Assembly: GCF_902652985.1 (NCBI RefSeq)
Contig: NC_047019.1
Span: 14,254,097-14,318,096, forward strand
From: Pecten maximus
Lineage: Eukaryota
DNA: 64,000 nucleotides
Direction of reading: 5' to 3'
In this document: positions 1 to 64,000 of the stretch, one piece after another
How positions within the stretch are numbered: the stretch's first letter is position 1
Layout of the letters: each line of letters opens with the position of its first letter
Notes under the pieces: generated by a model
Seen by the model: the letters and a program-made list of their open reading frames with translations, nothing else
The model's database searches: none
What the model was told of the DNA's origin: nothing
Position numbers and translations under genes: made by a program

Positions 1-415
1 CAATTGCCATGTAAGTACTATGACTGTATCTATACATCCATACAATTGTCATGTAAGTACTATGACTGTATCCATACATCCATACAATTGTCATGTAAGT
101 ACTATGACTGTATCCATACATCCACACAATTGTCATGTAAGTACTATGACTGTATCCATACATCCATACAATTGTCATGTAAGTACTATGACTGTATCCA
201 TACATCCATACAATTGTCATGTAAGTACTATGACTGTATCCATACATCCATACAATTGTCATGTAAGTACTATGACTGTATCCATACATCCACACAATTG
301 CCATGTAAGTACTATAACTGTATCCATACATCCATACAATTGTCATGTAAGTACTATGACTGTATCCATACATCCACACAATTGTCATGTAAGTACTATG
401 ACTGTATCCATACAT
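1..415. repeat. Tandem satellite with a 42-bp unit, about 10 copies. It is truncated by the window start
   Basis: The unit caattgtcatgtaagtactatgactgtatccatacatccata repeats head-to-tail. The ORF-track repeats MTVSIHPYNCHVST are 14 aa, matching 42 bp. Confidence 0.9.
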
Positions 416-3400
416 TATATTTCATCATCAAATCCAATCTTTACCTGAAGGCCTCGTCATGTACATCTGCTGTGGCGTCAGACTCTCCAGTATCCTCTGG
501 TAACATATCCTCATCCATGTCCAGGATTCCTACAACAAATATTTCTTCTGTTATAAAAAATTGTAATTGTACAAGATTAACCATGTCGCCCCAAAGAACG
601 GCTGTGTTTCTTTGACACTCCAAAAGATACTCAGCATGCAGTTTCTTGGGGTTGTCTTACACTAGGGGATTATTGAGATATTTTCACCCTTTACAGGTGA
701 AATCCTTATAAGCCCAGTATCAACTTTGCTTTTCAAAGTGATAACACAATCTTTTATTAATGAGTGTCCTAAAATTTGATCTCCAATGAAACTGCTTGGA
801 TTATAGAGGCCTGTGGAAAACTGTAATTAAATTAACTGGTGTGCACTTTTGGTATACATTATCAAGTGATTCCAGCATATTTCAGCACCTGTACAGTCAT
901 CATTTTGTTTTATATCAAATTGATGTAAAAAATGCAGGTCAGCTGGCATGCATGCTTAATGAAATCCTCTACAAAGCAGTTGCTTAAGGCTTCAGTCAGG
1001 AATGGATATAGATAATGATGATTTTCATTTTTTTATAGAAAATCTTATGAACTGAATAAATTTAAATCATTCATATATTATAATTAAGTCGTGAGATGAA
1101 TAAAATAAAATGATATATTCACAAGTAATTCTTGATCAATTCAAAAGCAAAATTTCCATATTTACCATCTATAATGCTGTCATGAGTTCCAATGCTGATG
1201 TTGTCAAGGTTACTACCCCCTGTCGTCTCCATGGTGATGGCCTCCGACACAAAATCACTGACCTTGTCGACATAAGGATATGGATTCTTGATGAAGGTCG
1301 TGAAGACATGAGCCAGCAGTTTGATGACCTCTATCTTCTCTTCACTTGTGGCCAGATTCTCCATGGACATACTGAACTGTCTGATCCACAACTGCAGCTC
1401 CCCCTGGTGGTACTCAAACAACCCGGTACTAAACAGCAACTGATAGAACAGATAAAAGTAAGTGAATGTAAAATAAAAGAAATTAAAGAAATTTCATCAT
1501 GATTATCTCGTTAAGTACTTTCTTCCATCATAAAATTCTGATCTGTGGTGATCCCTGAATACATGCAAAATGTTATTGTAAAATGCTAAAGACTATCTGA
1601 TATTTATCATCAATGAAGCTTTCTCTGTAACTAATGCTACAGAAAATTTGATATGATGTGTAGTGTTTTGTTTTCCTGTCTTATATCTGCATATTATAAC
1701 ATCTCTAGACCCTAAGGATACATAACTGAAAGATTTGGATAATGTTACATAATTATAATCCGATGTTTTTGTGAGCAAAATAATCAGTTAGATATCACCT
1801 GTGTATATGTCCTGCATGAAGATTTACAGTACAGGTGTACTTACAATTGCAAGACGACACTTTTCCTGGTTTGCAAAACTGATAAGAGGTGAGAGTGTTT
1901 GTCTTTTTCATTACATAAGAATTAAAACTAGTTCTCACAAGATTTCCTTGATATATTAAAATCTTAACTGTCTATCAGTACTGTAATTAGAAATTGTACT
2001 TTATGTAAGATTGTGACAAAGTGAAGGGCCTGTCCTTTACACATACTTGCATAACAGGTATGAGTACTTTACCCGACACTAACAAAGGATTTACACACTT
2101 TACCTGGGAGATAAGGTCCCGTGTAGTGATAGTCAGTGGAGTCTGGCAGAGGGAACTGACCTCCATCATTATCTCCAGTAATATGTGCATCAGGGAGCGA
2201 CCATCTTGACTCTACAATAATAGATATCAACATATATTTTTCACAATCACAAATTTATCTGCAGTACTAGGGTGATAAAGATATGTTGAAACCAAATACA
2301 AAAATTTCAAGACCTCATTAATTTTTTTTGAAGAAACAATTCAACAGCATAAGATTTTTAACAATTTGACAATTTTCACGTCTGATGATCCACACTTTTC
2401 AGGCTTGATTTCATTGCTGATTCTTTCATTTCCTTGAGGTCTATCAATTTACGACAAAGTACACTTCTCTTCAGGTCTATGTGATGACATAAACCATATA
2501 AAATGCAAAACCACATATTCAAGGACTTTTTCATGGCCATAGGCCAAGATTCAGGATTTTTCTAGACTGAATTAAAGTAAATTCAAGGCCACAAAATAGT
2601 TAGCTTTTTCCTATATTTTTACACCTAGCCACTAACATAAAACAGTACAGAAAGTGTGGTATACATACATCTTTACCCCAGGGAAGTTTCCGGGCATCGG
2701 TCCTAGATAACAGTTTGAGAAGATACAACTGGGGGAGCATGTGATCAAATGTTTTTGAATCTGCTGGAACCGTAGTTTCAGTGGACTTTTCTGATTGGTC
2801 CTTGCCAGTATCGGCCGTTACTGATTGGTCATTGTCAGTGTTGGCCTTTTCTGATTGGTTGCCTGCATTGTCTGTCTCCATTGTTTGTTCATGTCGTTCT
2901 GATCTGTCAAGGTCTGCTCCAGTTTTCTGTGAGAGTTTTTTGACACCAGCCAGTAACTTGTAGATAATGACTGGATCGTCCACAAGTACTGAGGGCACAA
3001 GGTCCTGATACAAACACAGTGTCTGCTGTATCTTAATCATGTGTTGAAGAGGGGTCACAAAGGTGACATCTACAAAAAAGATCACATCATACCAAAGTCT
3101 ATATTTCAGTTCAATGATTATGTATCACGAAGAAAAGTACAAAATCAGTTACAAAGTCAATATTTTGTCTAATATCAAATCCTGTAGACAAAGGAAGGAG
3201 TATTGAAAAATACCCTTTCCATACCAGGCTATGAACAAGTGACCATTTCGCTCTCAAGGCAAACATCCTACCACTAGGCTACAGGAAATTCCCATTCTGA
3301 GGTAGTACAGGTGACCGTATACTCTCTACTTTTACACAATTTTACACTGTCATAAATGTAGGATTTTTAACGATTATTGTCCATTTTGTCACACTCATGT

Positions 3401-6400
3401 ACTGACATTTTAAAATAAATCACTAAAATTAAACTGGTCAGCTAGCAAATAGATGAACCATCAAGGTTGCCTGTTGTGACTGACCCCTACTTATCTTTAT
3501 TGTCATTATCCAAAAAGACTAGTTACAATAATGTCAATTACCTTGGATTTTCCACATGTCTGATCATAATTACAACCAGCAATCATTCAATGATTTCTGT
3601 ACTTCAACTAAGGCTATAAAATATCTACCCGATGGGAGGACTCCAGGTTTAACAAACAGGGACTATCAATTGAGGTGATTTAATTAAAACAGTACCATAT
3701 CATAAGCCTTATTTTCATATTTCTATTTTCACAACAAATATACCTATTGGGAGTGAAATTTGCAAATCTACACCAGTATCTAGAACACTGGGTTTCTCCA
3801 TTGAAAAATCACAGGAAATGGACAATTTGACAAAGTTATCTCAGTTTACAGATAGCATTTTGGTTTTCAGTGTAAATTTAAATTTATCTTGGTTTACAGA
3901 TAACATCTTGGTTTTCAGTGTAAATTTAAACTTATCTCGGTTTACAGAGAGCATCTTGGTTTGCAGTGTAAATTTAAATAGTTCTAAAATTCAGGTGTAA
4001 TTTATCTGTGCGGTTGCCGTCATCACTCCAGCAAATCTACATATTTTCATTGACAGCACCATACATTGTTTTTACCTGTGAGTCTGGTGTCCTCGTGCTC
4101 AGGTTCCTGTGTCTTAGCCTCAGAACCAAGTGTTGTTGCGTGTTCCCAACACATTAACAGGGACTTGATATCAGGGATAGCCTGCAATGTATTACATATG
4201 GCTTTATTGAATATAAAACAAATCATGTCCTCATTTCCTTTAAGCGTAAAAAGACTTTTACCTGTCTTCAACGAAGATACAACCTTATATAACTGTTACA
4301 CAGGCGCTATACATGGCATTCTAGCTTTTACATTCTAGTAATGTTTATAACTTAAAAAGTCTAAAATATTGTGTCCAACAGATAATGTGGCCAGTTGGGT
4401 TCCATTTAAAGTTATATTTTACTGAAACATCATAATCTGGCCAGGAAGGTGTGTCCTGCTTCACATTCAGGTCATAACATTTCAGTGAGATGACACTTTA
4501 TAGCGATTCCTGTGTAGCTTCATCTTAAATTTAGAGACAATATTAGGACAGGTTTGTCCAATTCAATGTAAGCATAATGTGACTGAGTGGATAATCATGC
4601 TTATGTGTCCAGGTTATGACATTTCAGTATGATAAAACTATAAAATGGTTGTCCTTTCATCTTTGGACATTATCCTTATATCACATAAGCTGTAATAGGA
4701 ATGTTATAAAATTTCGTCTTGATCCAAATTTGACTGACCTTGACCCTATAAGACTGACCTTGATGACCTTCTCTCTGTAGTCTTGTTTAATGTCATCCCT
4801 TTCTGTGTCAGTGTACCAGTGACTTAGGTTGTCCTCCGTCACACATGCCAGGGCAGTCATCCCTCTTTTCAGCATCATATTGATGAAGTCTAGAACTGTG
4901 TCACGTGGTACAATATGTCTGTGCTGAAACAATAAATTTATATAGATGATATACACTGACCTTGACCTTGAGTAATGTGCACAAAGTTGATTGAGTAGTT
5001 TATTTGACCCTGACCTAGATAGTAATGTGTGAAACCCTGACATTGATAGTGATGTGTGTGACCCTGACCTTGATAGTGATGTGTGTGACCCTGACCTTGA
5101 TAGTGATGTGTGCAACCCTGACCTTGATAGTAATGTATGAATATGACATAGATAGTAATGTGTGCATGTGCTCTGACTAACCGTGACCTTGACAGTGGTG
5201 TATGCTTTCCTAAATGACCCTGACCTTGAGAGCCTGCAGTACAGTATATAACATCTCCTGTGGGGGTAAGGTGTCGACCATCAACATGTCCACAAACTTA
5301 TGGGCATTCACTCTGTCTCGTAACTTGAATGCTGCTGGTAGTTCCGACTGCTTTTCGAAAATCTGAAAAAGAGAAGCAGATAGTTTATCTTTTAATTCTA
5401 TCATGCGTCTTTTGCTATGAAAAAAGCCACACTATAACTGAACACTGAATATTTACTTTAATTTTGCCTCTATGAGTACAATTAACCATGTATCCGTCTT
5501 ATACAACCATCCTAACCTTGCAGAGAAATGCCATGGAAGCCCGCCACTTGGGTGAAGGTCGTGGTGACAAGGTGTTTAACATGGAGGGCAGGAAATGACA
5601 CAGCTGGTCTGGGCATGCCCGTAGAGTCTTTATAATCAGTTCCTGGATCTGTGGTGTCTCTGTTACTTTGGTTAGGGATGTCAGGAAACTTGTCAAAATG
5701 TGGTTTTGGTTTCTGAATAGAGCAGAGAAAAAAAGTTTTAAGAGATAATCGCAGTTGTGTCTCATGTCCTTGACCTTAACTTCCAATGATTTTTGACGAA
5801 GTAGCATCCCTGGTTTTATTATTTTAACATTAGTTTTTACATAATTTTATTGATACATTGTGTTCTCAAATTTCTCTTATCACTTTATTTGATCTGGAAT
5901 CATTTTAAACAGATAACAGTGATTCATTTCCCCTTGAAATGGACAATTACCACACTGTTCTTAATACTCAAGCCTGATCTACAAAATCTCACAAATACAC
6001 AATTCTGAGCAAACTTCAGTCCTAGATACTTATATGTGTGATATATTGGTAAATCATTTGAACAGCAGAAAATCTACAAATCAAAACAATTCCACGCCCA
6101 TGATAAAATAAAATTGTGATGACCATGGAGAGCATGTAAAGATGGATGGTCAGACCCTATGTCTACATCCCAGCCAACTTCCATTGCCCAGGGATAATAA
6201 GAATGTCCCCAACTTTGTTACAAAAATAAAAGACTTTATTAAGTTTTCTTACTGTCCAGAAGTGCCAAGCGCTTTGTCATAAAAGTTAATTCCAAATTTG
6301 TGTGAAGAACACAGCTCCACAAGGAGTTGGTGAGTGCTGTCTGCAACAATTTTTTGTTCCTCTGTCTTAGTTGCGTCGTCCACCTGTAAAATATTAGGGA

Positions 6401-9400
6401 GTTGTCAATGGCAATGACTTCTTTAAATCAATGTTCATCTGTTTGATTTGAGGCAGAACAATGATCAATGTCTTACAGAATGCCCAAGGATAACAGTGTA
6501 GATATATCCAGTTAATCCAGTTATCAAAGTAGGAATTTTTAAAATAAACTTCATCTGACAATAACATGGAAGATTTTATTTACCATATAACGATATTCTC
6601 ATGAGAAACCTGAATAGCATTAGAATGAAAAGTCTCAAATTATCTGTTTGTCTACAAGACAAGTGCATTTGATTTTAGGGATGTTTTCATTACAGTGCCA
6701 ATTGTATGCTGTCATTTTTATATATCACAAGAGTGATTTTACAATGGTTAAACTGTACAAAATCTATCACATAATCTGTCTGTTATTTTGTGAATACACC
6801 CATGTAATATGTTTACATAAGTTACTAGTGTAATATATAGTATCATATAAAATGCTTTTGTTTTAGTTTTGACTTTTGTCCTCCATATTTTAACTTTTAA
6901 CTTTGTCAAAACATCAGTTTTCTGATTAAGTGATTACAGTATCTTAATTTGTTTTCACTTCATATGAGATTTTATGAATCTTGTCTCGAAGTTTTATTTC
7001 TTCTTGCCCTCCGAGACTCTTTTCATCATATCTCATCTAAAAGTCCTCTATCTATGACATGGACATACTACATGGTAAAACAAGCCAGTTTAAATATGTG
7101 ATAAATATTGTTTTCCCAGAATCCATCTTTAAAAGTTAAGTTTTCCTTTCATAGATTTCTAAAGCTGTGACAATGTTAACTGACCTCAAGGTTGTCATCA
7201 GCTGGTCGGTTCTGCCAGGTGCTAGGACCTGTCCAGTGGTACAACTGACCCAACGCTCTCATGTTGAACTCTGTAAAAAGTCGAACCTTCAATGTCTTAG
7301 TGACCGCAGGGTTCTGGACAACCTGAAAGTGGGAATAGCAGCTCTGTGATGGAAATGAGCTTTTATCATAGAATACAAAGAACAGGTATAATTAGATACT
7401 GAATTTTTCATGAAACATCTTGTAATATCAAACATTGACAAGCGAATCAATAGCAGATCTAACTAATAGTTATGTCATAAAAATATTATGGAATTTATAA
7501 GATAAGTCTTTAATTCATTCAAACCTCTTTATTTCAAACTCTGATAACTCATAGACCCTGTTGAGCCCCACTCGATTTGCAATAAGAAGATTGCATTCCG
7601 TTACATGTAAATCGAGTAAACCGGGAGAATATATCCCAAAATAAACAAGTTTTTAAGTTTCCTCAAACACTATGACACAAACACATGCATGTATGTGTCA
7701 TATATCTTTCTCTAGTGAAACTCATCACTCGCGCACTTAAACATGGTCCCACCATCTTGGAAGATAAATCTTCCAGCTTCGAGACGGAAGAGGTAGATCT
7801 TCCAGAAGCAGAAGAGCTACAAATCGAGTGACCGAAAGATATATTCTAGAAGGAGAAGAGTGCAAATTGAGTGGGGCTCTGAACTTGAAGAGTATGTAAA
7901 ACATACTAAGTTACCTTGAAAAATCAGAATATCTCAAATTTTTTCCAAGACCCCCACTTATTGTGAGATAAGGAGGTTTGACTGTAGAAAGATGATCTTA
8001 CATCCTCTTCATCATATTTCATTATTGAATTAATTAATAAATTCCATACATCATTGTCAGAGGTGTAAGATTCATTCCTAAATATCAGAATTTAAGCAAA
8101 AACTCTCAAAAAAATTTCCACATAAAACAAGCAAAATTTTACTTTTTTCTTGTGTTACATAATGTACTGTTGTTATTGTGATACCGTCAATGTATTACAA
8201 CATCCAACAGTGTTATTACATTAGTATCGTAACATTTTGATGACATCACTCTATCACAGTGTAGTACAGGCCAGTTTTGTGATATAACCATTGTAGATGT
8301 TACAAGGTTTACCTTGTTGAGTAAGGTAGACAACACCATCTGTATGTTACCAACACTGTCGGCTTGTAGTCCAGGTATCAGGCTGCCAACGAAACCTTAA
8401 ATCAAAATATCATGAATTAAACTTCATTTTAATCACAATTTTAATTTCGTTGATTATAGATAATTCTTAATGGGCCATCAACAAGTAAAATAAAGGACAG
8501 TAATGAAATAAAAAGATACCATTTTACAGAAAAAATGGCATTAATCTATGATATGTAAGATACAGGCTAAAGGATCCACTCCCACATAAAGACCTTGACC
8601 ATTACTAATAATAGAGTACAAAGTCTCAACAAATATGGTAGAAAATAAAAAGGTTGACTTGTACAATCTTCTATCCACAGTATACCTCCCTAGCTTTGTT
8701 ACAGCTTGTGGAGTGTCCAATGAATATGTCCATAAGATATGAGTTATCTCTGCCCATAATAATTAGCGTCGTTTAGTAAGTGACCTTAACCTTAAGATCC
8801 TGAACTACGATCCAATCTGAGGTATTCTTATACCTGACCTTTCTATCAAATTTGATGAATATCTGTTTGATATGATGTTGATGACGTTCAGACATGACAC
8901 TGATATCAAATAGATTATCAGTGATGATATATGCCTTCCCTAGCAAACAGTACAAGCTATAATCACCTCGGATTTATCACAAAATATATTAATGCCTCAG
9001 TTGTCCTATTCTACCTCCCAAGTTGGGGCGGTGGTGGCCAAGTGATTAAGGTGTCCCGACACTTTATCACTAGCCCTCCACCTTTGGGTTGCGAGTTCAA
9101 AACCTATGTGGGGCAGTTGCCAAGTACAGGCTGTAGGTCGGTGGTTTTTCTCTGGGTTCCCCGGCTTTCCTCCACCTCCAAAACCTGGCAGGTCCTTAAA
9201 TGACCCTGGCTAGAACTTTAAACCAAAACAAACAAACAAACTACCTCCAAAAAAACTGACCTCTTTGTTCCAGCAGCTGTTTGATGACATCATCACTCCC
9301 AGTGATTAGGAACGACATCATGAAGTGAAGCAGACATGTACGTACATCCTTAGGGTCCTGAAACGTAAACGAGGGACACACAGTAATTACAGTGAAATGT

Positions 9401-12030
9401 TAAAAAAATTGTGAAGTTATCAAACTCGAGTGCTTCAATAAACAGTGTTCCCCTACTGGTATGTACTGAAGATTAATGCAGACCTAGGTATCCTATAATC
9501 CCACAATGTTAGGAGTTTCATCACAGCAAGATACCTTTGACAGGTAATATTCAGGCAGTATACTGTATTCAACATAATAAGTGCATTATGTGCGTACAAA
9601 AAACACAAAAGGGTTGCACTTTAACAAAACCATATACAGGGAAAAGTTTCCATGAGAAATATGACAGAAAAAACCCACTTCTTTTTCATTTACATATCTT
9701 TAAGGAGACAGAATATTAGGTTAAAGACTTAAGATTAAAGTAGCATATCAGTAAGTTAAGGAACTTTTCTATGTTCCAATAATAACGCACTCATCCTCTT
9801 TTCCTGAAAAAGGGTGGGGTATGCTTATAGGAGCAGATGTACCAACTAGGTTAAATACGGACTACCAATAGCAGATTGGGTGATAAAGATTCCCTCCCCT
9901 AATAGAGCTAGCTGTAGTGTTATTTAATGCTTCCAATCTTTGTTCAAATCTTCAGAAAGCACCAATAAAAACTTGAGGATCAGAAATAAAATGCTAAGAT
10001 TGGGACAGTCACGTAACAATTGAATTTCTTTAGTCATAGTTCAATCCCCATAATACCTTTTTGTCTCTGCGGTTCAATAATGGTGGCAGAACAGAGTTGT
10101 TGAAGTCAAACTGAGCGAGAACCATTCGGGCTGAGCGTTCTCCTAGCATCACCATAGCAGTCAGCAGCCTGAGGGTTACTTTGATGTGGCCGGACTTGTT
10201 GGTCATTAGCAGGGTGAAGTATATGGTGGCCATTTGAGAAGATAACAATCTTTGAACAATGTTCTGGCCCACCACAGAAAACTTCTCCATATCATCTGCA
10301 ATCCTGAGCAATATGGCCTCCAGGACTCCAAAGACAAGTGCCAACTGGTCCAAAGAGATACATTTAAATAACAGACTTTTGTTATGCATGTATTTCCTTA
10401 CAGCAACAATGGTTAATTTATTTATTTTCTTCATAGACAATTCTTTTTATCAGCCACAATATAATCATATATGTGTGATATGTTTATTTAATGAGATGTT
10501 TTTCTGATATTTGAAGAAACTTAGTGAACCTTGTTTGAACTACATGTATAGCTATTATAATGACTTAGTTACTCAAGAAAGCATAGAAAAAGTATAGATA
10601 CAAAAAGGTTAACATCCCAAATTCACCCAAACAAACAAAAATAAACTTTTTGTATACTACATGTATTATTATTATTACAGACTTGGGCGGAAATTACCTC
10701 CCCTGGTTTCCGTTTCCCTGCTTCAAGAACTTTGAACACCTCGCTGCATTCTGCTGATGATCGGCAGTATCCGGCAACAATATCATATCCATGCTCTTCA
10801 GGCCACTTTCTTGCACTCTCAGAAAATTTTTCAAAAGCTGAAAAAAAAAAACAAAAAAACATGAACACTAAATTCTTATACCTATACCAGTAACCTAGGT
10901 CTATATGAATTGAAAAGTGGACCTTTGGACAAGACATATAAACATGGAAATGAACATATTACATTTATCAAACGATCTTTTAAATGTCCAAGAAGAGCTT
11001 TTCCATTGCATAAATATATTTTACATTCCAGAGAGGCATCAAAAATATTTTGATAAATAACATACATATAGATTTGAAATTGCAAAAGGTATTCACTTTC
11101 AATTTATTGCATTATCAGTAGCAGGTGAGTGATGCTACCTCAAAGGCATGCACCTTACAAGGGCTACAGGATTTTGATTCTACTGTTTCAAAGTTTTCTC
11201 TACGAAATTCTGTAATGACATATATATATAGTGTAGTACGTATACCTTACACATGTATGTGCCATCTTAGCCAGAGTTTCCTCTGGACCTGACAACATGT
11301 CTGGTGTAGGCCTGACATATGCATGGTGTCAGGGCCAGAGGAAACTCGGGCTAGTGCCATCTGTGGGGGTGAATTCAACAGAGATGAAGATATATAATGC
11401 AACAGAAATCAATGTCGAACCGTAACGTCTCTGCCAGAGCATTTTGAAATCATTATTCTATGGTAATCCAAAAGTTTGTGATGTTTTATTGGTCTTTTAA
11501 AAAAATTATACGAGCAGAAATATTTCGTATATATAGGTATTTCTGACTATTTTTTGTAATATAAAACTAGACATGCCACTGTGATCTGACGTGGCTGACT
11601 TGCAGTACTGTTGTTTAATGTTACGAATGTTATTGTATTATTACTGATGCTGTCAGAGTTACAGTGCTTAACTAGCCTAATCAGGCATATATAACTGATT
11701 ACCAGCAGGCGTCGAAATTCTGATCGCATCAGGCCTTCGATCGGAATCTTGAAGCCCGAGATTTCAGTTGCCTTTTCTAATATTATATATTACAAGCATA
11801 ACGTTTGAACCTGAAAAGGTTGTTGATGGGTCCCTCAGAAGGTATTTGAACGTAATTTCTGTGAATTCTTCTGTCTTGCATTTCTTATTTGGTGAATCAG
11901 TGTTCTGTTTTTCTGCGTCAACTTTCTTCTTTTTCCTTTTTAACGGTAAATTCTTATCCTCCGTCATGTTTATCGAAACACATGTGCTCGTGTTGTTTAA
12001 ACCGGAAGTTCTCGCCTGTTTACCATTCAC
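1..12030 (-). CDS. URB1: URB1/NPA1-like gene (nucleolar pre-ribosomal-associated protein 1). This is the 5' portion (N-terminal roughly 900 aa), multi-exon, and the gene continues beyond the window start
   Basis: Minus-strand exon translations: MTEDKNLPLKRKKKKVDAEKQNTDSPNKKCKTEEFTEITFKYLLRDP (NLS-rich N-terminus); YDIVAGYCRSSAECSEVFKVLEAGKRKPGE; LALVFGVLEAILLRIADDMEKFSVVGQNIVQRL...LLTAMVMLGERSARMVLAQFDFNN; DVRTCLLHFMMSFLITGSDDVIKQLLEQ; VGNIQMVLSTLLNK; VVQNPAVTKTLKVRLFTEFNMRALGQLYHWTG; HKFGINFYDKALGTSGQ; LIIKTLRACPDQLCHFLPSMLNTLSPRPSPKW; IKNPYPYVDKVSDFVSEAITMETT. The order and motifs match my recollection of the URB1 N-terminal region (for example FEAILLRTASD, LSFLIAGDDSTIVQVLEV, ISFYDASLGTFG, NILKVCPDLL, LVANPYSYTDKASDFVQEA). 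Exons are colinear with GT/AG introns. Confidence 0.55.
1166..1439 (-). CDS. URB1: URB1-like exon (…EEKIEVIKLLAHVFTTFIKNPYPYVDKVSDFVSEAITMETTGGSNLDNISIGTHDSIIDG)
   Basis: Acceptor tctatcag| and donor GATG|gtaaat on the minus strand. Lies within minus ORF 1119..1439. Matches the URB1 ANPYSYTDKASDFVQEA region. Confidence 0.5.
2104..2211 (-). CDS. URB1: URB1-like exon (SRWSLPDAHITGDNDGGQFPLPDSTDYHYTGPYLP)
   Basis: Acceptor tattgtag| and donor CCCAG|gtaaag on the minus strand. The frame was chosen by phase continuity and differs from the listed 1987..2190 ORF frame. Confidence 0.3.
2677..3069 (-). CDS. URB1: URB1-like exon holding an acidic low-complexity region (…IKIQQTLCLYQDLVPSVLVDDPVIIYKLLAGVKK…SEKANTDNDQS…KLPWG)
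   Basis: Minus ORF 2600..3085. Acceptor ttttttgtag| and donor TGGG|gtaaag. Contains an internal run of imperfect 30-bp repeats at 2780-2880. Confidence 0.4.
3818..4000. repeat. Tandem repeat with a 40-bp unit, about 3.5 copies, in a URB1 intron
   Basis: ggtttacagatagcattttggttttcagtgtaaatttaaatttatctt is repeated. The + ORF 3818..4000 shows the same repeat (SVNLNLS). Confidence 0.8.
4076..4181 (-). CDS. URB1: URB1-like exon (AIPDIKSLLMCWEHATTLGSEAKTQEPEHEDTRLT)
   Basis: Minus ORF 4047..4271. Acceptor cattgcag| and donor CACAG|gtaaaa. Confidence 0.4.
4768..4923 (-). CDS. URB1: URB1-like exon (HRHIVPRDTVLDFINMMLKRGMTALACVTEDNLSHWYTDTERDDIKQDYREK)
   Basis: Minus ORF 4681..5115. Acceptor tgtttcag| and donor GAGAAG|gtcatc. 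The length of 156 nt gives 52 codons. Confidence 0.5.
4945..5190. repeat. Minisatellite with a unit of about 30 bp (tgaccctgaccttgatagtgatgtgtg), in a URB1 intron
   Basis: Direct repeats are visible. They give the SGSHTSLSRSGSHTSLS repeats at the end of minus ORF 4681..5115, which are not coding. Confidence 0.8.
5225..5362 (-). CDS. URB1: URB1-like exon (IFEKQSELPAAFKLRDRVNAHKFVDMLMVDTLPPQEMLYTVLQALK)
   Basis: Minus ORF 5210..5404. Acceptor ctttttcag| and donor CTCAAG|gtcagg. The length of 138 nt gives 46 codons. Confidence 0.5.
5517..5712 (-). CDS. URB1: URB1-like exon (NQNHILTSFLTSLTKVTETPQIQELIIKTLRACPDQLCHFLPSMLNTLSPRPSPKWRASMAFLCK)
   Basis: Minus ORF 5499..5807. Acceptor ctattcag| and donor TGCAAG|gttagg. 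Phase is consistent with the upstream exon (…GTSGQ|NQNH). Confidence 0.5.
6252..6382 (-). CDS. URB1: URB1-like exon (VDDATKTEEQKIVADSTHQLLVELCSSHKFGINFYDKALGTSG)
   Basis: Acceptor tttacag| and donor GGACA|gtaaga on the minus strand. Matches the URB1 HGISFYDASLGTFG region. Confidence 0.5.
7185..7322 (-). CDS. URB1: URB1-like exon (VVQNPAVTKTLKVRLFTEFNMRALGQLYHWTGPSTWQNRPADDNLE)
   Basis: Acceptor ctttcag| and donor CTTGAG|gtcagt on the minus strand. The length of 138 nt gives 46 codons. Confidence 0.5.
8313..8395 (-). CDS. URB1: URB1-like exon (FVGSLIPGLQADSVGNIQMVLSTLLNK)
   Basis: Acceptor ttaag| and donor CAACAAG|gtaaac on the minus strand. Confidence 0.45.
9015..9240 (+). mobile_element. 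tRNA-derived SINE, copy 1 of 4 (full length, with an A/C-rich tail), in a URB1 intron
   Basis: tRNA-Ser/Leu-like head GGTGGCCAAGTGATTAAGGTGTCCCGACAC…GGGTTGCGAGTTCAAAACC, then the conserved core GGTTTTTCTCTGGGTTCCCCGGCTTTCCTCCACCTCC and the tail aaccaaaacaaacaaacaaa. Near-identical copies lie at 46496-46628, 51752-51990 and 63038-63270. ORF 8931..9203 is a translation of this SINE. Confidence 0.75.
9261..9357 (-). CDS. URB1: URB1-like exon (DPKDVRTCLLHFMMSFLITGSDDVIKQLLEQR)
   Basis: Acceptor acgtttcag| and donor AAAGAG|gtcagt on the minus strand. Matches the URB1 DVRQAYVQFALSFLIAGDDSTIVQVLEV region. Confidence 0.5.
10057..10344 (-). CDS. URB1: URB1-like exon (LALVFGVLEAILLRIADDMEKFSVVGQNIVQRLLSSQMATIYFTLLMTNKSGHIKVTLRLLTAMVMLGERSARMVLAQFDFNNSVLPPLLNRRDKK)
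   Basis: Minus ORF 10030..10440. Acceptor ggaccag| and donor AAAAG|gtatta. The length of 288 nt gives 96 codons. Confidence 0.6.
10698..10837 (-). CDS. URB1: URB1-like exon 2 (FEKFSESARKWPEEHGYDIVAGYCRSSAECSEVFKVLEAGKRKPGE)
   Basis: Minus ORF 10623..10937. Acceptor (t)n-cag| and donor GGGGAG|gtaatt. Phase 1 in, consistent with exon 1. Confidence 0.55.
11230..11350. mobile_element. Hairpin-forming SINE-tail fragment, a MITE-like inverted repeat
   Basis: ccagagtttcctctggacctgacaacatgtctggtg faces cat(g)gtgtcagggccagaggaaactcgggct. It is related to the tail of the SINE-like element at 30195-30480. Confidence 0.5.
11811..11967 (-). CDS. URB1: URB1-like exon 1 (MTEDKNLPLKRKKKKVDAEKQNTDSPNKKCKTEEFTEITFKYLLRDPSTTFS). 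An alternative upstream ATG lies at 12030
   Basis: Minus ORF 11764..12030. Donor TTTTCAG|gttcaa. Basic NLS-like N-terminus. Confidence 0.5.
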
Positions 12031-12233
12031 GATTCTAACTCAGAATAAATCCAAAGGTATTCCGAGATTAGAATAGTACGCAGAAATTGATGACGTATAA
12101 AATACATGACCTCATTTCCCACTAAACATCACAAGGGAAGTAGTCAGTAATTTCTCAATCACAGTTTTGCAGACAGAAGAGATATCAAATCAAAGCAGAC
12201 AGGAACGTTGCTGGGAGAAAACAGAAAAGAAAA
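11968..12233. promoter_or_regulatory. Putative bidirectional promoter between the divergent URB1 (-) and CHMP1 (+) start codons
   Basis: There are 266 bp between ATG 11967 (minus) and ATG 12234 (plus). Contains the CRE-like motif tgacgtat and no ORFs. Confidence 0.35.
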
Positions 12234-12246
12234 ATGTCGATGGACA
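12234..12246 (+). CDS. CHMP1: CHMP1 exon 1 (MSMD-, phase 1)
   Basis: aaaaATGTCGATGGACA|gtatcc. The frame is completed by exon 2 to give K. Confidence 0.6.
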
Positions 12247-15200
12247 GTATCCTTTAAAATATTGGTAAAAACATGCGGGTTATAGAATATAGAGATGGGT
12301 AATTATGTTGATACTGAAGTAGGTTTAGAGATTTTCTTGAAAATGTAAACATTGGAAGTCACGATTTCCTGATTCAATCAGACTCAAGGACTTCTCCTAT
12401 GAAACTTTGTTATATTCTATGATTGTATTGTCTATTTAATTTGTCTACTGAAGGACAAGTCATGATAATTATATAACATTCATTTTAAAGAAATGTTGTC
12501 AAAAAGACTACTGATGATGAAAATCAGCAACAGTTTGTAGTAAAAGTTGACAGAATTATGAAATGTAAAAGTTTAAAGTAATTAAGAAAAAAGATCTGTA
12601 TTTTGAAATTATTTATTGGTCCTGAGTTTGGTCAACTAAATATTTCCTCTCTATTTACCTTAATATGACTAAAGTGTTGTAGTGTTGCCTTGTAACTTTG
12701 CAATATATCAATATAATATGTGCATGTGGCAGGTTTTCATGGTGATATGGTCGCCTTCTAGCTTTGCGCTAGGGGGAATTTCCCTTTAGAGCGGCGGACC
12801 AGTAATCTGAAAGTTGATGGCCATGGTTTGATCCTCGTTGGAGGCACACTACTCTCTTTCCTGTTACAAATATATACATTGTATTTTATATGGTTTATAT
12901 ATAGACTTATATCCTATACAAAGATATTCTGATGGAAAATTCCCTGTGAATGCTGATGTTATGTATGTTATGTATTTTTGTAGTTTTCTTGAAATATTTA
13001 TTTAATAGATTATGTATTGCATGTTCTGTCTGGTATACCTTAACAGTATATAGAGCATCTCTTTAATCTCAAATTCGCTGCAAAGGACTTGGAGCGCAAT
13101 GCAAAACGAAGTGAAAAGTCAGAAAAAGAAGAAAAAACTAAATTAAAAAAGGTAACCAGTAGTTAAAATTGTTTATAGAATGCTGATAAAGGTCAGGTGA
13201 TGTAGACAATGTACTGGTAAGTACCGTAGATTTTTCCCATGTCAATATTTGAAGAAGAAAAAGGGCACTATACACAAATATTTATGGTAAGTATTATGGT
13301 TGTAACCATGTAACTATAAACATACACCTGTAGATCAGTATGGTAACACTATGGTCTATGGCCACCATATATAGATAAGTATGGTAACACCATATGACCA
13401 CCATGTAGATAAATATGGTAACACCATGGCCACCATGTAGATAAGTATGGTAACACCATGGTCATCATATTAGGTGGATATGGTAACACCACATGGTCGT
13501 CATATTAGGTAGATATGGTAACACCACATGGTCGTCATATTAGGTAGATATGGTAACACCACATGGTCGTCATATTAGGTAGATATGGTAACACCACATG
13601 GTCGTCATATTAGGTAGATATGGTAACACCATATATAGCCGCCATGTAGGTAAGTATGGTAACCATTAAATAAGTATGGTAACACCATGGTCTGCATGTA
13701 GATAAGTATGTATGGTTTTACCATGAACACCATGTAAGTAATGAAAATTTAGTTATCTAAAACATTTCAGTGTATACAGCGTAACGATAGTAAAAGAACT
13801 TACCTGTATCTGTATATACCTTTTTTAGGTCACCTGAGACAAAGTCTCAAGTGACCTATTCTAATTGCCTTTTGTCCGTCGTCGTGCGTCGTCCGTCGTG
13901 CGTCCGTAAACAATTTACATTTTCGACTTCTTCTCCAAAGCCCCTAAACCAAATTCAATGAAATTTGGCAGGAAGCTTTTATGGCTAAAGGTCAACCAAA
14001 ATTGTGAATTATATGGTCCCCACCCCCAAGGGGCCTGAGGGGCGGGGCTAAAAAGGGTCAAATTTACTAAAACTTCAAAAATCTTCTTCTCTACTCTCAG
14101 ATATGGTGGAATCAAACACTCTTCATAGATGGAAGGGTCTTAAGGTACTTTACCAAAATTGTGAATTTCATGACCCAGGGGTCTCACGTTTGCCCCTGGG
14201 GAGGGGGTAAACTTTACTATAGTTTATATAGGGAAATCACATTTTTGACTATAATTTGTTGGATTTCTATTGGAATTCATTCTAACTTGGTTAACATTAT
14301 CAGCATGGGAAAACAGATTGATGGTATACACATGTTGGCCTTGACTGACCCCCAGGGGCTGATGGGCGGGGCTAAAAAGGGTCAAATTTACTAAAACTTC
14401 AAAGATCTTCTTCTCTACTCTCAGATATGGTGGAATCAAACACTCTTCATAGATGGAAGAGTCTTAAGGTGCTTTACCAAAATTGTGAATTTCCTGACCC
14501 TGGGGTCTCACATTTGCCCCTGGGGAGGGGGTAAACTTTGCTATAGTTTATATAGGGAAATCACATATTTGACTATTGTTTGTTTGATTTCTATTGGAAT
14601 TCATTCTAACTTGGTTAACATTATCAGCTTGTGATTGCAGTTTGATGGTATACACATGTTGGCACTGACTGACCCCCAGGGGCTGATGGGTGGGGCTAAA
14701 AAGGGTCAAATTGACTAAAACTTCAAAAATCTTCTTTTCAAAACCCAATTAAGATAGAATCAAATACTCTTCATAGGTGGAAGGGTCTTATAGTGCTTTA
14801 CTAATGTTATGAATTTCATGACCCTGGGGTCACAAGTTTGCCCCTGGTGAGGGGGTAAACTTTACTATAGTTTATATAGGGAAATCACATTTTTGACAAT
14901 TATTTGTTTGATTTCTATTGGAATTCATTCTAACTTTGTTAACATTATCAGCATTGGATGACAGCTTAATGGTATATACCTGTTGGCCCTGACTGACCCC
15001 TAGGGACTGATGGGTGGGCTCAAAAGGGTCAATTAGATTAACTGAAATACTTCAAATCTCAGGTGACCGTTAAGGCCCATGGGCCTCTTGTTACACTTGA
15101 CATGCACTCCACTATACATACATTAGTGTATGTCTTCATGGAATGATCTGCATTGTAATCAAATCTATGTGATATATACATATACACTGTACATGAAATA

Positions 15201-18200
15201 AATATATATAGTACATCCAGTGGTAAACATGATTCAGATGTCGTATTTACGATGTACATTTGACTGGTCATTAGTCTATTGAAGGTGATATTTATATAGT
15301 GTAGCCGCTAAAACATTAATATTGTCTATCTATTTCTAACAAACTGTCCAAATATGAAGCTCTGTTTACACAATATATAACTTATATATGTTACAATATA
15401 CTATACATTTAACAACTATTTACACATGTATCACTTTTATATCAGTTACATTATACTGTGAAAGGAGCGAGTTGGTGTGGCTTGTATTTAGTGAGGTCTT
15501 TGTCACTCAACTGATGGAGCAGCTTCGATTGCTCTTGAGGTAGTCGTGGATTATTACACCAGAGATCCTGGTTCGATTCCTGTCAGGGCATTCAGCAGGA
15601 ATGTGTTTTCCCTGTTACCTCACTGACAATCCTATTAATTTCCCGACTATTTACCCTTTTTAAACAAGTTACATTATATACTTTACATATACCAACACAT
15701 ATAAAGAACAGTATAAGTGACAGGCCTTAACACAGTACAGGGCAACTCTTCAATTTGAAATATAGTGCTAGGTCACTACTGCGTTTTGCAAACAAATGTG
15801 ATAAGGAAGAAAGGACTGAAAAGAGAAAATTGAAAAAGGTGAGTTTATATTGTAACGTGTAGCTCGTTTCCTCACCTGGTGTTGTAATAAAATAATGGTC
15901 TGATATACTATACTCAGCTTTTGTAACCCATGTATTAAATATGCATACAGCATTCCTCAAAAAAATGTCATCCCTGACTTATGTTGATTGGAGATTCTTA
16001 CCCCAGTCTTCAGAATGTTTAACACACATTCATTAATGCAATACTAGTAGTACCAAAGACAGTTCACTGTGTCACTTTCACATCAGTTAGGTCAAGGTCA
16101 CTATTTGAAGTCATATTCCAAATCTGCGCAAACAACAGATAAGTTTCATTATAGATACTTTTCAGTATGGTGTGTCACCAACTCACCATGCAATTTGTAC
16201 TAATGATGCAATTTGTAATAAAAATTTAAGAGTTATTTTTTGTGTGTAAGTCTGCAGAAACTCAGGTCCAAGGTCAAGGTCATAATACAAACCTAGTGTG
16301 TAGCTGAATAACACCATGTGATATATTCAAAATAGCATTCCAGATGAAAATGTTTTATCACTTCTTATCAAACAGAAGCAAGCTCATCTGACTAGAATCC
16401 TATATTTTGTAGAACCAGATTCTGACCATTATGTATGCTTGTTACAGGCAATCCAGAAAGGTAATCTAGAGGGAGCCAGAATACATGCAGAAAACTCAAT
16501 CCGACAGAAGAACCAGGCCCTCAACTACAGACGCATGAGTGCAAGGATTGATGGTGTAGCAGCCCGGGTACAAACAGCTGTGACAATGAAACAGGTATGC
16601 ACATTACGTACCTGTTATATAATGTAGCATTTGTATCTTAGGTAATAAATGGAGGAGATCAAGTAGATTTGTTCAATATCAGAAATTTTGTTTAATAGTA
16701 AATGAATTTTCTGACACTTTTAAATAAATTGAAGGAATCTTATACCAGTTCAAAAATAATTATTTAATGTATGAATTGTTGTTTTTAGCCCACCATCATC
16801 AGATGGTGGGCTATTCAAATCGCCCTGCGTCCGTGGTCCGTCGTCCGTCCGTCCCTCCGTCCGTCCGTAAACAATTCTTGTTATCGCTAATCCTCAGAAA
16901 GTATTGCATTTTGAGACCAATCGGAAAACAACATGGCCGACAGGCAGCCATCTTGGATTTTGACAATTGAAGTTTGTTATCGCTATTTCTGAGAAAGTAC
17001 TGAAGAGATCTTTCTTAAATTTCATATGTAGGTTCCCCTTGGTGCCTAGTTATGCATATTGCGTTTTGAGACCAATTGGAAAACAACATGGCCGACAGGC
17101 AGCCATCTTGGATTTTGACAATTGAAGTTTGTTATCGCTTTTTCTGAGAATGTGCTTAAGGGATCTTTCTCAAATATAATATGAAGGTTCCCCTTGGTGC
17201 CTAGTTATGCATATTGCGTTTTGAGAATAATCGGATAACAACATGGCCGACAGGCAGCCATCTTGGATTTTGACAATTGAAGTTTGTTATCGCTATTTCT
17301 GAGAAAGTACTAAAGGGATCTTTCTCAAATTTCATATGTAGGTTCCCCTTGGTGCCTAGTTATGCATATTGCGATTTGAGACCAATTGGAAAACAACATG
17401 GCCGACAGGCAGCCATCTTGGGTTTTGACAATTGAAGTTTGTTATCGCTATTTCTGAGAATGTACTGAAGGGATCTTTCTCAAATTTCATATGTAGGTTC
17501 CCCTTGGTGCTTAGTTATGCATATTGCGATTTGAGACCAATCAGAAAACAACATGGCCGACAGGCAGCCATCTTGGATTTTGACAATTGAAGTTTGTTAT
17601 CTCTATTTCTGAGAAAGTACTGAATGGATCTTTCTGAAATTTCATATGTACGTTTCCCTTGGTGCCTTGTTATGCATATTGCATTTTGAGACCAATCAGA
17701 AAACAACATGGCCGACAGGCAGCCATCTTGGATTTTGACAATTGAAGTTTGTTATCACTATTTCTGAGAAAGTACTGAATGGATCTTTCTGAAATTTCAT
17801 ATGTAAGTTTCCCTCGGTGCCTAGTTATGCATATTGCGTTTTGAGACCAATCTGAGAACAACATGGCCAACAGGCAGCCATCTTGGATTTTGACAATTGG
17901 AAGTTTGTTATCGCTATTTCTGAGAAAGTACTGAAGGGATCTTTCTCAAATTTCATATGGAGGTTCCCCTTGGTGCCTCTTTATGCTTATTGCATTTTGA
18001 GATCAATTGGAAAACAATATGGCCGACAGACCGCCATCTTGGATTTTGACAATTGAAGTTTGTTATCTCTATTTCTCAAAGTACTGAATGGATCTTGCTC
18101 CATAGTAGGTTCCCCCTGGTCCCTTGTATTGCATTTTTGGACCAGTCTGTCCTGAAAACAACCTGGCAAACAAACAGCCATTATCGTTAAATCTCAAATT

Positions 18201-20333
18201 TCTTATATAGCTAGGATTCCCTTGTTTGAAAAGTACTGGAGGGATGTCTCAATTTGCACAGATTAGTAAAATGAAGGGAAAAGTAGAGAAAAAATCAATC
18301 TGACATGGAACTTATGAAGATCATTCAATGGTGGGCGCCAAGATCCCTCTGGGATCTCTTGTTTTTCTGTTTAAATATGAAATCTAAGCGTTGTTCATCA
18401 TTTTAGGTTGCATTAAATCATTAAATTGAAGTCTATTAACATTACAAGCCTGTAATACAGATGTTTTGGGTTTATAGGTCACTGGATCCATGGCCGGTGT
18501 GGTGAAGTCTATGGAATCAGCAATGAAGAGTATGAATCTTGAGAAGGTAGGTTTATTTTTGTTCAAATGAAATTTTACAAGAATATTGTTGGCACTTGTA
18601 AAAAAAATTATAGATATACTTAACACTAAATATTTTCGCTACAGTCCATCCAGGATAGACGTCATGATCTCTGATTGGTCAATATTTAGACATTGAATTT
18701 TATGAAAATTTTTATGCATTTATATGGTGTATTTTGGGACTGTAAATAGTTGATTGGATGAGAAAGCAAATTCCTAGATATGTATCTGGCTATAAGCCCA
18801 TGTCTGCCTATAACAAACTACCAAATTTGATTAATGTTTATTGCATTTCAGTTAAAAAGCTTGTAGAAAATCAATGACATTTCATTGTCGAGCAATAAGC
18901 CCATTCTCTACCTCGAGTCCAAATTGATTTGTTAGTCACCTGGGCCTATCGCAGGATGACGTACAGTATTACGTTACAATTCAGTAGTGATGGGAATGAC
19001 ACCAGCTCAATGTGTGATGGTTCTAGTGTATTACCTGAAGTTATTTTGTCTTTAAAATGAAAATAAGATGTAGACATTACTTCTTTACAGATCTCACAGT
19101 TGATGGACAGGTTCGAACAACAGTTTGAGAATCTAGATGTGCAATCACAGGTGATGGAAGACACCATGAATGCATCGTCCACCCTTAACACACCTCAGAC
19201 GCAAGTGGAAGGACTGATGCAGGAGGTTGCTGACGAGGCTGGGTATGTACATCATCTTAGACTTGTTATATTTCCTAAAATAAACGGTAATCATGACGTT
19301 AAACATTTCTGTTAGGTTACTGGTCTACCTTTTATTTTGAGTTTTGATTGCATTATATATCAGTTCAGATGTGAAGTTGAGAGAAAGTCAAAAGACCGGT
19401 TAAACATACAGATTTAAGTGTGATTTTAACAAAGAATTAATATACATTTGTATTGAGCCATACATATTTAACATTAAAGACCATAGCTGTTGAAAGGTCA
19501 TTAAACAATACTATGCCAAACCTTAGGGCTATTCCAGCAAAATGCATACAGGTACCCTACGTGAGGACTCGAGAAAAAAACAAATTCTATACATGGTGGG
19601 TGTTGAAGAAAAGTGTGAGACAGTGGGAAGCAATCTTTAAATCTTGTTCTCATTAAATAAAATATGTGATTTGTGTTACAGTTTGGAATTAAACATGGAC
19701 CTTCCGTCAGCACAGTCATCCTTACCCTCTGGAGTAGCGTCATCAAATGCAAGTAGTGAGCAGGTAAGCTTGTGTGTAAATGGGCAGCATTATTACTGGA
19801 CAAGAACAGAAATTGTGGAGAAGAACTTGTATATATTTTGTTAAAATTTGCCTCTCATCCATTTTTCTGTTTTGACAATAAATTTCTTTAGATCAAATAA
19901 ACAAGTGGGTGTGTAAGAAATGGGGAAGTATCTATCATCTATTACTAGTTTTTAAAAGATTGGTCAGTTCTTGTTCTTATCATCTGTCTATTTTCTAAAT
20001 ATTGATTTATAAAATAACCTGGTTTAAAAAATACATTTTGGGGGCAAGAAACTTTGTTTGTGTTATTTTGGGGGATAGTTTATATCACTGATGCATTATT
20101 GAAAAATTGGTTTAGCAAATTTTCTTCATGAAAGTCTGATATAACATGTACTATTTCATAGCTTTTAAGTTTTTGTATCAGTATTTCTACCATACAATAC
20201 CACAACACAAAGAACTTTGCAGAAAAAATTCCTATTTCAATTTATTTGATGTAGTCTTTATCGATATAATAATAAATATGTTTCTTTTCTTTAGGATGAA
20301 CTTACACAGCGACTTGCAAAGTTACGGAATTGA
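12234..20333 (+). CDS. CHMP1: CHMP1 (charged multivesicular body protein 1, ESCRT-III). Complete gene with 7 coding exons plus a duplicated alternative exon 2
   Basis: Spliced translation MSMDKHLFNLKFAAKDLERNAKRSEKSEKEEKTKLKK|AIQKGNLEGARIHAENSIRQKNQALNYRRMSARIDGVAARVQTAVTMKQ|VTGSMAGVVKSMESAMKSMNLEK|ISQLMDRFEQQFENLDVQSQVMEDTMNASSTLNTPQTQVEGLMQEVADEAG|LELNMDLPSAQSSLPSGVASSNASSEQ|DELTQRLAKLRN*. This aligns along the CHMP1A/B proteins as I recall them. All junctions are GT/AG with consistent phases. Confidence 0.85.
13054..13151 (+). CDS. CHMP1: CHMP1 exon 2a (KHLFNLKFAAKDLERNAKRSEKSEKEEKTKLKK)
   Basis: Acceptor tatatag| and donor AAAAAG|gtaacc. It is 98 nt. Confidence 0.75.
13330..13700. repeat. 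Minisatellite with a unit of about 40 bp (atatggtaacaccacatggtcgtcatattaggtag), about 9 copies, in CHMP1 intron 2
   Basis: Direct tandem repeats are visible. Confidence 0.85.
13790..15060 (+). repeat. Satellite-carrying element. A 5' leader (hairpin ggtcacctgagacaaagtctcaagtgacc, then tattctaat, a (GTCC/CGTC)n microsatellite, then gtaaacaat) is followed by about 3.5 tandem copies of a roughly 316-bp unit
   Basis: Unit period measured between the gggcggggctaaaaagggtcaaatttactaaaacttcaa landmarks at 14049 and 14364. The same leader and unit family recur at 63296-64000. Minus ORFs 13915.., 14224.. and 14548.. are repeat translations. Confidence 0.8.
15480..15625 (+). mobile_element. tRNA-like SINE fragment of a different family (…GGTTCGATTCCTGTCAGGGCATTCAGCAGG…)
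   Basis: tRNA T-arm-like GGTTCGATTCC motif. It lies just upstream of CHMP1 exon 2b. Confidence 0.4.
15741..15838 (+). CDS. CHMP1: CHMP1 duplicated alternative exon 2b (QLFNLKYSARSLLRFANKCDKEERTEKRKLKK). Same length (98 nt) and phases as exon 2a
   Basis: Acceptor gtacag| and donor AAAAAG|gtgagt. It is a paralogue of exon 2a (LFNLKF/Y…KCDKEE…KLKK). Including both would shift the frame, which implies a mutually exclusive pair. Confidence 0.5.
16448..16594 (+). CDS. CHMP1: CHMP1 exon 3 (AIQKGNLEGARIHAENSIRQKNQALNYRRMSARIDGVAARVQTAVTMKQ)
   Basis: Acceptor ttgttacag| and donor AAACAG|gtatgc. It is 147 nt. Lies within ORF 16439..16627. Confidence 0.85.
16780..18360 (+). repeat. Satellite-carrying element of the pearl/Helentron-associated type. 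Leader (palindrome gcccaccatcatcagatggtgggc, then tattcaaatcgcc, then (CCGT)n, then gtaaacaat) followed by about 9 tandem copies of a roughly 155-bp unit, then a 3' tail
   Basis: Period measured between recurring acatggccgacaggcagccatcttggattttgacaattgaag at 16931, 17086 and 17241. A related leader plus a partial unit lies at 58950-60060. Minus ORFs 17515.., 17670.. and 17987.. are repeat translations. Confidence 0.8.
18478..18546 (+). CDS. CHMP1: CHMP1 exon 4 (VTGSMAGVVKSMESAMKSMNLEK)
   Basis: Acceptor tttatag| and donor GAGAAG|gtaggt. It is 69 nt. Confidence 0.85.
19091..19242 (+). CDS. CHMP1: CHMP1 exon 5 (ISQLMDRFEQQFENLDVQSQVMEDTMNASSTLNTPQTQVEGLMQEVADEAG)
   Basis: Acceptor ctttacag| and donor GCTGG|gtatgt. 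Lies within ORF 19100..19315. Confidence 0.85.
19682..19763 (+). CDS. CHMP1: CHMP1 exon 6 (LELNMDLPSAQSSLPSGVASSNASSEQ)
   Basis: Acceptor tgttacag| and donor GAGCAG|gtaagc. Lies within ORF 19644..19844. Confidence 0.8.
20295..20333 (+). CDS. CHMP1: CHMP1 terminal exon (DELTQRLAKLRN*)
   Basis: Acceptor ttctttag| and stop TGA at 20331-20333. Matches the CHMP1 C-terminal MIM motif (…DELSQRLARLR…). Confidence 0.8.
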   Translation, partial: DELTQRLAKLRN

Positions 20334-23300
20334 TTCACTTCAGTCATCTTCTTCATTGTGATAGTAAAATAGAAATTCTGACTTTTAAACGGACGCCTTA
20401 GCTTTGAATAGAAAAGTTTTATCTGTAAAAGAAAACCAGTCTTCACTCAGAGTCTATCATGATGACTGCCCTCCTCCTGTTTCTGTGAAGCACTGATGTC
20501 GCAGACTGAAACTTGCTGTTAAGATGAGGTGTAGCATGATTGTGTTGAATGAACTCGGACTATTAACCAAGCAGGCAATATTATTAAAGATAAGTCTGTA
20601 TGGAGAGAAGTTTGGTGCTCATTGTTTGGAGGAAGGAGTAGAACAAATGCACAAATTGTAAAATAATGCCCAGATTTTACTTGTATCTACGTCTAATTCA
20701 CTTTTAAGAATATTTTGCTGGTACAAACATTTGTGAAAAACCAGTGAAACAAAATTACCGAAATGGTAGTACACATGTATATGGTGTGTTAACATTAGGT
20801 AATCATTTTAGTGCTGTGTGAAAGATGCAACATGTACTTGTTTGTACATGTATGTGTATTACAATATACATTATTGTACATTGACATGTACTTACCTGTA
20901 TGTGTCAGGCGAAAAAGAACCATATCCTTTACCATATTTCATTCATTTATTTTAAAATTTTTCTTTTATGTGGGTATTAACTTATATCACCAATATTGTT
21001 CATTTGTATGTAATGTTCTTGACATGGTGAACCCACCAATGAGCAATGGTCAAAGGGAGATAATTAACTTTAGGGAAATGTTTGAAAATTCTGTTAATAT
21101 AGTATTATATATCATGATACAAATTGATATCAAAGTCGCATGTGTTTCACGAAAATTACTTAGTCAAGTGTTCTTTTTCTATACACCTTTATTGAAAGTT
21201 ATCCATCAATTTAGTTAAGTTCTACAAAATCTAATTACTACAAGCAATTAAAAAACAGAATCAATGTATTATAAAGTTTCCTGCAGGGATTTTAGTTTAA
21301 CTTTAATTTGCAGATTTCGTAAGTCAAAAAACATTTTTCAAGAAATTTCAAAGGGGTAAAATGTATGTATAAAAGGCCCTTTCAACTTCATGAGGTAGAA
21401 CTCTTTAGGAAGGCCATGCTGTCATTGATCTGATGGAAGCTCTTTAGCATACAATACAAATGTACATCTAATTGGTATAATATTGATGAATATTTATTGA
21501 TATAGTTTATCTTTAAGAATAATGTATGTACATTGTACACATAACCATTATTGTAATTTCTTACCTAAGTATATTAAGTTAATTCCTATGGATGTGACAG
21601 GTACTTGGTAATATATTCTGACAGGCATGTGGATATGTCTATGGTAGTGATAATTAAGTGATGATAGGCTGTTCAGTGGATGTGTATTAAGTGTGACAGG
21701 GATGTGCCACCTGCTGTCATGGCGATTTATGCTTTAATTGAATAGAGAAAAACCTATGTAATATTTTAAATCTGTAGCAAAATTTCTTATTGGATTAATA
21801 TATTCTGTAATGTAAATTTTGATTAAAAAACTAGTTTCAGTTTGAATTTCTGTTACAAACTGCTGTGTAATATTCAATAACAGGGATATACCTAACACCA
21901 ACTTTCTGAATTATTAATAGTTTTCGCAATTCAAGGGATAAAACCTCAAGGATATTGTATTCCTGGAACTTCAGGATGTAACAATAAGAATTTCTGTATT
22001 CTTTTTTTTACTGTTATTCAGTTTATTGAAATCATACATACAGATGTGTATGTAGTAAACTATGTATTATAGATTAATAAAATTGTTGAATAAATCTTGA
22101 TCCAAACGTAATTAGTGTTGAATTTTCAATACGTTCTGTCAAGTTTGTGTAATTGATAAGATATATTGATAAAACATGTATTAAGCAAAATGTTTAAATT
22201 GACATGTCGAAAGCTAGATATATATGATAAGTTTGTAACAAGTGTAGGTTACCTTGTAGCTGGTAGTTTAAATTAATATGACTTATCTATTGTTCTTGTG
22301 TTGGGTGATCATTATTCTTCATTCCTGTTGACTTGTGACATTTGCATATATATATCTAAACAGGAACTTTCAAACTAGAGACTGGTATTCTTGTCTTTAT
22401 TGGAGTTCTACCAGTTTTGCTAGACCATTGGGCCTCTTCTGAACACTTTGATAACAAATTTTTTTATCTTAATTGCTAAAATTATGGGCATGTGTTTATA
22501 GTGACATAATACAATGGACTGTTGTTAACATACTAGATAGCTTTATATAGAGGTGATAATTACACTACAAATTGTATCCATCACATTAATAAATTTAGAA
22601 ATATTCATATTTCATATCACACCGGTATGTATAATCATAATAAATTAAACAATCCATGATCCGTACAGATGTACTTCAATAGGGTTTCTAGACATGCAGT
22701 AGACAGAGCTTGACTCTGATTCATATATAAAGTGTCTGTAATTAACTTCACTGTTGATAGGAATAAAAAGTGAATATGTGAGTGATAAAGTTTGGTGATA
22801 ATTATTTGTGGCTTAGTGGAAGGAGGCAAGTGCCAATATAGAATGCAGCCAAATGAAGAAAATGTCTCCAATATATCTCCACATTATAGTTGCATTGTCT
22901 TTCTCTATTCCTTCTGCTAATTTATAATGTGGTAATTCTTTCTGGCAAGTAGTTCTACAGTAATATGGTGCAGTTTCATATGGCAATCTTCCCAGGCAAT
23001 GCCAAATATGGTATACCTGCAACACTGCTCTTGCATAAGGAATTCCAGTAAAATCCAGCAAAGTTACACCTAAAACTCGAACTCTCGCTCTAACCGACAG
23101 GAGTAGATTAAGGTGTACCTCGCTCCTGTGAAGGCCGGAGTGGTCTGCACATTTTACCTAAATGTGACCATAATAATTGGCGACAAGTAAATATTGACCT
23201 TGTTTAATTTAGATATATATATACAAAATGTATATATAGGCATGACAGGAGTCTCTAGATTGGTGTACCCATCTGCTGTAGATAATGGGATTGAGATGTG

Positions 23301-23599
23301 ATAAATACCTCTCTAACAGGGGGCAATAAAACTGAGGCAAAACTATACGGACAATTAGTGCCATGGACGTGAATTTTTTAAAAATTACTTCATGGATTAA
23401 CGGCCCGGCATGTCCCCATATTAATGGTCAACGGACAGCTGCGCATACAACAATAATTGCACAGAATGATTGAAAAAATACTACAAGAATATAGAAAAAA
23501 AAAAATTATATATTTCCCCATTAGGTCTAGATAGATCTACTGCTAATATAAACAACAGCCGGCTATACACTGTACCTTAGCCTGCAGTTTACTTAACCG

Positions 23600-24420
23600 A
23601 AAATAATGTTGTCATCGTGTTCCTTCTCAGACACCACACGTGATGCGTCATAGCTTTATTGGAGTCAAATGTAAACACATGAGCAAGATGCGGAAGTGAT
23701 ATACGGGGGAATCCCATTGTCATTTCTAAAAATAGAAATATGAAGCCGTATAACGCATGCGCAGTGGGAATGTTTTTCTGTGTTTGCTGACAGCAGAAAG
23801 AGGCAGAAACTTACTAAGGTATGACTTTCAGTTGAATATCCTATTTTAGCACTTTGACAACCTTTGCAATCAGTGTTCAACAGGAAAGAAGTTGGCATAC
23901 TTCTTACCGTATTTGTATTAACGTTCGATATTTAAGAATTTACGTTGCGTTAGCAAGCTCGAGCTACATGTAACTGTTACGTAGAGACCTAGGTAGGCCT
24001 GCCTGTTTACAAAAAAAAGAGCTGCTTTAAACCCATCGTGCTACAGTGCATTCGGTATTCAGATTGCAAAAGATTATTTTAAAAGTGCATGCTTCCTGGT
24101 ATCGTGTTACTGCAATAAGGCTTGTGATTAACGTTATATAGTTAGACTTTACATCAACGGCAAAACTCGGGTTACCTGCAGGAGTGTAACCAGAAAATTC
24201 TATTAGGGCCTACATGATATTGGTTTTGTTCAATAAACCATGACTAATCACTCAAGATTTCTGAGCGTCCTTAAAGAAAAAAAAATCTCTCTTTCTTTTT
24301 AAATCAGCGCCACTGTGCACCCAACACCAAAACACTCTAGGAAATCGTCATTATTGACGGAAGGGAGTTACAATAAGAAGAAGAGAAGAAGAAGAATCCG
24401 AAGCAATGTTTCCGGCATGG
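23600..24420 (+). promoter_or_regulatory. Possible PARP4 promoter or 5' noncoding exon region
   Basis: The only CpG-richer stretch between CHMP1 and the PARP4 ATG. Contains an NRF1-like palindrome cgcatgcgca near 23756 and tgatgcgtca near 23642. An acceptor (tttcag|gtttgcc, about 25275) upstream of the ATG exon implies an upstream noncoding exon. Confidence 0.2.
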
Positions 24421-24699
24421 TTAAACCATTGCTCTAACATGTATATTACAAAGACATGAGAGAGAGAAACATAGGCCTATGACCTTTGTATACGGTGCCT
24501 GGTAAAGTTTGGTTTGCATGTACAATACAAAATCAGTGGAAACACTTTTCCTCTCTGTGGTCAAAGAACTTATAATAAGAATAAGAGTCTTTGGTTCCTG
24601 GGAGTTATATAAAGTTAAACTCAAAGAGTAAGAAGTGTATAGAATAAAAAGGACAGAATGGTGTAGCAGGTTCATTGGATCTACAGGAGCGATGGCATT

Positions 24700-25140
24700 G
24701 GTACCTTGAGGTCAATTACAATTCAGTTATTTGAAGGACAATTAGGGGCTGACAAAGGGGTTGATGGACTTGGTCAGTTACAGGTCAACAAAGGTCATGA
24801 TGGACTGGGTCAATTACTGGTCATAAAGGGGCTTTTGGACAGGGTCAGTAAACGGTCAACATTTGTTTGATAGACTCAGTCAGTTACTGGTCAACAGGGG
24901 ATATGTTGATGGATAGGGTCAATTACTGGTCAATAGGGGTGTTGATTGACTGGGTCATGATCAGTAACTGGTCATCAAGAATGTTGATGGATTGGGTCTA
25001 CTGGTCAGCAAAGGGACTGATGGACACGGTCAGTAAATGGTCAATAAGGGGCTGATGGACTAGGTCGTCTACTGGTCAACAAAGGGGCAGAGTGACAGGA
25101 TCAGTACCTTGTCAATAACAAATCTTATAGACATGGTCAG
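24700..25140. repeat. Minisatellite with a unit of about 37 bp (ggtcagttactggtcaacaaaggggctgatggact)
   Basis: Direct repeats. ORF 24867..25055 is a repeat translation. Confidence 0.85.
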
Positions 25141-25414
25141 TTACTGCTGGTCAACAGAAAATTATGTATGTATAGCAAGACACACTGTTACAACACAGGT
25201 GAATTAATTGTATATTCGTGTCAAGACACAGTACTGTGTGATACATGTTAATTTGATGTCTTTCATTTTATTTCAGGTTTGCCTTATAGTTATCTTCAAT
25301 TCATAGGTGAACTGCTGAGTTACATTTAAATTTATAAATCTCAGTCGGTGTGTGTTACGATATACTGGTATTGACAGAAGAGGTCCTTAGTGACCTGAAA
25401 TCCAAAGTGTCACC

Positions 25415-25546
25415 ATGGCAACAGTATTTGGAGGTTGCCATGTTGTCCTTGACCTGACGACAAGTGTCAACTTTAAAAAGAAACAGGAAATTCGTAAAAA
25501 GATCACAGAAAATGATGGAATTGTTTCCTACATCGTAACGAAACAG
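25415..25546 (+). CDS. PARP4: PARP4 exon 1, coding (start codon; BRCT N-terminus)
   Basis: Kozak caccATGg. The 44 codons end at CAG|gtatgt. Confidence 0.8.
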
Positions 25547-28500
25547 GTATGTAATCTTAAAAGCATGTGATCATGGCAGAGTACAGGTACCGAAGTACCA
25601 AAATTTGTAAACCGTGCATTTATAATACTTAATCTAATGTACCTGATAATTTCTAAATACTTAAAATCATACTGAATCTTATGCCCTGCCCGACTAGTTA
25701 ACAGAATATCTGTTTGTAAGGTGTGTGCCCATGCATATATATTTATCATCTTTTTAAGAATTTTTAATTTTAGAAAATTGGAATTCTAACTTCACACATA
25801 TCTGCTTCATATTTAGACATACATATGTAATTTTATTGAATAGATTGATGCTTGTTTATGGCATATATACTGTCTTTTAATAAAACCATTTGACATAAAA
25901 CATATCTTAATCTGAGCAAGTAAATGTCTCCAGTTTAAAATTGTTTTTGTATATTAAACACTTCCAACAAACAGAATTGTATTATTTTTTTTTTGCAATA
26001 ATTGAATATTTAGTTATTGAGAAATTTGATAAAAGCCTTAATAAAGTGGTATAGATGAATTAAGGGTTAGTAATACAATATGATAAATCAACGTTCCCAT
26101 TACAACTTAAAGATCATGATAGACATTTTAAAAATAAAACCGCATTTGTTTTCCCAGAGTACTCATGTCATATGTAACGACCCTGCTAAAGCAGACATCA
26201 GCTACAAGTGTAAGATGGCACAGAAGTATGGCATCCCTGTTGTGTCAGTCAGCTTCCTGTATGACTGCGTTGAGAAAGGGAGACTACTCAGTACTGACGA
26301 TTACCTGGTTGTTGGCAAAACAAGGTCTCAGAAACTTGGCTCTGGTAGAATTGCAGGTAAAGAAATATATCACAATCATTTATGATAATACATTGTTCCT
26401 TGAAACCTTGCATATATAATTAGTCCCCTGCCGTTTGAAAAACGGGGGGACTATAGGTTTACCCTCCGTCCGTCCGTCTGTCTGGCCGTCTGTCTGTCTG
26501 TCTGTCACGCAATAGTTGTCCGGACAACTCCTTCTAAAGTACTACTCCGATTTTAACTAAACTTGGTATACATGATTAGTATAACATGTAGTTGTGCATC
26601 CCACAATTTTTTTTTCTTCGAAAAACCGATTTTCAAAATGGCCGCCGGCTTCTCATTGGTTGAGGCTTGTCCGGACAACTCCTCCTAAAACTACTCCGAT
26701 TTTAACACAACTTGGTATGCATGATCAGTATAACATGTAGTTAAAGCAATGGGAAATAAATAGGTGCACTCCTAGGTCAGGCAGGGGACTTTGTATTGCT
26801 GTTGCAATACTATCCATCCTTGTTATATATATATATGAAGTGATAGGATGCTTATTGAACAGACTACTTTGAGATAATTCTGGATACAGTATTTCATTTT
26901 TATTCTTCGTGTAAGTTATGTAGTATGTTTGGCTGTATCTGAAAACTGTAATTAACAAGCAACTTCATTTCTTGAAACATCTTGCATATTTCTTAGGTTA
27001 TTTAAAAAGCAAATCTCTTTAAAATTAAGCTAAGGATTTGAGAAATTGCAGGAGCATGGGGAATATTTGATATATTTTCCTCTTATTATACACCTTTCAG
27101 ACAGTAGCAAGTACAAGGTACCAATTCTGGTTGAATTTATTTCACAGAGATCATGAAAAAAATGATAAATTGATTGTTTTTCAAATATCAGATCTGCGGT
27201 AAATATGCAATAAGTGACCCTGGGATGAATATATTCATTGTTTCAGCTACAAAGTACCAGATCCTTGGAAAGAGGAAGAAGTCCTCCTTCTATCCTGGAG
27301 GAGTGAAAGCATGGCCACTACAGGAAAAACATACCCCTATATTTAACAGTACCAAATACCAGGTGGCAAAATATGCAGTATTGAAGGTAAGGACACTGGG
27401 ATGTTTATTATAAGTCCCATTCTTCACAGCAGACTTTGTCACGATCTAGGGCATGCAAATATCACATACCTGAGCATGTACTGAAGAATCAATCTATAGA
27501 CCAATTAAGTACAAGCAGAATATTTCCAGTTGTCTTATTTAACAGGTTTTACATCCACTTGTCGGCCACATTCTCCTTTAATTTAAGGGTATAGAGGGCA
27601 TGTTTGCTAACTGTTTGAAATTTCCTTTTGCCTGGGCAGGGTTGGGATGGGAGTGGATGACATCAGAAAAGAACCTTTATAGACATCTTTCGGAATACAT
27701 AAATATTTCATATTTGTTACTGCTCTTTTTCCAGTATCAGTTGGATTGTTTAAGGATTAACTTGACGTGTTAAGGTGATTTAACACAAAAAGCAGTGTGC
27801 TGTTAATAAACAGCAAAGTGATTGATGATGAGAATACAATCCAGCTTGTTATTATTACTCAAAGTAAAATAAAAAACTATATACATGTTAATCCTTATAT
27901 TAATTTGATTATACACAATCCCTATGGAAATCCACTTTTATTGATGGACTCTTATAAATTATGCCACTGTATAATAGGCCAGTATAAAGCGACTTTACAA
28001 ATATCTTGGACTGATAACATAAATTCTAAGCCAATGAAAATGCATGTTGTATACAAAATCAGATTCTAAGCCAATGAAATTTAATGCTTGTTGTACAAAA
28101 TTATAAGAAACAGATTAAAATTTTTACAGATAGCCTGTATTTAATTAAGTTTGGTCCAAGAATCATGAGTCTAACTCTGAAACATGATGGGTTATGCAAG
28201 TATTATTCTAAAGAGGATTTTCACCAAAATATTGACAGTTGCCACAAATTTAACTACATCTGAACTCATATTACACATGAAAATATGACACTTTTTGTTG
28301 AAGTAATTTTTGTAGATGAAAAATTTCTTCAGTTCAATCTTGGTTTTATTGTTTCAGAAATATGTGAAGAGTGCCGGAAGAACGTTTTTCTGTGTGCTGG
28401 AGGTTCATGTCACTGAGGAACGTGACCTTCTGCCTGGACAAATCTACAGATTCAGGGTGTCGAAGCACCATGGCAACCTTAAAAACATCCAGGTATATGA

Positions 28501-31500
28501 AAATATACAGGAACATCAATAATAATACTATGTTAATGAGAGCTGAAAATAAGTAGATAAAATATGTTAGGTTCAAAACTTGACAGTGTACAAAATATAA
28601 TTAAATTTTCTCTATTTTTCTTATATGGACAAGTCAATATTTTGTGGTGTACATGGCATTTATTTCAAAGTTGATAAATTACGTAAAGAAAACTTTTTTT
28701 TAGTTTATTCTAATAAGAGAAAATTATGTTTAAATAGGATGATAAAGGGTTATAGAACTATTTAACTTGCTCCACAGGAAGGAAAACCTGAGAAAATGGA
28801 ATGTTACTATGTTGAGACTTCGGAGGAAGCTACCAAGATGTACAGTTTTCTATACAAACAGCAGACAGACCCCCCAAATCTAATGGAGGTGTCCCATGAT
28901 GCACCTCCGAGGGGTGTGGGCACCTTGAATTTTCAAAAGGTTAGTAGATCTCTGAATTCAACAAATAATGTCAATATATTTATACAGCAAAATGAAGATT
29001 TTAACAAAATGACAGTTTTTAACTTACAATGGGAAGGTCCTGAAGTTATCAGTCAACTTAAAGATTTTCAAATCTCGGCGAACAAGAGTTATTAGATATA
29101 AATTGATATAACTTGTTTCTCAATTGTTGTAAATAAAGTTTATACAGATTTTCATTAAGGACGGTTTTTAAATGTTGATTTCATGGAAGCTAAATATGAT
29201 GTGCAATATGTTAAAGAGCTGTAATAAGAATCGTTATAATACTTCTTGATTTAACAGATGATGGTCACATTTGGACTAGAGAAAGCAGAGTTGTCCACCC
29301 CTGTCTGTGAACTAGTAGAGGGGATATGGAAGGAAGCTTACTCTGATCTGTCTGACATCCTAACCTCACCGAGCTCAGTCAAACTAGAACAGGTCCGTTA
29401 ACTACCACCACTGATACAAATAAATAAAATGATTTATCTGACATCCTAACCTCACCGAGCTCAGTCAAACTAGAACAGGTCAGTTAACTGACACCATCAC
29501 TTATAATACAAATAAATAAAATGATTTATTAAGATTTATTTATTTATTTATATTTCATTAATTAAATAATAGATTAAATTATAAATTAATTAATTAATCA
29601 TTTTATTTATTTATTTTGGGAAATGAATGTTTCTTCCTTTACTTTAATGTTATTTCACTGATGCTTCTGCTCCAGCAAATCCCAAAATTCCATTATGCTT
29701 TTCAATGTATCATTTCTGCCTCAGTTATTCTTCGCTGATCGATTCTTTAAGAAAAAAGGTTAGAAAACGGGAGATCAAAATTTAACTTAATAAATTAAAC
29801 AGGTTTGTACCAAACTAAGGTTAGAATACTACATCCCTGAAAGTGGCCTAGATTGATTAGGCCTTGTACATTGGACAATATTTTATGTCGAATGTTTTAG
29901 ATTGAGAAAGCTGAAGCATTGCTGATGAAGCTGAGAAGTCAACCAGAAGACAAAGAGTCTGTCCTTAGTGAGTTCTACTCCACTCTCCCACACAACACTA
30001 AGGTGTCTGTCAGCGGGGTGAACAATGCCTGGTTGTCTAGTGAGCAGGATATCTGTCAGGTAAGCACAGTCCGTCCGTATCATTTAAACATTGGCTATGA
30101 GATCACATGATATCTGTCAGGTAAGTACAGTTCATTTCATTTAAACATTGGCTATCTGATGTTAAGATAATGATATCTAACCTGTAATCTTCGATAGGTG
30201 GTTGGGTGGCACAGTGGTAACACACTTGCCCTTCACCTAAGCGGCTGAGGTTCGATTCCCTGTTCGGACGTGAAAAGGTATGGGGTCACCTAACCAACCA
30301 CGAGGGTTTTCCCTGGGTACTCCGGTTTCCTCCAACAGTAAGACCCCTCGTGCACTTCCATCCGGGCCAACAAGCGTGATTAATATAAGTTAATATAACT
30401 TGTTTCGCAATTGTTGTAAAATAAATAAAGTTTACAAACTTCGATGTAGCCCGAGATTCCTCTGGCCCTGACATCATGTCTGGTATCACATAATTATATA
30501 CTATATCACTACATCAAATTTTTCTTTTTTCGCTCCATTGTGCTATGATAGGGTGATTGGCGAAACCGTGACCTACATATATAGTTTGCAATATGGTGTC
30601 AAATCAAGTGTGAAATTTTGACCAGTGTAAAGCGAGGGTCTATACAGACAAAATAAAACATTGATACAGGACCATCTGGGTGTTTAGGGGTAGATAAATA
30701 TCTTATTTACCCATAAATGCAAGTTAGGTGTTATGTCATGCCAAATTTCATTTTATCTGCACCAAAATCTTACCAACACCAAACGATGTCAGAGAATTCC
30801 ACGTTTTCATATAGTAGTGAGCGCTGGCCTTACACCAGACATGGTATCAGGGCCAGAGGAAACTTGGGGCTTACTTTGATGTTAACTGACATTAACAATC
30901 AACATATTTTAGATTTTTTTTTTTTTTTTTCCAAACAGCATGAAATAGCAGGAAAGCAAACCCTGTGGATCTCTTGCTTTCGCGAAACAATAAACACGAA
31001 ATGTTGCATGTTCTATCAAAATACAGTGAAGCCAGCTCAAAGAAAAAATCATGGTTTGCTGATTAAAAATGAAAAAAAAATAATAACCATTTCCAGGACT
31101 TTTGATAAACCTTTGAGAAAATTTTGGCTCTCTAAAATTAATTTTGAAGTTTTGGTTTTAGTTGAATTTTTTTTCTATTTGACACATATTTTGAACTTTC
31201 TTTTGCTGGAAATTGTGGTTTGACTCCCATAATTGATGTAAGTCAATGAACAACTGAAGACCCCCGATTTAAGGTTGTATATCTAAATGTTTTTAAGGTG
31301 ATGAAGGACATGCTGACGGTCAGTGAAGCTACCGGCTGGTCACTTCGAGGGTCAACAGAGTCCAAGTACCGTGCCCTTAGGTGTCAGATAGAACATAGAG
31401 CCCCTGATCACCATGTGTACAAGACTGTCAAGGCCCTCGTTAACAAATCCCTGGATGGGTATATACTTTTTTCCTGATCATACAGTAGATGTAGAAATAG

Positions 31501-34500
31501 AATTCTTTGTCTCTGTAATGAATAACAAGTAAGCTTTTTGTTTTATTATTAATAATAGTTTGTAAATGCTTGCATTAGTCATACATGAATGTTTAAAATT
31601 AAAGAAATTATTCTTATAAATACTAGTTTTAACATCAAGCATGCTTTGAATTGTAACTCTTCTAGCTGATCAAATATTGGTTCTAAAAAGATTGTAATTA
31701 CCTTCAATTGAGTTGGTACAGTAAAACCGTGAAGTCATGGGATCATGAAAAACTTTTGAGTTTCAATGTAGATGTTTTGGTATTAACGGGGTCTTCAACT
31801 TATCCGAGTTTGAGTTAACAAAGTTGAATGTATGTAGTATAAGTTCTGCGTTTATATCCCTCAAAATTGTTTGTAGTTAATTAAAAGTACAGTTTTATAC
31901 AAGATATGAAAAGCTTCTGTTACATTCTGTTACAACAAAATTTTTTAAATGTTTACTGATTTTTTTTAGGAGTACCAGACTGAACATCGTGAACGTGTTT
32001 GAGGTACAGAGACAGATGGAGGAGGATAACTTTACCGATGAGATCTACGGTCAGACACTTTTGTTTCACGCCTCCAAACCCAACAACTTTGTTGGGATCC
32101 TGTCCAGGTAATGACCTACAAACATTTCACTGTCACTTACCCATGATAAAAACCCCAGGGAGTCAGTGTGCTTACCCATGATAAAAACCCCAGGGAGTCA
32201 GTGTGCTTACCCATGATAAAAACCCCAGGGAGTGTATATATGGTCCTTGAATTAATGTGATGGTAAGAACATAGTAGTCTTTTCTTATAAACACAGGTGG
32301 TTTTATCACAATCATTAATGTGCAGCGCCACACACCAGCAGAAAAGTTACTCTGACCCATATAGGTATTAAATTGGCTGATTTACATTTTATGAAACTAA
32401 ATGATAATGGATCGATTAAAATTGTCTATGCTGAACCAGATATCTGTGCATTATCTTCCACAATCCGAAGAAAAGACTGATAATGGGCAAGTGACAGCGG
32501 ACAACAACTGTCCAGTCTCTGTGGCCAAATCCATCACAACAACGGACAACCGTTTATAGGACACAGTAGATCCGGTAAATAATGTCGAACTGCAGCAGTG
32601 TCGAGAAGAAAATCCTGTACTAATAGACTCTGATGTAGAGGGCGCTGATGATGGTCCCTGTTACCTACCGAAATTTCTCTGCCCAAGTTCCAATCCTATA
32701 TGCTGAAGTGCATGAAATGCTGTTGTAAAAAAACTGCTAAGAATGCAAGTTGTTTGTTCCTCATACAATATGTGATGATTACATTGGGTTCCCTAGGGGT
32801 CTACTGATGCCAAAGATGGTTGTGGACGACTTCGGAGGGAAGAGGACAGATGCTGGAATGTTGGGAGCAGGCATCTACTTTGCGAGTGCTGCCAGGTAAG
32901 TGTGTACAGGTAAAATGGAGTTGTAAGTGTATACAGGTAACAAGTAAAAGGGAATTAGGTTTTAGAGAGGTAAACATGAAAAGGAATAACATGTGCTAGC
33001 ACTTGATACAACGTATCAAAAAACAATAACATTTTGATTTTAGGATTTTCATCTCTAGCGATGAATGGTTATTTAGAATTGACCCTAATTGAGAATTTAC
33101 CTTCTCACAAAAATCTGAAATACAATACAGCTACAAACCTCATTGTTTATCTGCAGTAATATATGAACTACTAATTATTGACTTTGACAAACTTATTTGT
33201 GAACTATTTTAAGAAGGTATTCTTGACGTCACTACAGTATCCATGGGAACATACATTAAGTAATTAGCATAATTACTGCAAATAAGCCCTTGCCACAAAT
33301 AAGCCCCCTTCTTCATTTTTACAGAATCATCAATTTTGAAATAAGTAAGCCAAAATTTGTTCACAAATAAGCCCTCCCCGAACTTTTATGACCTAACTTT
33401 TTCTTGACTAGGGGAGGAGAATCATTTGAGGACATACACAGTATATACAAATTTTACATCTTTCCAGTACGAGTGTTAAGTACTCACAGGTCAGTAAGAG
33501 TCGGGGTACGAGGATGATGCTGGTTAATAAGGTGGCTCTGGGTAAATGTATGGACCTGTATAAACACGACCAGACACTCACCAAGGCTCCAGACGGTTAC
33601 TTCAGTGTCCACGGTGTGGCAAAGACATCGAACAAACCATCAGACTTCACGGTAAGGCGTTGCCACGATTTACATTTCATCAAGGTACAAACTTACTGAT
33701 GGAAGCTATATATGTATGTAGCCTTTATTATGTAGACAGTGGAGCTAGGGAGGTTCAGACTCCATACTTTCTTTACATCCGATAAAATTTCAAATCTGGT
33801 AATTTTGGTAGAATGATAGAACACTTCCCATTGTTAACCGACCCCCAAGACATTTCTTCAAGGTTTCAATTATGTCTTAGTGAGATGCATTTGTTGAACA
33901 TTGGTACGTTTTTTGTTTTTTTTTTAATTTTTCAAATCGGTCAACATTTGTACAGTGGAGAATAGCCTTACTAACCATTTTTAGATATTCCTCTCCCCAC
34001 TCCAATAAACACATATTTTTCATGTGTTGAATAAAAATATGAAAGAACAAAATTGATTCTGATTTTTCATCTTCTCTCAAAAAGTTGGAGATCATACAAA
34101 GAATTTTCATTCACACAATTATGCCATTTCTTGTAGAGCATACCTCAAACATTGTTAGTGATTTTGTTGGTTCTGTAGGAGGATGAGTATGTAGTGTACT
34201 CGCCAGACCAACAGAAGATGTGCTACCTGGTGGAGTTTACTGTTGGTAGTGAGATACCTAAACCAATGGACATTGTACCAACAGAGGACGCCATGGATAT
34301 GAACACCCAAGCTACATTTGACAAAATCAGTAAGTTTTTAATCTTAATTGTAAAGAGACTGATTATTTAAAAGGTATTTTCATTTACTCACGAATTAATT
34401 TTATTTTCACCAATTGTTTTTGTCTAGAAAATCAAGAAATTTGTTTGTTAGTACAAAGTTAAACTTTGCATTAACAAAGAAATTTTCTTGATTTTAGATG

Positions 34501-37500
34501 TCTTAGATATACATAAATTGTTACTGACAAGTCAGTGTAATGATTTCCTGCCTTTGAAATGGAATTTCACAACTGAAAAGGTAAACTTTTGAACAGAAAC
34601 AAATTATTTTGGAAACTGTGATGGATTCTTATTATATCTTTTATACAAATCTGGAAAATACATGACATTCATGATCAGTCAATTGTTACACTATCACGAC
34701 TTGAGATTTTGAAATATGACCTTTACCTTTTAGACAAGGTCACCCTCCTCTGCTGAAGAAGAAACAAAATGATAGAGTATAACCTTGACATTTTACAAGA
34801 AAGTCATAAACTTGTACCTTGTAAAGCATTTTACAAATTATGACAAAAAAACAAAACAAAAAGCATTATAATTTTGAAATAATATTAAACCAGTGTATTA
34901 TGTTATATAAACTACATGTTTTAGATCTAAAAGATGTGAAAGATGTATTGGACCCCATGTCAAAGGTCAAATCGGGACTGGTGGCTGATGGGAAGGAAGT
35001 TAATCCTGTGGAACTAGAGGATGTAAATGTATTTGCTAAAATGATGGATCTTGTGGCAGAGGTAATCAATTTTTATGACAAATGATTGTGTAAACTGGTG
35101 TTATTATAACGAGAAAAGAAAAAAAAAATTTCTTGTTAATATTTTATATGCATTTGACAACTGATTAAAAAATGAAAATTCCATGCAACTAAACATTTCC
35201 CCTCTATATGATCTAATAATTCTGGGTTTTAGAAAGTTATAATGATAAATCAATTCTACTATTGATTAGTGTTATCTGGTATCATATAAAATGGAGTGGT
35301 GACCTTGACATTTTAGACAAGGTCACTCCCCTCTGCTGAAGAAATTGATATCAGAGTATAACCTTACATTTTAGGAGAAAGTCATAAACCTGTATAGTAA
35401 CTAATATGTGGTAATTAAAAGATCATTTAAATTTCACAGAATTTTCATGGAAATTAAATAAAATAACTACCTGAGATTTTGAAATATGACCTTGACCTTT
35501 TTCAGGTGAAGGTCTTACAAGTTTACCACAACAAGAGTAACGAAATGTTGGAGGGGAAGTATGTGTTCCCTCTAGACGAGATGGCCGCAGTGTGTGGGTT
35601 TGAAGCTTACATCAATGACAAGCATGTGGTAGGGGAGGTGAAGGAAAAAGAGACGGCACACAAGGAGTACAAGAAGGCCATTAGTGAGGGCCATGGAGCC
35701 TACCTCATGGACCAGGACGAAGAATCACCGGTATGTTTAAAACTTAAGCAGTTTCATATTAAAGAAGTTATGAAGTATCATTTCAGTGGCAAATTCTGGC
35801 AACAATATGTCGTCTGATAAAATTGGAAATGGTTTCTTTTGCCTTAGATTAATTTTTGAGCATATTTACATTTTGCAAGACTTTGTCTGGTTTTCTTTTG
35901 TTGTTTTTTTCGTTTTTTTTTTTTTTTCAATAAATAAATTTAAACCAAATGTGTATAAGATGGCACTTTCTTTACTGTATAGGGATGTATTTATGTCCCC
36001 ACCATGAAATAAGAGGGCATATACGTAGTGTTACCCATGTCCGTCCCGTCCCGATGTAAACTGTAACTAGCTATTCTCAGGAACTGCTGATGTGATGCTA
36101 ACCAAACTTTGTATATATAATGGGTATAATGTCGTGTTGTCCACCTAACCAAACTTTGTATATATAATGAGTATAATGTCGTGTTGTCCACCTAACCAAA
36201 CTTTGTATATATAATGAGTATAATGTTGTGTTGTCCATGTAACTCTTTATTCACGGATCAAACATCCAATACATCTGACATTGTTGTGTTTCGGGGTGTT
36301 TATTGGCAATATATCTTCTAATAGATTTTTACTTTGGATCTTACTTTTAATTACCATTGATAAGTAAAGAGTTCTTAATAATCTACCTTATACAAAATGT
36401 GAATGAGGAAGTTTTGATGTAAAGCAGTATTTCAGATGAAGTATTTGATAAATATAGATGATGGATTAGAATTGATGTCCTATATATATTGATATCTATA
36501 ACAATATATCTGTGTTATTTTGTAACCTTCACCTCTGATGTCCTATATATATTGATATCTATAACAATATATCTGTGTTATTTTGTAACCTTCACCTCTG
36601 ATGTCCTATTTATATCTATAACAATATATCTGTGTTATTTTGTAACCTTCACCTCTGATGGCCAATATTATTATATATTGATATTTATAACAATATATCT
36701 GTGTTATTTTGTAACCTTCACCTCTGATGTCCTATATATATTGATATCTATAACAATATATCTGTGTTATTTTGTAACCTACACCTCTGATGTCCTATTG
36801 ATATTGATATCTATAACAATATATCTGTGTTATTTTGTAACCTTCACCTCTGATGTCCTATTTATATCTATAACAATATATCTGTGTTATTTTGTAACCT
36901 TCACCTCTGATGTCCTATATATATTGATATCTATAACAATATATCTGTGTTATTTTGTAACCTTCACCTCTGATGACCTATTGATATCTATAACAATATA
37001 TCTGTGTTATTTTGTAACCTTCACCTCTGATGTCCTATATACAGTCAAACCTCGATGATTCGAACTTCGTTGATTCGAATTTCTCGCTGTATCGAACTTT
37101 TTGCTTGGTCCCGAATTTTCTCACTATATAACACTACTAACGAAACTATGTATGATTCGAATTTTTATAAATCGAAGTTTTCGATGTATCGAACTTTTTT
37201 CATGACCCGTTAGCTATGATATTATAGGTAATTGACATCTCATGATTCGAACAAAAAATTTACCTGTACTGACCACTGGACAGGTGTTTGTCGTGACCCC
37301 TGCGGCAAGATTTCACACCTCTCCCCCAAATGCCCTGACTGACAATAGGGATAACGATAGCGTGTGTTGTCACTCCCGGTCATGGGGTTTATTAATAATC
37401 AGATCAAATTGATAGATAAAAAGTGTATTTAGAAGCCATGACATTTAATCGCTCCGGTAAAACATTTCGGTAGTCGTCTCTGATCATCTCCGCCGCCATT

Positions 37501-40500
37501 GAAATCAGCGTTCGGTGAGTAAATTTTACGGAACTATAAAACAACCGGACCATTTTTAAACACGAACAATTAGCGATGGCTTCACTCATATTCAAAGTGT
37601 GACGTTTCAAACTTATACATAAATATCCAAGTAAATCGATTATTTGTCATTCAATCATGCATTCTCCAACCGATCGGCATTCCGTATTTTATATGCACAT
37701 AACGTAAACGCACGTGTCTTTAGCAGAAAAGCCTAACGACTTACGTAAGTGTGCATTGTACTTCTTTTGTTTTATCTGTTAAACGCGATATAAGTGTTTT
37801 GTAACCGATACATATTCTGTTTAATTATCAAGAAAACATCGATCTATTGTCAACCATGAATAATTCGAAGTCCCGCTGTATCGAAGTTTTTCTGTTAGTC
37901 CCTTGAACTTCGAAACATCGAAGTTTGACTGTATATTGATATCTATAACAATATATCTGTGTTATTTTGTAACCTTCACCTCTGATGTCCAATATTATTA
38001 TATATTGATATCTATAACAAAATGTCTGTGTTATTTTGTAACCTTCACCTCTGATGTCCTATTGATATCTATAACAATATATCTGTGTTATTTTGTAACC
38101 TTCACCTCTGATATCCTATTTATATCTATAACAATATATCTGTGTTATTCTATAACAATATATCTGTGTTATTTTGTAACCTTCACCTCTGATGTCCTAT
38201 ATATATTTATATCTATAACAATATATCTGTGTTATTTTGTAACCTTCACCTCTGATGTCCTATATATATTGATATCTATAACAATATATCTGTGTTATTT
38301 TGTAACCTTCACCTCTGATGTCCTGTATATATTGATATCTATAACAATATATCTGTGTTATTTTGTAACCTACACCTCTGATGTCCTATTGATATCTATA
38401 ACAATATATCTGTGTTATTTTGTAACCTTCACCTCTGATGTCCTATATATATTGATATCTATAACAATATATCTGTGTTATTTTGTAACCTTCACCTCTG
38501 ATGTCCTATAATGAAGCTTATGTATATAAGCTAAGTTTAAACTGACAAATCATAAGTCTATGTTTATTAATTCATATATTAATAAACCTTGATCTTTATA
38601 ATTATCAAGAAGTACTTGTGAGGCATATTGACTTATTCAGAGTGATACAATATAGATAGGCCCAAGTAGGGCCAGTTTGTTGACGGTTATGATATATACA
38701 GTATCGGGGCCGGGCAGGCCTAGGTCAATAAGTGATTTGATTGGTCAACAGAATTTGGCAAGCATCTTTTGTTTTAGTGGGGAATGGCTAACGCAGCGTT
38801 TTAATCAGCAATTTATAACCACTCATCTACAACATCTACGAATTTAAATCATGGATATTTCTTACGGTACAAGACTTCAGCATTTGAGATTCTCTCTATT
38901 TGAGAAGTTTGCAGACTGTGGATTGTTTTAATAGCAGTTGCTGAAACCACTTTTGTTCGGACCCTTTCCCCCCCGAGACCCGAGACGATGGCATCGACAA
39001 GGCAGGACAATACTTCATCCAGCAAACGCAGGAACCGATCTAATAATACGCCTTGGGACTCTAACAACCCAAAAAATTGGACTATCCAAAGACTAAAAAG
39101 TGAACTGGAAAATTTAGGAATTCACGGCTCATTCATGGGTATGACCAAAACGGCATTACGCAATCTCTACTTGGACAATGTGAATAGAGGAACCCAATCA
39201 ACGAACTATGAAATATTACCTCGTGTGAATAATGCTTCCGAGGAAGATCTTGGTAATAATGAGACTGACGATTTACCGTCAAGTAGTGCTTCACAACATA
39301 ATTCTAATGTGACCGAGGAACTACGTGCAGAAGCGGACCAAATCGCACAGTCATCCCAGTCAGGTAGTGATCAGTCGGCCCGTGCAACATCCCCGCCTGG
39401 TGGCGATAGCAGCAGCACAACGCGTAGGGATATTTCCAATATGGCGGCGCCCATGACAGATGTGCAAAATTTACAAAAAACGGTCATCGAGCTGCAACAA
39501 ACTGTGATTTCGATGATGAATGGCAGGAATACAAACCGTGAAATCACCAGTGGACATGCTTCCTCAGGATTTACATTATCTACAGCTATGGCGGCGATGA
39601 GGAACAATGAATGCGATAGCAACAGGATCTCTGCCACGTCAATGAATCCAGGTGGGTACAGTCTACCTCGTTCAAAATATGGCGTACCCGCCGAATGTAT
39701 TCCACATGTCGATGTCGTATCGGAGAACACACAAAGGAAGATATGGGAAGGTAGAGATATCAATCTAGCTAGCCTGTTAATTCCCTGTTTTGAGACGTGT
39801 CGGAATGCCGGTGACGATTTCGGGGGGTTACATGGTATTACTATAAACATAAATCAGAATGAAGATCGGGATCCACGCCTGAATAAAGCTTTGAGCATAG
39901 CAGAGTTCATTACTGCGTTTGGAAAATACAAAAGAGTACTGTGTACAAAATTCCCGGACCGCAGACCAGAATTAGACACATACGAGGCTAACATTATAGA
40001 AATTTCGAATATTTATGGCCCTCGTTTCTACGATTACCATTGCCAATTTTCTGCAAGGGCAGCAGCAGCATTGAGGGATAACAACATTAAAGTAGATTGG
40101 GCAGTGAAAGACAATGGCCTACTGAATATGGTTATTGGTAATACCAAAGCCAATACTTGCAATTTGTGTGGGTTGACTACTCATTCAACACCCTTCTGTC
40201 CACAACAGCGTAACAAATCGTGGAATAACAACAAACAGCAACAAGGGCGAAAGGATGTGGATAAGCATGGCCGTCCTAAAATCAAAGTCAATGGCCAAGA
40301 AGTTTGTAACAATTTCAACAACGGTAAATGCACACGGGGAGACAATTGTTTCTTTGCACACGTGTGTTCCAATTGTCAAGCCAACAACCATGGAGCTAAT
40401 GCGTGTAAGAAAAACAAACAACAATGACAAACGGTTATGCCTGACAGGCCCTCTACACCTTTAAACATTGAGAGGTTAGCCGAAGAATTACAGAACCATC

Positions 40501-43500
40501 CCGACAGGCATTTCGTGGACTATTTAATAGAAGGACTTAAGCAAGGTTTTGATACAAAGGTGTCAACTACCTCTCTTCCCACTAAGGAATGTAAGAACTT
40601 ACAATCTGCCAACAATAATGCTGCCATAGTAGATACTCTTATTTCCTCCGAGTTAGAGAAAGGGTTTTTATGTGGACCATTCCAACGACTTCCATTTGAG
40701 CATTACAGAGTCAGCCCCATTGGAGTTGCTATTGGGAAATACTCAAAGAAACCTCGATTGATCGTGGATCTATCTTCCCCTCATGAAGATACTGATCATC
40801 CATCCATCAATGAACTTATCGACAAAGAACAATGTTCATTAAGCTATGTTAAGATAGACGATGCGGTTAATATAATTCAATCATTAGGAAGAAATACTAC
40901 AATGTGTAAAACTGATATATCAGACGCGTTCAAACTGATACCTATTCATCCTAGTCAGTGGCATTTATTTTGTGTTCAGTGGAAGGGAAGCTATTATTTT
41001 TATAACAAGCTAGCATTCGGGTGCAGATCAAGCCCTAAGATTTTTGACACCCTATCAGAAGCCGTGTGTTGGATAGCACAGCACAATTACGGAATTTCCC
41101 ACATCATGCATTTGTTAGACGATTTCATCACTTTCGATGGCCCAGGCGTATGTGGGGAACGCAACATGGCTCTACTTTACCTGATTTTCAACAGATTAAA
41201 TATTCCCATGGCCAAACACAAAACTTGTGGACCAGAAACTGTCATAGAGTATTTGGGTATTATTTTGGATTCTATCAATATGGAGGCACGGTTACCAGTG
41301 GACAAATTGGTAAGAATTACAGAATTCTTGACTGACTTCCTAAGTAAGTCATCGTGTACCAAGAGGGAGATGCTACAATTGCTTGGTCACCTCAACTTTG
41401 CAAGTAGAGTCGTGATACCCGGTAGAGCATTCGTTTCCCACCTGATTCGATGTTCTACCACAGTTAAACACCTTCATCATTATATCAGGATAAACAATGA
41501 TTGTAGAGAGGATATTAGAATGTGGAGGCAATTCTTACTACATTGGAATGGTGTGTCTATGTTCTATAATACGCGAGTTATAACTTCTGATGACTTGCGT
41601 CTGTTCACAGATGCATCAGGTACTCGTGGATTTGGCGGTATATTTCAACAAGAGTGGTTCGCTGAACCATGGCCTACAAGTCTACGTGAATCGGTGTCGC
41701 AAGTAGATGAATTATCTATCGCGTTTAAGGAACTTTATCCGATTGTGGTAGCAGCATTATTGTGGGGTCACAAATGGGTTGGCCAGCGTATCGTATTTAT
41801 GTGTGATAACTCTGCTACAGTGGCTATTCTTCAGAAAGGCCGCTCCAAATCAGCTCACATTATGCCACTTATGAGAAGACTAACTTTGTGTGCTGCCACT
41901 CATAATTTCTGCATATTATCTAAACATGTCCCAGGTAGACACAATGTGATTGCTGATTCTCTGTCTCGATTACAGTTGCAGAAATTTCGACACCTGGTTC
42001 CAACAGCCTGCAAGTACCCACGCACAGTTCCAGCTCCAGCACACATCTTGTGGAGCTCCAGCCTGTAATTAAGGAGTTGTGGGATTCCGCGATAGCTCCC
42101 AGCACCAGATCGACGTATCAGACAGGTTTCAACTTGTTTATTAGATTCCTTCTAATGACAGGTGTTATAGTGTGTGCAAGTGCAGTTAAAGACATTCGTG
42201 TGACAGAAGACTTGTTGATTTATTTTGCCGCGAATTGCTTCACTAATAACTTATCTTACAGTACAGTTAAACTATATATTTGTGGCATTCGTTTCATGTG
42301 TCTTCAACAGAACATTAGTTATCCAGTCGGAACAGACTTGCCTCGTCTTTTTTCCATCATGAATGGTATCAAAAGATCACAAGCTAAGCCTGTCAAACCA
42401 CGTTACCCTGTTACATTTACGATTTTGAAACAAGTTTGTGACTTCTTGAGGAAGAACAATGGGAATTTCAACGATTTGTTATTGGAAACGGTGTGTACAG
42501 TTGCATTTTTTGGTTTCCTTAGATGTGGGGAGTTCACTGTAAATAACAATTTTGACTCTACTATTCATTTGTGCATGAAAGACTTAACCATTTTACAAGA
42601 TTGTGTGGTGTTGACACTGAAGTCGTCAAAAACTGACCCCTTCAGGAAAGGTATAGCCATTAAATTGTTCAAAATTGATCATGATATTTGCCCACATAAG
42701 GTGTGTAGCAAGTATGTCGCAGCAAGACTCATCATTTGTCATGGTCCGTCTCCAGCAGATCCTTTGCTTGTGACTCGAGATGGCAATGCTTTATCACGTT
42801 ATACCTTTATTAATATGTTTAAGCACACTCTAAAATGTGTAGGTATTGACCCAACAAATTATAATGGGCATTCATTCAGGATTGGCGCAGCTACTTCTGT
42901 GGCTGCTGTCAGCATAGAAGATCATATGATCAAAGTTTTAGGAAGATGGTCATCTGATGCCTACTGCAGATACATCAGAACGCCACAGGATGCCATTAGG
43001 CAAGCTCAGAAATCTATGGTATTGGCTAAAGGTAATGTTAATTAGGGTATAGCTTAACAATATATAGCTTATACCCCTAATTTACCTATAACATTTACTA
43101 ATATTTTTGGGGCACTCAGTTCAATTCAGTATCATTTAACTGAGTCTTGGACTCTCATTCAAAATTTTAATAGATTCAATTTTTCTTTTCATCCCCAAAA
43201 AATTATACTTGAGAAATCTTTACATTATATTGCAAGTATTATATTGTTATCATACTATTCCTACTGCTTTTTGCTGATGTATCATCCGAGGTACATAGGT
43301 GGAGAATAAGGAATTCATTTACAAATTAAGTTACATATTAATTATTACTTAAATCTTATTCGGAAGTATGTACATGCGTGTAGCTCAGCAAGCTACAACG
43401 AATGAGATTTAGGTATATTGTTTTCAACCTGCTCAAAGTCAGTTTTTTGGAACTCACCATTCCTTATTCGGACCTGTAGCTCAGCAAGCTTCACCGAGAT

Positions 43501-46500
43501 GAGGAATAGTATAAACGGGATGAATTATATTATCTTACTGCTGTATGACTGATTCCGCATCCAGACCTGGTAGCTCAGCAAGCTACCCTGTGATGGGGAA
43601 TTCGGCTCAATCCTAGTTAAGTTCAGATGTGGTCCTCTTCTGCATTCATATACTCATCAGTATAATCTAGCCAAGTACTGTTCATCCTCTCATATTGTTG
43701 ACGGTCTGCTAGACTCTTAGATGAGGACTCATACTGGACTCTAAACTATCTTTCTCCTGGGTGTCAGTTACCATTTTTTATACATGTATTTATCGTTCAA
43801 TCCAGGAGAAAGATATTTAGTTGTTATAATATATATATAGTAACTGAGTTGCCCTTTTTGCCAAACAATATATATGTAATAAGTTTAATAATATGTTCTG
43901 TTTGTTAAATGGAAATTGTCAAGTTCAGTCATGTTTTATGCATACAATAAATGTATATATGTTTATATCTGTCTTTTTGTGATTTGTGCAGTTTAAAATG
44001 AAGCTTATGTATATAAGCTAAGTTTAAACTGACAAATCATAAGTCTATGTTTATTAATTCATATATTAATAAACCTTGATCTTTATAATTATCAAGAAGT
44101 ACTTGTGAGGCATATTGACTTATTCAGAGTGATACAATATAGATAGGCCCAAGTAGGGCCAGTTTGTTTACGGTTATGATATATACAGTATCGGGGCCGG
44201 GCAGGCCTAGGTCAATAAGTGATTTGATTGGTCAACAGAATTTGGCAAGCATCTTTTGTTTTAGTGGGGAATGGCTAACGCAGCGTTTTAATCAGCAACC
44301 ACCACCATCCCCTGCCACCAACCAGATTTTTAACTACCGGTTTTAATTAACCTTTTCAGTGGCATGGGCATTGGAAGCGAGAGATAGTTAAAGCTTTATA
44401 CATGTTACATGATGATGTTTTCTATCTAGATATATGACACTCTTAACTATGGTGTTTTGTTTTGTTTGGTTCTTGGAGCAGTTACGATGTTAATAAATTT
44501 GGGACTTTTATGCTCATTCAATTGATGACTGAACTCTCATTCAAAATGTAATGATTCAATTTTCTTTCTCCCCAAAAATTTACTGAGAAATCTTACACTA
44601 TATGCTAGATTATATTGTTTTCTTCCCACGCTTTTCTGAGTGTATCATCCAGTACAGGTGCAGTTAGGTCATTTAAATTATTCATATTTTTACTTAACAT
44701 TTTTGGAAGTCATGTACATGCGTGTAGCTCAGCAAGCTACAAAATGAGATTGGGTATTGTTTTCAACTGCTCAAGTCAGTTTTTGGAATCCACATTTTAT
44801 TCGTGTACCACACTTTTACAAAATGAGATTTTTATAAAAGATACTTAAAAATTGTTTCTGTTTCCGCATCAATGGGAAATCCCGTGATGGGGAATTGGCT
44901 CTTCCCATTGTTGTTGGTCTGGTTCCTCCGGTACTCGTTTCTCCATAACCTCCCATTTTAAAGGTCCGGGGGGTTAATAGGATTAAGGGAAAAAAAAATT
45001 TTTCCCTTTTGTCATAAAAGTTTTATACTTCAAAAGGAAAAAATTTTTGTATTTTTATTGAAATAATTTCTTTTCAAAAATATTCTTTTTAAGTTAATAT
45101 ATTTAAATTTTTTTGAATTTTAAATTCAACATGTTTTTGCTTTTAAGTTTATTCAGTTCTTTTTTTTGTGATTTAAATTTTTACAAAATTGTGTTTTTTT
45201 TAATTTCGAGCGTTTAAAAAGAATTTAAAAAAGTGTTAATTTGAAAATTACCGGGGAAATTTCAAAAAGGGGGGGGAACAATTTTTTTCAAAAATGTAAT
45301 TGGGGGTTTTTTTCCCCGGGATATTTTAAAAATTTGGAAAGGGTTTTTTTGGGGGTTTTTTTTTTGGAAAAAAAGGGGAATTTTGGGGGGGGAAAAAAAC
45401 CCATAAATAAGGGAAAAACCTTTCCCTTTTAAAAATGGATTTTTAAAATTTTTTAAAAAAAAGTTTGTAACCTTCACCTCTGATGTCCTATTTATATCTA
45501 TAACAATATATCTGTGTTACTTTGTAACCTTCACCTCTGATGTCCTATTGACATCTATAACAATATATCTGTGTTATTTTGTAACTTTCACCTCTGATGT
45601 CCTATTGACAGGATGTTTTTACTGTAAGTGTGGGGAATGTTCCTGCCAAAGCTACTGTTGTCATCAAGATCACCTATGTCACAGAGCTGCAGGTTGAAGG
45701 TGACCTTGTCAGCTTCCGTCTCCCAGGCACCTTAGCACCATGGAAACAGAACTCTCAGAACACTGAGGTAATTATACAACCAAACCATAAAAAAATACTC
45801 TTGAAAGGAAAAATCACAGATAAAAATTCCATTGTGAAAACTGGACAGTTTGTCAACCCTTAACTGTGAACAAATTGTATCATCTCTATGACAATACATG
45901 ATTGTGTAAGGGAGACTGGACTGATGTTATAAAGAATTTTATCATGATTTTATGAGGAAAATTAACAGGTAATATGTATGTTACTACAACTGTTACAATT
46001 GACTATACAGTGAAACCTGTCTATACCAACCACTGCCTTGAATGACTTTCTGTAACATCCAACCATTGTCAACAGTGGCAAAATGCTCAACTGTCATGGC
46101 TGATACTATATTGTCTCTCTGTTATATCTGACACGTTTACTCAGTCCTGTACACGTTCAGTTAGGTCAGGTCTCTCTATACATGTATCCTTATTTTCTAC
46201 ACAGGATATCGAATGCACTGTCATGGTAGCTGTGGACATGCCCTTTGACCTCAAAAATATCCACAGCCCAACTCACAAAATTATGATTGCGGTATGTATA
46301 TAAACCTACTTATATGTTTATGTTCAGTTCTTCATTCCTTGGAAATCGATTCCGACATGTTTGGTTACTGTGATATTCCAACACTTAAATCACTATAAAT
46401 TATGACCTTTTTTTTCAAAAGAAATGAAAACAGATAACCAAAAAGATTGATTTCTAGCTTTTGAGCCATTACAATATGGAATATTCATGTAGGTGTGCAG

Positions 46501-49500
46501 TTGCCTGGTACTGATTGTAGGTCAGTGGTTTTTCTCCGGGTACTCTGGCTTTCCTCCACCTCCAAAGCCTGGCACGTCCTTAAATGACCCTGGGTGTTAA
46601 TAGGACTTTGAAGAAAACAAACAAAATTCACAATTGTTGTCAAATAAATAAAGTTTATATTCAAAAAGAAATAACCCGGTGTTTCTTGGTATTGAAATAA
46701 AATCTTACAGTCATAAAATTATTCTTATTGAAGTCTCCCAAAATATATTTGCAAAGATTCAATCAATTCCTGAGATACCTAAATTCACACAATGAATTAT
46801 GCTTTTGTAACGTTCTCAATTCAGTTCATTTTCTTCACATAAATTGTTATTGTAACCAGTGTGTATACAATACATGATTTGAATATTTTTGTAGGATTTC
46901 GATGGCGGTAAAGCAAAGAGAGTAGACAGCAGAAAGGTTTGACATTTTCTATCATACATTGCTGCAGCTGATATATATTGTATAAAGAACTTGTTTTAAC
47001 AATCTATTTCTAATTAACACTCACACTAAACCAGTAGATTTAATATGATGTGATATTCATTACACCTAAGATTTTGAGATTTTAATTCTATTAAGACTAA
47101 ATTCAATTTCTCAGGAAGTGCCTCAAATATTTCACGTGAAGTTTTCCTTTTATCCTAAGTTATGCAATTTAGATTGAACAAAAGGATGGCCGACATATAT
47201 TGCTTTATTGGCATCAGACAGTTAAGTTCTCTATTTCTCTGAAAGTCCTTTGAGGAATTTTGTTAGAATTTTATTGATAGAAAATCAAGATGACTGACAG
47301 AAGGCCAAGTTAGATTTTGAAGAACATGCTTACTTATTCAGCTCAAAGGATCTACAGCTCTCGTGGTGATGGATCCAGATCTACAAATAGGTGAGGGTTT
47401 CCATCTGCTTCTGGAGTTAGCCGAGGCTCATGTCCCTCGCATGTGGGTGGAGCAGAACGAAGAAAATACGTCTAATCAGGTGAGAGATATTCGCATTATA
47501 AAGTGGTTACCCTGATAATCTGAAAATTTTCTCCTTTAAAAAAGAATAATAATGAGTATGAGTCAGAAAATAATAGATATTTGTTTCTGAGGTAGGTTGG
47601 ATAAAATAATGAGTGGTTTGTGGTAATCTTATTTAAAATCCTATTTATGTACATGTCTCTAGTAATACCTGAATACCTGCCCAGAGAAAGAATGGATTGT
47701 CCTGTCCATTTCCCATCCATCTGTTAAACTTTTACCTTTCTTTGTTTCTCGGAGGAGGGGAGGGCTTGTTTTCTCACATACTTCACAGAGTTATCTCACG
47801 GTTGCTAGGGAAAAGATAAATCAATCAATCTCACACAGGGAGCGATGGGCATCATTTTACGTTGAGTAATCAAGTTGTAAATGATGACGTCATCAATTTT
47901 GAGGCACATTCCAAGGAAGATTGAAGATGGCGAGATAAAAAACTTTTATAAAAACTTACATTTGCTTGCATGGATGTAAGAAAAATAATCACAGATGGGT
48001 CTGTTCTGCGAACAAGGATATCTCGACCCTCGTGTAAGAGTTTGGCAAGCCTCGTGCTGACTGGCCAAACTCTTACACTTAGATATCCCCCTCAAAACAG
48101 ACCCATGATAGATTCTATTATACTTTATTAAACATTAATGTTTCACTTAGATTATTTTGTTTTTGTTATGAATTAATTTGGTTAATATTTTTCCTAGGCA
48201 TGCATGTTGACATTCTATCCGGAGTTTGAAGCTTGTGAGGACAATCAGGCAGAGGTTATCCTCATGCTGGATCTGTCCAACTCCATGACGGATAAGGGAC
48301 TGACTGAGGCCAAGAAAGTGCTCCTCCTCATCCTACACTACCTACCCAAAACATGGACATTCAATGTCATCATCTTCGGGACAAGTAAGTACAAAATTAA
48401 AACTTCAATATATCACCTCCTGGACCATGAGTAAGTCTGAGAAACCAGGATACAATTACAATTACAATTATAACAAACAATTACAAAAACAAAGAAAAAA
48501 TAATTAGAAAAAAAGGAATCAACTATGCTGGCATATGACTGATTGAGAACTTTGAAACAAAGACCAAAGCAAAAAAATCTTCTTTTTTTTTTTTAAAACT
48601 AAGCTAGCATATTAATATGACTGATGACAACTCTGAATTGAAATATATTAGACAGTGTTCTAGCTGAATGGGTGAATTTTTGTTGTCTTAGGTTAATTGG
48701 AGTCTGGCTCTATTAGATTAATGATCATGATATTAATATATTTCTTCTATCTTCATCAGCTTTTCGTGAACTTTTCCCATCGAGCCAACCAAAGAACAAA
48801 TCCAATGCCACGGCAGCTGAAGTTCTGATACAGGTCAGTACACAAACAACACATTAGCAAATTCGGGAGAATTAAACTTTTTTCAAAGCTCTTCAGATCA
48901 GAATCTGCTTTTGTAATAATCTTTCAAGGATCACCTTAATGAGTAAATGGGCTGTGTGAACATTAAGGATCAAATTATGGTTATAATAATACATCTGGAA
49001 TATTTTTATGGAAAGCAAGATTTGAGGGAAATGTTTATCATAAGAGGATTACAATGTATGAATTGTGATAAATTAAAACAATCATTGTATAAATAGGTAG
49101 GATCTTACAAAGGAATAGCATAACAACCCGCAAACAATCCAGTCACTGCCATTTCTTCAGTGTCATTTACTCCAACAATGTTAGAGAGGTTCAACACGGC
49201 GAGAACTTTTGACAGATGCAGTTGACACAATAAGGTCAAATGATAAATCGGCCAGCCAGCGGCCACTTATGTTATAGGAGTACCGTGTTATTATGTTATT
49301 GATAAGAAATGTCTGTTTTTATTTGTAGTCTGTGGATGCAAATATGGGAAATACGGATTTGTACCGACCTTTACACTCATTTTACCTCCTCAAACCGGAG
49401 AACACATTACGGAACATTTTCCTTGTGTCTGACGGGCATATCAACCATCAAGATGTTACCATGGATACAGTGCACAAAAACTCCCAGCATACACGAGTGT

Positions 49501-52500
49501 TCACATTTGGTGTTAGGTATGTAACTTGTATCAACTTTCGTTCTCTATTTCGAAATATTAGTTCAAGTTAGTAGACTTGCATATTAAAAAAAATTACTCA
49601 TTGATTGTGTCCCTTCCTGAAAAACAATTTTCATTCTCGTTTCTATAGGTAACCTATGCATTGTTGGATATAGTTCATTCTGTTGCTATGAAATGTGATA
49701 ACTGTTATCAATTCCTGTACTAAAAGATTGCTCTTCCCTTAAAAAACTCCACAATTCTTATTCTTGTTTTCTGTTTTGTTCTTTATAGCAATGTGATGAA
49801 CCGTCACCTGCTTGGAGCACTGGCTCGCGTCGGGTCAGGGGCTTTTGAGGGATTTGACAGTAAAGTGAAATCAAAGTGGGAAGACAAGGTAAAATTCATC
49901 ATTATTTGGAAAAGTATGGAAAAAAAAGAAAAAAGTTTGTTATCAAAATGCGTAAAATCATATTGTGTTGTGAAAGATGAGGAATCAAACCCAGGTCTCC
50001 CACATGATAATTCCTGGCTTTACTGCCCGGCTAAAAAAGCATGCTCCGTCAGCTGAGTGACAGATACTGTACTTAACAATTAAATCACTACACTGAAATG
50101 CTCCTTTTACAGTATAAAGAAACTCCAAGTTTTTTTTTCCAGGTAAAGTCACAGATTGCTAAAGCAGGACAGCCTGGGTTGACCTCAGTGGCCGTCTCTT
50201 GGCAACAGGAAGATGGTGCTCCGCCTCCAAAACAAGCACCCAATCAAATCACAGCTCTCTTCAGTGGATCAAGGATGGTAGTTTACGGATTTGTTCAGAA
50301 CTGTTCAAGTGTAAGTGACTTGATAATGAAGTCTGGTAAGAAAGTCTATTTTGATGTGGAGGATCATCATATCAAAAAAGGAAAAATAATACAGCAATGT
50401 AAATTCCAATTAATCAAGACCATTAAGTATCACGTGTTTGAGATGTTTGACCAATTAATCGAGTAAGAAATAATTAATCAAGTTTTGTCAGATATGCTCA
50501 ACATCACAATAGATGAAAGAAATTAGCTGATTGGTATAACATGCGAAAAAAACAATCGACTGCTTGATTGTGGTTTCGCTTATATGATGAAAAATGCAGT
50601 AAGCACTACGAAAGAATGTAAAAAATGTATAAAAATTTTAAAATTGCAGTTTGACACATAGAGTTTTCCAAAAGATTCTGGTCAGAATTAGCAGACTGCA
50701 CAATAAACAATATATTCAAGTAAAGCTGGACTTGTTCAATGAAAAAAGTTATGAAAGAAAACTTTTTGTTACTTTCCTACAGGCAACACTGACCGCTGAA
50801 ATAGGTGACCAAGAGATAACAGCTTTAGTGACGAAATCTGACCGCTACGTTACCAAAGGAAAGGTAAAACTCCCATTATCTTATATTTTCTATCTTATCT
50901 ATAATTACCTCTAGTAATATTACCACTTGTGTTAGAGTTTGCCAACTCCTAGAAGATTTGTTTTAATATATTGTTAATGAATGCCCTTTCAAATTAAAGA
51001 TTTTTTTTAAAGAAGTATAAATTAATCCTGATAAATTTTCGATGACATTAAATTCAGCAATTATATAATTGTTCTGATAAGGATACTCCACCATTTACGT
51101 GTAGGGAATTTCTTTTATCAAGTAACTTGTTGATGTTACAGATTCTGCACCGTTTGGCAGCTAAAGCAATCATCCGCGACTGGGAGGACGGACTTCTATC
51201 ACCTGATGGCCTCAATCAGCAGGTGAGATTTCCAGTGGATAGATTTCAGAAAATATTGAATGTATGTTCCATTGGTACCAGGGTCAATGTGTAGGTAACT
51301 GATGATAGTTATCAGTTATATCTGAGCTTGTTTGTGTTCATATCATCATATCTGACACCTTTGTGTGTCCGTCAAAATTTGACAGGAGTTTTTGTTATGG
51401 TATTGTCTGGGTTTCCGTGTTTAACTTTTTTGTCCTCTGTCCTCTCTGTTTTCAACCAACTCTTTATCTCTTTTAAAACTTTATAGGCTTTGTAATCATG
51501 ATTTGGAGTTGTGTTTTTCCGAGTAGTAGTTTCATTTGTCAATTTTTATATATCTGTTCGAAAGGTGGTGAAAGAATTTTTAGTCCGGCATTGTCTGTCC
51601 ATCCAGGGTAAACTTTTGTTTGTCTGAAGATCTTCAATCAATCTTAAAACTTGGTAGGCTTTATATAGATTCACAAGATTTTTTTTTCTGATAAGCTTTT
51701 TATTCAGCCTTTTTAAGGTACTGCCCTTTGTTTATTTTCACAGTTGTTGTGGGGCTACGGTGGCCGAGTGGTTAAGGTGTCCCGACACTTTATCACTAGC
51801 CCTCCACCTCTGGGTTGCGAGTTCAAAACCTATGTGGGGCAGTTGCCAGGTACTGACCGAAGGTCGGTGGATTTTCTCCGGGTACTCCGGCTTTCCTCCA
51901 CCTCCAAACCTGGCATGTCCTTAAATGACCTTGGCTGTTAATAGGACGTTAAACAATATAAACTAAACTAAATAAAAGTTTATTTTAGTTTACTGATCTA
52001 TTTTGAAAGAGTTATTGCCCTTTGTTGATTTTTTTCCTGTGAGCTTAGTGTTACAAGGGACAGGTGTGTATTGTTCTGCCCATTCTTTTTATACCCTCTT
52101 CGTATTACCCATGTCAGTCCATCCCATTGCATCCTAACACCATATTACACCTGGTTACATTCTGGTGGACATTGGTCAAGTTAAAAGGGTCAAACACTGA
52201 CTCCTCATTCATGTCTTACAGACATTTTCTAGTTTTATGTTAAATCTTATCAGCCCCTGTTATAACTGTTACAGTCTGCCATATTCCTAATTGATTTTTC
52301 AGAGGATGAAGATGGACTTGAAAGACTATGTTATAAAGCTGAGCAAGGAGTTCTGTATAGTGACTCAGCTAACAAGCTTCATTGCAGTGGAAAAACGAGA
52401 AAAGGTTTGTGGGGGAACTAATATCATGTGATTTGTGTGCTTCAATATATACTTAAAGCCAATCACAGACCTAGTACTGGGAACCCTGATATTAATTATA

Positions 52501-55500
52501 CCCCCACAACGAAGTTAGGGGGTATACTGGAATCAGGCCGTCCGTCCGGCCGTCTGTCTGTAGACACATTTTGTCCGGACAACTCCTCCTAAACCGATGG
52601 GCCAATTCCAATGAAACTTCACACAAATATTAATGTTCATGTGTAGATGTGCATGCCACTTTCTTTTTCTCAAAATAATGGTTGCTATGGCAACTGGTCA
52701 CTATATTACTTGGTTATCTTAGTTAGCCTCTAATTTACAGTTCGAATTCACCATTGACTCGTGCAGATTGTGGATGTATTAGTCAGCCATCCTGGCGACA
52801 GTTCTAGTTCACATTTGATTAGCCAAACGCAGATCTAGTACTGGGAACCCCGATATGAATTCACATTTGATTAGCCAATCACAGATCTAGTACTGGGAAC
52901 CCCGATATGAATTCACATTTGATTAGCCAATCACAGATCTAGTACTGGGAACCCTGATATTAATTCACATTTGATTAGCCAATCACAGATCTAGTACTGG
53001 AAACCCTGATATTAATTCACATTTTATTAGCCAATCACAGATCTAGCTCTGGGAACCCTGATATTAATTCACACTTGATTAGCCAATCACAGATCTAGTA
53101 CTGGGAATATGTTTTTCATCCACAATAGGTGGGTGTTATTCAACCCCAAGGCACCAGTTAATCATTACAATTGCTGTATAACATACACTTTATACAATGT
53201 ACGTATGCATTTGGATTGGTCCACACAGCGAAATTCAAATGTGAAGGCCATTTCATCATATCCTTATGCCCCAGATGTGGAAACGCGAAAATGATACCCC
53301 ACAAAATATAGCTGATATACAGTATTAAATGATCTAGATCAACACTAATGTAAAGTTACATTAGTAGTAGGTGAGCAATACAGGCCCATTGGGCTTCTTG
53401 TATATTGTGGTAGAAACAGGTCACACAAACTGTTGTGTGTGATATTTCTTTCACTTTTGTTAGTCATTAGTCCCCTACTGGTGACTATAAGTTGTGTGAC
53501 CATCGTCTTGTACCTATATACAAAAACGTCAAATTTTGTCACTGCTCTAGTCGCTTCATGCCTTGAGGGATTTTGATCAAACTTCACACCATGATAAATG
53601 ATCATTATATCTCTGACAAGATTGAGTTTGAGGGTTTTTGGGTCAAGGTCAAAGTCACTTTACTATTTATATTGGGGGCCAGTAGGGGAAGTGTATTACT
53701 TTAGTAATATAACCCAGTATGCTTTGTTAATCAGAAGTTACAAAAATACAATGTAGCAAATTTAGTCTAGTTCTTGATAATCAATTTCTACATAAACCAT
53801 GCCAGGTTGTCTTGTATATACTGTATATACACCGGATAGCTGCTGTATTTCAGGATGAAAAAATGACCTCCGCTCCAGATATTGAGGAACTTTTGGAAAC
53901 AGAACATCGAGATGTGTGTGCGTTTCTTGGTCCAGACATTAGTCCAGATGAGTTGATGGACGTTCTTTCATCGGATGTAAGTCATTGAGAAAAAAATCTT
54001 GCTTTTAAAATGTAAGCTGATTACTTTGTGCATCGGTACATAATTCATTGCAAATTGTAATTTCTGTATATTGTATAGACAAGAAAATGTAGGCACGTCA
54101 CCAGTTCATCTTTGCACTTGTATTCATGCTCAGTCATGCTTTAATATTTGAACACAAAAATAGATTCACTTACAGTAATGTATCTCGCCATGCTTCTGAA
54201 TTTTGCCAAATTTGGATTTTACTTAATACAAATATTTGATGGGACTACTGTATGCCACAGCTGTGTCTAAGTTGTAGGCATACACTGATTTAGTCTGTAT
54301 TTATCTACACTGCTACACATTCTGAGACATCTGATTTATTCGGATATTTCAGAGAGTCTTGTCGGATTTTAAGACTGTTGCTGTATACCATGGCAGCGAC
54401 ATATTCTGTGGATGGTTTTAGATAATTCCTTTTATACATGTTTGACTACCTGCCCTTACATCTTTACCTTTTGTCTGATGGTCCTTTCCACAAGTTTAGA
54501 CTTGTACACTAAATGGGAGTTGTCATCATCATTTCACTTTTTGATGTTTGGATCAGTTACTCAGAAAGTAGAAGTCCTACTTTAACCAAACTTGGTATAA
54601 GGTTAGGTCATATTAAGGACACGCCGTTCATTTACTGAATATCGTCTATAATTCATGGTCCAGTGACTCTGGATATTAGGAATTCGGGGTATTTTGACTT
54701 CAAAGATTTGTGTTCAGCTCAGTTTCTCAAACAACATCAATGTTATTCCGACCAAACCTCAAAGATTTGTGTTCAGCTCAGTTTCTCAAACAACATCAAT
54801 GTTATTCCGACCAAACCTGGAATATAGTTGTAGTACATATTTCTATTGCAATGTATCAAATTTGATATTAAACAAATGCCTGTAAGTTAAGCAGGATGCT
54901 TTCATACTGCATAATTTCTCAGGAGAAGCGCTTTATTGCTCTTTTCCTTTTTCTTTTTCAAAAAAAAAAAAAAGAAAATACAGAAATCTATTGAATTTTA
55001 GAATAGGTTAAAAGTTACTATACTGAAAAAGTGGGACAGGGAAGACATACAATTACAAGTACATCATGAAATTCTTTTTTTATTTGATTCAACTCCACAA
55101 ATATGACCGACATTTATATAAAATTACTTGGCATGTTCATATCCTAATAAGTTTCTGAAATTGTAGTACATTAGGTATAAGCTTTATGTGATGGCTGCTG
55201 AGGAGGAGGAGGAGGAGCTTCACAATCATTGATTACATATGTCATCACACTGGGTAATATTAAATCTTGGTTTACAGGATACAGAATCTTTGCACAGATA
55301 CTTAACTGACGAATCATCTGATGAATCATCTGATAGTGTAAGTTTCTGTTTTATAATTCAATTATACCTGTAGTATGATGTATTTTCCAAATTTTATCTA
55401 ACATGAAATCCCACACATGTAATGATGTATCTAACCATTCCTGTAATCCATACATGTAATGATGTATTTAACCATTCCTGTAATCCATACATGTAATGAT

Positions 55501-58500
55501 GTATTTAATTATTCCTGTAACCCATACATGTAATGATGTATTTAATTATTCCTGTAACCCATACATGTAATGATGTATTAACCATTCCTATAACCATACA
55601 TGTTATGATGTATTTAACTATTCCTGTAAACCATACATGTTATGATGTATTTAACTAGTCCTATAACCATACATGTTATGATGTATCTAACCATTCCTGT
55701 AATCCATACATGTAATGATGTATTTAACTAGTCCTATAACCATACATGTTATGATGTATTTAACCATTCCTGTAATCCATACATGTAATGATGTATTTAA
55801 CTAGTCCTATAACCATACATGTTATGATGTATTTAACTAATCCTATAACCATACATGTTATGATGTATTTAACCATTCCTGTAACCCATACATGTTATGA
55901 TGTATTTAACCATTCCTGTAATCCATACATGTAATGATGTATTTAACCATTCCTGTAACCCATACATGTTATGATGTATTTAACTATTACTGTAACCCAT
56001 ACATTTAATGATATTAACATTTGTATGACATTGTCAATATAAAGCCTTTTTGAGAGTTGTGTCGTTGATGTTTGTTTAAGTGCCATGCATCACGCGACAG
56101 TATCAGCGTAGTAATACAACACAGACCTGCGCAATATTTTGGTCCGTGCAAATATACTGAAAGCATTATTATAGATAAATTTGAGCAAAAATACATTTTT
56201 GTCTAATAATTTATTATGAGAAAACATGCCATATACTTTGTTTGTAATAAATGTAGAATATAATAAATTGTTGGGTTATTTTTTCAAGCACTATTTTGTT
56301 GCCGATTTTGTTTGCCAATCAGCACGAGACATGAAGGCTGTTCCAGTTAACGACTAAAATTAGTGTTGCCTGTTGGTAACGCGGGAATTATGAATTTTTT
56401 AAACATGACCTGTCAAAGGGAAAAAAATCAAATCGTTGGAAAATGTAAATATAACCGTTGAACTGTTTTTGTATGGCATTTATGATCTATTTGAACGACA
56501 GAGCTTTGCAAGCAAACAAATCATAATGCGCTAGCATGCATTATGGTGTTTGCTTGCAAAGCTCTGTCGTTCAAATAGATCATAAATACCATACAAAAAC
56601 AGTTCAATGCTTAAATGTATTTAATTTTTCCTGTAACCCATACATGTAATGATGTATTTAATTATTCCTGTAACCCATACATGTAATGATGTATTAACCA
56701 TTCCTGTAACCCATACATGTAATGATGTATTTAACTATTCCTGTAACCCATACATGTAATGATGTGTTTAACCATTCCTGTACCCTTACATGTAATAATG
56801 TATTTAACCATTCATATACCCCATACATGTAATGATGTGTTTAACCAATCCTACCTTCGTTAGCTTGTGTGTAAGTTGTCTTTGTTTCTTTCTGTATCAT
56901 GTGTGAATACTTTGTGGAAAATCTTAATAGAAATGTTAAGTTAAATAAAAAAAAAGATTTATTTTGTTCAAACTGACTAAAGGTTTTATGTATAAATCTA
57001 TCCTGTGTTACATGCAAATCTATCTTTGTTTGTGAAAATGACCTGCATTCCATTAAAACTTAACTTCCATTATATATAAGTTTCTACTGACTTTGTATGT
57101 CTTATGATAACATACCTGATAACCTCCTCGATGCCAAACAGGTCATGCTAATACATTATGATACATTGAAGTGTAAATAAGACAATGCCTGTATCAGACA
57201 AAGGTTAGATGCCAAATTTATCATCAAATAAGCCCCATTCATAGTGAATCTCCAATGTTCAGATGTTTGTACCAACAAGTCTAACTTATGCTTTAAGTTC
57301 ATCACATTTTAAAAAGAGTCTTGTTTATAGGGAGAATTTGAAGAAGAGGGAAAAGGTCAATCTTACCGACGTGTACGTGTAAGTGTACTATTTATTTATT
57401 AATATTTCAGAATGCTGAAAATATATCCTAGAATTTTTAGACCAAAAAAATTCTTCTGAGGTTTCTGCATCTTTATTGTTTTCTCTAAAACAAATTCCCA
57501 GATCTCTTGAGTTTTTTTTCTGTTGCCATTAATATATGATGCCTGACAATTCTTGCATACAATTTTGTGTACACATTCTGTAACCTCCTGTCAAATAGAT
57601 AACAATCTCCTACATATTCACACCTTAGTTACTCCTTGGTGTACCTACATATATTTGACTGGTCATTTGTGTGATGAAGGGTATATATAGCGCAGTCACT
57701 GAAACAAAAATGAAAGCTGAAACTGAAAACGCATAAAATCTAATACTGATTGTGATATATAGAGGATATCTAACAGTGTCTTCAGTAATACCAAATATAT
57801 TTCACGAGTGGGGCTAATATTTTGATATCAAATATCAAATATCAAAATATTAGCCCCCCCTCGTGAAATATGTTTGGTTTTACTGAAGACACTGTTAGAT
57901 ATTCTGTTTATTACATTTTATTATCAACGAAAATCCTACTGCGTATGCTAACTAGGACAGCGATAATTTGTAAACAAAAAAAGTAGTTTCCCCTGTCCAG
58001 GTGCTGACATATATGTCAGGCTTTCTGATTGGTCAATTATTTTGGTATTTTCTAATCATTAATTTGATTGGTCAAATCAGCAAAAGTGATATTCTTCACT
58101 AGTGAAAAATATCACTTTTATAGAATGAATAATTTTTGATATTTTACTGGTAAAAATGTAATAAATGAACATCTATCACATAACTGGCTCTTATAATCAA
58201 CCTGAAGAAAAGGTTTCATTATAATTTATAAAGCTACTAAAACAATTTAAATTTTCAGGCATAATATCCAAATACTGTGTGAGCATGCATATGTCCTGCG
58301 AAAGTTCATAATTTGAAAGATTGGTTTAGAGAGTTTATCTGAAACCAAGCATTCTGCAAACAAGATATCAATTTCTAAATATGGGAATCTCAATTTATAT
58401 TATAACTACGCCTGTATCACACCTGATTTGCTACATGATACAATTAGTAACAATGTGTTGAGTTTTTGTTTGGGTAAACTTTTCCATGAATGGGTGAGAG

Positions 58501-58699
58501 GGGTGTCCTCATGGAAAGCTAGATTAGAGTTTGAGTCATACAAAATAGATAAAAACTTTCCTTCATTACAAACTTTTTGTCATTGAATTGAAAAAAAACC
58601 CATTTTGTTGATTATAGGGAACAGACTGTAGTTATTGAAATTTCAATTTGTTAACAGGAAGTAGAATCCTCGGAATACAGTGACATATCTAGCGAATGG
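25415..58699 (+). CDS. PARP4: PARP4 (vault poly(ADP-ribose) polymerase) orthologue. At least 30 coding exons encoding BRCT, PARP regulatory and catalytic, VIT and vWA domains. The 3' end may lie beyond the last confident exon
   Basis: Exon translations are colinear with PARP4 as I recall it: [39 protein letters not shown] (BRCT); [17 protein letters not shown] / [11 protein letters not shown] / [36 protein letters not shown] / [20 protein letters not shown] (PARP catalytic H-G-S…Y…E signature); [53 protein letters not shown]|[26 protein letters not shown] (VIT); [10 protein letters not shown]…[11 protein letters not shown]…[15 protein letters not shown]…[13 protein letters not shown] (vWA). 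All introns are GT-AG. Confidence 0.85.
26158..26356 (+). CDS. PARP4: PARP4 exon ([66 protein letters not shown]). Rest of BRCT
   Basis: ORF 26080..26385. Acceptor ttcccag| and donor GCAG|gtaaag. Confidence 0.8.
26422..26790. mobile_element. MITE of about 370 bp with terminal inverted repeats AGTCCCCTGCC…GGCAGGGGACT. Internal (GTCY)n microsatellite and two roughly 115-bp direct repeats
   Basis: TIRs are read directly. It lies in a PARP4 intron. Minus ORF 26725..26958 overlaps it. Confidence 0.65.
27247..27386 (+). CDS. PARP4: PARP4 exon ([47 protein letters not shown])
   Basis: ORF 27174..27413. Acceptor tttcag| and donor AAG|gtaagg. Confidence 0.75.
28358..28492 (+). CDS. PARP4: PARP4 exon ([45 protein letters not shown])
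   Basis: ORF 28316..28522. Acceptor gtttcag| and donor CAG|gtatat. It is 135 nt. Confidence 0.8.
28778..28939 (+). CDS. PARP4: PARP4 exon ([54 protein letters not shown])
   Basis: ORF 28796..29095. Acceptor ctccacag| and donor AAG|gttagt. Confidence 0.75.
29258..29392 (+). CDS. PARP4: PARP4 exon ([45 protein letters not shown]). Part of the PARP alpha-helical regulatory domain
   Basis: Acceptor tttaacag| and donor CAG|gtccgt. Its 3' end and donor are tandemly duplicated at about 29435-29476. Confidence 0.75.
29901..30059 (+). CDS. PARP4: PARP4 exon ([53 protein letters not shown])
   Basis: ORF 29919..30110. Acceptor gttttag| and donor CAG|gtaagc. The donor junction is duplicated 60 bp downstream (…gatatctgtcag|gtaagtac at about 30108-30121). 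The read-through frame hits a stop. Confidence 0.8.
30195..30480 (+). mobile_element. tRNA-derived SINE-like element, second family. It shares the core motif CCGGGTACTCCGGTTTCCTCC with SINE family 1
   Basis: tRNA-like head GGTGGCACAGTGGTAACACACTTGCC…GGTTCGATTCCC. The tail …gtagcccgagattcctctggccctgacatcatgtctggtatcac recurs inverted at 30820-30880 and at 11230-11350. Confidence 0.5.
31298..31458 (+). CDS. PARP4: PARP4 exon ([53 protein letters not shown])
   Basis: Acceptor tttttaag| and donor GATGG|gtatat. The KYRALRC motif is conserved in PARP4. Confidence 0.75.
31970..32107 (+). CDS. PARP4: PARP4 catalytic-domain exon ([46 protein letters not shown])
   Basis: ORF 31999..32181 is in a different frame, and the exon frame is fixed by homology. 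Acceptor tttttttag| and donor TCCAG|gtaatg. Contains the H-x-S…N-x-x-GIL PARP signature. Confidence 0.8.
32130..32235. repeat. Intronic 32-bp tandem repeat, 3 copies (cccatgataaaaaccccagggagtcagtgtgctta)
   Basis: Direct repeats begin immediately after the exon donor. Confidence 0.8.
32797..32895 (+). CDS. PARP4: PARP4 catalytic exon ([33 protein letters not shown])
   Basis: Acceptor ttccctag| and donor GCCAG|gtaagt. Contains the GxGIYFA motif. Confidence 0.8.
33468..33651 (+). CDS. PARP4: PARP4 catalytic exon ([61 protein letters not shown])
   Basis: ORF 33514..33699. Acceptor ctttccag| and donor ACG|gtaagg. Near-identical to the PARP4 STSIKYS…[38 protein letters not shown] region. Confidence 0.85.
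34179..34329 (+). CDS. PARP4: PARP4 catalytic exon ([50 protein letters not shown])
   Basis: Acceptor ttctgtag| and donor ATCA|gtaagt. Contains the catalytic E (EYVVY). Confidence 0.8.
34925..35061 (+). CDS. PARP4: PARP4 exon ([45 protein letters not shown])
   Basis: ORF 34840..35085. Acceptor ttttag| and donor GCAGAG|gtaatc. Phase 1 in matches the previous exon. Confidence 0.7.
35506..35730 (+). CDS. PARP4: PARP4 VIT-domain exon ([75 protein letters not shown])
   Basis: ORF 35479..35817. Acceptor ctttttcag| and donor CACCG|gtatgt. It is 75 codons. Confidence 0.85.
36000..36250. repeat. Tandem repeat with a 47-bp unit, 3 copies (aaccaaactttgtatatataatgagtataatgtcgtgttgtccacct)
   Basis: Direct repeats. 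Confidence 0.8.
36489..37036. repeat. 52-bp satellite (…tgatgtcctatatatattgatatctataacaatatatctgtgttattttgtaaccttcacctc…), block 1 of 3. The array is interrupted by two transposon insertions
   Basis: Same unit at 37938-38506 and 45466-45610. ORFs 36489..37058 and 37903..38511 are repeat translations. Confidence 0.9.
37037..37937. mobile_element. Non-autonomous DNA transposon (MITE-like, about 900 bp) with terminal inverted repeats TATACAGTCAAACCTCGATGATTCGAA…TTCGAAACATCGAAGTTTGACTGTATA. It is inserted into the 52-bp satellite
   Basis: The TIRs are read directly at both ends and the satellite resumes immediately outside. Internally it is CGAA/TTCGAA-rich with no convincing ORF. Confidence 0.65.
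37938..38506. repeat. 52-bp satellite, block 2
   Basis: As above. Confidence 0.9.
38507..38815 (+). repeat. Element repeat A1 (5' copy of the split direct repeat)
   Basis: aatgaagcttatgtatataagctaagtttaaactgac…taacgcagcgttttaatcagcaa is the same as 43994-44306 (ORF 44164..44346 lies inside A2). Confidence 0.85.
38988..40427 (+). CDS. Element ORF1: Gag-like nucleic-acid-binding protein (479 aa) with a CCHC-like knuckle ([14 protein letters not shown]) and a CCCH finger ([21 protein letters not shown]). S/N-rich N-terminus
   Basis: ORF track 38988..40427. Cys/His spacing C-x2-C-x4-H-x4-C and C-x7-C-x5-C-x3-H are read from the translation. Confidence 0.7.
   Translation: MASTRQDNTSSSKRRNRSNNTPWDSNNPKNWTIQRLKSELENLGIHGSFMGMTKTALRNLYLDNVNRGTQSTNYEILPRVNNASEEDLGNNETDDLPSSSASQHNSNVTEELRAEADQIAQSSQSGSDQSARATSPPGGDSSSTTRRDISNMAAPMTDVQNLQKTVIELQQTVISMMNGRNTNREITSGHASSGFTLSTAMAAMRNNECDSNRISATSMNPGGYSLPRSKYGVPAECIPHVDVVSENTQRKIWEGRDINLASLLIPCFETCRNAGDDFGGLHGITININQNEDRDPRLNKALSIAEFITAFGKYKRVLCTKFPDRRPELDTYEANIIEISNIYGPRFYDYHCQFSARAAAALRDNNIKVDWAVKDNGLLNMVIGNTKANTCNLCGLTTHSTPFCPQQRNKSWNNNKQQQGRKDVDKHGRPKIKVNGQEVCNNFNNGKCTRGDNCFFAHVCSNCQANNHGANACKKNKQQ
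40437..42068 (+). CDS. Element ORF2: reverse transcriptase plus RNase H (543 aa)
   Basis: RT motifs: [39 protein letters not shown] (the Y/F-x-DD box) and EYLGIILDS. RNase H motifs: [14 protein letters not shown] … [11 protein letters not shown] … [10 protein letters not shown]. Confidence 0.8.
   Translation: MPDRPSTPLNIERLAEELQNHPDRHFVDYLIEGLKQGFDTKVSTTSLPTKECKNLQSANNNAAIVDTLISSELEKGFLCGPFQRLPFEHYRVSPIGVAIGKYSKKPRLIVDLSSPHEDTDHPSINELIDKEQCSLSYVKIDDAVNIIQSLGRNTTMCKTDISDAFKLIPIHPSQWHLFCVQWKGSYYFYNKLAFGCRSSPKIFDTLSEAVCWIAQHNYGISHIMHLLDDFITFDGPGVCGERNMALLYLIFNRLNIPMAKHKTCGPETVIEYLGIILDSINMEARLPVDKLVRITEFLTDFLSKSSCTKREMLQLLGHLNFASRVVIPGRAFVSHLIRCSTTVKHLHHYIRINNDCREDIRMWRQFLLHWNGVSMFYNTRVITSDDLRLFTDASGTRGFGGIFQQEWFAEPWPTSLRESVSQVDELSIAFKELYPIVVAALLWGHKWVGQRIVFMCDNSATVAILQKGRSKSAHIMPLMRRLTLCAATHNFCILSKHVPGRHNVIADSLSRLQLQKFRHLVPTACKYPRTVPAPAHILWSSSL
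42050..43045 (+). CDS. Element ORF3: tyrosine recombinase of the phage-integrase family (331 aa). It overlaps the ORF2 end by 19 nt
   Basis: Catalytic R…H-x-x-R…Y signature: [28 protein letters not shown]. Confidence 0.8.
   Translation: MELQPVIKELWDSAIAPSTRSTYQTGFNLFIRFLLMTGVIVCASAVKDIRVTEDLLIYFAANCFTNNLSYSTVKLYICGIRFMCLQQNISYPVGTDLPRLFSIMNGIKRSQAKPVKPRYPVTFTILKQVCDFLRKNNGNFNDLLLETVCTVAFFGFLRCGEFTVNNNFDSTIHLCMKDLTILQDCVVLTLKSSKTDPFRKGIAIKLFKIDHDICPHKVCSKYVAARLIICHGPSPADPLLVTRDGNALSRYTFINMFKHTLKCVGIDPTNYNGHSFRIGAATSVAAVSIEDHMIKVLGRWSSDAYCRYIRTPQDAIRQAQKSMVLAKGNVN
43046..43993 (+). repeat. Element repeat B1
   Basis: A partial, diverged copy (about 80% identity, with indels) is at about 44480-44930 (B2). 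Confidence 0.6.
43994..44306 (+). repeat. Element repeat A2
   Basis: Identical to A1 except for one G/T mismatch. Confidence 0.85.
44931..45465. other. Anomalous homopolymer-stuttered low-complexity block, probably a sequencing or assembly artefact at a repeat junction
   Basis: Almost every base occurs in runs (ggggggttaataggattaagggaaaaaaaaatttttccc…ggggggggaaaaaaaccc). There is no biological repeat unit. It is bounded by the element's B2 on one side and the resuming 52-bp satellite on the other. ORFs 45241..45432 and 45262..45477 are artefacts. Confidence 0.6.
45466..45610. repeat. 52-bp satellite, block 3. It provides the polypyrimidine tract and AG of the next PARP4 exon
   Basis: The last unit …tgatgtcctattgacag| runs directly into exon GATGTTTTTACTG. 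Confidence 0.85.
45612..45767 (+). CDS. PARP4: PARP4 VIT-domain exon ([52 protein letters not shown])
   Basis: ORF 45630..45863. Acceptor cctattgacag| and donor GAG|gtaatt. Contiguous in the protein with …[14 protein letters not shown] from the exon ending at 35730. Confidence 0.85.
46204..46290 (+). CDS. PARP4: PARP4 exon ([29 protein letters not shown])
   Basis: Acceptor ctacacag| and donor GCG|gtatgt. Confidence 0.6.
46496..46628 (+). mobile_element. tRNA-derived SINE family 1, copy 2 (5'-truncated)
   Basis: GGTTTTTCTCCGGGTACTCTGGCTTTCCTCCACCTCCAAAGCCTGGCACGTCCTTAAATGACCCTGG…aaacaaacaaa. Confidence 0.7.
46895..46936 (+). CDS. PARP4: PARP4 micro-exon ([14 protein letters not shown])
   Basis: Acceptor ttttgtag| and donor AAG|gtttga. 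Phase 0/0. It fits between flanking exons by homology (KRTDCKAV). Confidence 0.45.
47342..47479 (+). CDS. PARP4: PARP4 exon ([46 protein letters not shown])
   Basis: Acceptor tattcag| and donor CAG|gtgaga. The PRMWVE motif is conserved. Confidence 0.75.
47962..48090. mobile_element. Hairpin MITE of about 125 bp (…agatgggtctgttctg…tgtaagagtttggc|gccaaactcttaca…cagacccatga…)
   Basis: Long imperfect inverted repeat in a PARP4 intron. Confidence 0.5.
48198..48384 (+). CDS. PARP4: PARP4 vWA-domain exon ([62 protein letters not shown])
   Basis: ORF 48204..48434. Acceptor ttcctag| and donor ACAA|gtaagt. MIDAS-like DLSNS. Confidence 0.85.
48760..48833 (+). CDS. PARP4: PARP4 exon ([24 protein letters not shown])
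   Basis: Acceptor cttcatcag| and donor CAG|gtcagt. Confidence 0.7.
49329..49515 (+). CDS. PARP4: PARP4 vWA exon ([62 protein letters not shown])
   Basis: ORF 49332..49571. Acceptor tttgtag| and donor GTTAG|gtatgt. The boundary is uncertain by about 1 bp. Confidence 0.8.
49789..49888 (+). CDS. PARP4: PARP4 exon ([33 protein letters not shown])
   Basis: ORF 49793..50056. Acceptor ctttatag| and donor AAG|gtaaaa. Confidence 0.8.
50143..50310 (+). CDS. PARP4: PARP4 exon ([56 protein letters not shown])
   Basis: ORF 50098..50466. Acceptor ttttccag| and donor AGT|gtaagt. Confidence 0.8.
50783..50863 (+). CDS. PARP4: PARP4 exon ([27 protein letters not shown])
   Basis: ORF 50651..50914. Acceptor tcctacag| and donor AAG|gtaaaa. 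Confidence 0.75.
51142..51222 (+). CDS. PARP4: PARP4 exon ([27 protein letters not shown])
   Basis: Acceptor gttacag| and donor CAG|gtgaga. Matches the PARP4 IHKLAARALIRDYEDG region. Confidence 0.8.
51752..51990 (+). mobile_element. tRNA-derived SINE family 1, copy 3 (full length)
   Basis: GGGGCTACGGTGGCCGAGTGGTTAAGGTGTCCCGACAC…GGGTTGCGAGTTCAAAACC…CCGGGTACTCCGGCTTTCCTCCACCTCC…taaactaaactaaataaaa. ORF 51744..51941 is a SINE translation. Confidence 0.8.
52303..52404 (+). CDS. PARP4: PARP4 exon ([34 protein letters not shown])
   Basis: Acceptor tttttcag| and donor AAG|gtttgt. Matches the PARP4 LIIKLSKENSLITQFTSFVAVEKRDE region. Confidence 0.8.
52497..52800. mobile_element. Member of the hairpin-plus-(CCGT)n leader element family (…CCCCCACAACGAAGTTAGGGGGTAT…GGCCGTCCGTCCGGCCGTCTGTCTGTAGACACA…CTCCTCCTAAAC…)
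   Basis: The same module is found at 59213-59400, with the reverse-strand match tagtataccccctaacttcgttgtggggg. Confidence 0.5.
52795..53110. repeat. Tandem repeat with a unit of about 55 bp, about 5.5 copies (attcacatttgattagccaatcacagatctagtactgggaaccc(c/t)gatatga)
   Basis: Direct repeats. Confidence 0.85.
53854..53976 (+). CDS. PARP4: PARP4 exon ([41 protein letters not shown])
   Basis: Acceptor tgtatttcag| and donor GAT|gtaagt. Confidence 0.65.
54690..54830. repeat. Tandem duplication of a 60-bp unit, 2 copies (caaagatttgtgttcagctcagtttctcaaacaacatcaatgttattccgaccaaacct)
   Basis: Direct repeat. ORF 54694..54885 overlaps it. Confidence 0.8.
55278..55337 (+). CDS. PARP4: PARP4 exon ([20 protein letters not shown])
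   Basis: Acceptor tggtttacag| and donor AGT|gtaagt. Phase 0/0. Confidence 0.45.
55380..56010. repeat. Satellite with a unit of about 37-38 bp (catacatgtaatgatgtatttaaccattcctgtaa(c/t)c), block 1. It continues at 56600-56860
   Basis: Direct repeats. The array is split by a roughly 590-bp insertion. Confidence 0.85.
56011..56599. other. Insertion interrupting the 38-bp satellite, carrying a roughly 150-bp near-perfect palindrome (56440-56600)
   Basis: gaactgtttttgtatggcatttatgatctatttgaacgacagagctttgcaagcaaacaaatcataatgcgc…gcattatggtgtttgcttgcaaagctctgtcgttcaaatagatcataaataccatacaaaaacagttc. Confidence 0.6.
56600..56860. repeat. 38-bp satellite, block 2
   Basis: Same unit as 55380-56010. Confidence 0.8.
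57331..57381 (+). CDS. PARP4: Candidate PARP4 exon ([17 protein letters not shown]). The donor is ambiguous
   Basis: Acceptor ttgtttatag| and donors CGT|gtacgt or CGT GTA CGT|gtaagt. It weakly resembles the PARP4 EDFEEDGLG region. Confidence 0.25.
57768..57905. mobile_element. Hairpin MITE of about 135 bp (atctaacagtgtcttcagtaa…ggggctaatattttgatatc | gatatcaaaatattagcccc…ttactgaagacactgttagat)
   Basis: Near-perfect inverted repeat with a short loop. Confidence 0.55.
58658..58699 (+). CDS. PARP4: Candidate PARP4 exon ([14 protein letters not shown])
   Basis: Acceptor ttgttaacag| and donor TGG|gtaagt. Phase 0/0. Weak support. Confidence 0.25.
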
Positions 58700-58949
58700 G
58701 TAAGTATTTGTTTCATATTTCAATCATACGTGTATAATGATGTAATATCAGCCCAATGTTAGTGTAAGGATCGAGACGATTTGTTTCAGTGATCCGTCTG
58801 TTAACTTTAATTTTCCTGCTGTTCCATCACAACATATCAAAACTGTCAGGTGACTAAGATGGCATCTGTATCAGTTTTAGACAAATGTAAGTTGTCTCCA
58901 GTATTGACATGTTGAGGCACGTACCAATAATTCTCTACAATTTTAGTCC

Positions 58950-60060
58950 ACCTTCATCAGATGGTGAGCTATTCAAATCGCCTTGCGTCCGTGGTCCAGT
59001 GTCCGTCCGTAAACAATCCTTCCTCTATCTTCATATGTAGGTTCTCTTTGGTCTCTAGTTGTACCATTTGAATTTAGATTTTTGATTAGAAAAAATAAAA
59101 TGGCCATCAGGCAGCCATCTTGGATTTTGAGAACTGAAGTTTGTTATCGCTATTTCTCGAAAAGTACTTGAGGGATATTCCTCAGACTTCATAATATGTA
59201 GGTTTCCCGTGGTCATAATACTCCCCGCAACGAAGTTAGGGGGGCGGTATACTGGAATCTGGTTGTCCGTCCGACCGTCCGTCTGTAGACACAACGATGT
59301 ACGGCTACTCCTCCTAAACTACTGAGGGCATATCAACGAAACTTTATGACAATAACCCTTATACATGGGTAGATGTGCATTATCTATATCATGTTGTAAT
59401 TTTGTGGTTACAATGGTAACCAGGTCACTATACTTTGTTTTTTGGGTGAGGGAGAATTTTGTCCAGCCTCTTAAACCTGTGAACTGCTTCAAGTCAAATA
59501 CACAAGAGTGATAGGGACCATGTGTAAATGTGCATGCATGTTATTTCTCTACAGAATTTTTGGTTTCTATGGCTGGTTTCAATACCCATATTCTTGTGGA
59601 AAACTTTGTCAAGACAACTCGGACAACTCCTATATAGCTATCAACCAATTTCATTTGAAATACACAGGAATGTTAGGGACTCATAATGTGTACATATGCA
59701 TGCAGGTTTTTTCCCAACAAATTTAGGTTGCCATGGTAACCCGTTCACTAAAAACAGGTTTTTGTTGGAAAATCTTCACCAGAAGGACGGTGGAGAGGCG
59801 GGGGGTATGATTTAGCCCTCTGGACGACAGTTCTAGTTAGTTGTGCGATTTGAATTGTGATTTTTTTTATCAGAAAAACAAAATGGCCGACAGGCAACCA
59901 TCTTGGATTTTGATAATTGAAGTTTGCTATCACTATTTCTTGAAACTTGTTCTTGTCATCTGATTAGTAAGAGGAACAAAAAAGGAAAAGTAGAGAAAAG
60001 ATCGGTCTGTCATAGAACGAATAAAGATCATTCAATGATTAGTAGTATTCAGATTGTTTC
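58950..60060 (+). repeat. Second copy of the pearl/Helentron-associated satellite carrier, with a degenerate tandem array. Leader tcatcagatggtgagctattcaaatcgccttgcgtccgtggtccagtgtccgtccgtaaacaatcc, then aaaatggccatcaggcagccatcttggattttgagaactgaagtttgttatcgctatttctcgaaaagtacttgagggat and a 3' tail
   Basis: Leader, repeat unit and tail (…aaaagtagagaaaagatcggtctgtcatagaacgaataaagatcattcaatg) are homologous to 16780-18360. Confidence 0.65.
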
Positions 60061-60469
60061 TAGTTTGAAGTGTGATTGGAGGTTAAAATGAAGTGTTACT
60101 AGGCCCTCTCTATGTTGTCTAATTGGTGTGGATGTTCAAAGAAACAGAATCTAAGTTCACATTGAATTCCCCCACTGTATAATGCATTAGGAGCAGGTGA
60201 TAAGGTAAAGGAGGATGTGGAGAATGTAGCAACTTCAAAGTCAGCATATGTAGAGGTACAACAGTGTTTGTTGATGAAGCGTTTACAATGTGGTCTCTGT
60301 AATATTATTGCATAATTTCAAATGACATAAAAAATTATGGTGACATATCCATCCGTATGTGATATTTCTTTAGACCAATACCTTGAGAGTGCCGTCATCT
60401 TTCTTCATGAGAAGGGTGACATGGAAAGGGCACATTGCCATTTATTTCTTCCTCTGTGCTGTTATCATT

Positions 60470-61440
60470 GGTTTGATATGTTCTCACCTTCTGAGGTCCT
60501 TCCCTGACCTACATTGTATACGTGGTTTGATGTGTTCTCACCTTCTGAGGTCCTTCCCTGACCTACATTGTATACGTGGTTTGATGTGTTCTCACCTTCT
60601 GAGGTCCTTCCCTGACCTACATTGTATACGTGGTTTGATGTGTTCTCACCGTCTGAGGTCCTTCCCTGACCTACATTGTATACGTGGTTTGATGTGTTCT
60701 CACCTTCTGAGGTCCTTCCCTGACCTACATTGTATACGTGGTTTGATGTGTTCTCACCGTCTGAGGTCCTTCCCTGACCTACATTGTATACGTGGTTTGA
60801 TGTGTTCTCACCTTCTGAGGTCCTTCCCTGACCTACATTGTATACGTGGTTTGATGTGTTCTCACCTTCTGAGGTCCTTCCCTGACCTACATTGTATACG
60901 TGGTTTGATGTGTTCTCACCTTCTGAGGTCCTTCCCTGACCTACATTGTATACGTGGTTTGATGTGTTCTCACCGTCTGAGGTCCTTCCCTGACCTACAT
61001 TGTATACGTGGTTTGATGTGTTCTCACCGTCTGAGGTCCTTCCCTGACCTACATTGTATACGTGGTTTGATGTGTTCTCACCTTCTGAGGTCCTTCCCTG
61101 ACCTACATTGTATACGTGGTTTGATGTGTTCTCACCGTCTGAGGTCCTTCCCTGACCTACATTGTATACGTGGTTTGATGTGTTCTCACCTTCTGAGGTC
61201 CTTCCCTGACCTACATTGTATACGTGGTTTGATGTGTTCTCACCTTCTGAGGTCCTTCCCTGACCTACATTGTATACGTGGTTTGATGTGTTCTCACCGT
61301 CTGAGGTCCTTCCCTGACCTACATTGTATACGTGGTTTGATGTGTTCTCACCTTCTGAGGTCCTTCCCTGACCTACATTGTATACGTGGTTTGATGTGTT
61401 CTCACCTTCTGAGGTCCTTCCCTGACCTACATTGTATACG
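60470..61440. repeat. Satellite with a 54-bp unit, about 18 copies (ctacattgtatacgtggtttgatgtgttctcacc(t/g)tctgaggtccttccctgac), with two alternating variants
   Basis: ORF 60383..61519 (378 aa of MCSHLLRSFPDLHCIRGL repeats) is a repeat translation. The unit is a multiple of 3, so the frame stays open. Confidence 0.9.
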
Positions 61441-61499
61441 TGTGTTCCTAATGTGTGTCATCAATGTTCCACAAACAAAGGGACAGCAGGCAATAATCA

Positions 61500-62880
61500 T
61501 CCAAATATTACATAAATAACTTGACCACAGTATGAGGTGCTGGGCTGCCAATAAATAATTTGACCACAATATGAAGTGCTGGGTTGCCAATAAATAATTT
61601 GACCACAATATGAAGTGCTGGGTTGCCAATAAATTATTTGACCACAATATGAGGTGCTGGGTTGCCAATAAATAACTTGACCACAGTATGAGGTGCTGGG
61701 CTGCCAATAAATAATTTGACCACAGTATGAGGTGCTGGGTTGCCAATAAATAATTTGACCACAATATGAAGTGCTGGGTTGCCAATAAATAATTTGACCA
61801 CAATATGAGGTGCTGGGTTGCCAATAAATAATTTGACCACAGTATGAGGTGCTGGGTTGCCAATAAATTATTTGACCACAATATGAGGTGCTGGGTTGCC
61901 AATAAATAATTTGACCACAGTATGAGGTGCTGGGCTGCCAATAAATAATTTGACCACAATATGAGGTGCTGGGCTGCCAATAAATAATTTGACCACAATA
62001 TGAGGGGCTGGGTTGCCAATACATTATTTGACCACAATATGAGGTGCTGGGCTGCCAATAAATAATTTGACCACAGTATGAGGTGCTGGGCTGCCAATAA
62101 ATAATTTGACCACAATATGAGGTGCTGGGTTGCCAATAAATAATTTGACCACAGTATGAGGTGCTGGGCTGCCAATAAATAATTTGACCACAGTATGAGG
62201 TGCTGGGCTGCCAATAAATAATTTGACCACAATATGAAGTGCTGGGTTGCCAATAAATAACTTGACCACAGTATGAGGTGCTGGGTTGCCAATAAATAAC
62301 TCGACCACAATATGAAGTGCTGGGCTGCCAATAATTAATTTGACCACAGTATGAGGTGCTGGGCTGCCAATAAATAATTTGACCACAATATGAAGTGCTG
62401 GGTTGCCAATAAATAATTTGACCACAGTATGAGGTGCTGGGCTGCCAATAATTAATTTGACCACAGTATGAGGTGCTGGGCTGCCAATAAATAATTCGAC
62501 TACAGTATGAGGTGCTGGGCTGCCAATAAATAATTTTACCACAGTACGAGGTGCTGGGCTGCCAATAAATAATTTGACCACAGTATGAGGTGCTGGCCAT
62601 GGGCTGCCAATAAATAATTTCATCAGAGTATGAGGTGCTGGGCTGCCAATAATTAATTTGACCACAGTATGAGCTGCTGGGCTGCCAATAAATAAATTGA
62701 CCGCATAATGAAGTGCTGGGTTGCCAATAAATATTTTGACCACAGTATGAGGTGCTAGACTGCCAATAAATAATTTGACCACAGTATGAGGTGCTGGGCT
62801 GCCAATAAGTAATTTGACCACAGTATGAGGTGCTGGGCTGCCAATAAATAATTTGACCACAGTATGAGGTACTTGGCTGC
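61500..62880. repeat. Satellite with a 39-bp unit, about 35 copies (aataaataatttgaccacagtatgaggtgctgggctgcc)
   Basis: The minus ORFs 61402..62331, 61497..62600, 61634..61840 and 62024..62860 are all repeat translations. Confidence 0.9.
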
Positions 62881-63037
62881 CAATACCTGTGCTGAAACTT
62901 TATGGACAGACAGTATCTTAAAAAGTGAAATATGTTGGTGTCTACACAAATTGTAGAATATCCCTGAAGTTTTAGATTTGGAGGTCTGTTCTTACAATTT
63001 CTACAATAAGATCTATCTCACTCTATATTACTTTTAG

Positions 63038-63270
63038 GGACTGGGTTGGCCGAGTGGTTAAGGTGTCCCAACACTTTATCACTAGCCCTCCACCTCTGGG
63101 TTGCGAGTTCGAAACCTACGTGGGGCAGTTGCCAGGTATACGTACTGACTGTAGACCAGTGGTTTTTCTCCGGGTACTCCAGCTTTCCTCCACCTCCAAA
63201 ACCTGGCACGTCCTTAAATGACCCTGGCTGTTAATAGGACATTAAACAAAACCAAACCAAATTGAATAAC
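63038..63270 (+). mobile_element. tRNA-derived SINE family 1, copy 4 (full length)
   Basis: GGGACTGGGTTGGCCGAGTGGTTAAGGTGTCCCAACAC…GGGTTGCGAGTTCGAAACC…CCGGGTACTCCAGCTTTCCTCCACCTCC…aaacaaaaccaaaccaaattg. ORFs 63018..63209 and 63046..63234 are SINE translations. Confidence 0.8.
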
Positions 63271-63295
63271 TTCAAAGTTAAGAATTTCAGCTTTT

Positions 63296-64000
63296 TAGGT
63301 CACCTGAGACAAAGTCTCAAGTGACCTATTCTAATCCCCTTTTGTCCATCGCCGTGCGTCGTGCGTCCATAAAAAATTTACATTTACGACTTCTTCTCCA
63401 AAACCCCTAAACCAAATTCAATGAAATTTGGCAGGAAGCTTCTATGGCTAAAGGTCAACAAAAATTGTGAATTATATGGTCCCCACCCCCAAGGGCCTGA
63501 GGAGCGGGCCTAAAAAGGGTAAAATTGACTAAAATTCTTCTTCTCTTCTCTCAGATATAGTGGAATCAAACACTCTTCATAGATGGAAGGGCCTTAAGTA
63601 CTTTACCAAAATTGTGAATTTCATGACCCAGGGGTCTCGGGTTTCCCCCTGGGGAGGGGGTAAAATTTACTAAAGTTTATATAGGAAAATCACATTTTTG
63701 GCTATAATTTGTTGGATTTCTATTGGAATTCATTTTAACTTGATTAACATTATCAGTATGGGATAACAGATTGATGGTATGCACATGATGGCCCTGACTG
63801 ACCGCCAGGGGCTAATGGGCGGGGCTAAAAAGGGTAAAATTAGCAAAATCTTCAAAAAACTTCTTCTCTACTCTCAGATATGTTGGAATCAAACACTCTT
63901 CGTAGATGGAAGGGTCTTAAGGTGCTTTTCCAAAATTGTGAATTTCCTGACCCTGGGGTCACATGTTCGCCCCTGGGGAGGGGGTACACTTTACTATAGT
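63296..64000 (+). repeat. Second copy of the 316-bp satellite carrier (same hairpin leader ggtcacctgagacaaagtctcaagtgacc, GTCC-rich stretch and 316-bp units). It is truncated by the window end
   Basis: Colinear with 13800-15060 at about 90% identity. Confidence 0.8.

Follow-up and report, generated by a model that had tools for sequence, protein, structure and literature searches.

A candidate pair of mutually exclusive exons in scallop CHMP1, separated by a U2/U12 hybrid intron

The CHMP1B-like gene of the scallop Pecten maximus contains two copies of its second exon, 2a and 2b, and the splice signals around them lead us to regard it as likely that the copies form a mutually exclusive exon (MXE) pair, both coding, whose exclusivity would be imposed by a U2/U12 hybrid intron lying between them. 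Sequence features typical of such a pair are present: the exons are neighbouring and homologous, belong to the same length class, have the same phases and fit the flanking exons. Orthologues of 2b with an intact open reading frame and intact splice signals were found in Argopecten irradians, Ylistrum balloti and Mizuhopecten yessoensis, and thus, together with Pecten, in four scallop genera.

Gene structure and reading frame

The gene lies in the window (the whole stretch of 64,000 nucleotides that was analysed) and its product is exactly the sequence of XP_033740038.1. Homology over the full length and 97% identity to a CHMP1B2-like protein of Argopecten place it in CHMP1/Did2 (ESCRT-III, Snf7 family, PF03357); PF03357/PF03398 domains are precomputed on proteins matching scallop CHMP1, and human CHMP1B structures match the scallop protein (E = 4.5e-79) in a gap-free alignment. 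The coding exons are the following.

12234..12246, + strand: coding part of exon 1, ATGTCGATGGACA, encoding M S M D and the first base of codon 5, with a phase 1 exit (pattern search)
13054..13151, + strand: exon 2a, the canonical helix-α1 exon, 98 nt, running from AGCATCTC (after tatag) to AAAAAG (before gtaacc)
15741..15838, + strand: exon 2b, a divergent paralogous helix-α1 exon, 98 nt, running from GGCAACTC (after tacag) to AAAAAG (before gtgagt)
16448..16594, + strand: exon 3, with a phase 0 start and an acceptor common to 2a and 2b
18478..18546, + strand: exon 4
19091..19242, + strand: exon 5
19682..19763, + strand: exon 6
20295..20333, + strand: coding part of exon 7, with the stop codon

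The coding part of exon 1 is the same in Argopecten, Ylistrum and Mizuhopecten, and agrees with the N-terminus MSMD of P0123/P0001. Two paralogous 98-nt exons had been proposed for this gene in an initial annotation of the DNA, and both were found exactly where it had placed them, with the AG acceptors and GT donors that it described (tatag/gtaacc for 2a, tacag/gtgagt for 2b) and with the same phases for both copies, as exon 1 exits in phase 1 and exon 3 is entered in phase 0. Its translations agree with the recomputed ones, namely (K)HLFNLKFAAKDLERNAKRSEKSEKEEKTKLKK for 2a and (R)QLFNLKYSARSLLRFANKCDKEERTEKRKLKK for 2b. The two copies are 55% identical in protein and 62-66% identical in DNA, and are matched to each other within the window by tblastn (E = 2e-7). 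Exon 1 joined to either copy and to exons 3-7 gives a 600-nt open reading frame of 199 codons. Inclusion of both copies causes the frameshift that had been predicted, with a stop at codon 43, inside 2b, and omission of both brings a stop at codon 10; an mRNA that took up both copies through leaky splicing, or neither, would in this way terminate early and presumably be degraded by nonsense-mediated decay.

The canonical copy is 2a, which is present in every annotated mollusc CHMP1B, while 2b is the divergent copy. The initial annotation had hinted at 2b as the more vertebrate-like of the two, and this stands in part: in the alignment 2b carries KCDKEE, the motif of human CHMP1B, but it is derived at the otherwise near-invariant LKFAAK core.

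Minor-spliceosome signals around the pair

Judged by its splice-site and branch-site sequences, intron 1 is a U12-type (minor-spliceosome) intron of the GT-AG subtype, a feature overlooked in the initial annotation. The signals are located as follows.

12247..12255, + strand: U12-type 5' splice site of intron 1, GTATCCTTT, preceded by CA, not AG
13011..13037, + strand: stretch of conserved intron sequence ahead of the 2a branch site (alignment; blastn blocks from 13011)
13038..13044, + strand: U12-type branch site of the 2a acceptor, CCTTAAC, branch A 11 nt before the exon
15725..15731, + strand: U12-type branch site of the 2b acceptor, CCTTAAC, branch A 11 nt before the exon
15839..15846, + strand: strong U2-type donor of 2b, GTGAGTTT, identical in all four scallops

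U12-type introns have the consensus RUAUCCUU at the 5' splice site and UCCUURAY at the branch site, G being disfavoured at -1 (PMC10853781). The 5' splice site of intron 1 conforms to RTATCCTT, and G is missing at -1, exon 1 ending in GACA (GATA in Aplysia and Solemya). The same 9-mer, GTATCCTTT, is found in seven molluscs (four scallops, Potamilus, Saccostrea and Aplysia), and Solemya has GTATCTTTT, with one mismatch. At the other end of the intron, CCTTRAC precedes both acceptors in all four scallops and matches TCCTTRAY at 7/8 to 8/8 positions; the copy before 2b reads CCTTAAC in Ylistrum and Mizuhopecten too, and TCCTTGAC in Argopecten. The branch A lies 11 nt from the exon, except in Ylistrum 2a (9 nt), the optimum for U12-type introns being 11-13 nt (PMC3584512). 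The donor of 2a is, like that of 2b, U2-type (GTAACC in Pecten, GTAAA/GTAAC in the other scallops). The exon 3 acceptor (ttgttacag) is also U2-type and is devoid of the CCTTRAC motif, polypyrimidine content separating U2- and U12-type acceptors only loosely in the AT-rich scallop genome. The intron between 2a and 2b combines sites of two spliceosome types, that is, the U2-type donor of 2a and the U12 branch site of 2b. As no further U12-type donor was found between 2a and 2b in any of the four scallops, 2b has no alternative first exon.

This configuration suggests how the choice could be made. The U12-type donor of exon 1 would pair only with a U12-type acceptor, which 2a and 2b alone offer, and for the U2-type donor of either copy the sole compatible partner would be the U2-type acceptor of exon 3. 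The 2a-2b intron, which begins with a U2-type site and ends with a U12-type one, is a hybrid and should be a poor substrate for both spliceosomes. With one U12 donor facing two U12 acceptors, and U2 donors following, a single exon, 2a or 2b, is expected per mRNA, 2a as the default form and 2b probably as a minor or tissue-restricted one.

The incompatibility between the two systems is not absolute: in WDFY1 mutants, splicing can connect U2-type 5' sites with the 3' AG of a U12-type intron (PMC1874599), and a few U12-type 3' sites serve both spliceosomes (PMC10853781). Exclusivity might then come mainly from two acceptors competing for one donor, backed by frameshift and nonsense-mediated decay, with the U12 signals as inherited baggage of the duplication. 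Although the shared length of 98 nt, the stop at codon 43 upon joint inclusion and the ability of the U2 spliceosome to use U12-type AG 3' sites on occasion would all accommodate such competition, we consider it an improbable main cause: the U12 branch site of 2b keeps its 11-nt spacing across the four genera, and in Argopecten it was recreated or retained as TCCTTGAC despite a local rearrangement, a conservation that indicates selection on U12-type recognition of 2b. Moreover, the U12 donor of exon 1 cannot reach exon 3, so that some U12 acceptor is required.

The conserved intronic block before the 2a branch site contains TATTGCATG at 13015-13023 and with it UGCAUG, a motif of the Rbfox type, at a distance of 35 nt from the 2a acceptor. 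The motif stands at -35/-33 from 2a in all four scallops; Saccostrea, Potamilus and Solemya, which have one exon 2, lack it ahead of that exon. We infer that this UGCAUG element is a candidate regulator of the choice between 2a and 2b, and it could act as the switch in the hybrid-intron mechanism.

Conservation of 2b and selection across scallops

Among the scallops, DNA identity amounts to 87-92% for 2b, 89-93% for 2a and 87-90% for exon 3, while the introns around 2b are unalignable among the four and range from 157 to 2589 nt in length. Exon 2a has dN = 0 across the four scallops; dN/dS of 2b is 0.04-0.16, with few substitutions behind the statistics of so short an exon (32 codons). In the Pecten-Mizuhopecten comparison, 2b differs by 10 synonymous and 5 non-synonymous changes (binomial P = 7e-5 against neutrality), and the variable sites of 2b are distributed 4/3/14 over the codon positions, in the frame set by the exon 1-2b junction. 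The Argopecten 2b is lengthened to 110 nt by a 12-nt insertion at the 5' end, which leaves the frame intact, and has its own branch site 11 nt before the AG. These substitution patterns show purifying selection on the coding sequence of both copies, and the comparison among scallops strongly supports reading 2b as a functional coding exon and not as a relic.

Annotated proteins contain only 2a. The RefSeq (Gnomon) models of the four scallops each give a single protein, with 2a only and with no isoform label. A 2b-like segment occurs in none of 5.8 billion protein cluster representatives, where the best matches (<=74% identity) are all 2a-type, and a comparison with 15 billion sequences gave no exact match to 2b. 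Scanning metagenomes for 2b or the 2b-3 junction likewise returned nothing. The transcript-derived 2a form of scallops is also missing from the protein collection, and the absence of 2b there is thus weakly informative. We flag 2b as an exon missed by annotation in four scallop genomes.

Two other readings of 2b have to be weighed against these data. The first, that 2b is an unused relic (a dead pseudo-exon) of an old duplication, open by chance, would explain why it appears in no annotated or assembled product. It is, in our estimation, very improbable, since the surrounding introns are saturated and unalignable in the four scallops and yet 2b has stayed 87-92% identical, its synonymous changes far outnumber the non-synonymous ones, and the open frame, the branch site, the AG and the identical GTGAGTTT donor are all kept in 4/4 scallops. 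According to the second, 2b is a regulatory 'poison' exon that is occasionally added after 2a, lowers CHMP1 output and never contributes to a full-length protein. Poison exons are often highly conserved in DNA, translation ends within 2b on joint inclusion, and a 2b protein isoform is annotated in 0/4 genomes. The codon-position bias (4/3/14), however, fits the frame of 2b placed directly after exon 1 and would be meaningless in the other frame, in which 2b is read after 2a; the peptide is still CHMP1-like, with a dN/dS of 0.04-0.16, the insertion in Argopecten has a length divisible by three, and addition after 2a would set a U2-type donor against a U12-type acceptor. We therefore hold a poison-exon role to be very unlikely, and favour 2b as a coding alternative to 2a.

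The initial annotation had suggested looking for the duplication in other bivalves. It is shared by the four scallop genera and is absent from an oyster, a unionid and a protobranch, as well as from Aplysia, all four of which keep the U12 intron. A tandem duplication of exon 2 that took along the U12-type branch site and the 3' splice site would have taken place in the lineage leading to Pectinidae.

Predicted protein consequence and relation to known systems

Exon 2 encodes residues 5-37, the first half of helix α1, on the side of the CHMP1B polymer that touches the membrane. The membrane-contacting residues of helix α1 in human CHMP1B are F9, F13, K16 and R20 (PMC9935397); they correspond to scallop positions 8, 12, 15 and 19, all of them in exon 2. 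In 2b compared to 2a, the second membrane-inserting Phe (the human F13 position) is replaced by Tyr, Lys15 by Arg, Asp16 by Ser, Glu18 by Leu and Asn20 by Phe (His in Argopecten), with the result that two acidic residues are lost, Leu and Phe are gained, and the net charge rises from +6 to +8. Tyr is found at the F13 position in the 2b of all four scallops, Phe in every other homologue inspected. The two mRNAs would give CHMP1 forms that differ at residues 5-37 only, and the 2b form should accordingly be altered in its lipid or membrane engagement, the rest of the protein being untouched. Tentatively, scallops might possess a minor-spliceosome-gated switch that swaps the membrane-inserting face of CHMP1, the choice being made by tissue-specific factors (e.g. 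an Rbfox-type factor on UGCAUG) or by minor-spliceosome activity.

The scallop protein aligns end to end with human CHMP1B (PDB 3JC1, 6TZ4/6TZ5, 6E8G, 8V2Q), and its exon 2 specifies the stretch of helix α1 in which the membrane-contacting residues lie. Vertebrates diversified CHMP1 as two genes, CHMP1A and CHMP1B, whereas the single scallop gene would vary the N-terminal half of helix α1 only; 2b is not CHMP1A-like: KCDKEE is retained in it, and Tyr occupies the F13 position. The variable segment belongs to the very helix with which the CHMP1B-IST1 polymer contacts and scores membranes (PMC9935397). Exons 2a and 2b would represent matched helix-α1 variants furnished by evolution and suited to reconstitution assays, and the switch, if true, would amount to a natural experiment in the tuning of ESCRT-III membrane remodelling by helix α1 chemistry.

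Generic tandem MXE clusters (of the Letunic-Copley-Bork type; human and Drosophila catalogues) likewise consist of homologous exons that lie side by side, agree in length and phase and code for one and the same structural segment, with an exon length not divisible by three (PMC5740500). Unlike the mechanism proposed for scallops, most of them rely on frameshift and nonsense-mediated decay, steric hindrance or competing RNA structures; U2/U12 incompatibility is found in only 5/629 human MXE clusters, and the main text of that study names no CHMP gene (PMC5740500).

Closer relatives are the vertebrate JNK and TMEM87 genes, where U2/U12 hybrid introns drive mutually exclusive exons (PMC1874599; PMC8329584). 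Exons 6a/6b of JNK (MAPK8/9/10) and 11/11a of TMEM87A/B are likewise tandem-duplicated pairs with a mixed-spliceosome intron between them that cannot be removed, and in JNK one of the two serves as the default exon, use of the other being limited to certain tissues (PMC1874599; PMC3584512; PMC8329584). The JNK arrangement itself (PMC1874599) does not apply to scallop CHMP1, which is its mirror image: the polarity is reversed, the U12 branch site and 3' splice site being duplicated, the hybrid consists of a U2 5' splice site and a U12 3' splice site, and the U12 intron is the upstream one, with a single donor that has two U12 acceptors to choose from. JNK and TMEM87 also differ in gene family (ESCRT-III here) and lineage, and the scallop case is predicted from sequence. 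Alternative splicing involving U12-type introns is described as almost absent, with only few mutually exclusive cases known, JNK, TMEM87, prospero and dUrp (PMC3584512; PMC8329584). To these U12-linked MXEs scallop CHMP1 would add an invertebrate case of opposite polarity, in which light the duplication of an exon beside a U12 intron would give a mutually exclusive pair with the U12 intron on either side.

Gene model and the two copies of exon 2

The window carries a seven-exon CHMP1B-like gene on the plus strand, in which two copies of exon 2 lie between exons 1 and 3.

Exons of the Pecten maximus CHMP1B-like gene
12234-12246, plus strand, exon 1 coding sequence
13054-13151, plus strand, exon 2a (98 nt)
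15741-15838, plus strand, exon 2b (98 nt)
16448-16594, plus strand, exon 3
18478-18546, plus strand, exon 4
19091-19242, plus strand, exon 5
19682-19763, plus strand, exon 6
20295-20333, plus strand, exon 7

The 199-residue product read through exon 2a is identical in sequence to the Pecten maximus protein XP_033740038.1 (P0123), and the Argopecten irradians protein shows 97% identity to it. Both 98-nt exons lie exactly where the initial annotation had placed them, each with an AG acceptor, a GT donor, entry in phase 1 and exit in phase 0, and their proposed paralogy is borne out by 55% protein and 62% DNA identity. Either exon alone yields an intact 600-nt open reading frame; joint inclusion causes the frameshift that had been foreseen, so that translation would end within 2b, at codon 43, and skipping of both leads to a stop at codon 10. 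Exon 2a encodes KHLFNLKFAAKDLERNAKRSEKSEKEEKTKLKK, a segment that recurs with hardly a change in all the annotated CHMP1B proteins inspected from molluscs, annelids and brachiopods. Of the two copies, 2b is the one that has diverged: LKYSAR replaces the LKFAAK core, which is otherwise nearly invariant. Alignment confirms that 2b retains the ancestral KCDKEE motif also found in human CHMP1B.

Scallops, Solemya and Saccostrea all have a large Npa1/NopRA1-domain (URB1-like) gene head-to-head with CHMP1, corresponding to the window upstream of about position 11800; this divergent gene pair looks like a long-conserved arrangement.

URB1-like gene at the compared loci
1-9800, minus strand, Argopecten irradians (L001), Ylistrum balloti (L002) and Mizuhopecten yessoensis (L003)
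1-2772, minus strand, Solemya (L005)
125-5737, minus strand, Saccostrea (L007)

Similarity in the scallop promoter region begins at position 11807 (blastn). The annotated Mizuhopecten protein (P0122, XP_021359415.1 / OWF47466.1; L003 10001-10139) has a 42-residue N-terminal extension unique among the species, probably because annotation picked an upstream ATG within the 5' UTR.

Conservation of exon 2b and search for its products

Comparison with the orthologous loci of Argopecten irradians, Ylistrum balloti and Mizuhopecten yessoensis placed exon 2b, with an open frame, between 2a and exon 3 in all three. The flanking introns are unalignable among scallops and vary in length (580-2589 nt between 2a and 2b, 157-657 nt between 2b and exon 3), and blastn comparison of the Pecten region with the other scallops gave four main blocks together with a few short weak intronic matches.

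Main blastn blocks shared among scallops
Block 1, promoter and exon 1
Block 2, exon 2a and about 43 nt of upstream intron
Block 3, exon 2b plus 16 nt on its upstream and 8-18 nt on its downstream side
Block 4, exon 3

Cross-species DNA identity of exon 2b (87-92%, blastn) is on par with that of exon 3 (87-90%). Among scallops, pairwise dN/dS of 2b is 0.04-0.16 and dN of 2a is 0; variable sites of 2b fall 4/3/14 on codon positions 1/2/3 in the frame set by the exon 1-2b junction, and Pecten and Mizuhopecten 2b differ by 10 synonymous and 5 non-synonymous changes (P = 7e-5 against neutrality). Argopecten 2b (L001 14005-14114) measures 110 nt instead of 98 owing to a 12-nt insertion, TGAAACTTAACC, at its 5' end, which keeps the frame (MSMD-MKLNQ-HLFNLKY...). 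Judged from these comparisons, exon 2b is maintained by selection.

Two other readings would make 2b a dead duplicate or a poison exon. For each of the four scallops, RefSeq models a single protein, the 2a form; a profile built from the N-termini of the four 2b forms matched nothing but CHMP1 fragments of the 2a type, none above 74% identity, and look-up of five predicted 2b isoforms gave no exact match. Scanning metagenomes for the 2b core and for the join of 2b to exon 3 likewise gave no hit, weak negatives given that the collections apparently contain no scallop transcriptomes. The main argument against both readings is comparative, namely the protein-coding constraint on 2b in the exon 1-2b frame; conservation, selection and an in-frame insertion form a pattern not expected of a dead copy. 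At best, exon 2b would represent a minor or restricted isoform missed by annotation pipelines, and at worst it would have a use other than that proposed here.

Within the Pecten 2a-2b intron, positions 14703-14747 and 15059-15091 match Argopecten sequence at about 20800-21560 of L001, several kb past the gene. These segments are probably dispersed-repeat fragments, which may account for the size of this intron (2.6 kb in Pecten vs 0.58 kb in Mizuhopecten).

Splice signals, proposed exon choice and origin of the pair

Exon 1 ends in CA immediately before the donor GTATCCTTT in all four scallops; absence of G at position -1 is the exon-end feature that tells true U12-type (minor-spliceosome) GT-AG introns from U2-type look-alikes (PMC10853781). 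The motif CCTTAAC precedes both 2a (13038-13044) and 2b (15725-15731), placing the branch adenosine 11 nt ahead of each exon, so that both sites fit the U12 consensus UCCUURAY (PMC10853781) and the optimum distance of 11-13 nt (PMC3584512). Motif and spacing are kept for both exons in all four scallop genera. The Argopecten insertion is itself branch-site-like and lies downstream of a relocated acceptor; a separate TCCTTGAC branch site serves this acceptor, 11 nt ahead of its AG. The 2a donor (GTAACC/GTAAAA) is of the ordinary U2 type, as is the 2b donor GTGAGTTT, whose strength the initial annotation had rightly pointed out and which is identical in the four scallops; the exon 3 acceptor and all later splice sites are likewise U2-type. 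Pyrimidine-tract content was indecisive as a U2/U12 discriminator in this AT-rich genome.

With this arrangement, the U12 donor of exon 1 would find compatible partners only in 2a or 2b, and the U2 donor of either copy only in exon 3. The 2a-2b intron, being U2-type at its 5' end and U12-type at its 3' end, is a hybrid that neither spliceosome is expected to remove. This wiring therefore predicts exactly one of the two exons per mRNA, a mechanism that the initial annotation had missed, and the frameshift on joint inclusion would serve as a backstop. The incompatibility is not absolute: in mutants, U2 5' sites can be joined to the 3' AG of a U12 intron (PMC1874599), and a small number of U12 3' sites serve both spliceosomes (PMC10853781). 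Some leakage cleared by nonsense-mediated decay is therefore plausible. Steric hindrance was ruled out as the basis of exclusivity by the length of the 2a-2b intron (at least 580 nt in every scallop), and an alternative first exon for 2b by the lack of any U12-type donor motif between 2a and 2b in the four species.

Upstream of the 2a branch site, an intronic block (13011-13037) containing TATTGCATG is conserved in all four scallops. It includes UGCAUG (TGCATG at 13018-13023 in the window, and at L001 12261, L002 10880 and L003 13602), 33-35 nt before the 2a acceptor, and is absent from three bivalves with a single exon 2. UGCAUG is the binding motif of Rbfox, whose binding upstream of an exon is usually repressive. 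In tissues that express Rbfox, its binding here might turn the U12 donor towards 2b, and the invariant strong 2b donor could aid definition of 2b across the exon.

Potamilus (Unionida, L006), Saccostrea (oyster, L007) and Aplysia californica (gastropod, L009) share this U12 donor and have a close branch site ahead of their single exon 2, and Solemya (Protobranchia, L005) has both signals with one mismatch in each motif. By these signals, the U12-type intron 1 of CHMP1 is old. The intron between exons 2 and 3 contains no second copy in any of these four, and an older origin of 2b was rejected on this ground. Since 2b occurs in four pectinid genera and is absent from the oyster, the duplication took place after the scallop-oyster split and before the four genera diverged; it cannot be dated because 2a-2b dS is saturated. 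Scallop 2a and 2b orthologues cluster by exon rather than by species, and there is therefore no sign of gene conversion. CHMP1B is intronless in Pinctada imbricata (L004 3001-3603) and Branchiostoma floridae (L008 1001-1600), where the locus translates directly to protein, suggesting retrocopies or complete intron loss; these copies are therefore uninformative on the origin of 2b. In Aplysia, no intron separates the counterparts of scallop exons 3 and 4 (L009 5854-6069). A candidate exon 2 pair in the crinoid Anneissia japonica was discarded, as isoforms X2 (P0111) and X1 (P0249) differ only in their first few residues (MEE... vs MSSQMEK...), reflecting an alternative exon 1.

Predicted protein change and related exon pairs

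Over its N-terminal part, the scallop protein can be aligned to human CHMP1B with no gaps, so that human residue numbers exceed the scallop ones by one. In human CHMP1B, F9, F13, K16 and R20 contact the membrane, and membrane binding depends critically on K16 and R20 (PMC9935397); the scallop equivalents of all four lie inside exon 2.

Residues encoded by exons 2a and 2b at selected positions
Scallop 8, human F9: 2a F, 2b F
Scallop 12, human F13: 2a F, 2b Y in all four scallops
Scallop 15, human K16: 2a K, 2b R
Scallop 16, human E17: 2a D, 2b S
Scallop 18, human S19: 2a E, 2b L
Scallop 19, human R20: 2a R, 2b R
Scallop 20, human S21: 2a N, 2b F (H in Argopecten)

Differences between the copies are concentrated on and beside the membrane-facing helix stripe, and the net charge of the encoded segment rises from +6 (2a) to +8 (2b). 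On the most economical reading, the 2b isoform would show altered membrane or lipid engagement.

A literature search, with the listed matches judged by title, returned no description of mutually exclusive exons in CHMP1, and one for a CHMP1A 'minor intron' gave no match; by these searches, such exon variation in this ESCRT-III gene appears previously undescribed. The description that fits exons 2a and 2b best is a tandem duplicate confined to one lineage and probably mutually exclusive, with exclusivity that would stem from U2/U12 incompatibility, an interpretation supported by comparative and splice-signal evidence. The same hybrid-intron principle operates in vertebrate JNK exons 6a/6b and TMEM87 exons 11/11a (PMC1874599; PMC8329584). 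The duplicated signal there is the U12 donor, whereas scallop CHMP1 is the mirror image, and the pair would join this known but rare class of exons with reversed polarity, in an ESCRT-III gene.

Follow-up and report, generated by a model that had tools for sequence, protein, structure and literature searches.

The hairpin-microsatellite loci of the Pecten maximus window, i.e. the whole 64,000-nucleotide (64-kb) stretch analysed, are most probably (probability about 0.88) non-autonomous Helentron-type transposons, or HINEs, of the kind described in bivalves as pearl, DTC84 and Cg_HINE. The sequence-only reading had taken them for pearl or Helentron-associated non-autonomous carriers of satellite-like arrays, an identification strengthened by their structural HINE features, by the excision of one element (C2) from its surroundings, and by copies with equal termini and array length. 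Structure and the published literature are the basis on which Helentrons, rather than another mobilising enzyme, are considered the likely source of mobility.

Seven loci and one decayed locus, all on the plus strand (as are all coordinates given below), start with a run of T followed by a hairpin and (CCGT)n microsatellite. The hairpin is followed by (CCGT/GTCC/GTCT)n at 13827 (A1) and 63297 (A2) in family A, at 16787 (B1) and 58945 (B2) in family B, and at 26422 (C1), 52498 (C2) and 59218 (C3) in the C types. The proposal of hairpin plus (CCGT/GTCC)n leaders at several loci thus holds, as evident from their enrichment over chance and from a scan of both strands for hairpin plus microsatellite, which recovers the listed loci only. 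In the window, CCGTCCGTCCGT with up to 2 mismatches gives 22 matches against 0.28 expected, and CCGTAAACAAT with up to 1 mismatch gives 7 against 1.09, the three exact ones being A1, B1 and B2.

From 5' to 3', an element consists of a T-run, an A-initial 5' subTIR with an adjacent IR forming the hairpin, a (CCGT)n-type microsatellite, a core-repeat array, a 3' subTIR, a palindrome and CT(T/A)GTT. The 5' subTIR begins immediately after a run of T2-T6, the IR that pairs with it lies 3-12 nt downstream, and in all seven elements the left flank is closed on its inner side by a microsatellite. In every complete copy the 3' arm of the hairpin recurs near the end as the 3' subTIR, with a short palindrome and CT(T/A)GTT after it, and these matching 3' ends indicate that the loci are bounded elements. 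The 3' terminal hairpin that had been suggested as a check is present as the palindrome of A1, B1, C1 and C2, together with a 3' subTIR and CT(T/A)GTT that had gone unmentioned.

The subTIR pairs measure 13 nt with one mismatch in A1, 11/11 in C1, 11 nt with one mismatch in C3 and 10 nt with one mismatch in B1, lengths attained by 0, 2, 2 and 7 of 300 shuffles, respectively. DNA folding of the 5' hairpins gave z values of −5.2 for both A1 and A2, −7.8 for B1, −4.9 for C1 and −3.5 for C2, while those of B2 and C3 are decayed. The corresponding values of the 3' palindromes are −1.2 (A1), −2.5 (B1), −5.7 (C1) and −3.6 (C2); the palindrome of C3 and the 3' subTIR of C2 are decayed. The longest ORFs within the elements reach at most 77 aa and have no Pfam match, which indicates the absence of coding capacity, and no Rep or helicase was found in the 64-kb window.

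Family A is best represented by A1 (13821-15092), a complete element of 1266 bp counted from its first A and preceded by T6. Its 5' subTIR AGGTCACCTGAGAC (13827-13840) is complementary to 15057-15068 at 12/12 positions and pairs with the IR GTCTCAAGTGACCT (13844-13857) into a hairpin of −10.6 kcal/mol, a stability reached in none of 200 shuffles. The (GTCC/CGTC)n microsatellite, followed by AAACAAT, spans 13874-13914. The cargo is an array of 3.1 copies of a 324-bp unit (14022-15032; TRF score 1599), preceded at 13915-14021 by a partial unit or related spacer (z 6.5 against the 324-bp unit). The 3' subTIR TCTCAGGTGACC (15057-15068) and the palindrome AGGCCCATGGGCCT with terminal CTTGTT (15073-15092) complete the element. 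The second copy, A2 (63292-64000), is ended by the window edge; it is 91% identical to A1 in register, and its microsatellite is decayed. Unit 1 of A2 is 93.0% identical to unit 1 of A1 and only 86.6% identical to unit 2 of A2. A dimeric origin of the 324-bp unit from monomers of ~160 bp was considered and rejected (z 1.75).

Family B is represented by B1 (16782-18363), a complete element of 1577 bp plus T5, residing in what we take to be an intron of a CHMP1B-like gene, with the exon read from the ORF at 16439-16597. Its 5' subTIR AGCCCACCATC and IR GATGGTGGGCT form a perfect 11-bp hairpin (16787-16812; −13.3 kcal/mol), followed by the (CCGT)n microsatellite and AAACAAT (16828-16875). The cargo comprises 7.7 copies of a 155-bp unit with 92% matches (16902-18100; TRF score 2004), the first of which shows a 59-bp deletion, and the 3' end is formed by the 3' subTIR ATGGTGGGCG, the palindrome AGATCCCTCTGGGATCT and terminal CTTGTT (18328-18363). 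An ORF of the 155-bp unit found no match in the protein database. The other window copy, B2 (58941-60037), has a leader ~91% identical to that of B1, but its 155-bp units are degenerate, C3 interrupts it, and its sequence breaks off where the 3' subTIR begins. For family B a single intact 3' end is available. As to the repeat units proposed earlier, the one of 155 bp is retained; that of 316 bp gives way to a period of 324 bp in A1, a length of 315 bp being found only in unit 1 of A2.

Among the C elements, C1 (26422-26824) is a complete HINE of 403 bp with subTIRs AGTCCCCTGCC and GGCAGGGGACT, a (CCGT/CTGT)n microsatellite at 26462-26505, and a 3' end made up of the palindrome GTATTGCTGTTGCAATAC and CTTGTT. 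C2 (52498-52809) is a 312-bp HINE inserted within a 52-bp tandem array, with a 5' hairpin of ATACCCCC and GGGGGTAT and the terminus CTAGTT. C3 (59218-59838), of the same family as C2, is a 621-bp HINE nested in B2, with subTIRs ATACTCCCCGC and GCGGGGGGTAT and again CTAGTT. The core repeats of the C elements are of roughly 140-180 bp and have diverged beyond TRF detection; C1 holds ~1.7 of them. The 12-mer TTGTCCGGACAA marks the microsatellite-side edge of the core repeats, beginning each repeat of C1 (26516, 26667) and recurring in C2 (52571); its form in C3 is decayed, and it is present in neither A nor B.

The three C elements had been listed as MITEs sharing the leader motifs TATTC(A/T)AAT and GTAAACAAT. 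They do possess the leader architecture; the two motifs, however, are confined to the A and B types (degenerate in A2), and in their place the C elements carry TATAGG or TATACTGG, plus GTAGACAC. A decayed C1-like leader (~35988-36075) containing GTCCGTCCCGTCCC is followed by three copies of a 47-bp unit (36098-36237, detected by TRF). This leader aligns locally to that of C1 with z 7.2 (0/500 shuffles), and no 3' end was recognised for the element (35988-36237).

According to the published rule, an identical subTIR of at least 11 bp defines one family (PMC4067079), and A, B, C1 and C2/C3 are accordingly assigned to four families and not to the single leader family supposed earlier. Alignment of the leaders upheld a relationship between A and B in the linker (z 4.0) and the post-microsatellite stretch (z 5.5), to which the tail may be added (z 3.9). 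For the hairpin arms no relationship was upheld (z 1.1). The two families thus have linker and tail motifs in common, and with C they share the architecture alone. In shuffle tests of the cargo, C1, C2 and C3 are related to one another only, and a distant likeness of the A, B and C cargos, suspected by eye, was rejected (forward-strand shuffle z at most ~2). Related flanks with unrelated cargo in A and B, and unrelated flanks with related cargo in C1 and C2/C3, suggest that flanks and cargo recombine as modules.

Mobility of the elements has been assessed from copies in the window and from independent copies in NSIT01, a king-scallop gill metagenome. Counted over these two sources, dispersed copies with constant termini occur at four loci for family A, at three for family B and at two for C2/C3. 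The NSIT01 copies match the window elements in their termini and differ from them in their flanks: L003 carries the 5' end of family A and L005 the 5' end of family B, each in another flank, and L004 is a complete family A copy with other flanks, 1266 bp long, 91.1% identical to A1 and closing with the same tail. The unit boundaries of L004 (223/547/871) are those of A1. Identical length and boundaries indicate that the array moves with the element, and since length and unit phase agree in two independent insertions, the array was copied within the element and not grown in place.

Insertion sites have been examined by excising the two C elements that interrupt repeats. With C2 removed, the 52-bp array unit is exactly continuous again (76/80 identical; junction ATTAATT^CACATT), and without C3 the 155-bp units of B2 are back in register. 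The occupied site of C2 is bordered by TT on each side, against a single TT in the empty unit, so that an insertion into TT without duplication and a 2-bp TT duplication both fit; insertion was precise at TT, no host bases were lost, and the duplication amounts to TT at most. No duplication is seen around C3. The A and B copies are always T-flanked, the 5' run being T5-T6 throughout family A (four copies) and T4-T5 throughout family B (three copies) whatever the flank, which indicates that the 5' T-run acts as part of the element.

These sites bear on the possibility that the loci are MITEs which a DDE DNA transposon moves by cut-and-paste, duplicating a TT (AA) target, as pearl and DTC84 were first described. 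The inverted repeats near both ends are in line with it, the TT on each side of C2 would formally allow a duplication of 2 bp, and an AA target-site duplication was proposed for DTC84 when it was first read as a MITE (PMC3879986). Such an origin is nevertheless improbable. The repeats are subterminal and asymmetric, lying 0-6 nt from the 5' end and 23-35 nt from the 3' end instead of at both extreme ends, an additional hairpin partner is found at the 5' end only, and a separate palindrome at the 3' end only. The 5' T-run acting as part of the element and the lack of TT on the 5' side of C3 also speak against it, and the literature has since moved this architecture to Helentrons (PMC4067079, among others).

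The 3' palindrome near the end, the lack of a clear target duplication and the capture and carriage of foreign sequence are also features of canonical non-autonomous Helitrons, and Repbase labels the oyster equivalents Helitron-N. With the TT counted as part of the 5' end, C2 and C3 can be read as terminating in CTAG (a CTRR end) and as inserted between A and T. Canonical Helitrons are, however, a still less probable identity, as the 5' TC is absent, the 5' ends being a T-run followed by AG or AT; the termini of A, B and C1 are CTTG(TT) and not CTRR; and a consistent A^T target is lacking, the flanks of family A not being A...T. The subTIRs, the 5' IR hairpin and the (GTCY)n microsatellite are features of Helentrons and DINE-1 that canonical Helitrons do not possess (PMC4067079).

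That the arrays are immobile, having grown in place with the leaders as local by-products or chance occurrences, deserves hardly any credence. Some homogenisation within arrays is indeed visible, neighbouring units u1 and u2 being 98.1% identical in L003 and 93.8% in A1. Identical 5' termini in unrelated flanks, at four loci for A and at three for B, speak against growth in place, which is contradicted outright by the precise excision of C2 and by the agreement of A1 and L004 in length and unit phase. Nor are the loci at all likely to be SINEs of tRNA origin or another sort of retroposon containing internal repeats: the neighbourhood does include tRNA-like SINE sequences, but ARAGORN found no tRNA-like structure in the window, the 3' tail is neither A-rich nor a simple repeat, no target duplication of variable length is seen, and the elements end in hairpins with inverted repeats.

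The HINEs account for part of the tandem repetition in the window. The arrays borne by them cover ~2.2-2.7 kb of ~8.8-9.3 kb of array sequence, about a quarter, and none of the 17 other arrays in the window has HINE termini, although one of them, the 47-bp array, adjoins the decayed C1-like leader. The idea that the elements explain the high density of arrays is therefore not sustained. Two further candidates were discarded. A hairpin with TTATTCAA that follows the 52-bp array (53108) matches the B leader weakly (score 20, z 3.7), below any window-wide cut-off, and a minus-strand hairpin/repeat triple at 51226/49812, in apparently exon-like sequence of a minus-strand gene, is taken as a chance match. 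The tRNA-like SINE sequences near the elements are located at 15460-15640, 30200-30440 and 63040-63260, and the window also includes a 543-aa RT ORF with 100% identity to a protein of P. maximus, in keeping with the species of origin.

Outside the king scallop, one 22-kb locus each of Argopecten irradians and Mizuhopecten yessoensis contained no homologue of A, B or C and no hairpin with microsatellite. Neither the B leader nor the C core turned up in the viral contigs scanned, and a search of bacterial and archaeal genomes for the C core and for the hairpin of family A likewise gave no match.

As no autonomous partner is present in the window, a rolling-circle mechanism is inferred from the Helentron/Helitron literature. 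A Rep/helicase-endonuclease encoded elsewhere in the genome would recognise the terminal hairpin and subTIR signals, nick the 5' end, peel off or copy one strand as far as the 3' palindrome, and paste it into a T-rich target. The array length would then drift by slippage, unequal exchange and deletion, of which the shortened first unit of B1, the 98% identical neighbours of L003 and the truncated B2 may serve as examples.

All eight leaders (A1, B1, C1, the decayed one at 36 kb, C2, B2, C3 and A2) point in the same direction, while the genes of the window lie on both strands. Unless it is due to chance or local selection, this shared orientation of independent insertions from four families could reflect strand-specific integration relative to replication-fork direction, an explanation that we regard as unlikely. 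Integration dependent on fork direction is known in bacterial single-strand HUH transposons (IS200/IS605) and is not known to occur in Helentrons of eukaryotes.

Carriage of satellites by Helentron-type elements is an established concept in oysters, clams and insects, and with these elements the king scallop joins the bivalves in which short arrays of satellite type can be shown to be carried as cargo in this way. The clean, bounded examples described here could seed annotation across the genome: they represent four families and include one element nested in another, a site whose empty state is precisely recovered, and a pair of full-length copies from independent insertions with equal array structure. 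Their practical use would be in repeat annotation and in the study of satellite seeding.

A close resemblance exists to Cg_HINE of the oyster, in which a 5' subTIR of 11-12 bp is complementary to an IR at a distance of 1-12 bp, the left flank ends with a GTCY/GTCC/GTCK microsatellite, central satellite-like repeats of ~150-180 bp follow, and a 3' subTIR precedes a palindrome within ~60 bp of the end; the target is T-rich or TT without a TSD, and its groups combine related flanks with unrelated repeats and the reverse (PMC7492417). Compared by published description, the scallop elements agree in subTIR and IR, microsatellite, core repeats, 3' end and the mixing of flanks and repeats; they differ in host and in the 324-bp unit of family A, about twice the usual monomer. 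DTC84 of Donax trunculus and pearl CvG of Crassostrea virginica are built of flank, core repeats, (ACGG)n and flank (Satovic and Plohl 2013, PMC3879986), i.e. the same modules in reverse complement of the orientation used here, in which the order is flank, microsatellite (ACGG = CCGT), core repeats (1-5 or more in this family) and flank. DTC84 also has an 11-bp inverted motif that is subterminal at one end, and each of its core repeats terminates in TTGTCCGGACAA beside (ACGG)n (PMC3879986). At the level of this 12-mer and the described layout, C1, C2 and, in decayed form, C3 have it at the equal position, in contrast to families A and B, which lack the palindrome. DINE-1/HINE elements of Drosophila, mites and mosquitoes, in which 3-22 bp separate the IR from the 5' subTIR, the target is TT and the number of boundary T residues varies (Thomas et al. 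2014, PMC4067079), resemble the scallop elements structurally in subTIRs, IR, microsatellite, central repeats, 3' stem-loop and TT target. They are set apart by the conserved DINE-1 core block, absent from the scallop elements, and in mites by a distance from the 3' subTIR to the end of 38-60 bp (PMC4067079), as compared to 23-35 nt in the scallop.

Seven HINE (non-autonomous Helentron) copies were delimited in the window by reading the loci and then locating their 5′ and 3′ repeats and termini. Family A includes the complete element A1 (13827-15092) and A2, which begins at 63297 and is cut by the window end; family B includes B1 (16787-18363) and B2 (58945 to ~60037), and the C types are the complete element C1 (26422-26824), C2 (52498-52809), lying within a 52-bp tandem array, and C3 (59218-59838), nested inside B2. 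All are on the + strand. So is an eighth leader (~35988-36075), C1-like but decayed, which precedes a 47-bp x3 array. The recurrent module of hairpin and microsatellite heading arrays, proposed by the sequence-only reading, is present in the seven elements and the one decayed leader, and a scan for a hairpin followed by a microsatellite on both strands of the window recovered just the seven element loci. CCGT-type microsatellites gave 22 matches in the window (0.28 expected), all on the + strand. Exact copies of the motif CCGTAAACAAT lie at 13904, 16865 and 59007; TATTC(A/T)AAT and GTAAACAAT, taken earlier as common leader motifs, are present in the A and B types and absent from the C types. 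By Tandem Repeats Finder, the array near 14 kb in A1 has a unit of 324 bp (3.1 copies, 14022-15032), where a 316-bp period had been claimed, and that of B1 has a unit of 155 bp (7.7 copies, 16902-18100).

Each complete element has a 3′ end matching its 5′ module, where only the 5′ modules had been noticed earlier; a 3′ repeat, a palindrome and CT(T/A)GTT were found in every one of them. Per family, the 5′ arm (subterminal inverted repeat, subTIR) pairs with a neighbouring inverted repeat (IR) and has a second complementary sequence close to the 3′ end of the element. The 5′ arm, adjacent IR and 3′ sequence are AGGTCACCTGAGAC, GTCTCAAGTGACCT and TCTCAGGTGACC in family A; AGCCCACCATC, GATGGTGGGCT and ATGGTGGGCG in family B; AGTCCCCTGCCG, CGGGGGGACT and GGCAGGGGACT in C1; and ATACTCCCCGC, GGGGGGCGGTAT and GCGGGGGGTAT in C3. 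On shuffling of the 3′ 80 nt, the 5′/3′ pair was equalled in 0/300 (A), 7/300 (B), 2/300 (C1) and 2/300 (C3) cases. The 5′ arm, IR and 3′ repeat co-vary between families, which argues for constraint. Compared with shuffles, the fold of the 5′ hairpin has z of −3.5 to −7.8 in A1, A2, B1, C1 and C2; the hairpins of B2 and C3 are decayed. The short palindrome downstream of the 3′ repeat (AGGCCCATGGGCCT, AGATCCCTCTGGGATCT, GTATTGCTGTTGCAATAC or GTCAGCC..GGCGAC) is followed by the CT(T/A)GTT terminus, and a T-run (T2 to T6) always precedes the first A at the 5′ end. No ORF within the elements exceeds 77 aa, and none contains a Pfam domain.

Removal of C2 joins the 40 nt 5′ of 52498 to the 40 nt 3′ of 52809 as a gapless 52-bp unit, identical at 76/80 positions, with the junction ...GATATTAATT^CACATTTG...; at this one empty site, insertion took place without loss of host bases and with a duplication of TT at most. 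Removal of C3 puts the 155-bp unit of B2 back in register. Independent copies were found through the 77-aa ORF of the 324-bp unit, which matches two "invertebrate metagenome" proteins; both lie on contigs of NSIT01, an assembly from king-scallop gill (Cano et al. 2018). L004, on such a contig, is a complete copy of family A with unrelated flanking sequence (...tcgatgg TTTTT AGGTCACC ... GGCCTCTTGTT taaag), and L003 is another family-A 5′ end in a third flank. A scan of metagenome contigs with the B leader identified L005 (NSIT01000206; ...gaatacc TTTTT AGCACACCATCATCAGATGGTGGGCTATTCAAATCG..., then a full 155-bp unit). In the window and NSIT01 taken together, an identical 5′ terminus is shared by four loci of family A and three of family B. 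Defined termini are thus present; their absence was what the earlier reading had named as evidence against itself. The start of a 37-nt match (92%) between window 11084-11120 and L005 253-289 coincides with the outer boundary of the B element in L005; it is possibly a common repeat into which the L005 copy, whose contig ends inside the element, inserted.

A1 and L004 are both 1266 bp long, with unit boundaries at offsets 223, 547 and 871 and 91.1% identity overall, and the first unit of A2 is closer to the first unit of A1 (93.0%) than to its own second unit (86.6%). This shared length and phase, together with the unit relationships, indicates that the array was already present in the source element and was copied as part of it. 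Later turnover is evident from the 98.1% identity of L003 units 1 and 2, and from a 59-bp deletion in the first unit of B1 that is not found in L005. In B2, the leader is joined at a different point of the 155-bp unit, and the 3′ subTIR and palindrome are lost.

Piecewise alignment of the leaders with 1000 shuffles showed relatedness between A and B for the post-hairpin linker (z 4.0), the post-microsatellite stretch (z 5.5) and the last 45 nt (z 3.9), but none for the hairpin arms (z 1.1). C2 and C3 form one family, and the C1 flanks have no significant similarity to C2/C3, A or B in this alignment. Since an identical subTIR of at least 11 bp defines a family (PMC4067079), four families are recognized, and not the single leader family proposed earlier. 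The cargos of A, B and C are unrelated to one another, while the core repeats of C1, C2 and C3 are related (z up to 16). Related flanks with unrelated cargo, and the converse, are both reported for oyster Cg_HINEs (PMC7492417), and the window holds both combinations, the former in A and B and the latter in C1 and C2/C3.

The proposal that such elements explain the very high density of arrays is not borne out, as inspection of the sequence bordering the 17 remaining tandem arrays in the window (periods 27-86 bp) revealed no HINE ends and the HINE-borne share of array bases is roughly a quarter. One of the 17, the 47-bp array at 36098-36237, is the one preceded by the decayed leader. The 17 also comprise the large, very homogeneous 54-bp (60469-61442, x18, 98%) and adjoining 39-bp (61512-62885, x35, 91%) arrays, which are without HINE termini, and the 63-bp arrays beside the DIRS-like retroelement described next; a scallop satellite of roughly 40 bp, PjHhaI, is reported in the literature. 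Arrays of one 57-63-bp unit (36473-37041, 37932-38514, 45464-45610) bracket a DIRS-like retroelement (38988-43045, +) with three consecutive ORFs, namely CCCH zinc finger, reverse transcriptase and tyrosine recombinase (phage-integrase); its reverse-transcriptase ORF (543 aa, 40437-42068) matches the NCBI entry "uncharacterized protein LOC117314606 [Pecten maximus]" at 100% identity. Successive inflated homopolymers (ggggggg, ttttttt, aaaaaaa) at 45240-45463 look like a technical artefact (unpolished long reads or gap filling) with no biological meaning. Between the 37-bp array blocks 55411-56012 and 56615-56852 lie 73-nt arms (56446-56518 and 56547-56619; 93% complementary, 28-nt spacing), the right one just entering the second block, which look like a foldback or MITE insertion.

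The shared orientation of the eight leaders (two-sided binomial p ~0.008) is the sole unexplained oddity, and could be due to chance or local selection. Genes occur on both strands of the window (G+C ~0.36): CHMP1B-like and PARP-like genes on +, and an Npa1-domain ORF (10030-10440) and exon-like sequence (49.8-51.2 kb) on −. The L003 copy has a splice donor upstream, on its own strand. The interval flagged earlier (13790-18360) lies in and around the + strand CHMP1B-like gene, whose exon at 16439-16597 reads AIQKGNLEGARIHAENSIRQKNQALNYRRMSARIDGVAARVQTAVTMKQ and which is probably CHMP1B. The exons at 29900-32300 and 45611 onward (+; e.g. ...FYSTLPH...) presumably come from a gene of the PARP family that includes a VIT/vWA-type part. 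Sequences resembling tRNA-derived SINE heads (GGTTCGATTCC-type box B) occur at 15460-15640, 30200-30440 and 63040-63260 (+), and ~50000-50080 (−), one of them directly upstream of A2; ARAGORN called no tRNA in the window, these stretches included.

Among known systems, classical MITEs, with truly terminal repeats and a fixed duplication, do not fit the scallop elements, nor do canonical Helitrons, with 5′ TC, 3′ CTRR and an A^T target. The 12-mer of the Donax trunculus element DTC84 is also found at 26516, 26667 and 52571, each time at the edge of a C-type core repeat that faces the microsatellite, with a decayed copy at 59606; this 12-mer points to a specific link of the C types with the pearl/DTC84 lineage. 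No Rep/helicase gene lies within the 64-kb window, and a Helentron protein would, by analogy with the literature, mobilise the elements by rolling circle. Bivalves and insects already provide well-described cases of the phenomenon; no scallop description of these elements was found in the literature searched. The core of the sequence-only reading, satellite carriers of pearl/Helentron type, is correct; it has the support of the element boundaries, the empty site at C2 and the independent copies in NSIT01. HINEs are defined by a 5′ subTIR, IR, GTCY/GTCC microsatellite and central satellite-like repeats, by a 3′ subTIR and palindrome, and by a TT or T-rich target without duplication (PMC7492417, PMC4067079). 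For the target, the empty site at C2 fits insertion at TT either without duplication or with a 2-bp TT duplication; in their structure, the scallop elements agree with the HINE anatomy feature by feature.

Follow-up and report, generated by a model that had tools for sequence, protein, structure and literature searches.

A PARP4 intron of the scallop Pecten maximus probably enlarged by a local tandem repeat and two transposable elements

Introduction

Introns filled with transposons are commonplace, and repeats that contribute splice signals are known from transposon exonisation, as in the case of Alu-derived pyrimidine tracts and acceptors. Among small mobile elements, MITEs of the Tc1/mariner superfamily are non-coding, possess terminal inverted repeats (TIRs) with termini starting with CAGT, and duplicate a TA target site. 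In bivalves, tandem arrays have been linked to mobile elements, as described for DTC84 of Donax trunculus (PMC3879986). Ngaro elements, first found in zebrafish, sea urchin, and fungi, are tyrosine-recombinase retroelements without a methyltransferase domain, an absence that separates them from DIRS1 and PAT, and 53 instances have been reported in the mollusc Lottia gigantea (PMC4157794).

Here, we analysed a stretch of 64,000 nucleotides of the king scallop Pecten maximus (assembly GCF_902652985.1, contig NC_047019.1, positions 14,254,097 to 14,318,096; hereafter, the window), in which a single intron holds sequences that resemble these systems. We propose, with a probability of roughly 0.8, that this is an ordinary PARP4 intron, the extra length of which stems from a local minisatellite and a pair of transposable elements.

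Results

The PARP4 gene and its intron

Hand-joined exon translations match BRCT (4e-14), PARP (2.5e-33), VIT (2.6e-37), and VWA_3 (5.6e-11), in this order and all on the plus strand, in line with a preliminary description of this DNA, which had named the gene as PARP4. The order BRCT, PARP catalytic, VIT, and vWA is that of PARP4 (vault PARP), a protein that is also characterised by a C-terminal region for binding of the major vault protein and by its association with vaults; at orthologous loci, a PARP exon likewise lies upstream of the VIT exon. Two exons on the plus strand encode the VIT domain, namely, exon A (35506..35730; 75 codons, ending in DQDEESP; Pfam VIT), which shows 81-83% amino-acid identity to the orthologous exons of three related species (L001-L003), and exon B (45612..45767; 52 codons, with a GT directly following at 45768). 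The intron between them (35731-45611) begins with a GT donor at 35731 (GTATGT) and ends with an AG acceptor at 45610-45611, and its 5′ part (35731..36097) is unique, with no second copy in the window. As originally described, the protein reading continues uninterrupted across the intron, the joined peptide matching Pfam VIT end to end (E=4e-34, improving to 2.6e-37 when the upstream exon is included), and the acceptor context reads cctattgacag/GATG. On comparative evidence, splicing would use the GT at 35731 and the AG at 45610-45611.

In each of the three related species, an intron sits at this codon, with the junctions GT..AG/GA[CT]GT, the donor GT directly following the codon that corresponds to the end of exon A. 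Furthermore, gene calls of exon size in many relatives end in DEETP, with V (GTn) coming next, and intron-free homologues read straight across the junction. The orthologous introns are, however, far shorter: 1663, 356, and 990 bp in L001-L003, compared to 9.9 kb here. The comparison indicates that the position and phase of the intron are ancestral and that its size is not, the intron having probably grown from about 1 kb to 9.9 kb, with corrupted assembly sequence included in its right-hand part. About 94% of its 9881 bp consists of repeat, transposon, or unreadable sequence, so that the earlier view of the intron as nearly all repeat-derived holds. Beyond the exons and one TIR match, no non-coding similarity was detected between the window and the loci of L001-L003; these relatives therefore cannot polarise the origin of the tandem array described below.

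A minisatellite array in three blocks

The principal repeat is a tandem array that was thought to be split into three blocks and to resume at 45466, and it was indeed found at 36473-37041, 37932-38509, and 45466-45610. It comprises 20 full cores of 52 bp (0-2 mismatches each), between which lie TA-rich spacers 5, 11, or 17 bp in length. Block 1 (36473..37041) contains nine full cores with spacers of all three lengths (TRF period 63/120) and no AG dinucleotide; block 2 (37932..38509) contains nine full cores and one internal partial duplication; and block 3, as delimited by TRF and the monomer table (45466..45611, plus strand), contains two full cores with partial ends and holds the acceptor AG. 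The array, initially called a 52-bp satellite, is real, but 52 bp is the length of the invariant core only, and the period is 57, 63, or 69 bp, the commonest monomer form being 63 bp. Satellite DNA in the strict sense forms extended arrays at numerous loci or in heterochromatin; only about 1.3 kb of the array is readable here, and “minisatellite” is the safer term. A separate 47-bp minisatellite in three copies (TRF, 97% matches) is located at 36098..36240.

No further copies of the monomer were found in the 64-kb window, and no described 57/63-bp repeat was found in the literature on P. maximus satellites. A search in protein space with the open frame of the array yielded no matches, which is weak evidence, given that the P. 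maximus genome is not gene-called in that way in the collection searched. The array resembles DTC84 in its short, near-identical monomers of about 60 bp and its location in a gene-rich region (PMC3879986). Unlike the DTC84-type arrays, it lacks MITE arms, abuts an exon, contains acceptor-proximal signals, and occupies a single location in the window. The window contains no fewer than 14 unrelated short arrays of tandem repeats, and in one of them the end of an exon is duplicated along with its donor; local tandem duplication is thus common here, splice junctions included.

A TIR element inserted into a repeat monomer

Blocks 1 and 2 are separated by an 890-bp non-autonomous TIR element (37042..37931), with termini CAGTCAAAC... 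and TA flanks at 37040-37041 and 37932-37933; the terminus sequence of the TIR is CAGTCAAACCTCGATGATTCGAA. The inverted-repeat arms (37037-37068 and 37905-37936) are 32 nt long and 91% complementary, in agreement with the TIR-bounded element originally placed at 37037-37937. Removal of the element together with one TA restores ...CCTAT-atatattgata-TCTATAAC..., the exact commonest 63-bp monomer. The element is a genuine insertion within one monomer of the array, with duplication of TA.

We found no open reading frame longer than 60 aa in the element and no second copy of it in the window; the same terminus, preceded by TA, is present in L001. With its TIRs, TA target-site duplication, lack of coding sequence, and termini starting with CAGT, the element resembles MITEs of the Tc1/mariner superfamily, from which it differs in its larger size (890 bp) and in having no identified autonomous partner. 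The termini also resemble what we take to be pogo/Tigger-type ends (CAG..A.ACCTCG), a similarity that serves as a lead only.

A Ngaro-like retrotransposon in sense orientation

Block 2 is followed by a tyrosine-recombinase retrotransposon (38510..44298, plus strand, the sense orientation), delineated from its ORFs, Pfam matches, and direct repeats; its left edge, at 38507-38510, coincides with the reported entry into the array at 38507. The element starts with the 302-bp direct repeat A1 (38510-38811), followed, all on the plus strand, by a gag ORF (38988-40427; Pfam zf-CCCH), an RT/RNase H ORF (ORF2, 40437-42068; 543 aa; RVT_1, E=5e-8, above the Pfam cut-off), a tyrosine recombinase ORF (ORF3, 42050-43045; a weak Phage_integrase match, E=3.6e-4, below the cut-off), a 3′ region (43046-43993), and the direct repeat A2 (43997-44298). 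For RNase H, only the TDAS and CDNSA motifs were recognised in ORF2, by eye. The recombinase residues R158, H274-x-x-R277, and Y305/Y308 do not vary among the three family members compared. No methyltransferase was found: ORF2 shows RT only, ORF3 overlaps the end of ORF2, and there is no further ORF of at least 100 aa. Scans of 35-46.5 kb for tRNAs and Rfam families yielded nothing meaningful, the sole match being a sub-threshold miRNA; the motif GTAGCTCAG in the 3′ region of the element, considered as a tRNA, is not one.

Judged by its sequence, this retroelement with its tyrosine recombinase is genuine, intact, and young: the three ORFs are uninterrupted and A1 and A2 are identical at 301 of 302 positions, in keeping with the recent insertion proposed originally. 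The RT ORF is 100% identical to P. maximus RefSeq LOC117314606, the genomic place of which is not on record, and more than 1000 bivalve homologues of the retroelement were found. The likeness to Ngaro encompasses the one-strand order of gag (with a zinc finger), RT/RNase H, and tyrosine recombinase, the last in place of an integrase, the lack of a methyltransferase ORF, the presence, downstream of the recombinase, of an internal copy of the terminal repeat from the 5′ end, and the many bivalve homologues.

As assembled, the 3′ end of the element does not show the textbook Ngaro pattern, in which the split direct repeats A1-B1-A2-B2 have A2 identical to A1 and B2 to B1. Downstream of A2, 44299..44899 (plus strand) consists of 215 bp unrelated to the element and then a copy, at about 80%, of the element segment 43132-43470. 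The latter segment (B1, 339 nt) and its copy (B2, 290 nt) are 79.6% identical over 343 aligned columns, and B2 is not adjacent to A2; the 3′ end of the element is lost in a corrupted stretch. Given that B2 is only 80% like B1 and that 215 unrelated bases follow A2, the 3′ end of the element is undefined; the region 44299-44899 may be what is left of an older, related element. No canonical B2 directly follows A2 either in the window or in a relative, L004, the RT of which is 66% identical and which has A repeats of 1.58 kb and no detectable B2. This layout suggests that the family may depart from the textbook arrangement. The scallop element, which we call Ngaro-like, differs from Ngaro in its non-identical (80%) B repeats, the offset of 215 bp from A2, and an unreadable 3′ end.

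An intact retroelement on the same strand as PARP4 could alter expression of the gene, through premature polyadenylation, cryptic splicing, or silencing, rather than being merely tolerated. The element is young (1/302 difference between A1 and A2) and carries four AATAAA and three ATTAAA motifs on the gene strand. Such motifs are, however, expected by chance at 36% GC, and orthologous PARP4 loci bear other large retroelements in neighbouring introns, so that we regard an effect on expression as highly improbable.

A corrupted stretch at the right junction

Between the remnant and block 3 lies homopolymer-stretched, uninterpretable sequence (44900..45465), recognised by its run-length statistics. 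Within this stretch, homopolymer runs lengthen on average from 1.6 to 4.2, before the mean falls to 1.27 at 45466, and the proportion of bases that repeat the one before them peaks at 0.63, compared to 0.287±0.049 for the window. Alignment of the homopolymer-compressed sequence of 44880-45465 to the 3′ tail of the element and to the repeat gave a best score of 78, for the repeat; the null scores were 47±11 and reached 83 at most. The PacBio CLR reads had been assembled with wtdbg2, at a heterozygosity of 1.71%, and gap-spanning reads were used as filling during Arrow polishing (PMC7191990). Most likely, the stretch is a gap filled from noisy long reads during assembly. Because it is corrupted, the right junction between the retroelement and the repeat cannot be read.

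A broader error is conceivable, namely, that the structure at about 44.3-45.47 kb is materially wrong, either because a contig end carries a chimeric consensus or because the retroelement is present on one haplotype only, in which case the true allele, or alleles, would have a different length and content. The anomalous sequence of 566 bp gives way abruptly to clean repeat, in a heterozygous CLR/wtdbg2 assembly with gaps filled by spanning reads (PMC7191990), and the 215-bp segment and B2 do not fit a young element. Moreover, the phase of the repeat is discontinuous across the retroelement: block 2 breaks off after core position 52, and block 3 picks up near core position 26. Against this, sequence quality is normal at the left junction (38509/38510) and through the element as far as about 44.9 kb, the ORFs are intact, and both exons are in the right order and orientation; the RefSeq RT ORF annotation also confirms the assembled sequence, although it derives from the same assembly and is not independent. 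On balance, such an error is a tangible possibility that we tend to doubt.

The order of the two insertions, given originally as nested, with the MITE preceding the retroelement, cannot be read from the sequence: the two elements are in different monomers, neither inside the other. Relative to the monomer, the two insertions share their phase to within 3 bp, a coincidence that we do not consider significant, given that its chance is about 0.1 and that TA targeting explains the position of the TIR element.

Acceptor signals and the origin of the array

Repeat similarity extends to position 45610, that is, to the A of the acceptor AG, 1 bp short of the exon. The acceptor region in block 3 has an AG-free zone of 146 nt, a pyrimidine fraction of 0.68, and yTnAy motifs at -22 and -15, and its pyrimidine content matches that of the orthologues. 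The presumed branch point and pyrimidine tract would thus sit in the last repeat monomer. With no AG in the monomer, the array offers no competing acceptor; this feature was discounted as significant in itself, since about 1.7 AG are expected per 63-bp unit and zero is unremarkable given the repetition. The claim that the last monomer supplies the pyrimidine tract and AG stands as regards the reach of the repeat, but the repeat may have been copied from native signals instead.

The latter possibility, in which the native end of the intron was amplified in place and the AG was retained by the last copy, is the most economical account of how the array arose, and we put its odds at about even. 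The length of the array, a whole number of units plus 15 bp, and its sharp 5′ edge count against an origin by simple duplication, which predicts neither. Alternatively, the array could have been imported or have spread exonward, such that a satellite or repeat-carrying mobile element replaced the native pyrimidine tract and splicing now depends on a foreign repeat, as the preliminary description had it. The proximity of the repeat to the exon is compatible with import, as are the 3′ intron ends of the orthologues, which are unrelated to the monomer, although these species are too remote to inform the question. Bivalve MITEs that carry repeats are known (PMC3879986); the scallop array has no transposon termini at its bounds. 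There is no second copy of the monomer in 64 kb, the open frame of the array lacks matches in protein space (weak evidence), and an insertion 1 bp from an acceptor with splicing preserved is itself improbable. We consider import unlikely.

A more elaborate version of in-place amplification, which we rate as quite improbable, is that the native module of branch point and pyrimidine tract was what amplified, so that at least 20 AG-less decoy 3′ splice regions would lie upstream of the acceptor, selection against loss of the AG would pin the spread at the exon edge, and the TA-rich spacers would serve as a landing pad for transposons.

Discussion

Three ordinary processes probably account for the growth of this intron. 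A local minisatellite occupies its 3′ portion as far as the A of the acceptor AG; a non-autonomous TIR transposon that targets TA, of Tc1/mariner or pogo type, entered the spacer of one monomer; and a young, intact, sense-oriented Ngaro-like retrotransposon integrated at the core/spacer boundary of another, where it now adjoins a diverged fragment of a related element.

The locus recalls transposon exonisation in that repeat sequence covers the branch-point, pyrimidine-tract, and AG region of an acceptor, the use of which we infer here. In contrast to exonisation, the exon and intron position are ancestral, no new exon has arisen, and the repeat may copy native signals rather than being their source. 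An acceptor working from inside a tandem array, which is what the sequence suggests and which remains unproven, is mildly interesting; it is not surprising, because repeats often sit beside splice sites.

These observations flag a corrupted, probably gap-filled stretch within a gene of a reference assembly and point to an apparently intact Ngaro-like retrotransposon that RefSeq lists as host gene LOC117314606. Although the case matters little beyond annotation, it offers a clear, datable instance of intron growth in a bivalve, of about 6- to 28-fold relative to orthologous introns of 0.36-1.7 kb. If the array does consist of decoys, the locus would provide a natural test of the number of upstream copies of the branch point and pyrimidine tract that an acceptor tolerates.

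Results

PARP4 intron and its conserved junction

Hand-joined exon translations on the + strand matched, in this order, the Pfam BRCT (~25.4-26.4 kb, E=4e-14), PARP catalytic (~31.9-34.4 kb, E=2.5e-33), VIT (34.9-45.8 kb, E=2.6e-37) and vWA (48.2-50 kb, E=5.6e-11) domains; this defining architecture, as predicted from the DNA, identifies the gene as PARP4. Upstream of it lie ORF fragments (13044-13163, 15731-15859 and 19067-19312), judged by eye and presumably of a CHMP1-type ESCRT-III protein, with an N-terminal exon-like piece present twice.

Exon A (35506-35730, + strand), followed by GTATGT, and exon B (45612-45767, + strand), preceded by ...cctattgacAG, together encode a peptide with an ungapped match to Pfam VIT. 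Homologues with an uninterrupted frame at this position read ...GHGAYL..EE.P[DE]VF..S[VI]GN... across the junction, and exon-sized gene calls of numerous relatives end in ...DQDEETP followed by V, that is, GTn. We retrieved the orthologous loci from 3 related genomes and located both exons in each; all 3 have an intron after the same codon, bounded by GT...AG and followed by GA[CT]GT. Since intron position, GT...AG and exons agree across relatives, the assignment of the acceptor AG ahead of exon B appears well supported, and the intron boundaries and continuous VIT reading proposed in the preliminary description are borne out by both the Pfam match and the relatives' junctions. The intron spans 9881 bp in the Pecten maximus assembly versus 1663, 356 and 990 bp in the related genomes.

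The acceptor-proximal pyrimidine fraction is 0.68, compared with 0.55-0.68 in the orthologues, with yTnAy motifs at -22 and -15. The final 146 nt ahead of the acceptor are free of AG because the monomer of the adjoining tandem array lacks this dinucleotide, a property that we do not regard as significant, being statistically unremarkable for a repeated 60-bp unit.

Tandem array at the acceptor

The tandem repeat reported earlier is real, but its period is not 52 bp: TRF returned periods of 57 and 63 bp, and the 52 bp correspond to the invariant core, TCTATAACAATATATCTGTGTTATTTTGTAACCTTCACCTCTGATGTCCTAT, which is followed by a spacer rich in TA and 5, 11 or 17 bp long. The 20 full cores, with 0-2 mismatches each, are split 9 + 9 + 2 among blocks at 36473-37041, 37932-38509 and 45466-45611, and no further copy of the array was found elsewhere in the 64-kb window. 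A distinct and unrelated 47-bp minisatellite (3 copies, 36098-36240) occupies the same intron, 230 bp upstream.

Unit similarity extends as far as the A of the acceptor AG (45610), and the consensus has T in place of the G. Where the repeat had been said to supply the splice signals, the true direction may be the reverse. Short tandem arrays are unusually frequent in the window, which has at least 14 different, unrelated units of 27-324 bp, several inside PARP4 introns (among others, 1-415, 13446-13631, 14022-15032, 16902-18100, 52808-53107, 55411-56852 and 60469-62885). One of these arrays, at 29344-29529, is an 86-bp tandem duplication (2.1 copies) whose unit takes in ~48 nt from the end of a PARP4 exon, the GT donor and ~38 nt of intronic sequence. 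It creates two candidate donors, 29393 and 29479; splicing from the latter would lengthen the transcript by 86 nt and change the reading frame. Tandem duplication at the local scale is therefore common here, splice-junction sequence included, and this slightly favours the view that the native intron end was amplified in place rather than that a foreign repeat was imported; in their intron ends and non-coding sequence, the 3 related loci are too distant to decide between the two.

TIR element

The element separating the first two blocks (37042-37931) begins and ends with CAGTC...GACTG, with arms of 32 nt that are 91% complementary and TA on both flanks. Excising it with one TA yields ...CCTAT-atatattgata-TCTATAAC..., an exact match to the commonest 63-bp monomer form, so that the proposed splitting of the array by a TIR-bounded element holds. 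No ORF longer than 60 aa was found within it. The same terminus, TA followed by CAGTCAAACCTCGATTATTCGAA, recurs at 1556-1595 of L001, upstream in the PARP4 locus of a different bivalve, indicating that the family is shared across genera. The insertion is a clean one, of a non-autonomous, TA-targeting element.

Ngaro-like retroelement

The retroelement carries 3 intact ORFs, all on the + strand: a gag-like protein (479 aa, CCCH zinc finger), an RT (40437-42068, 543 aa; Pfam RVT_1, with RNase H motifs recognized by eye) and a tyrosine recombinase (331 aa, weak Pfam match), in which R...HxxR...Y is invariant across 3 family members. No methyltransferase was found in the element, and its 302-bp direct repeat A1 (38510-38811) recurs as A2 (43997-44298) with 1 mismatch. 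These features appear to fit the published Ngaro definition (PMC4157794). A protein homologue search showed the family to be abundant in bivalves. Along its whole length, the RT ORF shows 100% identity to "uncharacterized protein LOC117314606 [Pecten maximus]", which RefSeq lists as a host gene and which here sits inside the PARP4 intron; the second-best database match reaches only 78% identity.

The 3' side departs from the canonical layout. The 215 bp right after A2 show no similarity to the element, and beyond them 43132-43470 recurs at only ~80% identity. A relative in another locus (L004, 4027-13054; RT 66% identical), with 1.58-kb A repeats at 99.9% identity and a 3' region in which 765 bp are tandemly repeated twice, is at odds with the textbook layout of split direct repeats, since no second-pair repeat (B2) was detected after its second A repeat. 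We therefore bounded the young element at 38510-44298. The segment 44299-44899 may be what is left of an older, related copy, which would suggest that the retroelement integrated beside one of its own kind. The palindromic motif GTAGCTCAGCAAGCTAC occurs 4 times in the 3' region (43380, 43476, 43570 and 44724); it is D-arm-like, but ARAGORN finds no tRNA.

Homopolymer-stretched sequence

Across 44900-45465 (566 bp), homopolymer runs of all four bases are inflated (mean up to 4.2 versus 1.4 elsewhere), and up to 0.63 of bases equal their predecessor, compared with 0.287±0.049 window-wide. From ~44.8 kb, the mean run rises through 1.64, 1.85, 2.13, 2.17 and 2.38 to 4.17 and falls to 1.27 exactly at 45466, where the clean repeat resumes. 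The assembly was produced by wtdbg2 from PacBio CLR data, with gaps filled by spanning reads during Arrow polishing (PMC7191990); this stretch is probably one of those gaps, filled with noisy long-read sequence, a link to the assembly method that we infer. Consequently, the right junction of the retroelement is unreadable, repeat phase is mismatched between the two sides of the element (core position 52 at the left, ~26 at the right) and the true intron length is uncertain. On its right side, the retroelement is not interpretable. With a heterozygosity of 1.71%, a haplotype that lacks the insertion is possible.

Discussion

The anatomy set out in the preliminary description largely stands. Its interpretation was reasonable but overstated in the order of insertions, the direction in which splice signals were supplied, the right side of the retroelement, and tolerance and dependence at the RNA level. 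Orthologous PARP4 genes in the 3 related genomes harbour other large elements in the intron(s) following VIT exon B: a Pao/BEL retrotransposon in L001 (12787-17277), and a mariner transposase together with a related retroelement of the tyrosine-recombinase type (RT 58% identical) in L003 (11648-12456 and 17357-20441). Inflation of an intron by transposons and a minisatellite, with its junction conserved, is an ordinary phenomenon.

Follow-up and report, generated by a model that had tools for sequence, protein, structure and literature searches.

A probable Ngaro-like tyrosine-recombinase retrotransposon in an intronic satellite of the scallop Pecten maximus

A 64,000-nucleotide stretch of Pecten maximus DNA, referred to here as the window (NC_047019.1, positions 14,254,097 to 14,318,096 of the forward strand), carries a copy of a Ngaro-like tyrosine-recombinase retrotransposon of the order DIRS. 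Its lineage occurs widely among bivalves and is closest to zebrafish Ngaro1; to this identification as a whole we assign a probability of roughly 85%. The copy sits in sense orientation within a 57/63-bp satellite, in an intron of a VIT-domain gene. The copy is an ordinary further member of an already known family, and existing knowledge of that family is unchanged by it; the original prediction had held such elements to be rarely annotated in mollusc genomes, which overstates the case. Ngaro has been reported in molluscs, with 53 instances in Lottia (PMC4157794), elements in bivalves (PMC10294476), and the Ngaro-like DIRS6_CGi and DIRS7_CGi from Crassostrea gigas in Repbase (PMC6681497, supplementary lists). 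On the + strand, the anatomy of the element is A1, 5'UTR, gag, RT/RNase H, YR, B1, A2, spacer, and B2. The segment 38510-44298 provides a clean coding consensus seed for the Ngaro1-like family in scallops.

Three long uninterrupted ORFs lie on the + strand in the canonical order, as had been read from the sequence at the outset:

38988-40427, + strand: ORF1, Gag-like, 479 aa, with CCHC (40158-40199), CCCH (40305-40361) and CCHC (40365-40406) zinc fingers
40425-40427, + strand: gag stop TGA followed by C, a candidate readthrough site; ORF2 is in the same frame, 9 nt downstream
40437-42068, + strand: ORF2, 543 aa, with RT at about 40740-41264 (Pfam RVT_1) and RNase H at about 41601-41969
42050-43045, + strand: ORF3, tyrosine recombinase (YR), 331 aa, in the -1 frame relative to ORF2; frame open from 41957, catalytic region about 42491-42979

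The motifs that had been quoted for these ORFs are real. ORF1 carries CX2CX4HX4C fingers at residues 391 and 460 and a CX8CX5CX3H finger at 440 (Pfam zf-CCCH is found), and shares 31-57% identity with its counterparts in bivalve relatives. LLDDF and TDAS are present in ORF2, in which RNase H ends at residue 511 of 543, and the R, HxxR, Y signature of tyrosine recombinases is visible in ORF3 as FLRCGEF, HSFRIG and YCRYIR. ORF3 aligns over its whole length to the YR ORFs of relatives, and its Pfam Phage_integrase match falls below the cut-off (E 3.6e-4). Searches of PDB sequences with ORF2, single or as a profile, returned weak RT matches only, none reaching into the RNase H part, and nothing was found with ORF3; Rfam (E up to 1) and ARAGORN likewise found nothing in 38000-46000. 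A bacterial promoter and terminator scan was set aside, having no meaning for a eukaryote.

The way in which the three ORFs are joined is shared with related loci. The gag TGA followed by C is kept in 7 of 7 loci compared, all of which have the 0/0/-1 frame layout—stop codons in the UGA-C and UGA-CUAG contexts are known to leak (bioRxiv 10.1101/2021.04.18.440353). The overlap of the YR ORF with ORF2, also noted originally, measures 19 nt in the -1 frame, and no conserved slippery heptamer was found there among the compared loci. In the relative L006, stop and start overlap as ATGA at the ORF2/ORF3 joint.

Placement of the element with Ngaro rather than DIRS1-type elements, as originally proposed, is borne out by the RT, RNase H and YR, each of which scores best against all of the available published Ngaro-like references. 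In RT BLAST against DIRS, Ngaro, PAT and VIPER references—small published alignments of conserved cores, as throughout these comparisons—10 of 10 Ngaro references ranked above all 29 others; the best was Ngaro1_DR (51% identity, E 2e-38), and the top non-Ngaro match scored 53 bits. A neighbour-joining RT tree places the copy as sister to Ngaro1_DR within the Ngaro clade, with 100% bootstrap at both nodes. The RNase H (ORF2 residues 389-511) aligns end to end with that of Ngaro1_DR (46% identity, E 5e-31), with all five Ngaro references on top. For the YR, the seven best matches are Ngaro (DIRS22_NV, 39% identity, E 4e-34), with scores of up to 113 bits; VIPER references reach at most 35 bits for RT and 23 bits for YR and RNase H. 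The expected lack of a methyltransferase also held: RVT_1 is the sole Pfam domain in ORF2, and ORF3 yields nothing beyond the integrase match. No other ORF of at least 50 aa with coding character occurs in the element, and no inverted repeats were found in or around it (seed 12 scan and self-BLAST). The Ngaro call therefore holds.

Other identities, namely a DIRS1-like element, a PAT-like element, a Crypton or a host gene that has been domesticated, are exceedingly unlikely. In the YR comparison DIRS1_CGi, whose YR is PAT-like, does fall within the Ngaro range, at 69 bits, and in RefSeq ORF2 is entered as an ordinary gene coding for protein; however, the RT and RNase H separate cleanly from the DIRS, PAT and VIPER references, there is no methyltransferase, ITR or ICR, and the presence of an RT means that the element is not a Crypton. 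Domestication is also at odds with the distribution of the relatives, whose sites are not syntenic and fall in introns of unrelated genes, and which form multi-member clusters. A protein search with ORF2 gave 1148 matches, and the named relatives among the matches listed are from bivalves, apart from one bacterial symbiont MAG entry. ORF2 is 100% identical to the P. maximus RefSeq 'uncharacterized protein LOC117314606', which shows that gene to be a transposon ORF.

Comparison with known systems gives the same picture. Zebrafish Ngaro1 (Repbase Ngaro1_DR; the family of Goodwin & Poulter 2004, per PMC6681497) is the nearest reference in RT, RNase H and the RT tree, and has the same gag, RT/RNase H, YR order and no methyltransferase, but its host belongs to a different phylum. 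Some vertebrate Ngaro elements carry a fourth (hydrolase) ORF, whereas the scallop element does not. The Pacific oyster elements DIRS6_CGi and DIRS7_CGi likewise have a bivalve host and fall in the same superfamily by RT, RNase H and YR; however, their RT cores are only 32-35% identical to that of the scallop element and they sit on other branches of the Ngaro clade, so the scallop element represents a separate sub-lineage that is Ngaro1-like. DIRS1-like elements (Dictyostelium DIRS-1 and metazoan relatives) are also tyrosine-recombinase retrotransposons with overlapping ORFs, have short species-specific nucleotides at both junctions (PMC7192593), and use an internal copy of the circle junction to restore their ends, much as we propose below. 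The scallop element has none of their inverted terminal repeats, internal complementary region or methyltransferase, and its RT shares 20-29% identity with the DIRS-like references listed. Split direct repeats and a YR are also features of PAT-like elements (PAT, Kangaroo, Toc); these, however, encode a methyltransferase and fall with DIRS1 in RT trees (PMC4157794), neither of which applies to the scallop element.

The coding region is bounded by the first members of two repeat pairs, of which the A pair is in good condition:

38510-38811, + strand: A1, 5' terminal repeat, 302 bp, 99.7% identical to A2
38515-38532, + strand: 5'-terminal palindrome AGCTTAT-gtat-ATAAGCT, 5 nt inside A; A2 copy at 44002-44019
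38738-38748, + strand: TGATTGGTCAA, a CCAAT-box-like motif in A and candidate promoter element; second copy at 44225-44235
43997-44298, + strand: A2, internal copy of A, 302 bp, a repeat of A1

These are direct repeats with a single mismatch, as first described, although their length is 302 bp and not 309 bp. They match at 301 of 302 positions (the sole mismatch is G38682 versus T44169), and A occurs at these two places only within the window. One difference in 302 bp indicates that the A1-A2 part is young, in agreement with the recent insertion originally suggested. The terminal palindrome folds with a z of -3.6, and its pairing is kept in other scallops via changes on both sides: Argopecten has GGCTTAT..ATAAGCC and Mizuhopecten GGTTTAT..ATAAACC at the same position.

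The 3' part of the copy is in a very different state; it is listed here together with the two flanks of the element:

43132-43996, + strand: B1, internal repeat adjoining A2; only its first ~480 bp has a recognisable partner in B2
43380-43586, + strand: hairpin GTAGCTCAGCAAGCT[A/T]C in B1, three copies about 95 nt apart (starts 43380, 43476 and 43570)
44299-44513, + strand: spacer between A2 and B2, 215 nt, starting with CCACCACCATCCCC (44299-44312)
44514 to about 44905, + strand: recognisable part of B2, riddled with small deletions relative to B1
44884-45459, no strand assigned: anomalous stretch; 44884-45298 copies 46487-47006 with many deletions, and homopolymer-rich junk comes next
37870-38509, no strand assigned: left flank, host 57/63-bp satellite array, ending in GATGTCCTAT right before the element
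45460-45628, no strand assigned: right flank, the same 57/63-bp satellite resumed, with a VIT-domain exon next

Of the predicted A1...B1-A2-B2 layout, the junction of B1 with A2 stands, while B2 is parted from A2 by the spacer—the B1-A2-B2 block is thus not contiguous—and the match between B1 and B2 is weak. BLAST aligns only 43132-43470 with 44514-44803, at 77.7%; in its core, B2 shows 36 deletion events and 14 substitutions relative to B1, and its segments score z values of 21, 25 and 5.8 in comparison with shuffles. Taken at face value (~78% identity, about half of B1, and apart from A2), B2 leaves the copy without an intact 3' end. Position 44930, given originally as the end of the element, is roughly where B2 stops being recognisable, and is no demonstrated terminus. 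We had also considered B2 to be collinear with the whole of B1 to about 45181, followed by garbled satellite in register, and dropped this after segment tests: 44960-45200 scored z -0.4 to 0.8 against B1 and the junk z 2.5 at best against the satellite, while the same segments scored z 3.9-9.2 against 46487-47006.

Judging from its error profile, the stretch with B2 and the 3' junction is probably an unpolished or misjoined low-fidelity patch of the assembly, which past B2 would lie outside the element. The copy of 46487-47006, whose source lies 1.6 kb downstream, differs from that source by 67 deletion events versus 58 substitutions, whereas SINE copies in the window that are truly old differ by 12-16 substitutions and 1-2 indels. 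Within the 64 kb, the anomalous stretch alone stands out for its homopolymers. The P. maximus assembly was made with wtdbg2 and its gaps were closed in the Arrow polishing step (PMC7191990), which together with the excess of deletions and the homopolymer outlier argues for an artefact. The artefact reading leaves one thing without account, namely that the patch carries a copy of 46487-47006. A rival reading is that the damage is real—B2 cut after ~480 bp, heavily mutated, and joined to a duplicated nearby piece (a SINE-like module plus flank, as in 46487-47006)—and the element would then be a dead relic whose ORFs are intact only through youth. This is the literal reading of the assembled sequence, rearrangements are common in satellite-rich DNA, and related loci are often without the 3' repeat block; we nevertheless consider it rather improbable, as the decay would have to be confined to 1.1 kb between an A2 that is 99.7% identical to A1 and clean downstream satellite, the differences are mostly single-base deletions and homopolymer runs, and true diverged repeats in the window are dominated by substitutions. 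With B2 and the 3' end in an apparent low-fidelity patch, the original description of the copy as intact and possibly active stands for A1 through A2 (38510-44298) only, and not for B2 or the 3' terminus. The ~1.1 kb of low-fidelity sequence is flagged here; it lies in a chromosome-level assembly and could mislead repeat annotation.

The split-repeat layout is seen in pristine form in a Mytilus edulis relative (L005), the single clean comparator for the spacer layout. This locus has the same order of A1, ORFs, B1A2, spacer and B2, with A repeats of 170 bp and B repeats of 499 bp that are 100% identical within each pair; B1 adjoins A2, and a 96-nt spacer precedes B2. The textbook Ngaro layout, as described (PMC9210276, PMC8547959), is B1A2B2 without a spacer, in contrast to the 215 nt and 96 nt found here. 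The first 14 nt of the scallop spacer, CCACCACCWTCCCC, recur directly after A2 in L005, and conservation across two distantly related bivalves points to a constrained, inherited architecture and not an accidental tandem. The motif CCACCACCATCCCC has no further occurrence on the + strand of the window or of L001-L005, and is absent from L006 and L007 as well (+ strand scanned). In a paralogous empty site of L005 the flanks meet, with AA at both junctions; the insertion has AA on both sides and no target-site duplication, making it a direct example of duplication-free insertion.

A quite unlikely alternative is that A2, spacer and B2 are a separate tandem copy, either internally deleted or a solo A-B remnant, with A-ORFs-B as the basic unit. 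When an Argopecten locus (L002) is compared with its paralogous empty site, the insertion is cleanly A...B and lacks A2 and B2, and isolated AB repeats are described for Ngaro in Cafeteria (PMC8547959). In Mytilus, however, comparison with the empty site shows the whole A1...B2 block to have been inserted as one unit; the scallop spacer has no similarity to the internal region or to the rest of the element, and its start is conserved. It counts against our main reading that the full split-repeat form is not the commonest genomic state in this small sample, since five of the seven related loci are without A2-spacer-B2, some of these with open ORFs; the post-A2 motif, terminal palindrome and split repeats were mostly not found in L001, L003, L004, L006 and L007.

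Returning to the split-repeat architecture, replication may proceed as follows. Transcription would start in A1; Gag would end at the leaky UGA-C, readthrough of which would give Gag-RT/RNase H, and YR would be made from the -1 frame. The internal B1/A2 joint could preserve the junction that arises when the element circularises through its ends, B2 and A1; in the published Ngaro/PAT model, full ends would be rebuilt from such a joint where the transcript or cDNA is incomplete at its termini. The recombinase might then insert the circle at a short A-run by conservative recombination. We tentatively suggest, at well below even odds, that the loci form an undescribed bivalve Ngaro1-like sub-lineage with a conserved architecture: an A2/B2 spacer led by CCACCACCWTCCCC, a compensated 5' palindrome, iterated B hairpins, a UGA-C readthrough Gag-Pol, and recombinase-mediated A-run insertion, often in tandem-repeat DNA. 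If so, the conserved non-coding pieces would serve in cis, as sites of priming or circularisation and as recombinase sites; to our knowledge, no such sites are known for any Ngaro element. The Mytilus comparison offers candidate cis-elements (the C-rich post-A2 motif, the terminal palindrome and the leaky gag stop) as well as the duplication-free insertion, and both give testable leads on Ngaro replication, which is poorly understood. Upstream of gag, the TGATTGGTCAA 11-mer is also found in Argopecten L002 and Ostrea L004.

On the evidence of its sequence, the element, which runs from 38510 to at least 44298 on the forward strand, is a Ngaro-like retrotransposon by the criteria of PMC4157794 and PMC9210276. 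We compared its reverse transcriptase (RT), RNase H, and tyrosine recombinase (YR) with the published core alignments of DIRS, Ngaro, PAT, and VIPER elements (Ribeiro et al. 2019, PMC6681497, supplementary files 16-18), and Ngaro sequences were the best matches throughout. In the RT comparison the top ranks are held by all ten of the ten Ngaro-like references, with Ngaro1_DR at 51% identity (E 2e-38), the remaining Ngaro references at 82-98 bits, and the best non-Ngaro reference at 53 bits; a neighbour-joining tree of 40 RT sequences places the element within the Ngaro clade (100% bootstrap) as sister to zebrafish Ngaro1 (100% bootstrap). The RNase H (ORF2 residues 389-511) aligns end to end with Ngaro1_DR at 46% identity (E 5e-31), and 5/5 Ngaro references rank above every DIRS and VIPER reference. 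For the YR the best seven matches are Ngaro-like (DIRS22_NV, 39% identity, E 4e-34), with one PAT-like sequence mixed in further down. Pfam recognizes RVT_1 in ORF2 and, below threshold, Phage_integrase in ORF3; it detects no methyltransferase in the ORFs—nor is there space for one—and neither a fourth ORF nor inverted terminal repeats (ITRs) were found in the element. Identities of the DIRS1, PAT, or VIPER type were ruled out on RT, RNase H, methyltransferase, and ITR evidence, and the original prediction of a Ngaro-type rather than a DIRS1-type element is borne out by the three rankings and by the missing methyltransferase and ITRs. Its companion claim, that intact YR retrotransposons are rarely annotated in molluscs, is overstated in view of the literature: 53 Ngaro instances are counted in Lottia (PMC4157794), Ngaro is noted in bivalves (PMC10294476), and Crassostrea gigas is represented in Repbase by Ngaro-like entries (PMC6681497 lists), so the scallop copy adds a member to a known group.

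The three uninterrupted ORFs that had been predicted are present, as are the A repeats, and are arranged as follows:

38510-38811, + strand, A1 repeat, 302 bp
38988-40427, + strand, ORF1 (Gag), 479 aa
40437-42068, + strand, ORF2 (RT/RNase H), 543 aa
42050-43045, + strand, ORF3 (YR), 331 aa from a GTG, frame open from 41957
43997-44298, + strand, A2 repeat, 302 bp

The expected motifs are also in place: Gag carries zinc fingers of the form CX2CX4HX4C (residues 391 and 460) and CX8CX5CX3H (residue 440; Pfam zf-CCCH), ORF2 has the LLDDF and TDAS…NVIADSLSR motifs, and ORF3 has the R, HxxR, and Y residues of the recombinase. Over all 543 residues ORF2 is 100% identical to the NCBI entry 'uncharacterized protein LOC117314606 [Pecten maximus]'. 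The A pair is a real direct repeat with a single mismatch (G38682 versus T44169), as first described, although its length is 302 rather than 309 bp; a 23-mer from A occurs at A1 and A2 alone, where chance would give none.

Under the proposed model the transcript would begin within A1 and finish within B2, and translation of the element would involve a leaky gag stop. In 7/7 loci (window 40425-40428 and the related loci L001-L006) gag ends in TGA followed by C, with RT in the same frame; the triplet after TGA is CAA in the scallop element, and the relatives have CTA, CTC, or CTG there. UGA-C is an established leaky context, as is UGA-CUAG; together with the conserved in-frame TGA-C this suggests programmed readthrough, by which a Gag-RT/RNase H product would be made. 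No conserved slippery site that would explain YR translation was found, and the frame plan—gag and RT/RNase H in one frame, YR in the -1 frame—is kept in all seven fetched loci (L001-L007).

The 3' end is of a different character. The predicted B1/B2 pair is not a clean repeat: the BLAST alignment is limited to 43132-43470 against 44514-44803, with 77.7% identity, and within this core there are 14 substitutions, while B2 lacks 53 bases in 36 separate events and has 4 extra. Similarity to B1 is strong up to about 44900 (z 21, 25, 5.8) and gone beyond. From there, 44884-45298 is collinear with 46487-47006 (overall z 11; segments 9.2, 3.9, and 6.7 over 44960-45200), a SINE-like module plus its own private flank 1.6 kb downstream, and the differences from it include 67 deletion events and 58 substitutions; true diverged copies of the module at other places in the window, taken as a control, show 12-16 substitutions but just 1-2 indel events. 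The rest, up to 45459, is homopolymer-rich, with 60-76% of bases in runs of at least three against a mean of 22%, and is the sole outlier of this kind in the window. The anomalous stretch has a perfect A2 to its left and clean satellite to its right, and the published assembly was made with wtdbg2, with PacBio reads that span gaps used to fill them in the Arrow polishing step (PMC7191990). From the deletion-rich differences, the homopolymer outlier, the clean edges, and the assembly method, we judge the stretch to be a patch of the assembly that is misjoined or of low fidelity, a reading that leaves the copy of 46487-47006 inside it unaccounted for. The element, first called apparently intact, is thus demonstrably so for 38510-44298; its spacer, B2, and 3' junction are not judgeable from this sequence.

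The SINE-like module itself (about 130 bp; 82-87% identity; …TTCTCCGGGTACTC…CCTCCACCTCCAAA…TTAATAGGAC…) has these copies, and a degraded one lies near 30304:

9113-9236, + strand, SINE-like module
46497-46628, + strand, SINE-like module
51839-51967, + strand, SINE-like module
63125-63263, + strand, SINE-like module

The most informative relative is L005 from Mytilus edulis, in which the A pair and the B pair are each 100% identical:

5403-5572, A1
10593-11091, B1, running straight into A2
11090-11259, A2
96 nt between A2 and B2, spacer
11356-11854, B2

Nearby paralogous host sequence (12787-12924) has both flanks joined, an empty site, so the inserted unit is the whole A1...B2 block. The junctions (marked by a slash) are ...CAAC/AATGG... 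and ...TATAAA/CTGTC..., the empty site is ...CAAG AA CTGTC..., and the internal B1/A2 joint is ...TATAAATGG...; judged against this paralogous site, the insertion has no target-site duplication. The junctions look as conservative recombination across a short run of A would leave them, and such duplication-free recombination fits a proposal made for DIRS elements (PMC7192593). A2-spacer-B2 is missing from 5/7 related loci, some with open ORFs, and in Argopecten L002 comparison with a paralogous empty site shows a clean A...B insertion, without A2 or B2 (3824-4007, 9359-9513, 12672-13010). Loci of this kind, L002 included, may have arisen by B1 x B2 recombination or may represent a second integrated form; the sample is small. 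The ORF2 matches listed are 54-78% identical, and those with a named source (Mytilus, Saccostrea, Argopecten, Ostrea, Mizuhopecten) are all from bivalves bar one: P0072, a homologue with 59% identity, is filed under a MAG of 'Candidatus Thiodiazotropha' obtained from the clam Ctena orbiculata and probably represents host DNA that was binned with the symbiont genome.

Several non-coding features are common to species. The textbook Ngaro layout has no spacer, whereas the scallop element and L005 both have one after A2, opening with CCACCACCATCCCC in scallop (44299-44312) and CCACCACCTTCCCC in L005 (11260-11273); the common pattern, CCACCACC[A/T]TCCCC, is otherwise absent from the + strand of the window and L001-L005, and from that of L006 and L007. 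In four species the first bases of the element are AA(T)G, and 5 nt inside A lies a palindrome:

38515-38532 and 44002-44019, Pecten, arms AGCTTAT/ATAAGCT
4010-4027, Argopecten L002, arms GGCTTAT/ATAAGCC
6119-6136, Mizuhopecten L003, arms GGTTTAT/ATAAACC

Pairing is kept in the three scallop species, with compensatory changes at 2/7 pairs. Pecten, Argopecten, and Ostrea also have a CCAAT-box-like TGATTGGTCAA in common in their A regions. The spacer motif, terminal palindrome, and leaky gag stop may be new in a Ngaro1-like bivalve lineage, as far as these few loci indicate. Within B an invariant hairpin, GTAGCTCAGCAAGCT[A/T]C (the GTAGCTCAGCAAGCTAC hairpin), recurs every ~95 nt at 43380, 43476, and 43570, and again at 44724; at the same position in Argopecten L002 another palindromic unit, 41 nt long, is present four times (8897-9157). 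The hairpins and 41-nt units could be recombinase or packaging sites.

The element is flanked by satellite and followed by coding sequence:

36500-37100 and 37870-38509, 57/63-bp satellite, left side
about 45460-45628, 57/63-bp satellite resuming, right side
45610-45740, + strand, VIT-domain exon
50098-50466, + strand, further coding-looking ORF

Since the right-hand satellite is directly followed by an exon that, once translated, matches the Pfam VIT domain at its end, the insertion is intronic and on the sense strand, and the host gene is, by this match, a VIT-domain gene. A search of the 64-kb window found no further fragments of the element. The left satellite is broken up by a MITE-like insert of ~900 bp (37037-37936) edged by inverted repeats of 32 nt with 91% complementarity. 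Tandem-repeat arrays hold or adjoin the element and two relatives (Mizuhopecten L003, 4020-6121; Ostrea L004, 3507-4467 and 13990-15515), which may reflect insertion preference for, or survival in, such DNA. Minisatellite arrays at 60383-62860 give long spurious ORFs on both strands.

Follow-up and report, generated by a model that had tools for sequence, protein, structure and literature searches.

Why should a retrotransposon whose three open reading frames are intact and whose A repeats are almost the same end in a second B repeat that is a poor copy of the first, and then in half a kilobase of single-base runs? The question is raised by an element in the window, by which we mean the whole 64,000-nt stretch of bivalve DNA analysed here, with a G+C content of about 35%. 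Here the element is set against its own repeats, its relatives in public genomes and the satellite in which it lies.

The host locus and the inserted element

The anomalous interval sits in one of the introns of a PARP4-like host gene. Both the satellite and the retrotransposon lie within that intron, upstream of the exon at 45612-45768. The features of the host locus are these:

26074-26382: BRCT exon of the PARP4-like gene
33430-33696: PARP catalytic exon of the same gene
35467-35814: VIT exon of the same gene
36420-38509, plus strand: host 57/63-bp satellite to the left of the element, in blocks 36420-37100 and 37873-38509
45464-45610, plus strand: clean satellite to the right of the element, 2.6 units that share 92-96% identity with those on the left
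45612-45768, plus strand: VIT-domain exon of the PARP4-like gene

The left satellite is interrupted after ...GATGTCCTAT, and the last satellite unit on the right supplies the splice acceptor of the VIT-domain exon (ttgacag/GATG, 45596-45612). A listing of stop-free frames points to further long tandem arrays, repetitive in translation, at 1-612, 4684-5297 and 60374-63017. A protein search with the host exons found no near-identical protein.

The inserted element is 6.95 kb long (38510-45463) and is made up as follows:

38510-38811, plus strand: A1, the 5' terminal repeat, starting AATGAAGCTTATG (the repeat alignment runs from 38507)
38988-40427, plus strand: gag-like ORF of 479 aa, intact, containing a CCCH zinc finger
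40437-42068, plus strand: reverse transcriptase (RT) ORF, 543 aa, intact, with RVT_1 (PF00078) at residues 102-276
42050-43045, plus strand: tyrosine recombinase (YR) ORF, 331 aa, intact, PF00589
43095-43996, plus strand: B1, the internal copy of repeat B, abutting A2 and ending ...GTGCAGTTTAAA
43997-44298, plus strand: A2, the internal copy of A (repeat alignment from 43994)
44299-44494, plus strand: spacer X between A2 and B2, about 196 bp, with no homology to B1
44495-44950, plus strand: proximal part of B2, with clear B1 homology and 10-25% of bases missing
44951-45180, plus strand: distal part of B2, within the run-rich block, collinear with the last 300 nt or so of B1
45181-45270, plus strand: probably about 1.5 units of the host satellite, poorly read, with two (T)GTGTT landmarks
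45271-45463, plus strand: unrecognisable run-rich tail, mean run length 2.6-5.0, matching neither B1 nor the satellite

The RVT_1 match in the second ORF has E = 5e-8 in Pfam. The Phage_integrase match in the third (E = 3.6e-4) is weaker than Pfam's cut-off; this ORF has 940 bivalve homologues at E <= 1e-20, several of them with PF00589, the closest being 74% identical and from Mizuhopecten yessoensis. RVT_1 was the only Pfam match in the 543-aa pol ORF, and in this general Pfam search no methyltransferase domain was detected. About 270 aa follow the RT domain, which is space for an RNase H and hardly for a methyltransferase, and the C-terminal part of the ORF is presumed to be RNase H. It is the absence of a methyltransferase that separates Ngaro from DIRS1 and PAT elements. 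The definition of a Ngaro element (PMC4157794) is that it has split direct repeats ordered A1-B1-A2-B2, that the internal ones follow YR, and that a methyltransferase domain is lacking. As in that definition, the gag-like, RT and YR ORFs of the window element all have one orientation, B1-A2 lies 3' of the YR stop codon and A2 repeats A1. It differs in that a spacer, X, stands between A2 and B2, as it does in this scallop family, and in that B2 repeats B1 at only 77-79% and then fades, which we attribute to sequence error. On its domain content and repeat order we class the element as a Ngaro-type tyrosine-recombinase retrotransposon.

A1 and A2 had been described as essentially identical, and they are: 38507-38811 and 43994-44298 align over 305 bp at 99.3% identity with no gaps, and A2 carries one real mismatch to A1. 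Since the A repeats are so alike and the three ORFs are intact, the copy is apparently young. Insertion without target-site duplication is expected of a Ngaro-type element; of the two junctions in the window, the left is clear and the right unreadable. Exact look-ups of all three ORFs found no second copy of the locus or of the exact element, and two metagenome scans, with the end of B and the start of A as queries, gave no matches.

Layout of the family in other genomes

Relatives for comparison were taken from public scallop genomes (L001, L002 and L003), together with a Saccostrea element (L004) in which no usable A/B repeats were found. L002 and L003 are both from Argopecten irradians, the former in GCA_041381155.1, and on the sequences of these two elements the layout of the family is read as A1-ORFs-B1-A2-X-B2 and not as plain A1-B1-A2-B2. 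In L003, identity between A1 and A2 is 99.6%, A2 follows B1 directly, and B2 (767 bp) is 99.87% identical to B1 without a single gap. L002 has the same layout. Its B1 (13219-13935) and B2 (14632-15354) are separated by 16 gap events and 2 mismatches, 12 of the 16 being extra bases in B2, mostly one nucleotide in a short run. Neighbouring copies at the same locus (8702-12669 against 18099-22073) are separated by 17 gap events and 7 mismatches, again of the 1-nt homopolymer type, and some of these indels fall inside ORFs. The pattern in L002 looks like a local consensus error in that public assembly. Given the clean layout of the family and the youth of the copy, the poor B2 of the window is anomalous.

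The Mizuhopecten relative L001 (NEDP02001613, 7518-12996) consists of A-ORFs-B only, lacking A2-X-B2. It is about 73% identical to the window element at the nucleotide level, runs from AATGAAGC to CAGTTTAAA and is inserted cleanly into a tandem repeat, with neither target duplication nor deletion. Such a unit may be either the product of recombination between B1 and B2 or an integrated unit-length circle. The start of A1, AATGAAGCTTATG, is found in this relative also, and B1 of the window is conserved over its whole length with the Mizuhopecten B, so far as can be judged looking like sequence of good quality. B1 contains three hairpin-forming motifs, GTAGCTCAGCAAGCT(AC), at 43380-43394, 43476-43490 and 43570-43584. 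Related versions of the motif are present in the Mizuhopecten B region.

Spacer X is 64 bp long in L003 (14375-14438) and 428 bp in L002 (14204-14631), which sets the Argopecten range at 64-428 bp. In the window it opens with the conserved motif CCACCATCCCCTGCCAC at 44302-44318. The motif, CCACCATCCCC(T)GCCAC, is 16-17 nt long and stands immediately after A2 in each of the three elements with split repeats (window 44302-44318, L002 14207-14222, L003 14379-14394). It occurs once in each element and is absent from the rest of the window, where none would be expected by chance, and might serve in priming or recombination. Beyond it, the three spacers have nothing in common. Because the start of X is shared with the Argopecten elements, at least 44299-44323 is genuine. 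The accuracy of X can be verified over these first 25 nt or so only, and doubt may possibly reach back to 44299.

Divergence of B2 from B1

The sequence-only reading had placed B2 directly after A2, had ended it at about 44930 and had put its identity to B1 at about 80% with many small indels. The last of these statements holds, whereas both boundaries have to be moved: B1 homology begins after spacer X, at about 44495, and continues through the first 230 nt or so of the run-rich block.

A BLAST alignment of 44514-44804 with 43132-43471 gives 76.5% identity and 53 gap columns, and in a Smith-Waterman alignment identity is 78.9%, mismatches number 17 and gap events 37. In 34 of these 37 events it is B2 that lacks the bases. 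Genuine divergence of B has another character: between B1 of the window and the Mizuhopecten B, which are 70% identical, there are 124 mismatches and 69 gap events, and the gaps are split 35:34 between the two sides. The contrast is significant both in the dominance of indels (Fisher p = 2e-5) and in their one-sided direction (binomial p = 1e-7). As written, B2 has 686 nt against the 902 nt of B1, and the proportion of B1 bases missing from it rises from 16% in the proximal part to 29% in the distal part. The losses show no strong base-specific bias, and no base is lost preferentially. A 40-nt core around the first hairpin is perfectly conserved, and that hairpin motif (44724-44738) is the only one of the three that can still be read in B2.

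Successive 70-nt segments of B2 match B1 with z scores that fall from 25 to 16, 9.5, 6.5 and about 3-4, and then to 0. Their best matches track the B1 diagonal as far as its final base, 45130-45199 matching 43930-43996, and three of five non-overlapping segments lie within 8 nt of the position predicted from B1, against a chance rate of 0.09. The last base of B1 is reached at about 45178-45185, where GTGATTTAAA stands against GTGCAGTTTAAA. This distal homology was missed by a three-way MAFFT alignment and was recovered by segment-wise local alignment. Since collinearity extends to the last base of B1, the end of B2 falls within the run-rich block, at about 45180.

The run-rich block and the seam

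Measured per 50 nt, mean run length exceeds 2 from 44950 onwards, peaks at 5.0 at 45350 and stays raised until 45463. Across the window, means over 200 nt have their median at 1.40 and their 99th percentile at 1.74, and in the block they reach 3.33; nine 200-nt segments exceed 2.0, all nine of them in the block, and none does so in 64 kb of three related scallop loci. Runs of at least 4 nt number 97 per kb in the block compared with 20 per kb elsewhere. Between 44300 and 45449 run length increases with position (Spearman rho 0.80, p = 5e-6), while control stretches average 0.05.

The runs had been noticed before and had been taken for bases expanded in place, with no repeat unit. The runs are real, and Tandem Repeats Finder detects no tandem array between 38514 and 45464; the expansion does not stand. 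When its homopolymers are compressed, the block matches nothing in the window or in distal B1 (compared by BLAST, Smith-Waterman and longest common subsequence; z = 0.4, 0.1 and -0.7, with proximal B as a control at z = 17). This comparison, with the shortfall of B2, indicates that the runs substitute for real bases, which have been lost and not stretched.

Beyond the end of B2, the segment 45165-45270 resembles 1.5 satellite units at p < 1/2000 when judged by run-preserving shuffles and at about 0.18 when judged against natural AT-rich segments. The match is at most suggestive of damage that crosses the boundary between element and host into the satellite. If the satellite spill is correct, a process specific to the element is an unfit explanation, as none would damage the host flank. 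For the tail, a search for satellite periodicity (autocorrelation at lags of 57 and 63, and ungapped phase matching) gave z scores of at most about 2-2.8 and was unconvincing. At the seam, 45463/45464, the change to clean satellite is sudden: it starts with TTTGTAACC, in a phase shifted by about 31-37 nt from that of the left break. Outside the interval the window is accurate, with no indels in A, intact ORFs and a regular satellite, so the problem is a local one.

Origin of the anomalous interval

Everything between about 44495 (the start may lie as early as 44299) and 45463 is very probably a technical artefact, a single-pass patch of low accuracy in an otherwise accurate assembly. The anomaly is local, its error spectrum is dominated by indels in one direction, its fidelity decays from 5' to 3', it remains collinear with B1 and it stops at an abrupt seam. 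These features, together with the clean B2 of L003, bear out the earlier attribution of the interval to uncorrected or gap-fill sequence and not to biology, and the run-filled 0.5 kb in particular is almost certainly a quality problem.

As to the sequencing technology and the assembly step, we infer a course of events along the following lines. The true sequence would be A2 and X, next a B2 that matches B1 almost perfectly over about 900 bp, and then satellite units. Within the element A and B occur twice each, and a tandem satellite flanks it, so that every piece would be repeated; accurate reads could not be placed uniquely, the contig would break or leave a gap after A2, and polishing would fail there. 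A single bridging read of low accuracy, for instance a gap-fill read left unpolished or a low-quality read tail left untrimmed, would then lose fidelity toward its 3' end, at first dropping bases (16%, then 29%) and later giving same-base runs in place of real sequence, and at 45463/45464 this patch would have been butted against the good contig that follows.

Scallop draft genomes have been made in which gaps in Illumina scaffolds were filled with PacBio reads by PBJelly and the result was polished with Pilon (PMC5905365). Such drafts may be regarded, by analogy, as a precedent for the patch in the window. The interval resembles a gap-fill patch in being an island of indel errors and same-base runs in accurate sequence, in lying exactly where repeats bar the unique placement of accurate reads, and in its one-way decay of fidelity with abrupt recovery at the seam. 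It differs in carrying no N-gap or case marking, and the loss of 16-29% of bases with long runs is unlike the standard profile of either PacBio CLR or nanopore reads. PacBio CLR errors are rich in insertions and nanopore errors shorten runs. The pattern may resemble the low-resolution tail of a capillary read, although the distance of the block from the start of such a read would be unusually large.

Some of the evidence weighs against an artefact. The change from no gaps in A2 to about 16% of bases missing in B2 takes place within 200 nt, which is too abrupt for the decay of a single read and needs a change of coverage near A2 and X. The combination of base loss and run richness fits no single platform's textbook error profile. 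The last 190 nt or so, being unmatched, offer no positive evidence for or against.

It is unlikely that the sequence is real and that a young element lies beside, or has recombined into, the decayed 3' end left by an older relative; in that case B2 would be a truly diverged and internally deleted B and the tail natural low-complexity DNA. Tyrosine-recombinase retrotransposons do insert into one another, the 40-nt core at the first hairpin is perfectly kept in B2, and the start of X, being shared with the Argopecten elements, is genuine over 44299-44323 at least, all of which would suit such an origin. However, the adjoining A2 is too close to A1 to be old, and neither the ratio of gaps to substitutions (37:17) nor their direction (34:3) is like real divergence of B. 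Natural decay should be uniform, whereas a gradient from 5' to 3' is seen, and mean runs of 3-5 in all four bases are unique in about 128 kb of bivalve sequence. Nor did a tblastn comparison of 44299-45463 with 239 related proteins find any coding remnant of an older element.

It is very improbable that the base-depleted, run-rich B2 and its flank are real products of slipping or non-templated synthesis by the element's RT, or of repair at integration. If they were, they would represent a mutational signature undescribed for tyrosine-recombinase retrotransposons. The differences between B1 and B2 in L002, which lie almost only in short runs, give the appearance of a family trait, but the neighbouring copies in L002 differ in the same way even within ORFs (17 gaps against 7 mismatches) and B2 of L003 is clean. 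In the window, moreover, bases have been lost and not duplicated, and the damage appears to extend into the host satellite, suggestive only as that is. Finally, it is just as improbable that the block is unrelated DNA, from a chimeric read or a contaminant, mis-joined between element and satellite: the compressed block matches nothing in the window and the join at 45463/45464 is abrupt, but the uncompressed 70-nt segments follow B1 collinearly until it ends, at about 45180, so that the first 230 nt or so of the block (44950-45180) come from their own locus and mis-joined DNA is excluded there.

Implications for the element and its family

The significance of the artefact is practical only. The underlying element is an ordinary Ngaro-type retrotransposon. 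The sequence-only reading had held the boundaries of the element, B2 and the 3' junction to be unreliable. Its caution is warranted for 44495-45463, where neither the bases nor their number nor the 3' junction deserve trust; the end of the element can still be placed at about 45180. The interval is unfit for defining the boundaries of transposable elements, for dating the insertion from B1 and B2 and for analysis of the target site, and it is equally unfit for counting satellite copies or for measuring the intron of the PARP4-like gene. A consensus of the family should take B from B1 (43095-43996) and put the end of the element at about 45180. Assembly and polishing can be expected to falter at elements with split direct repeats that lie in satellites.
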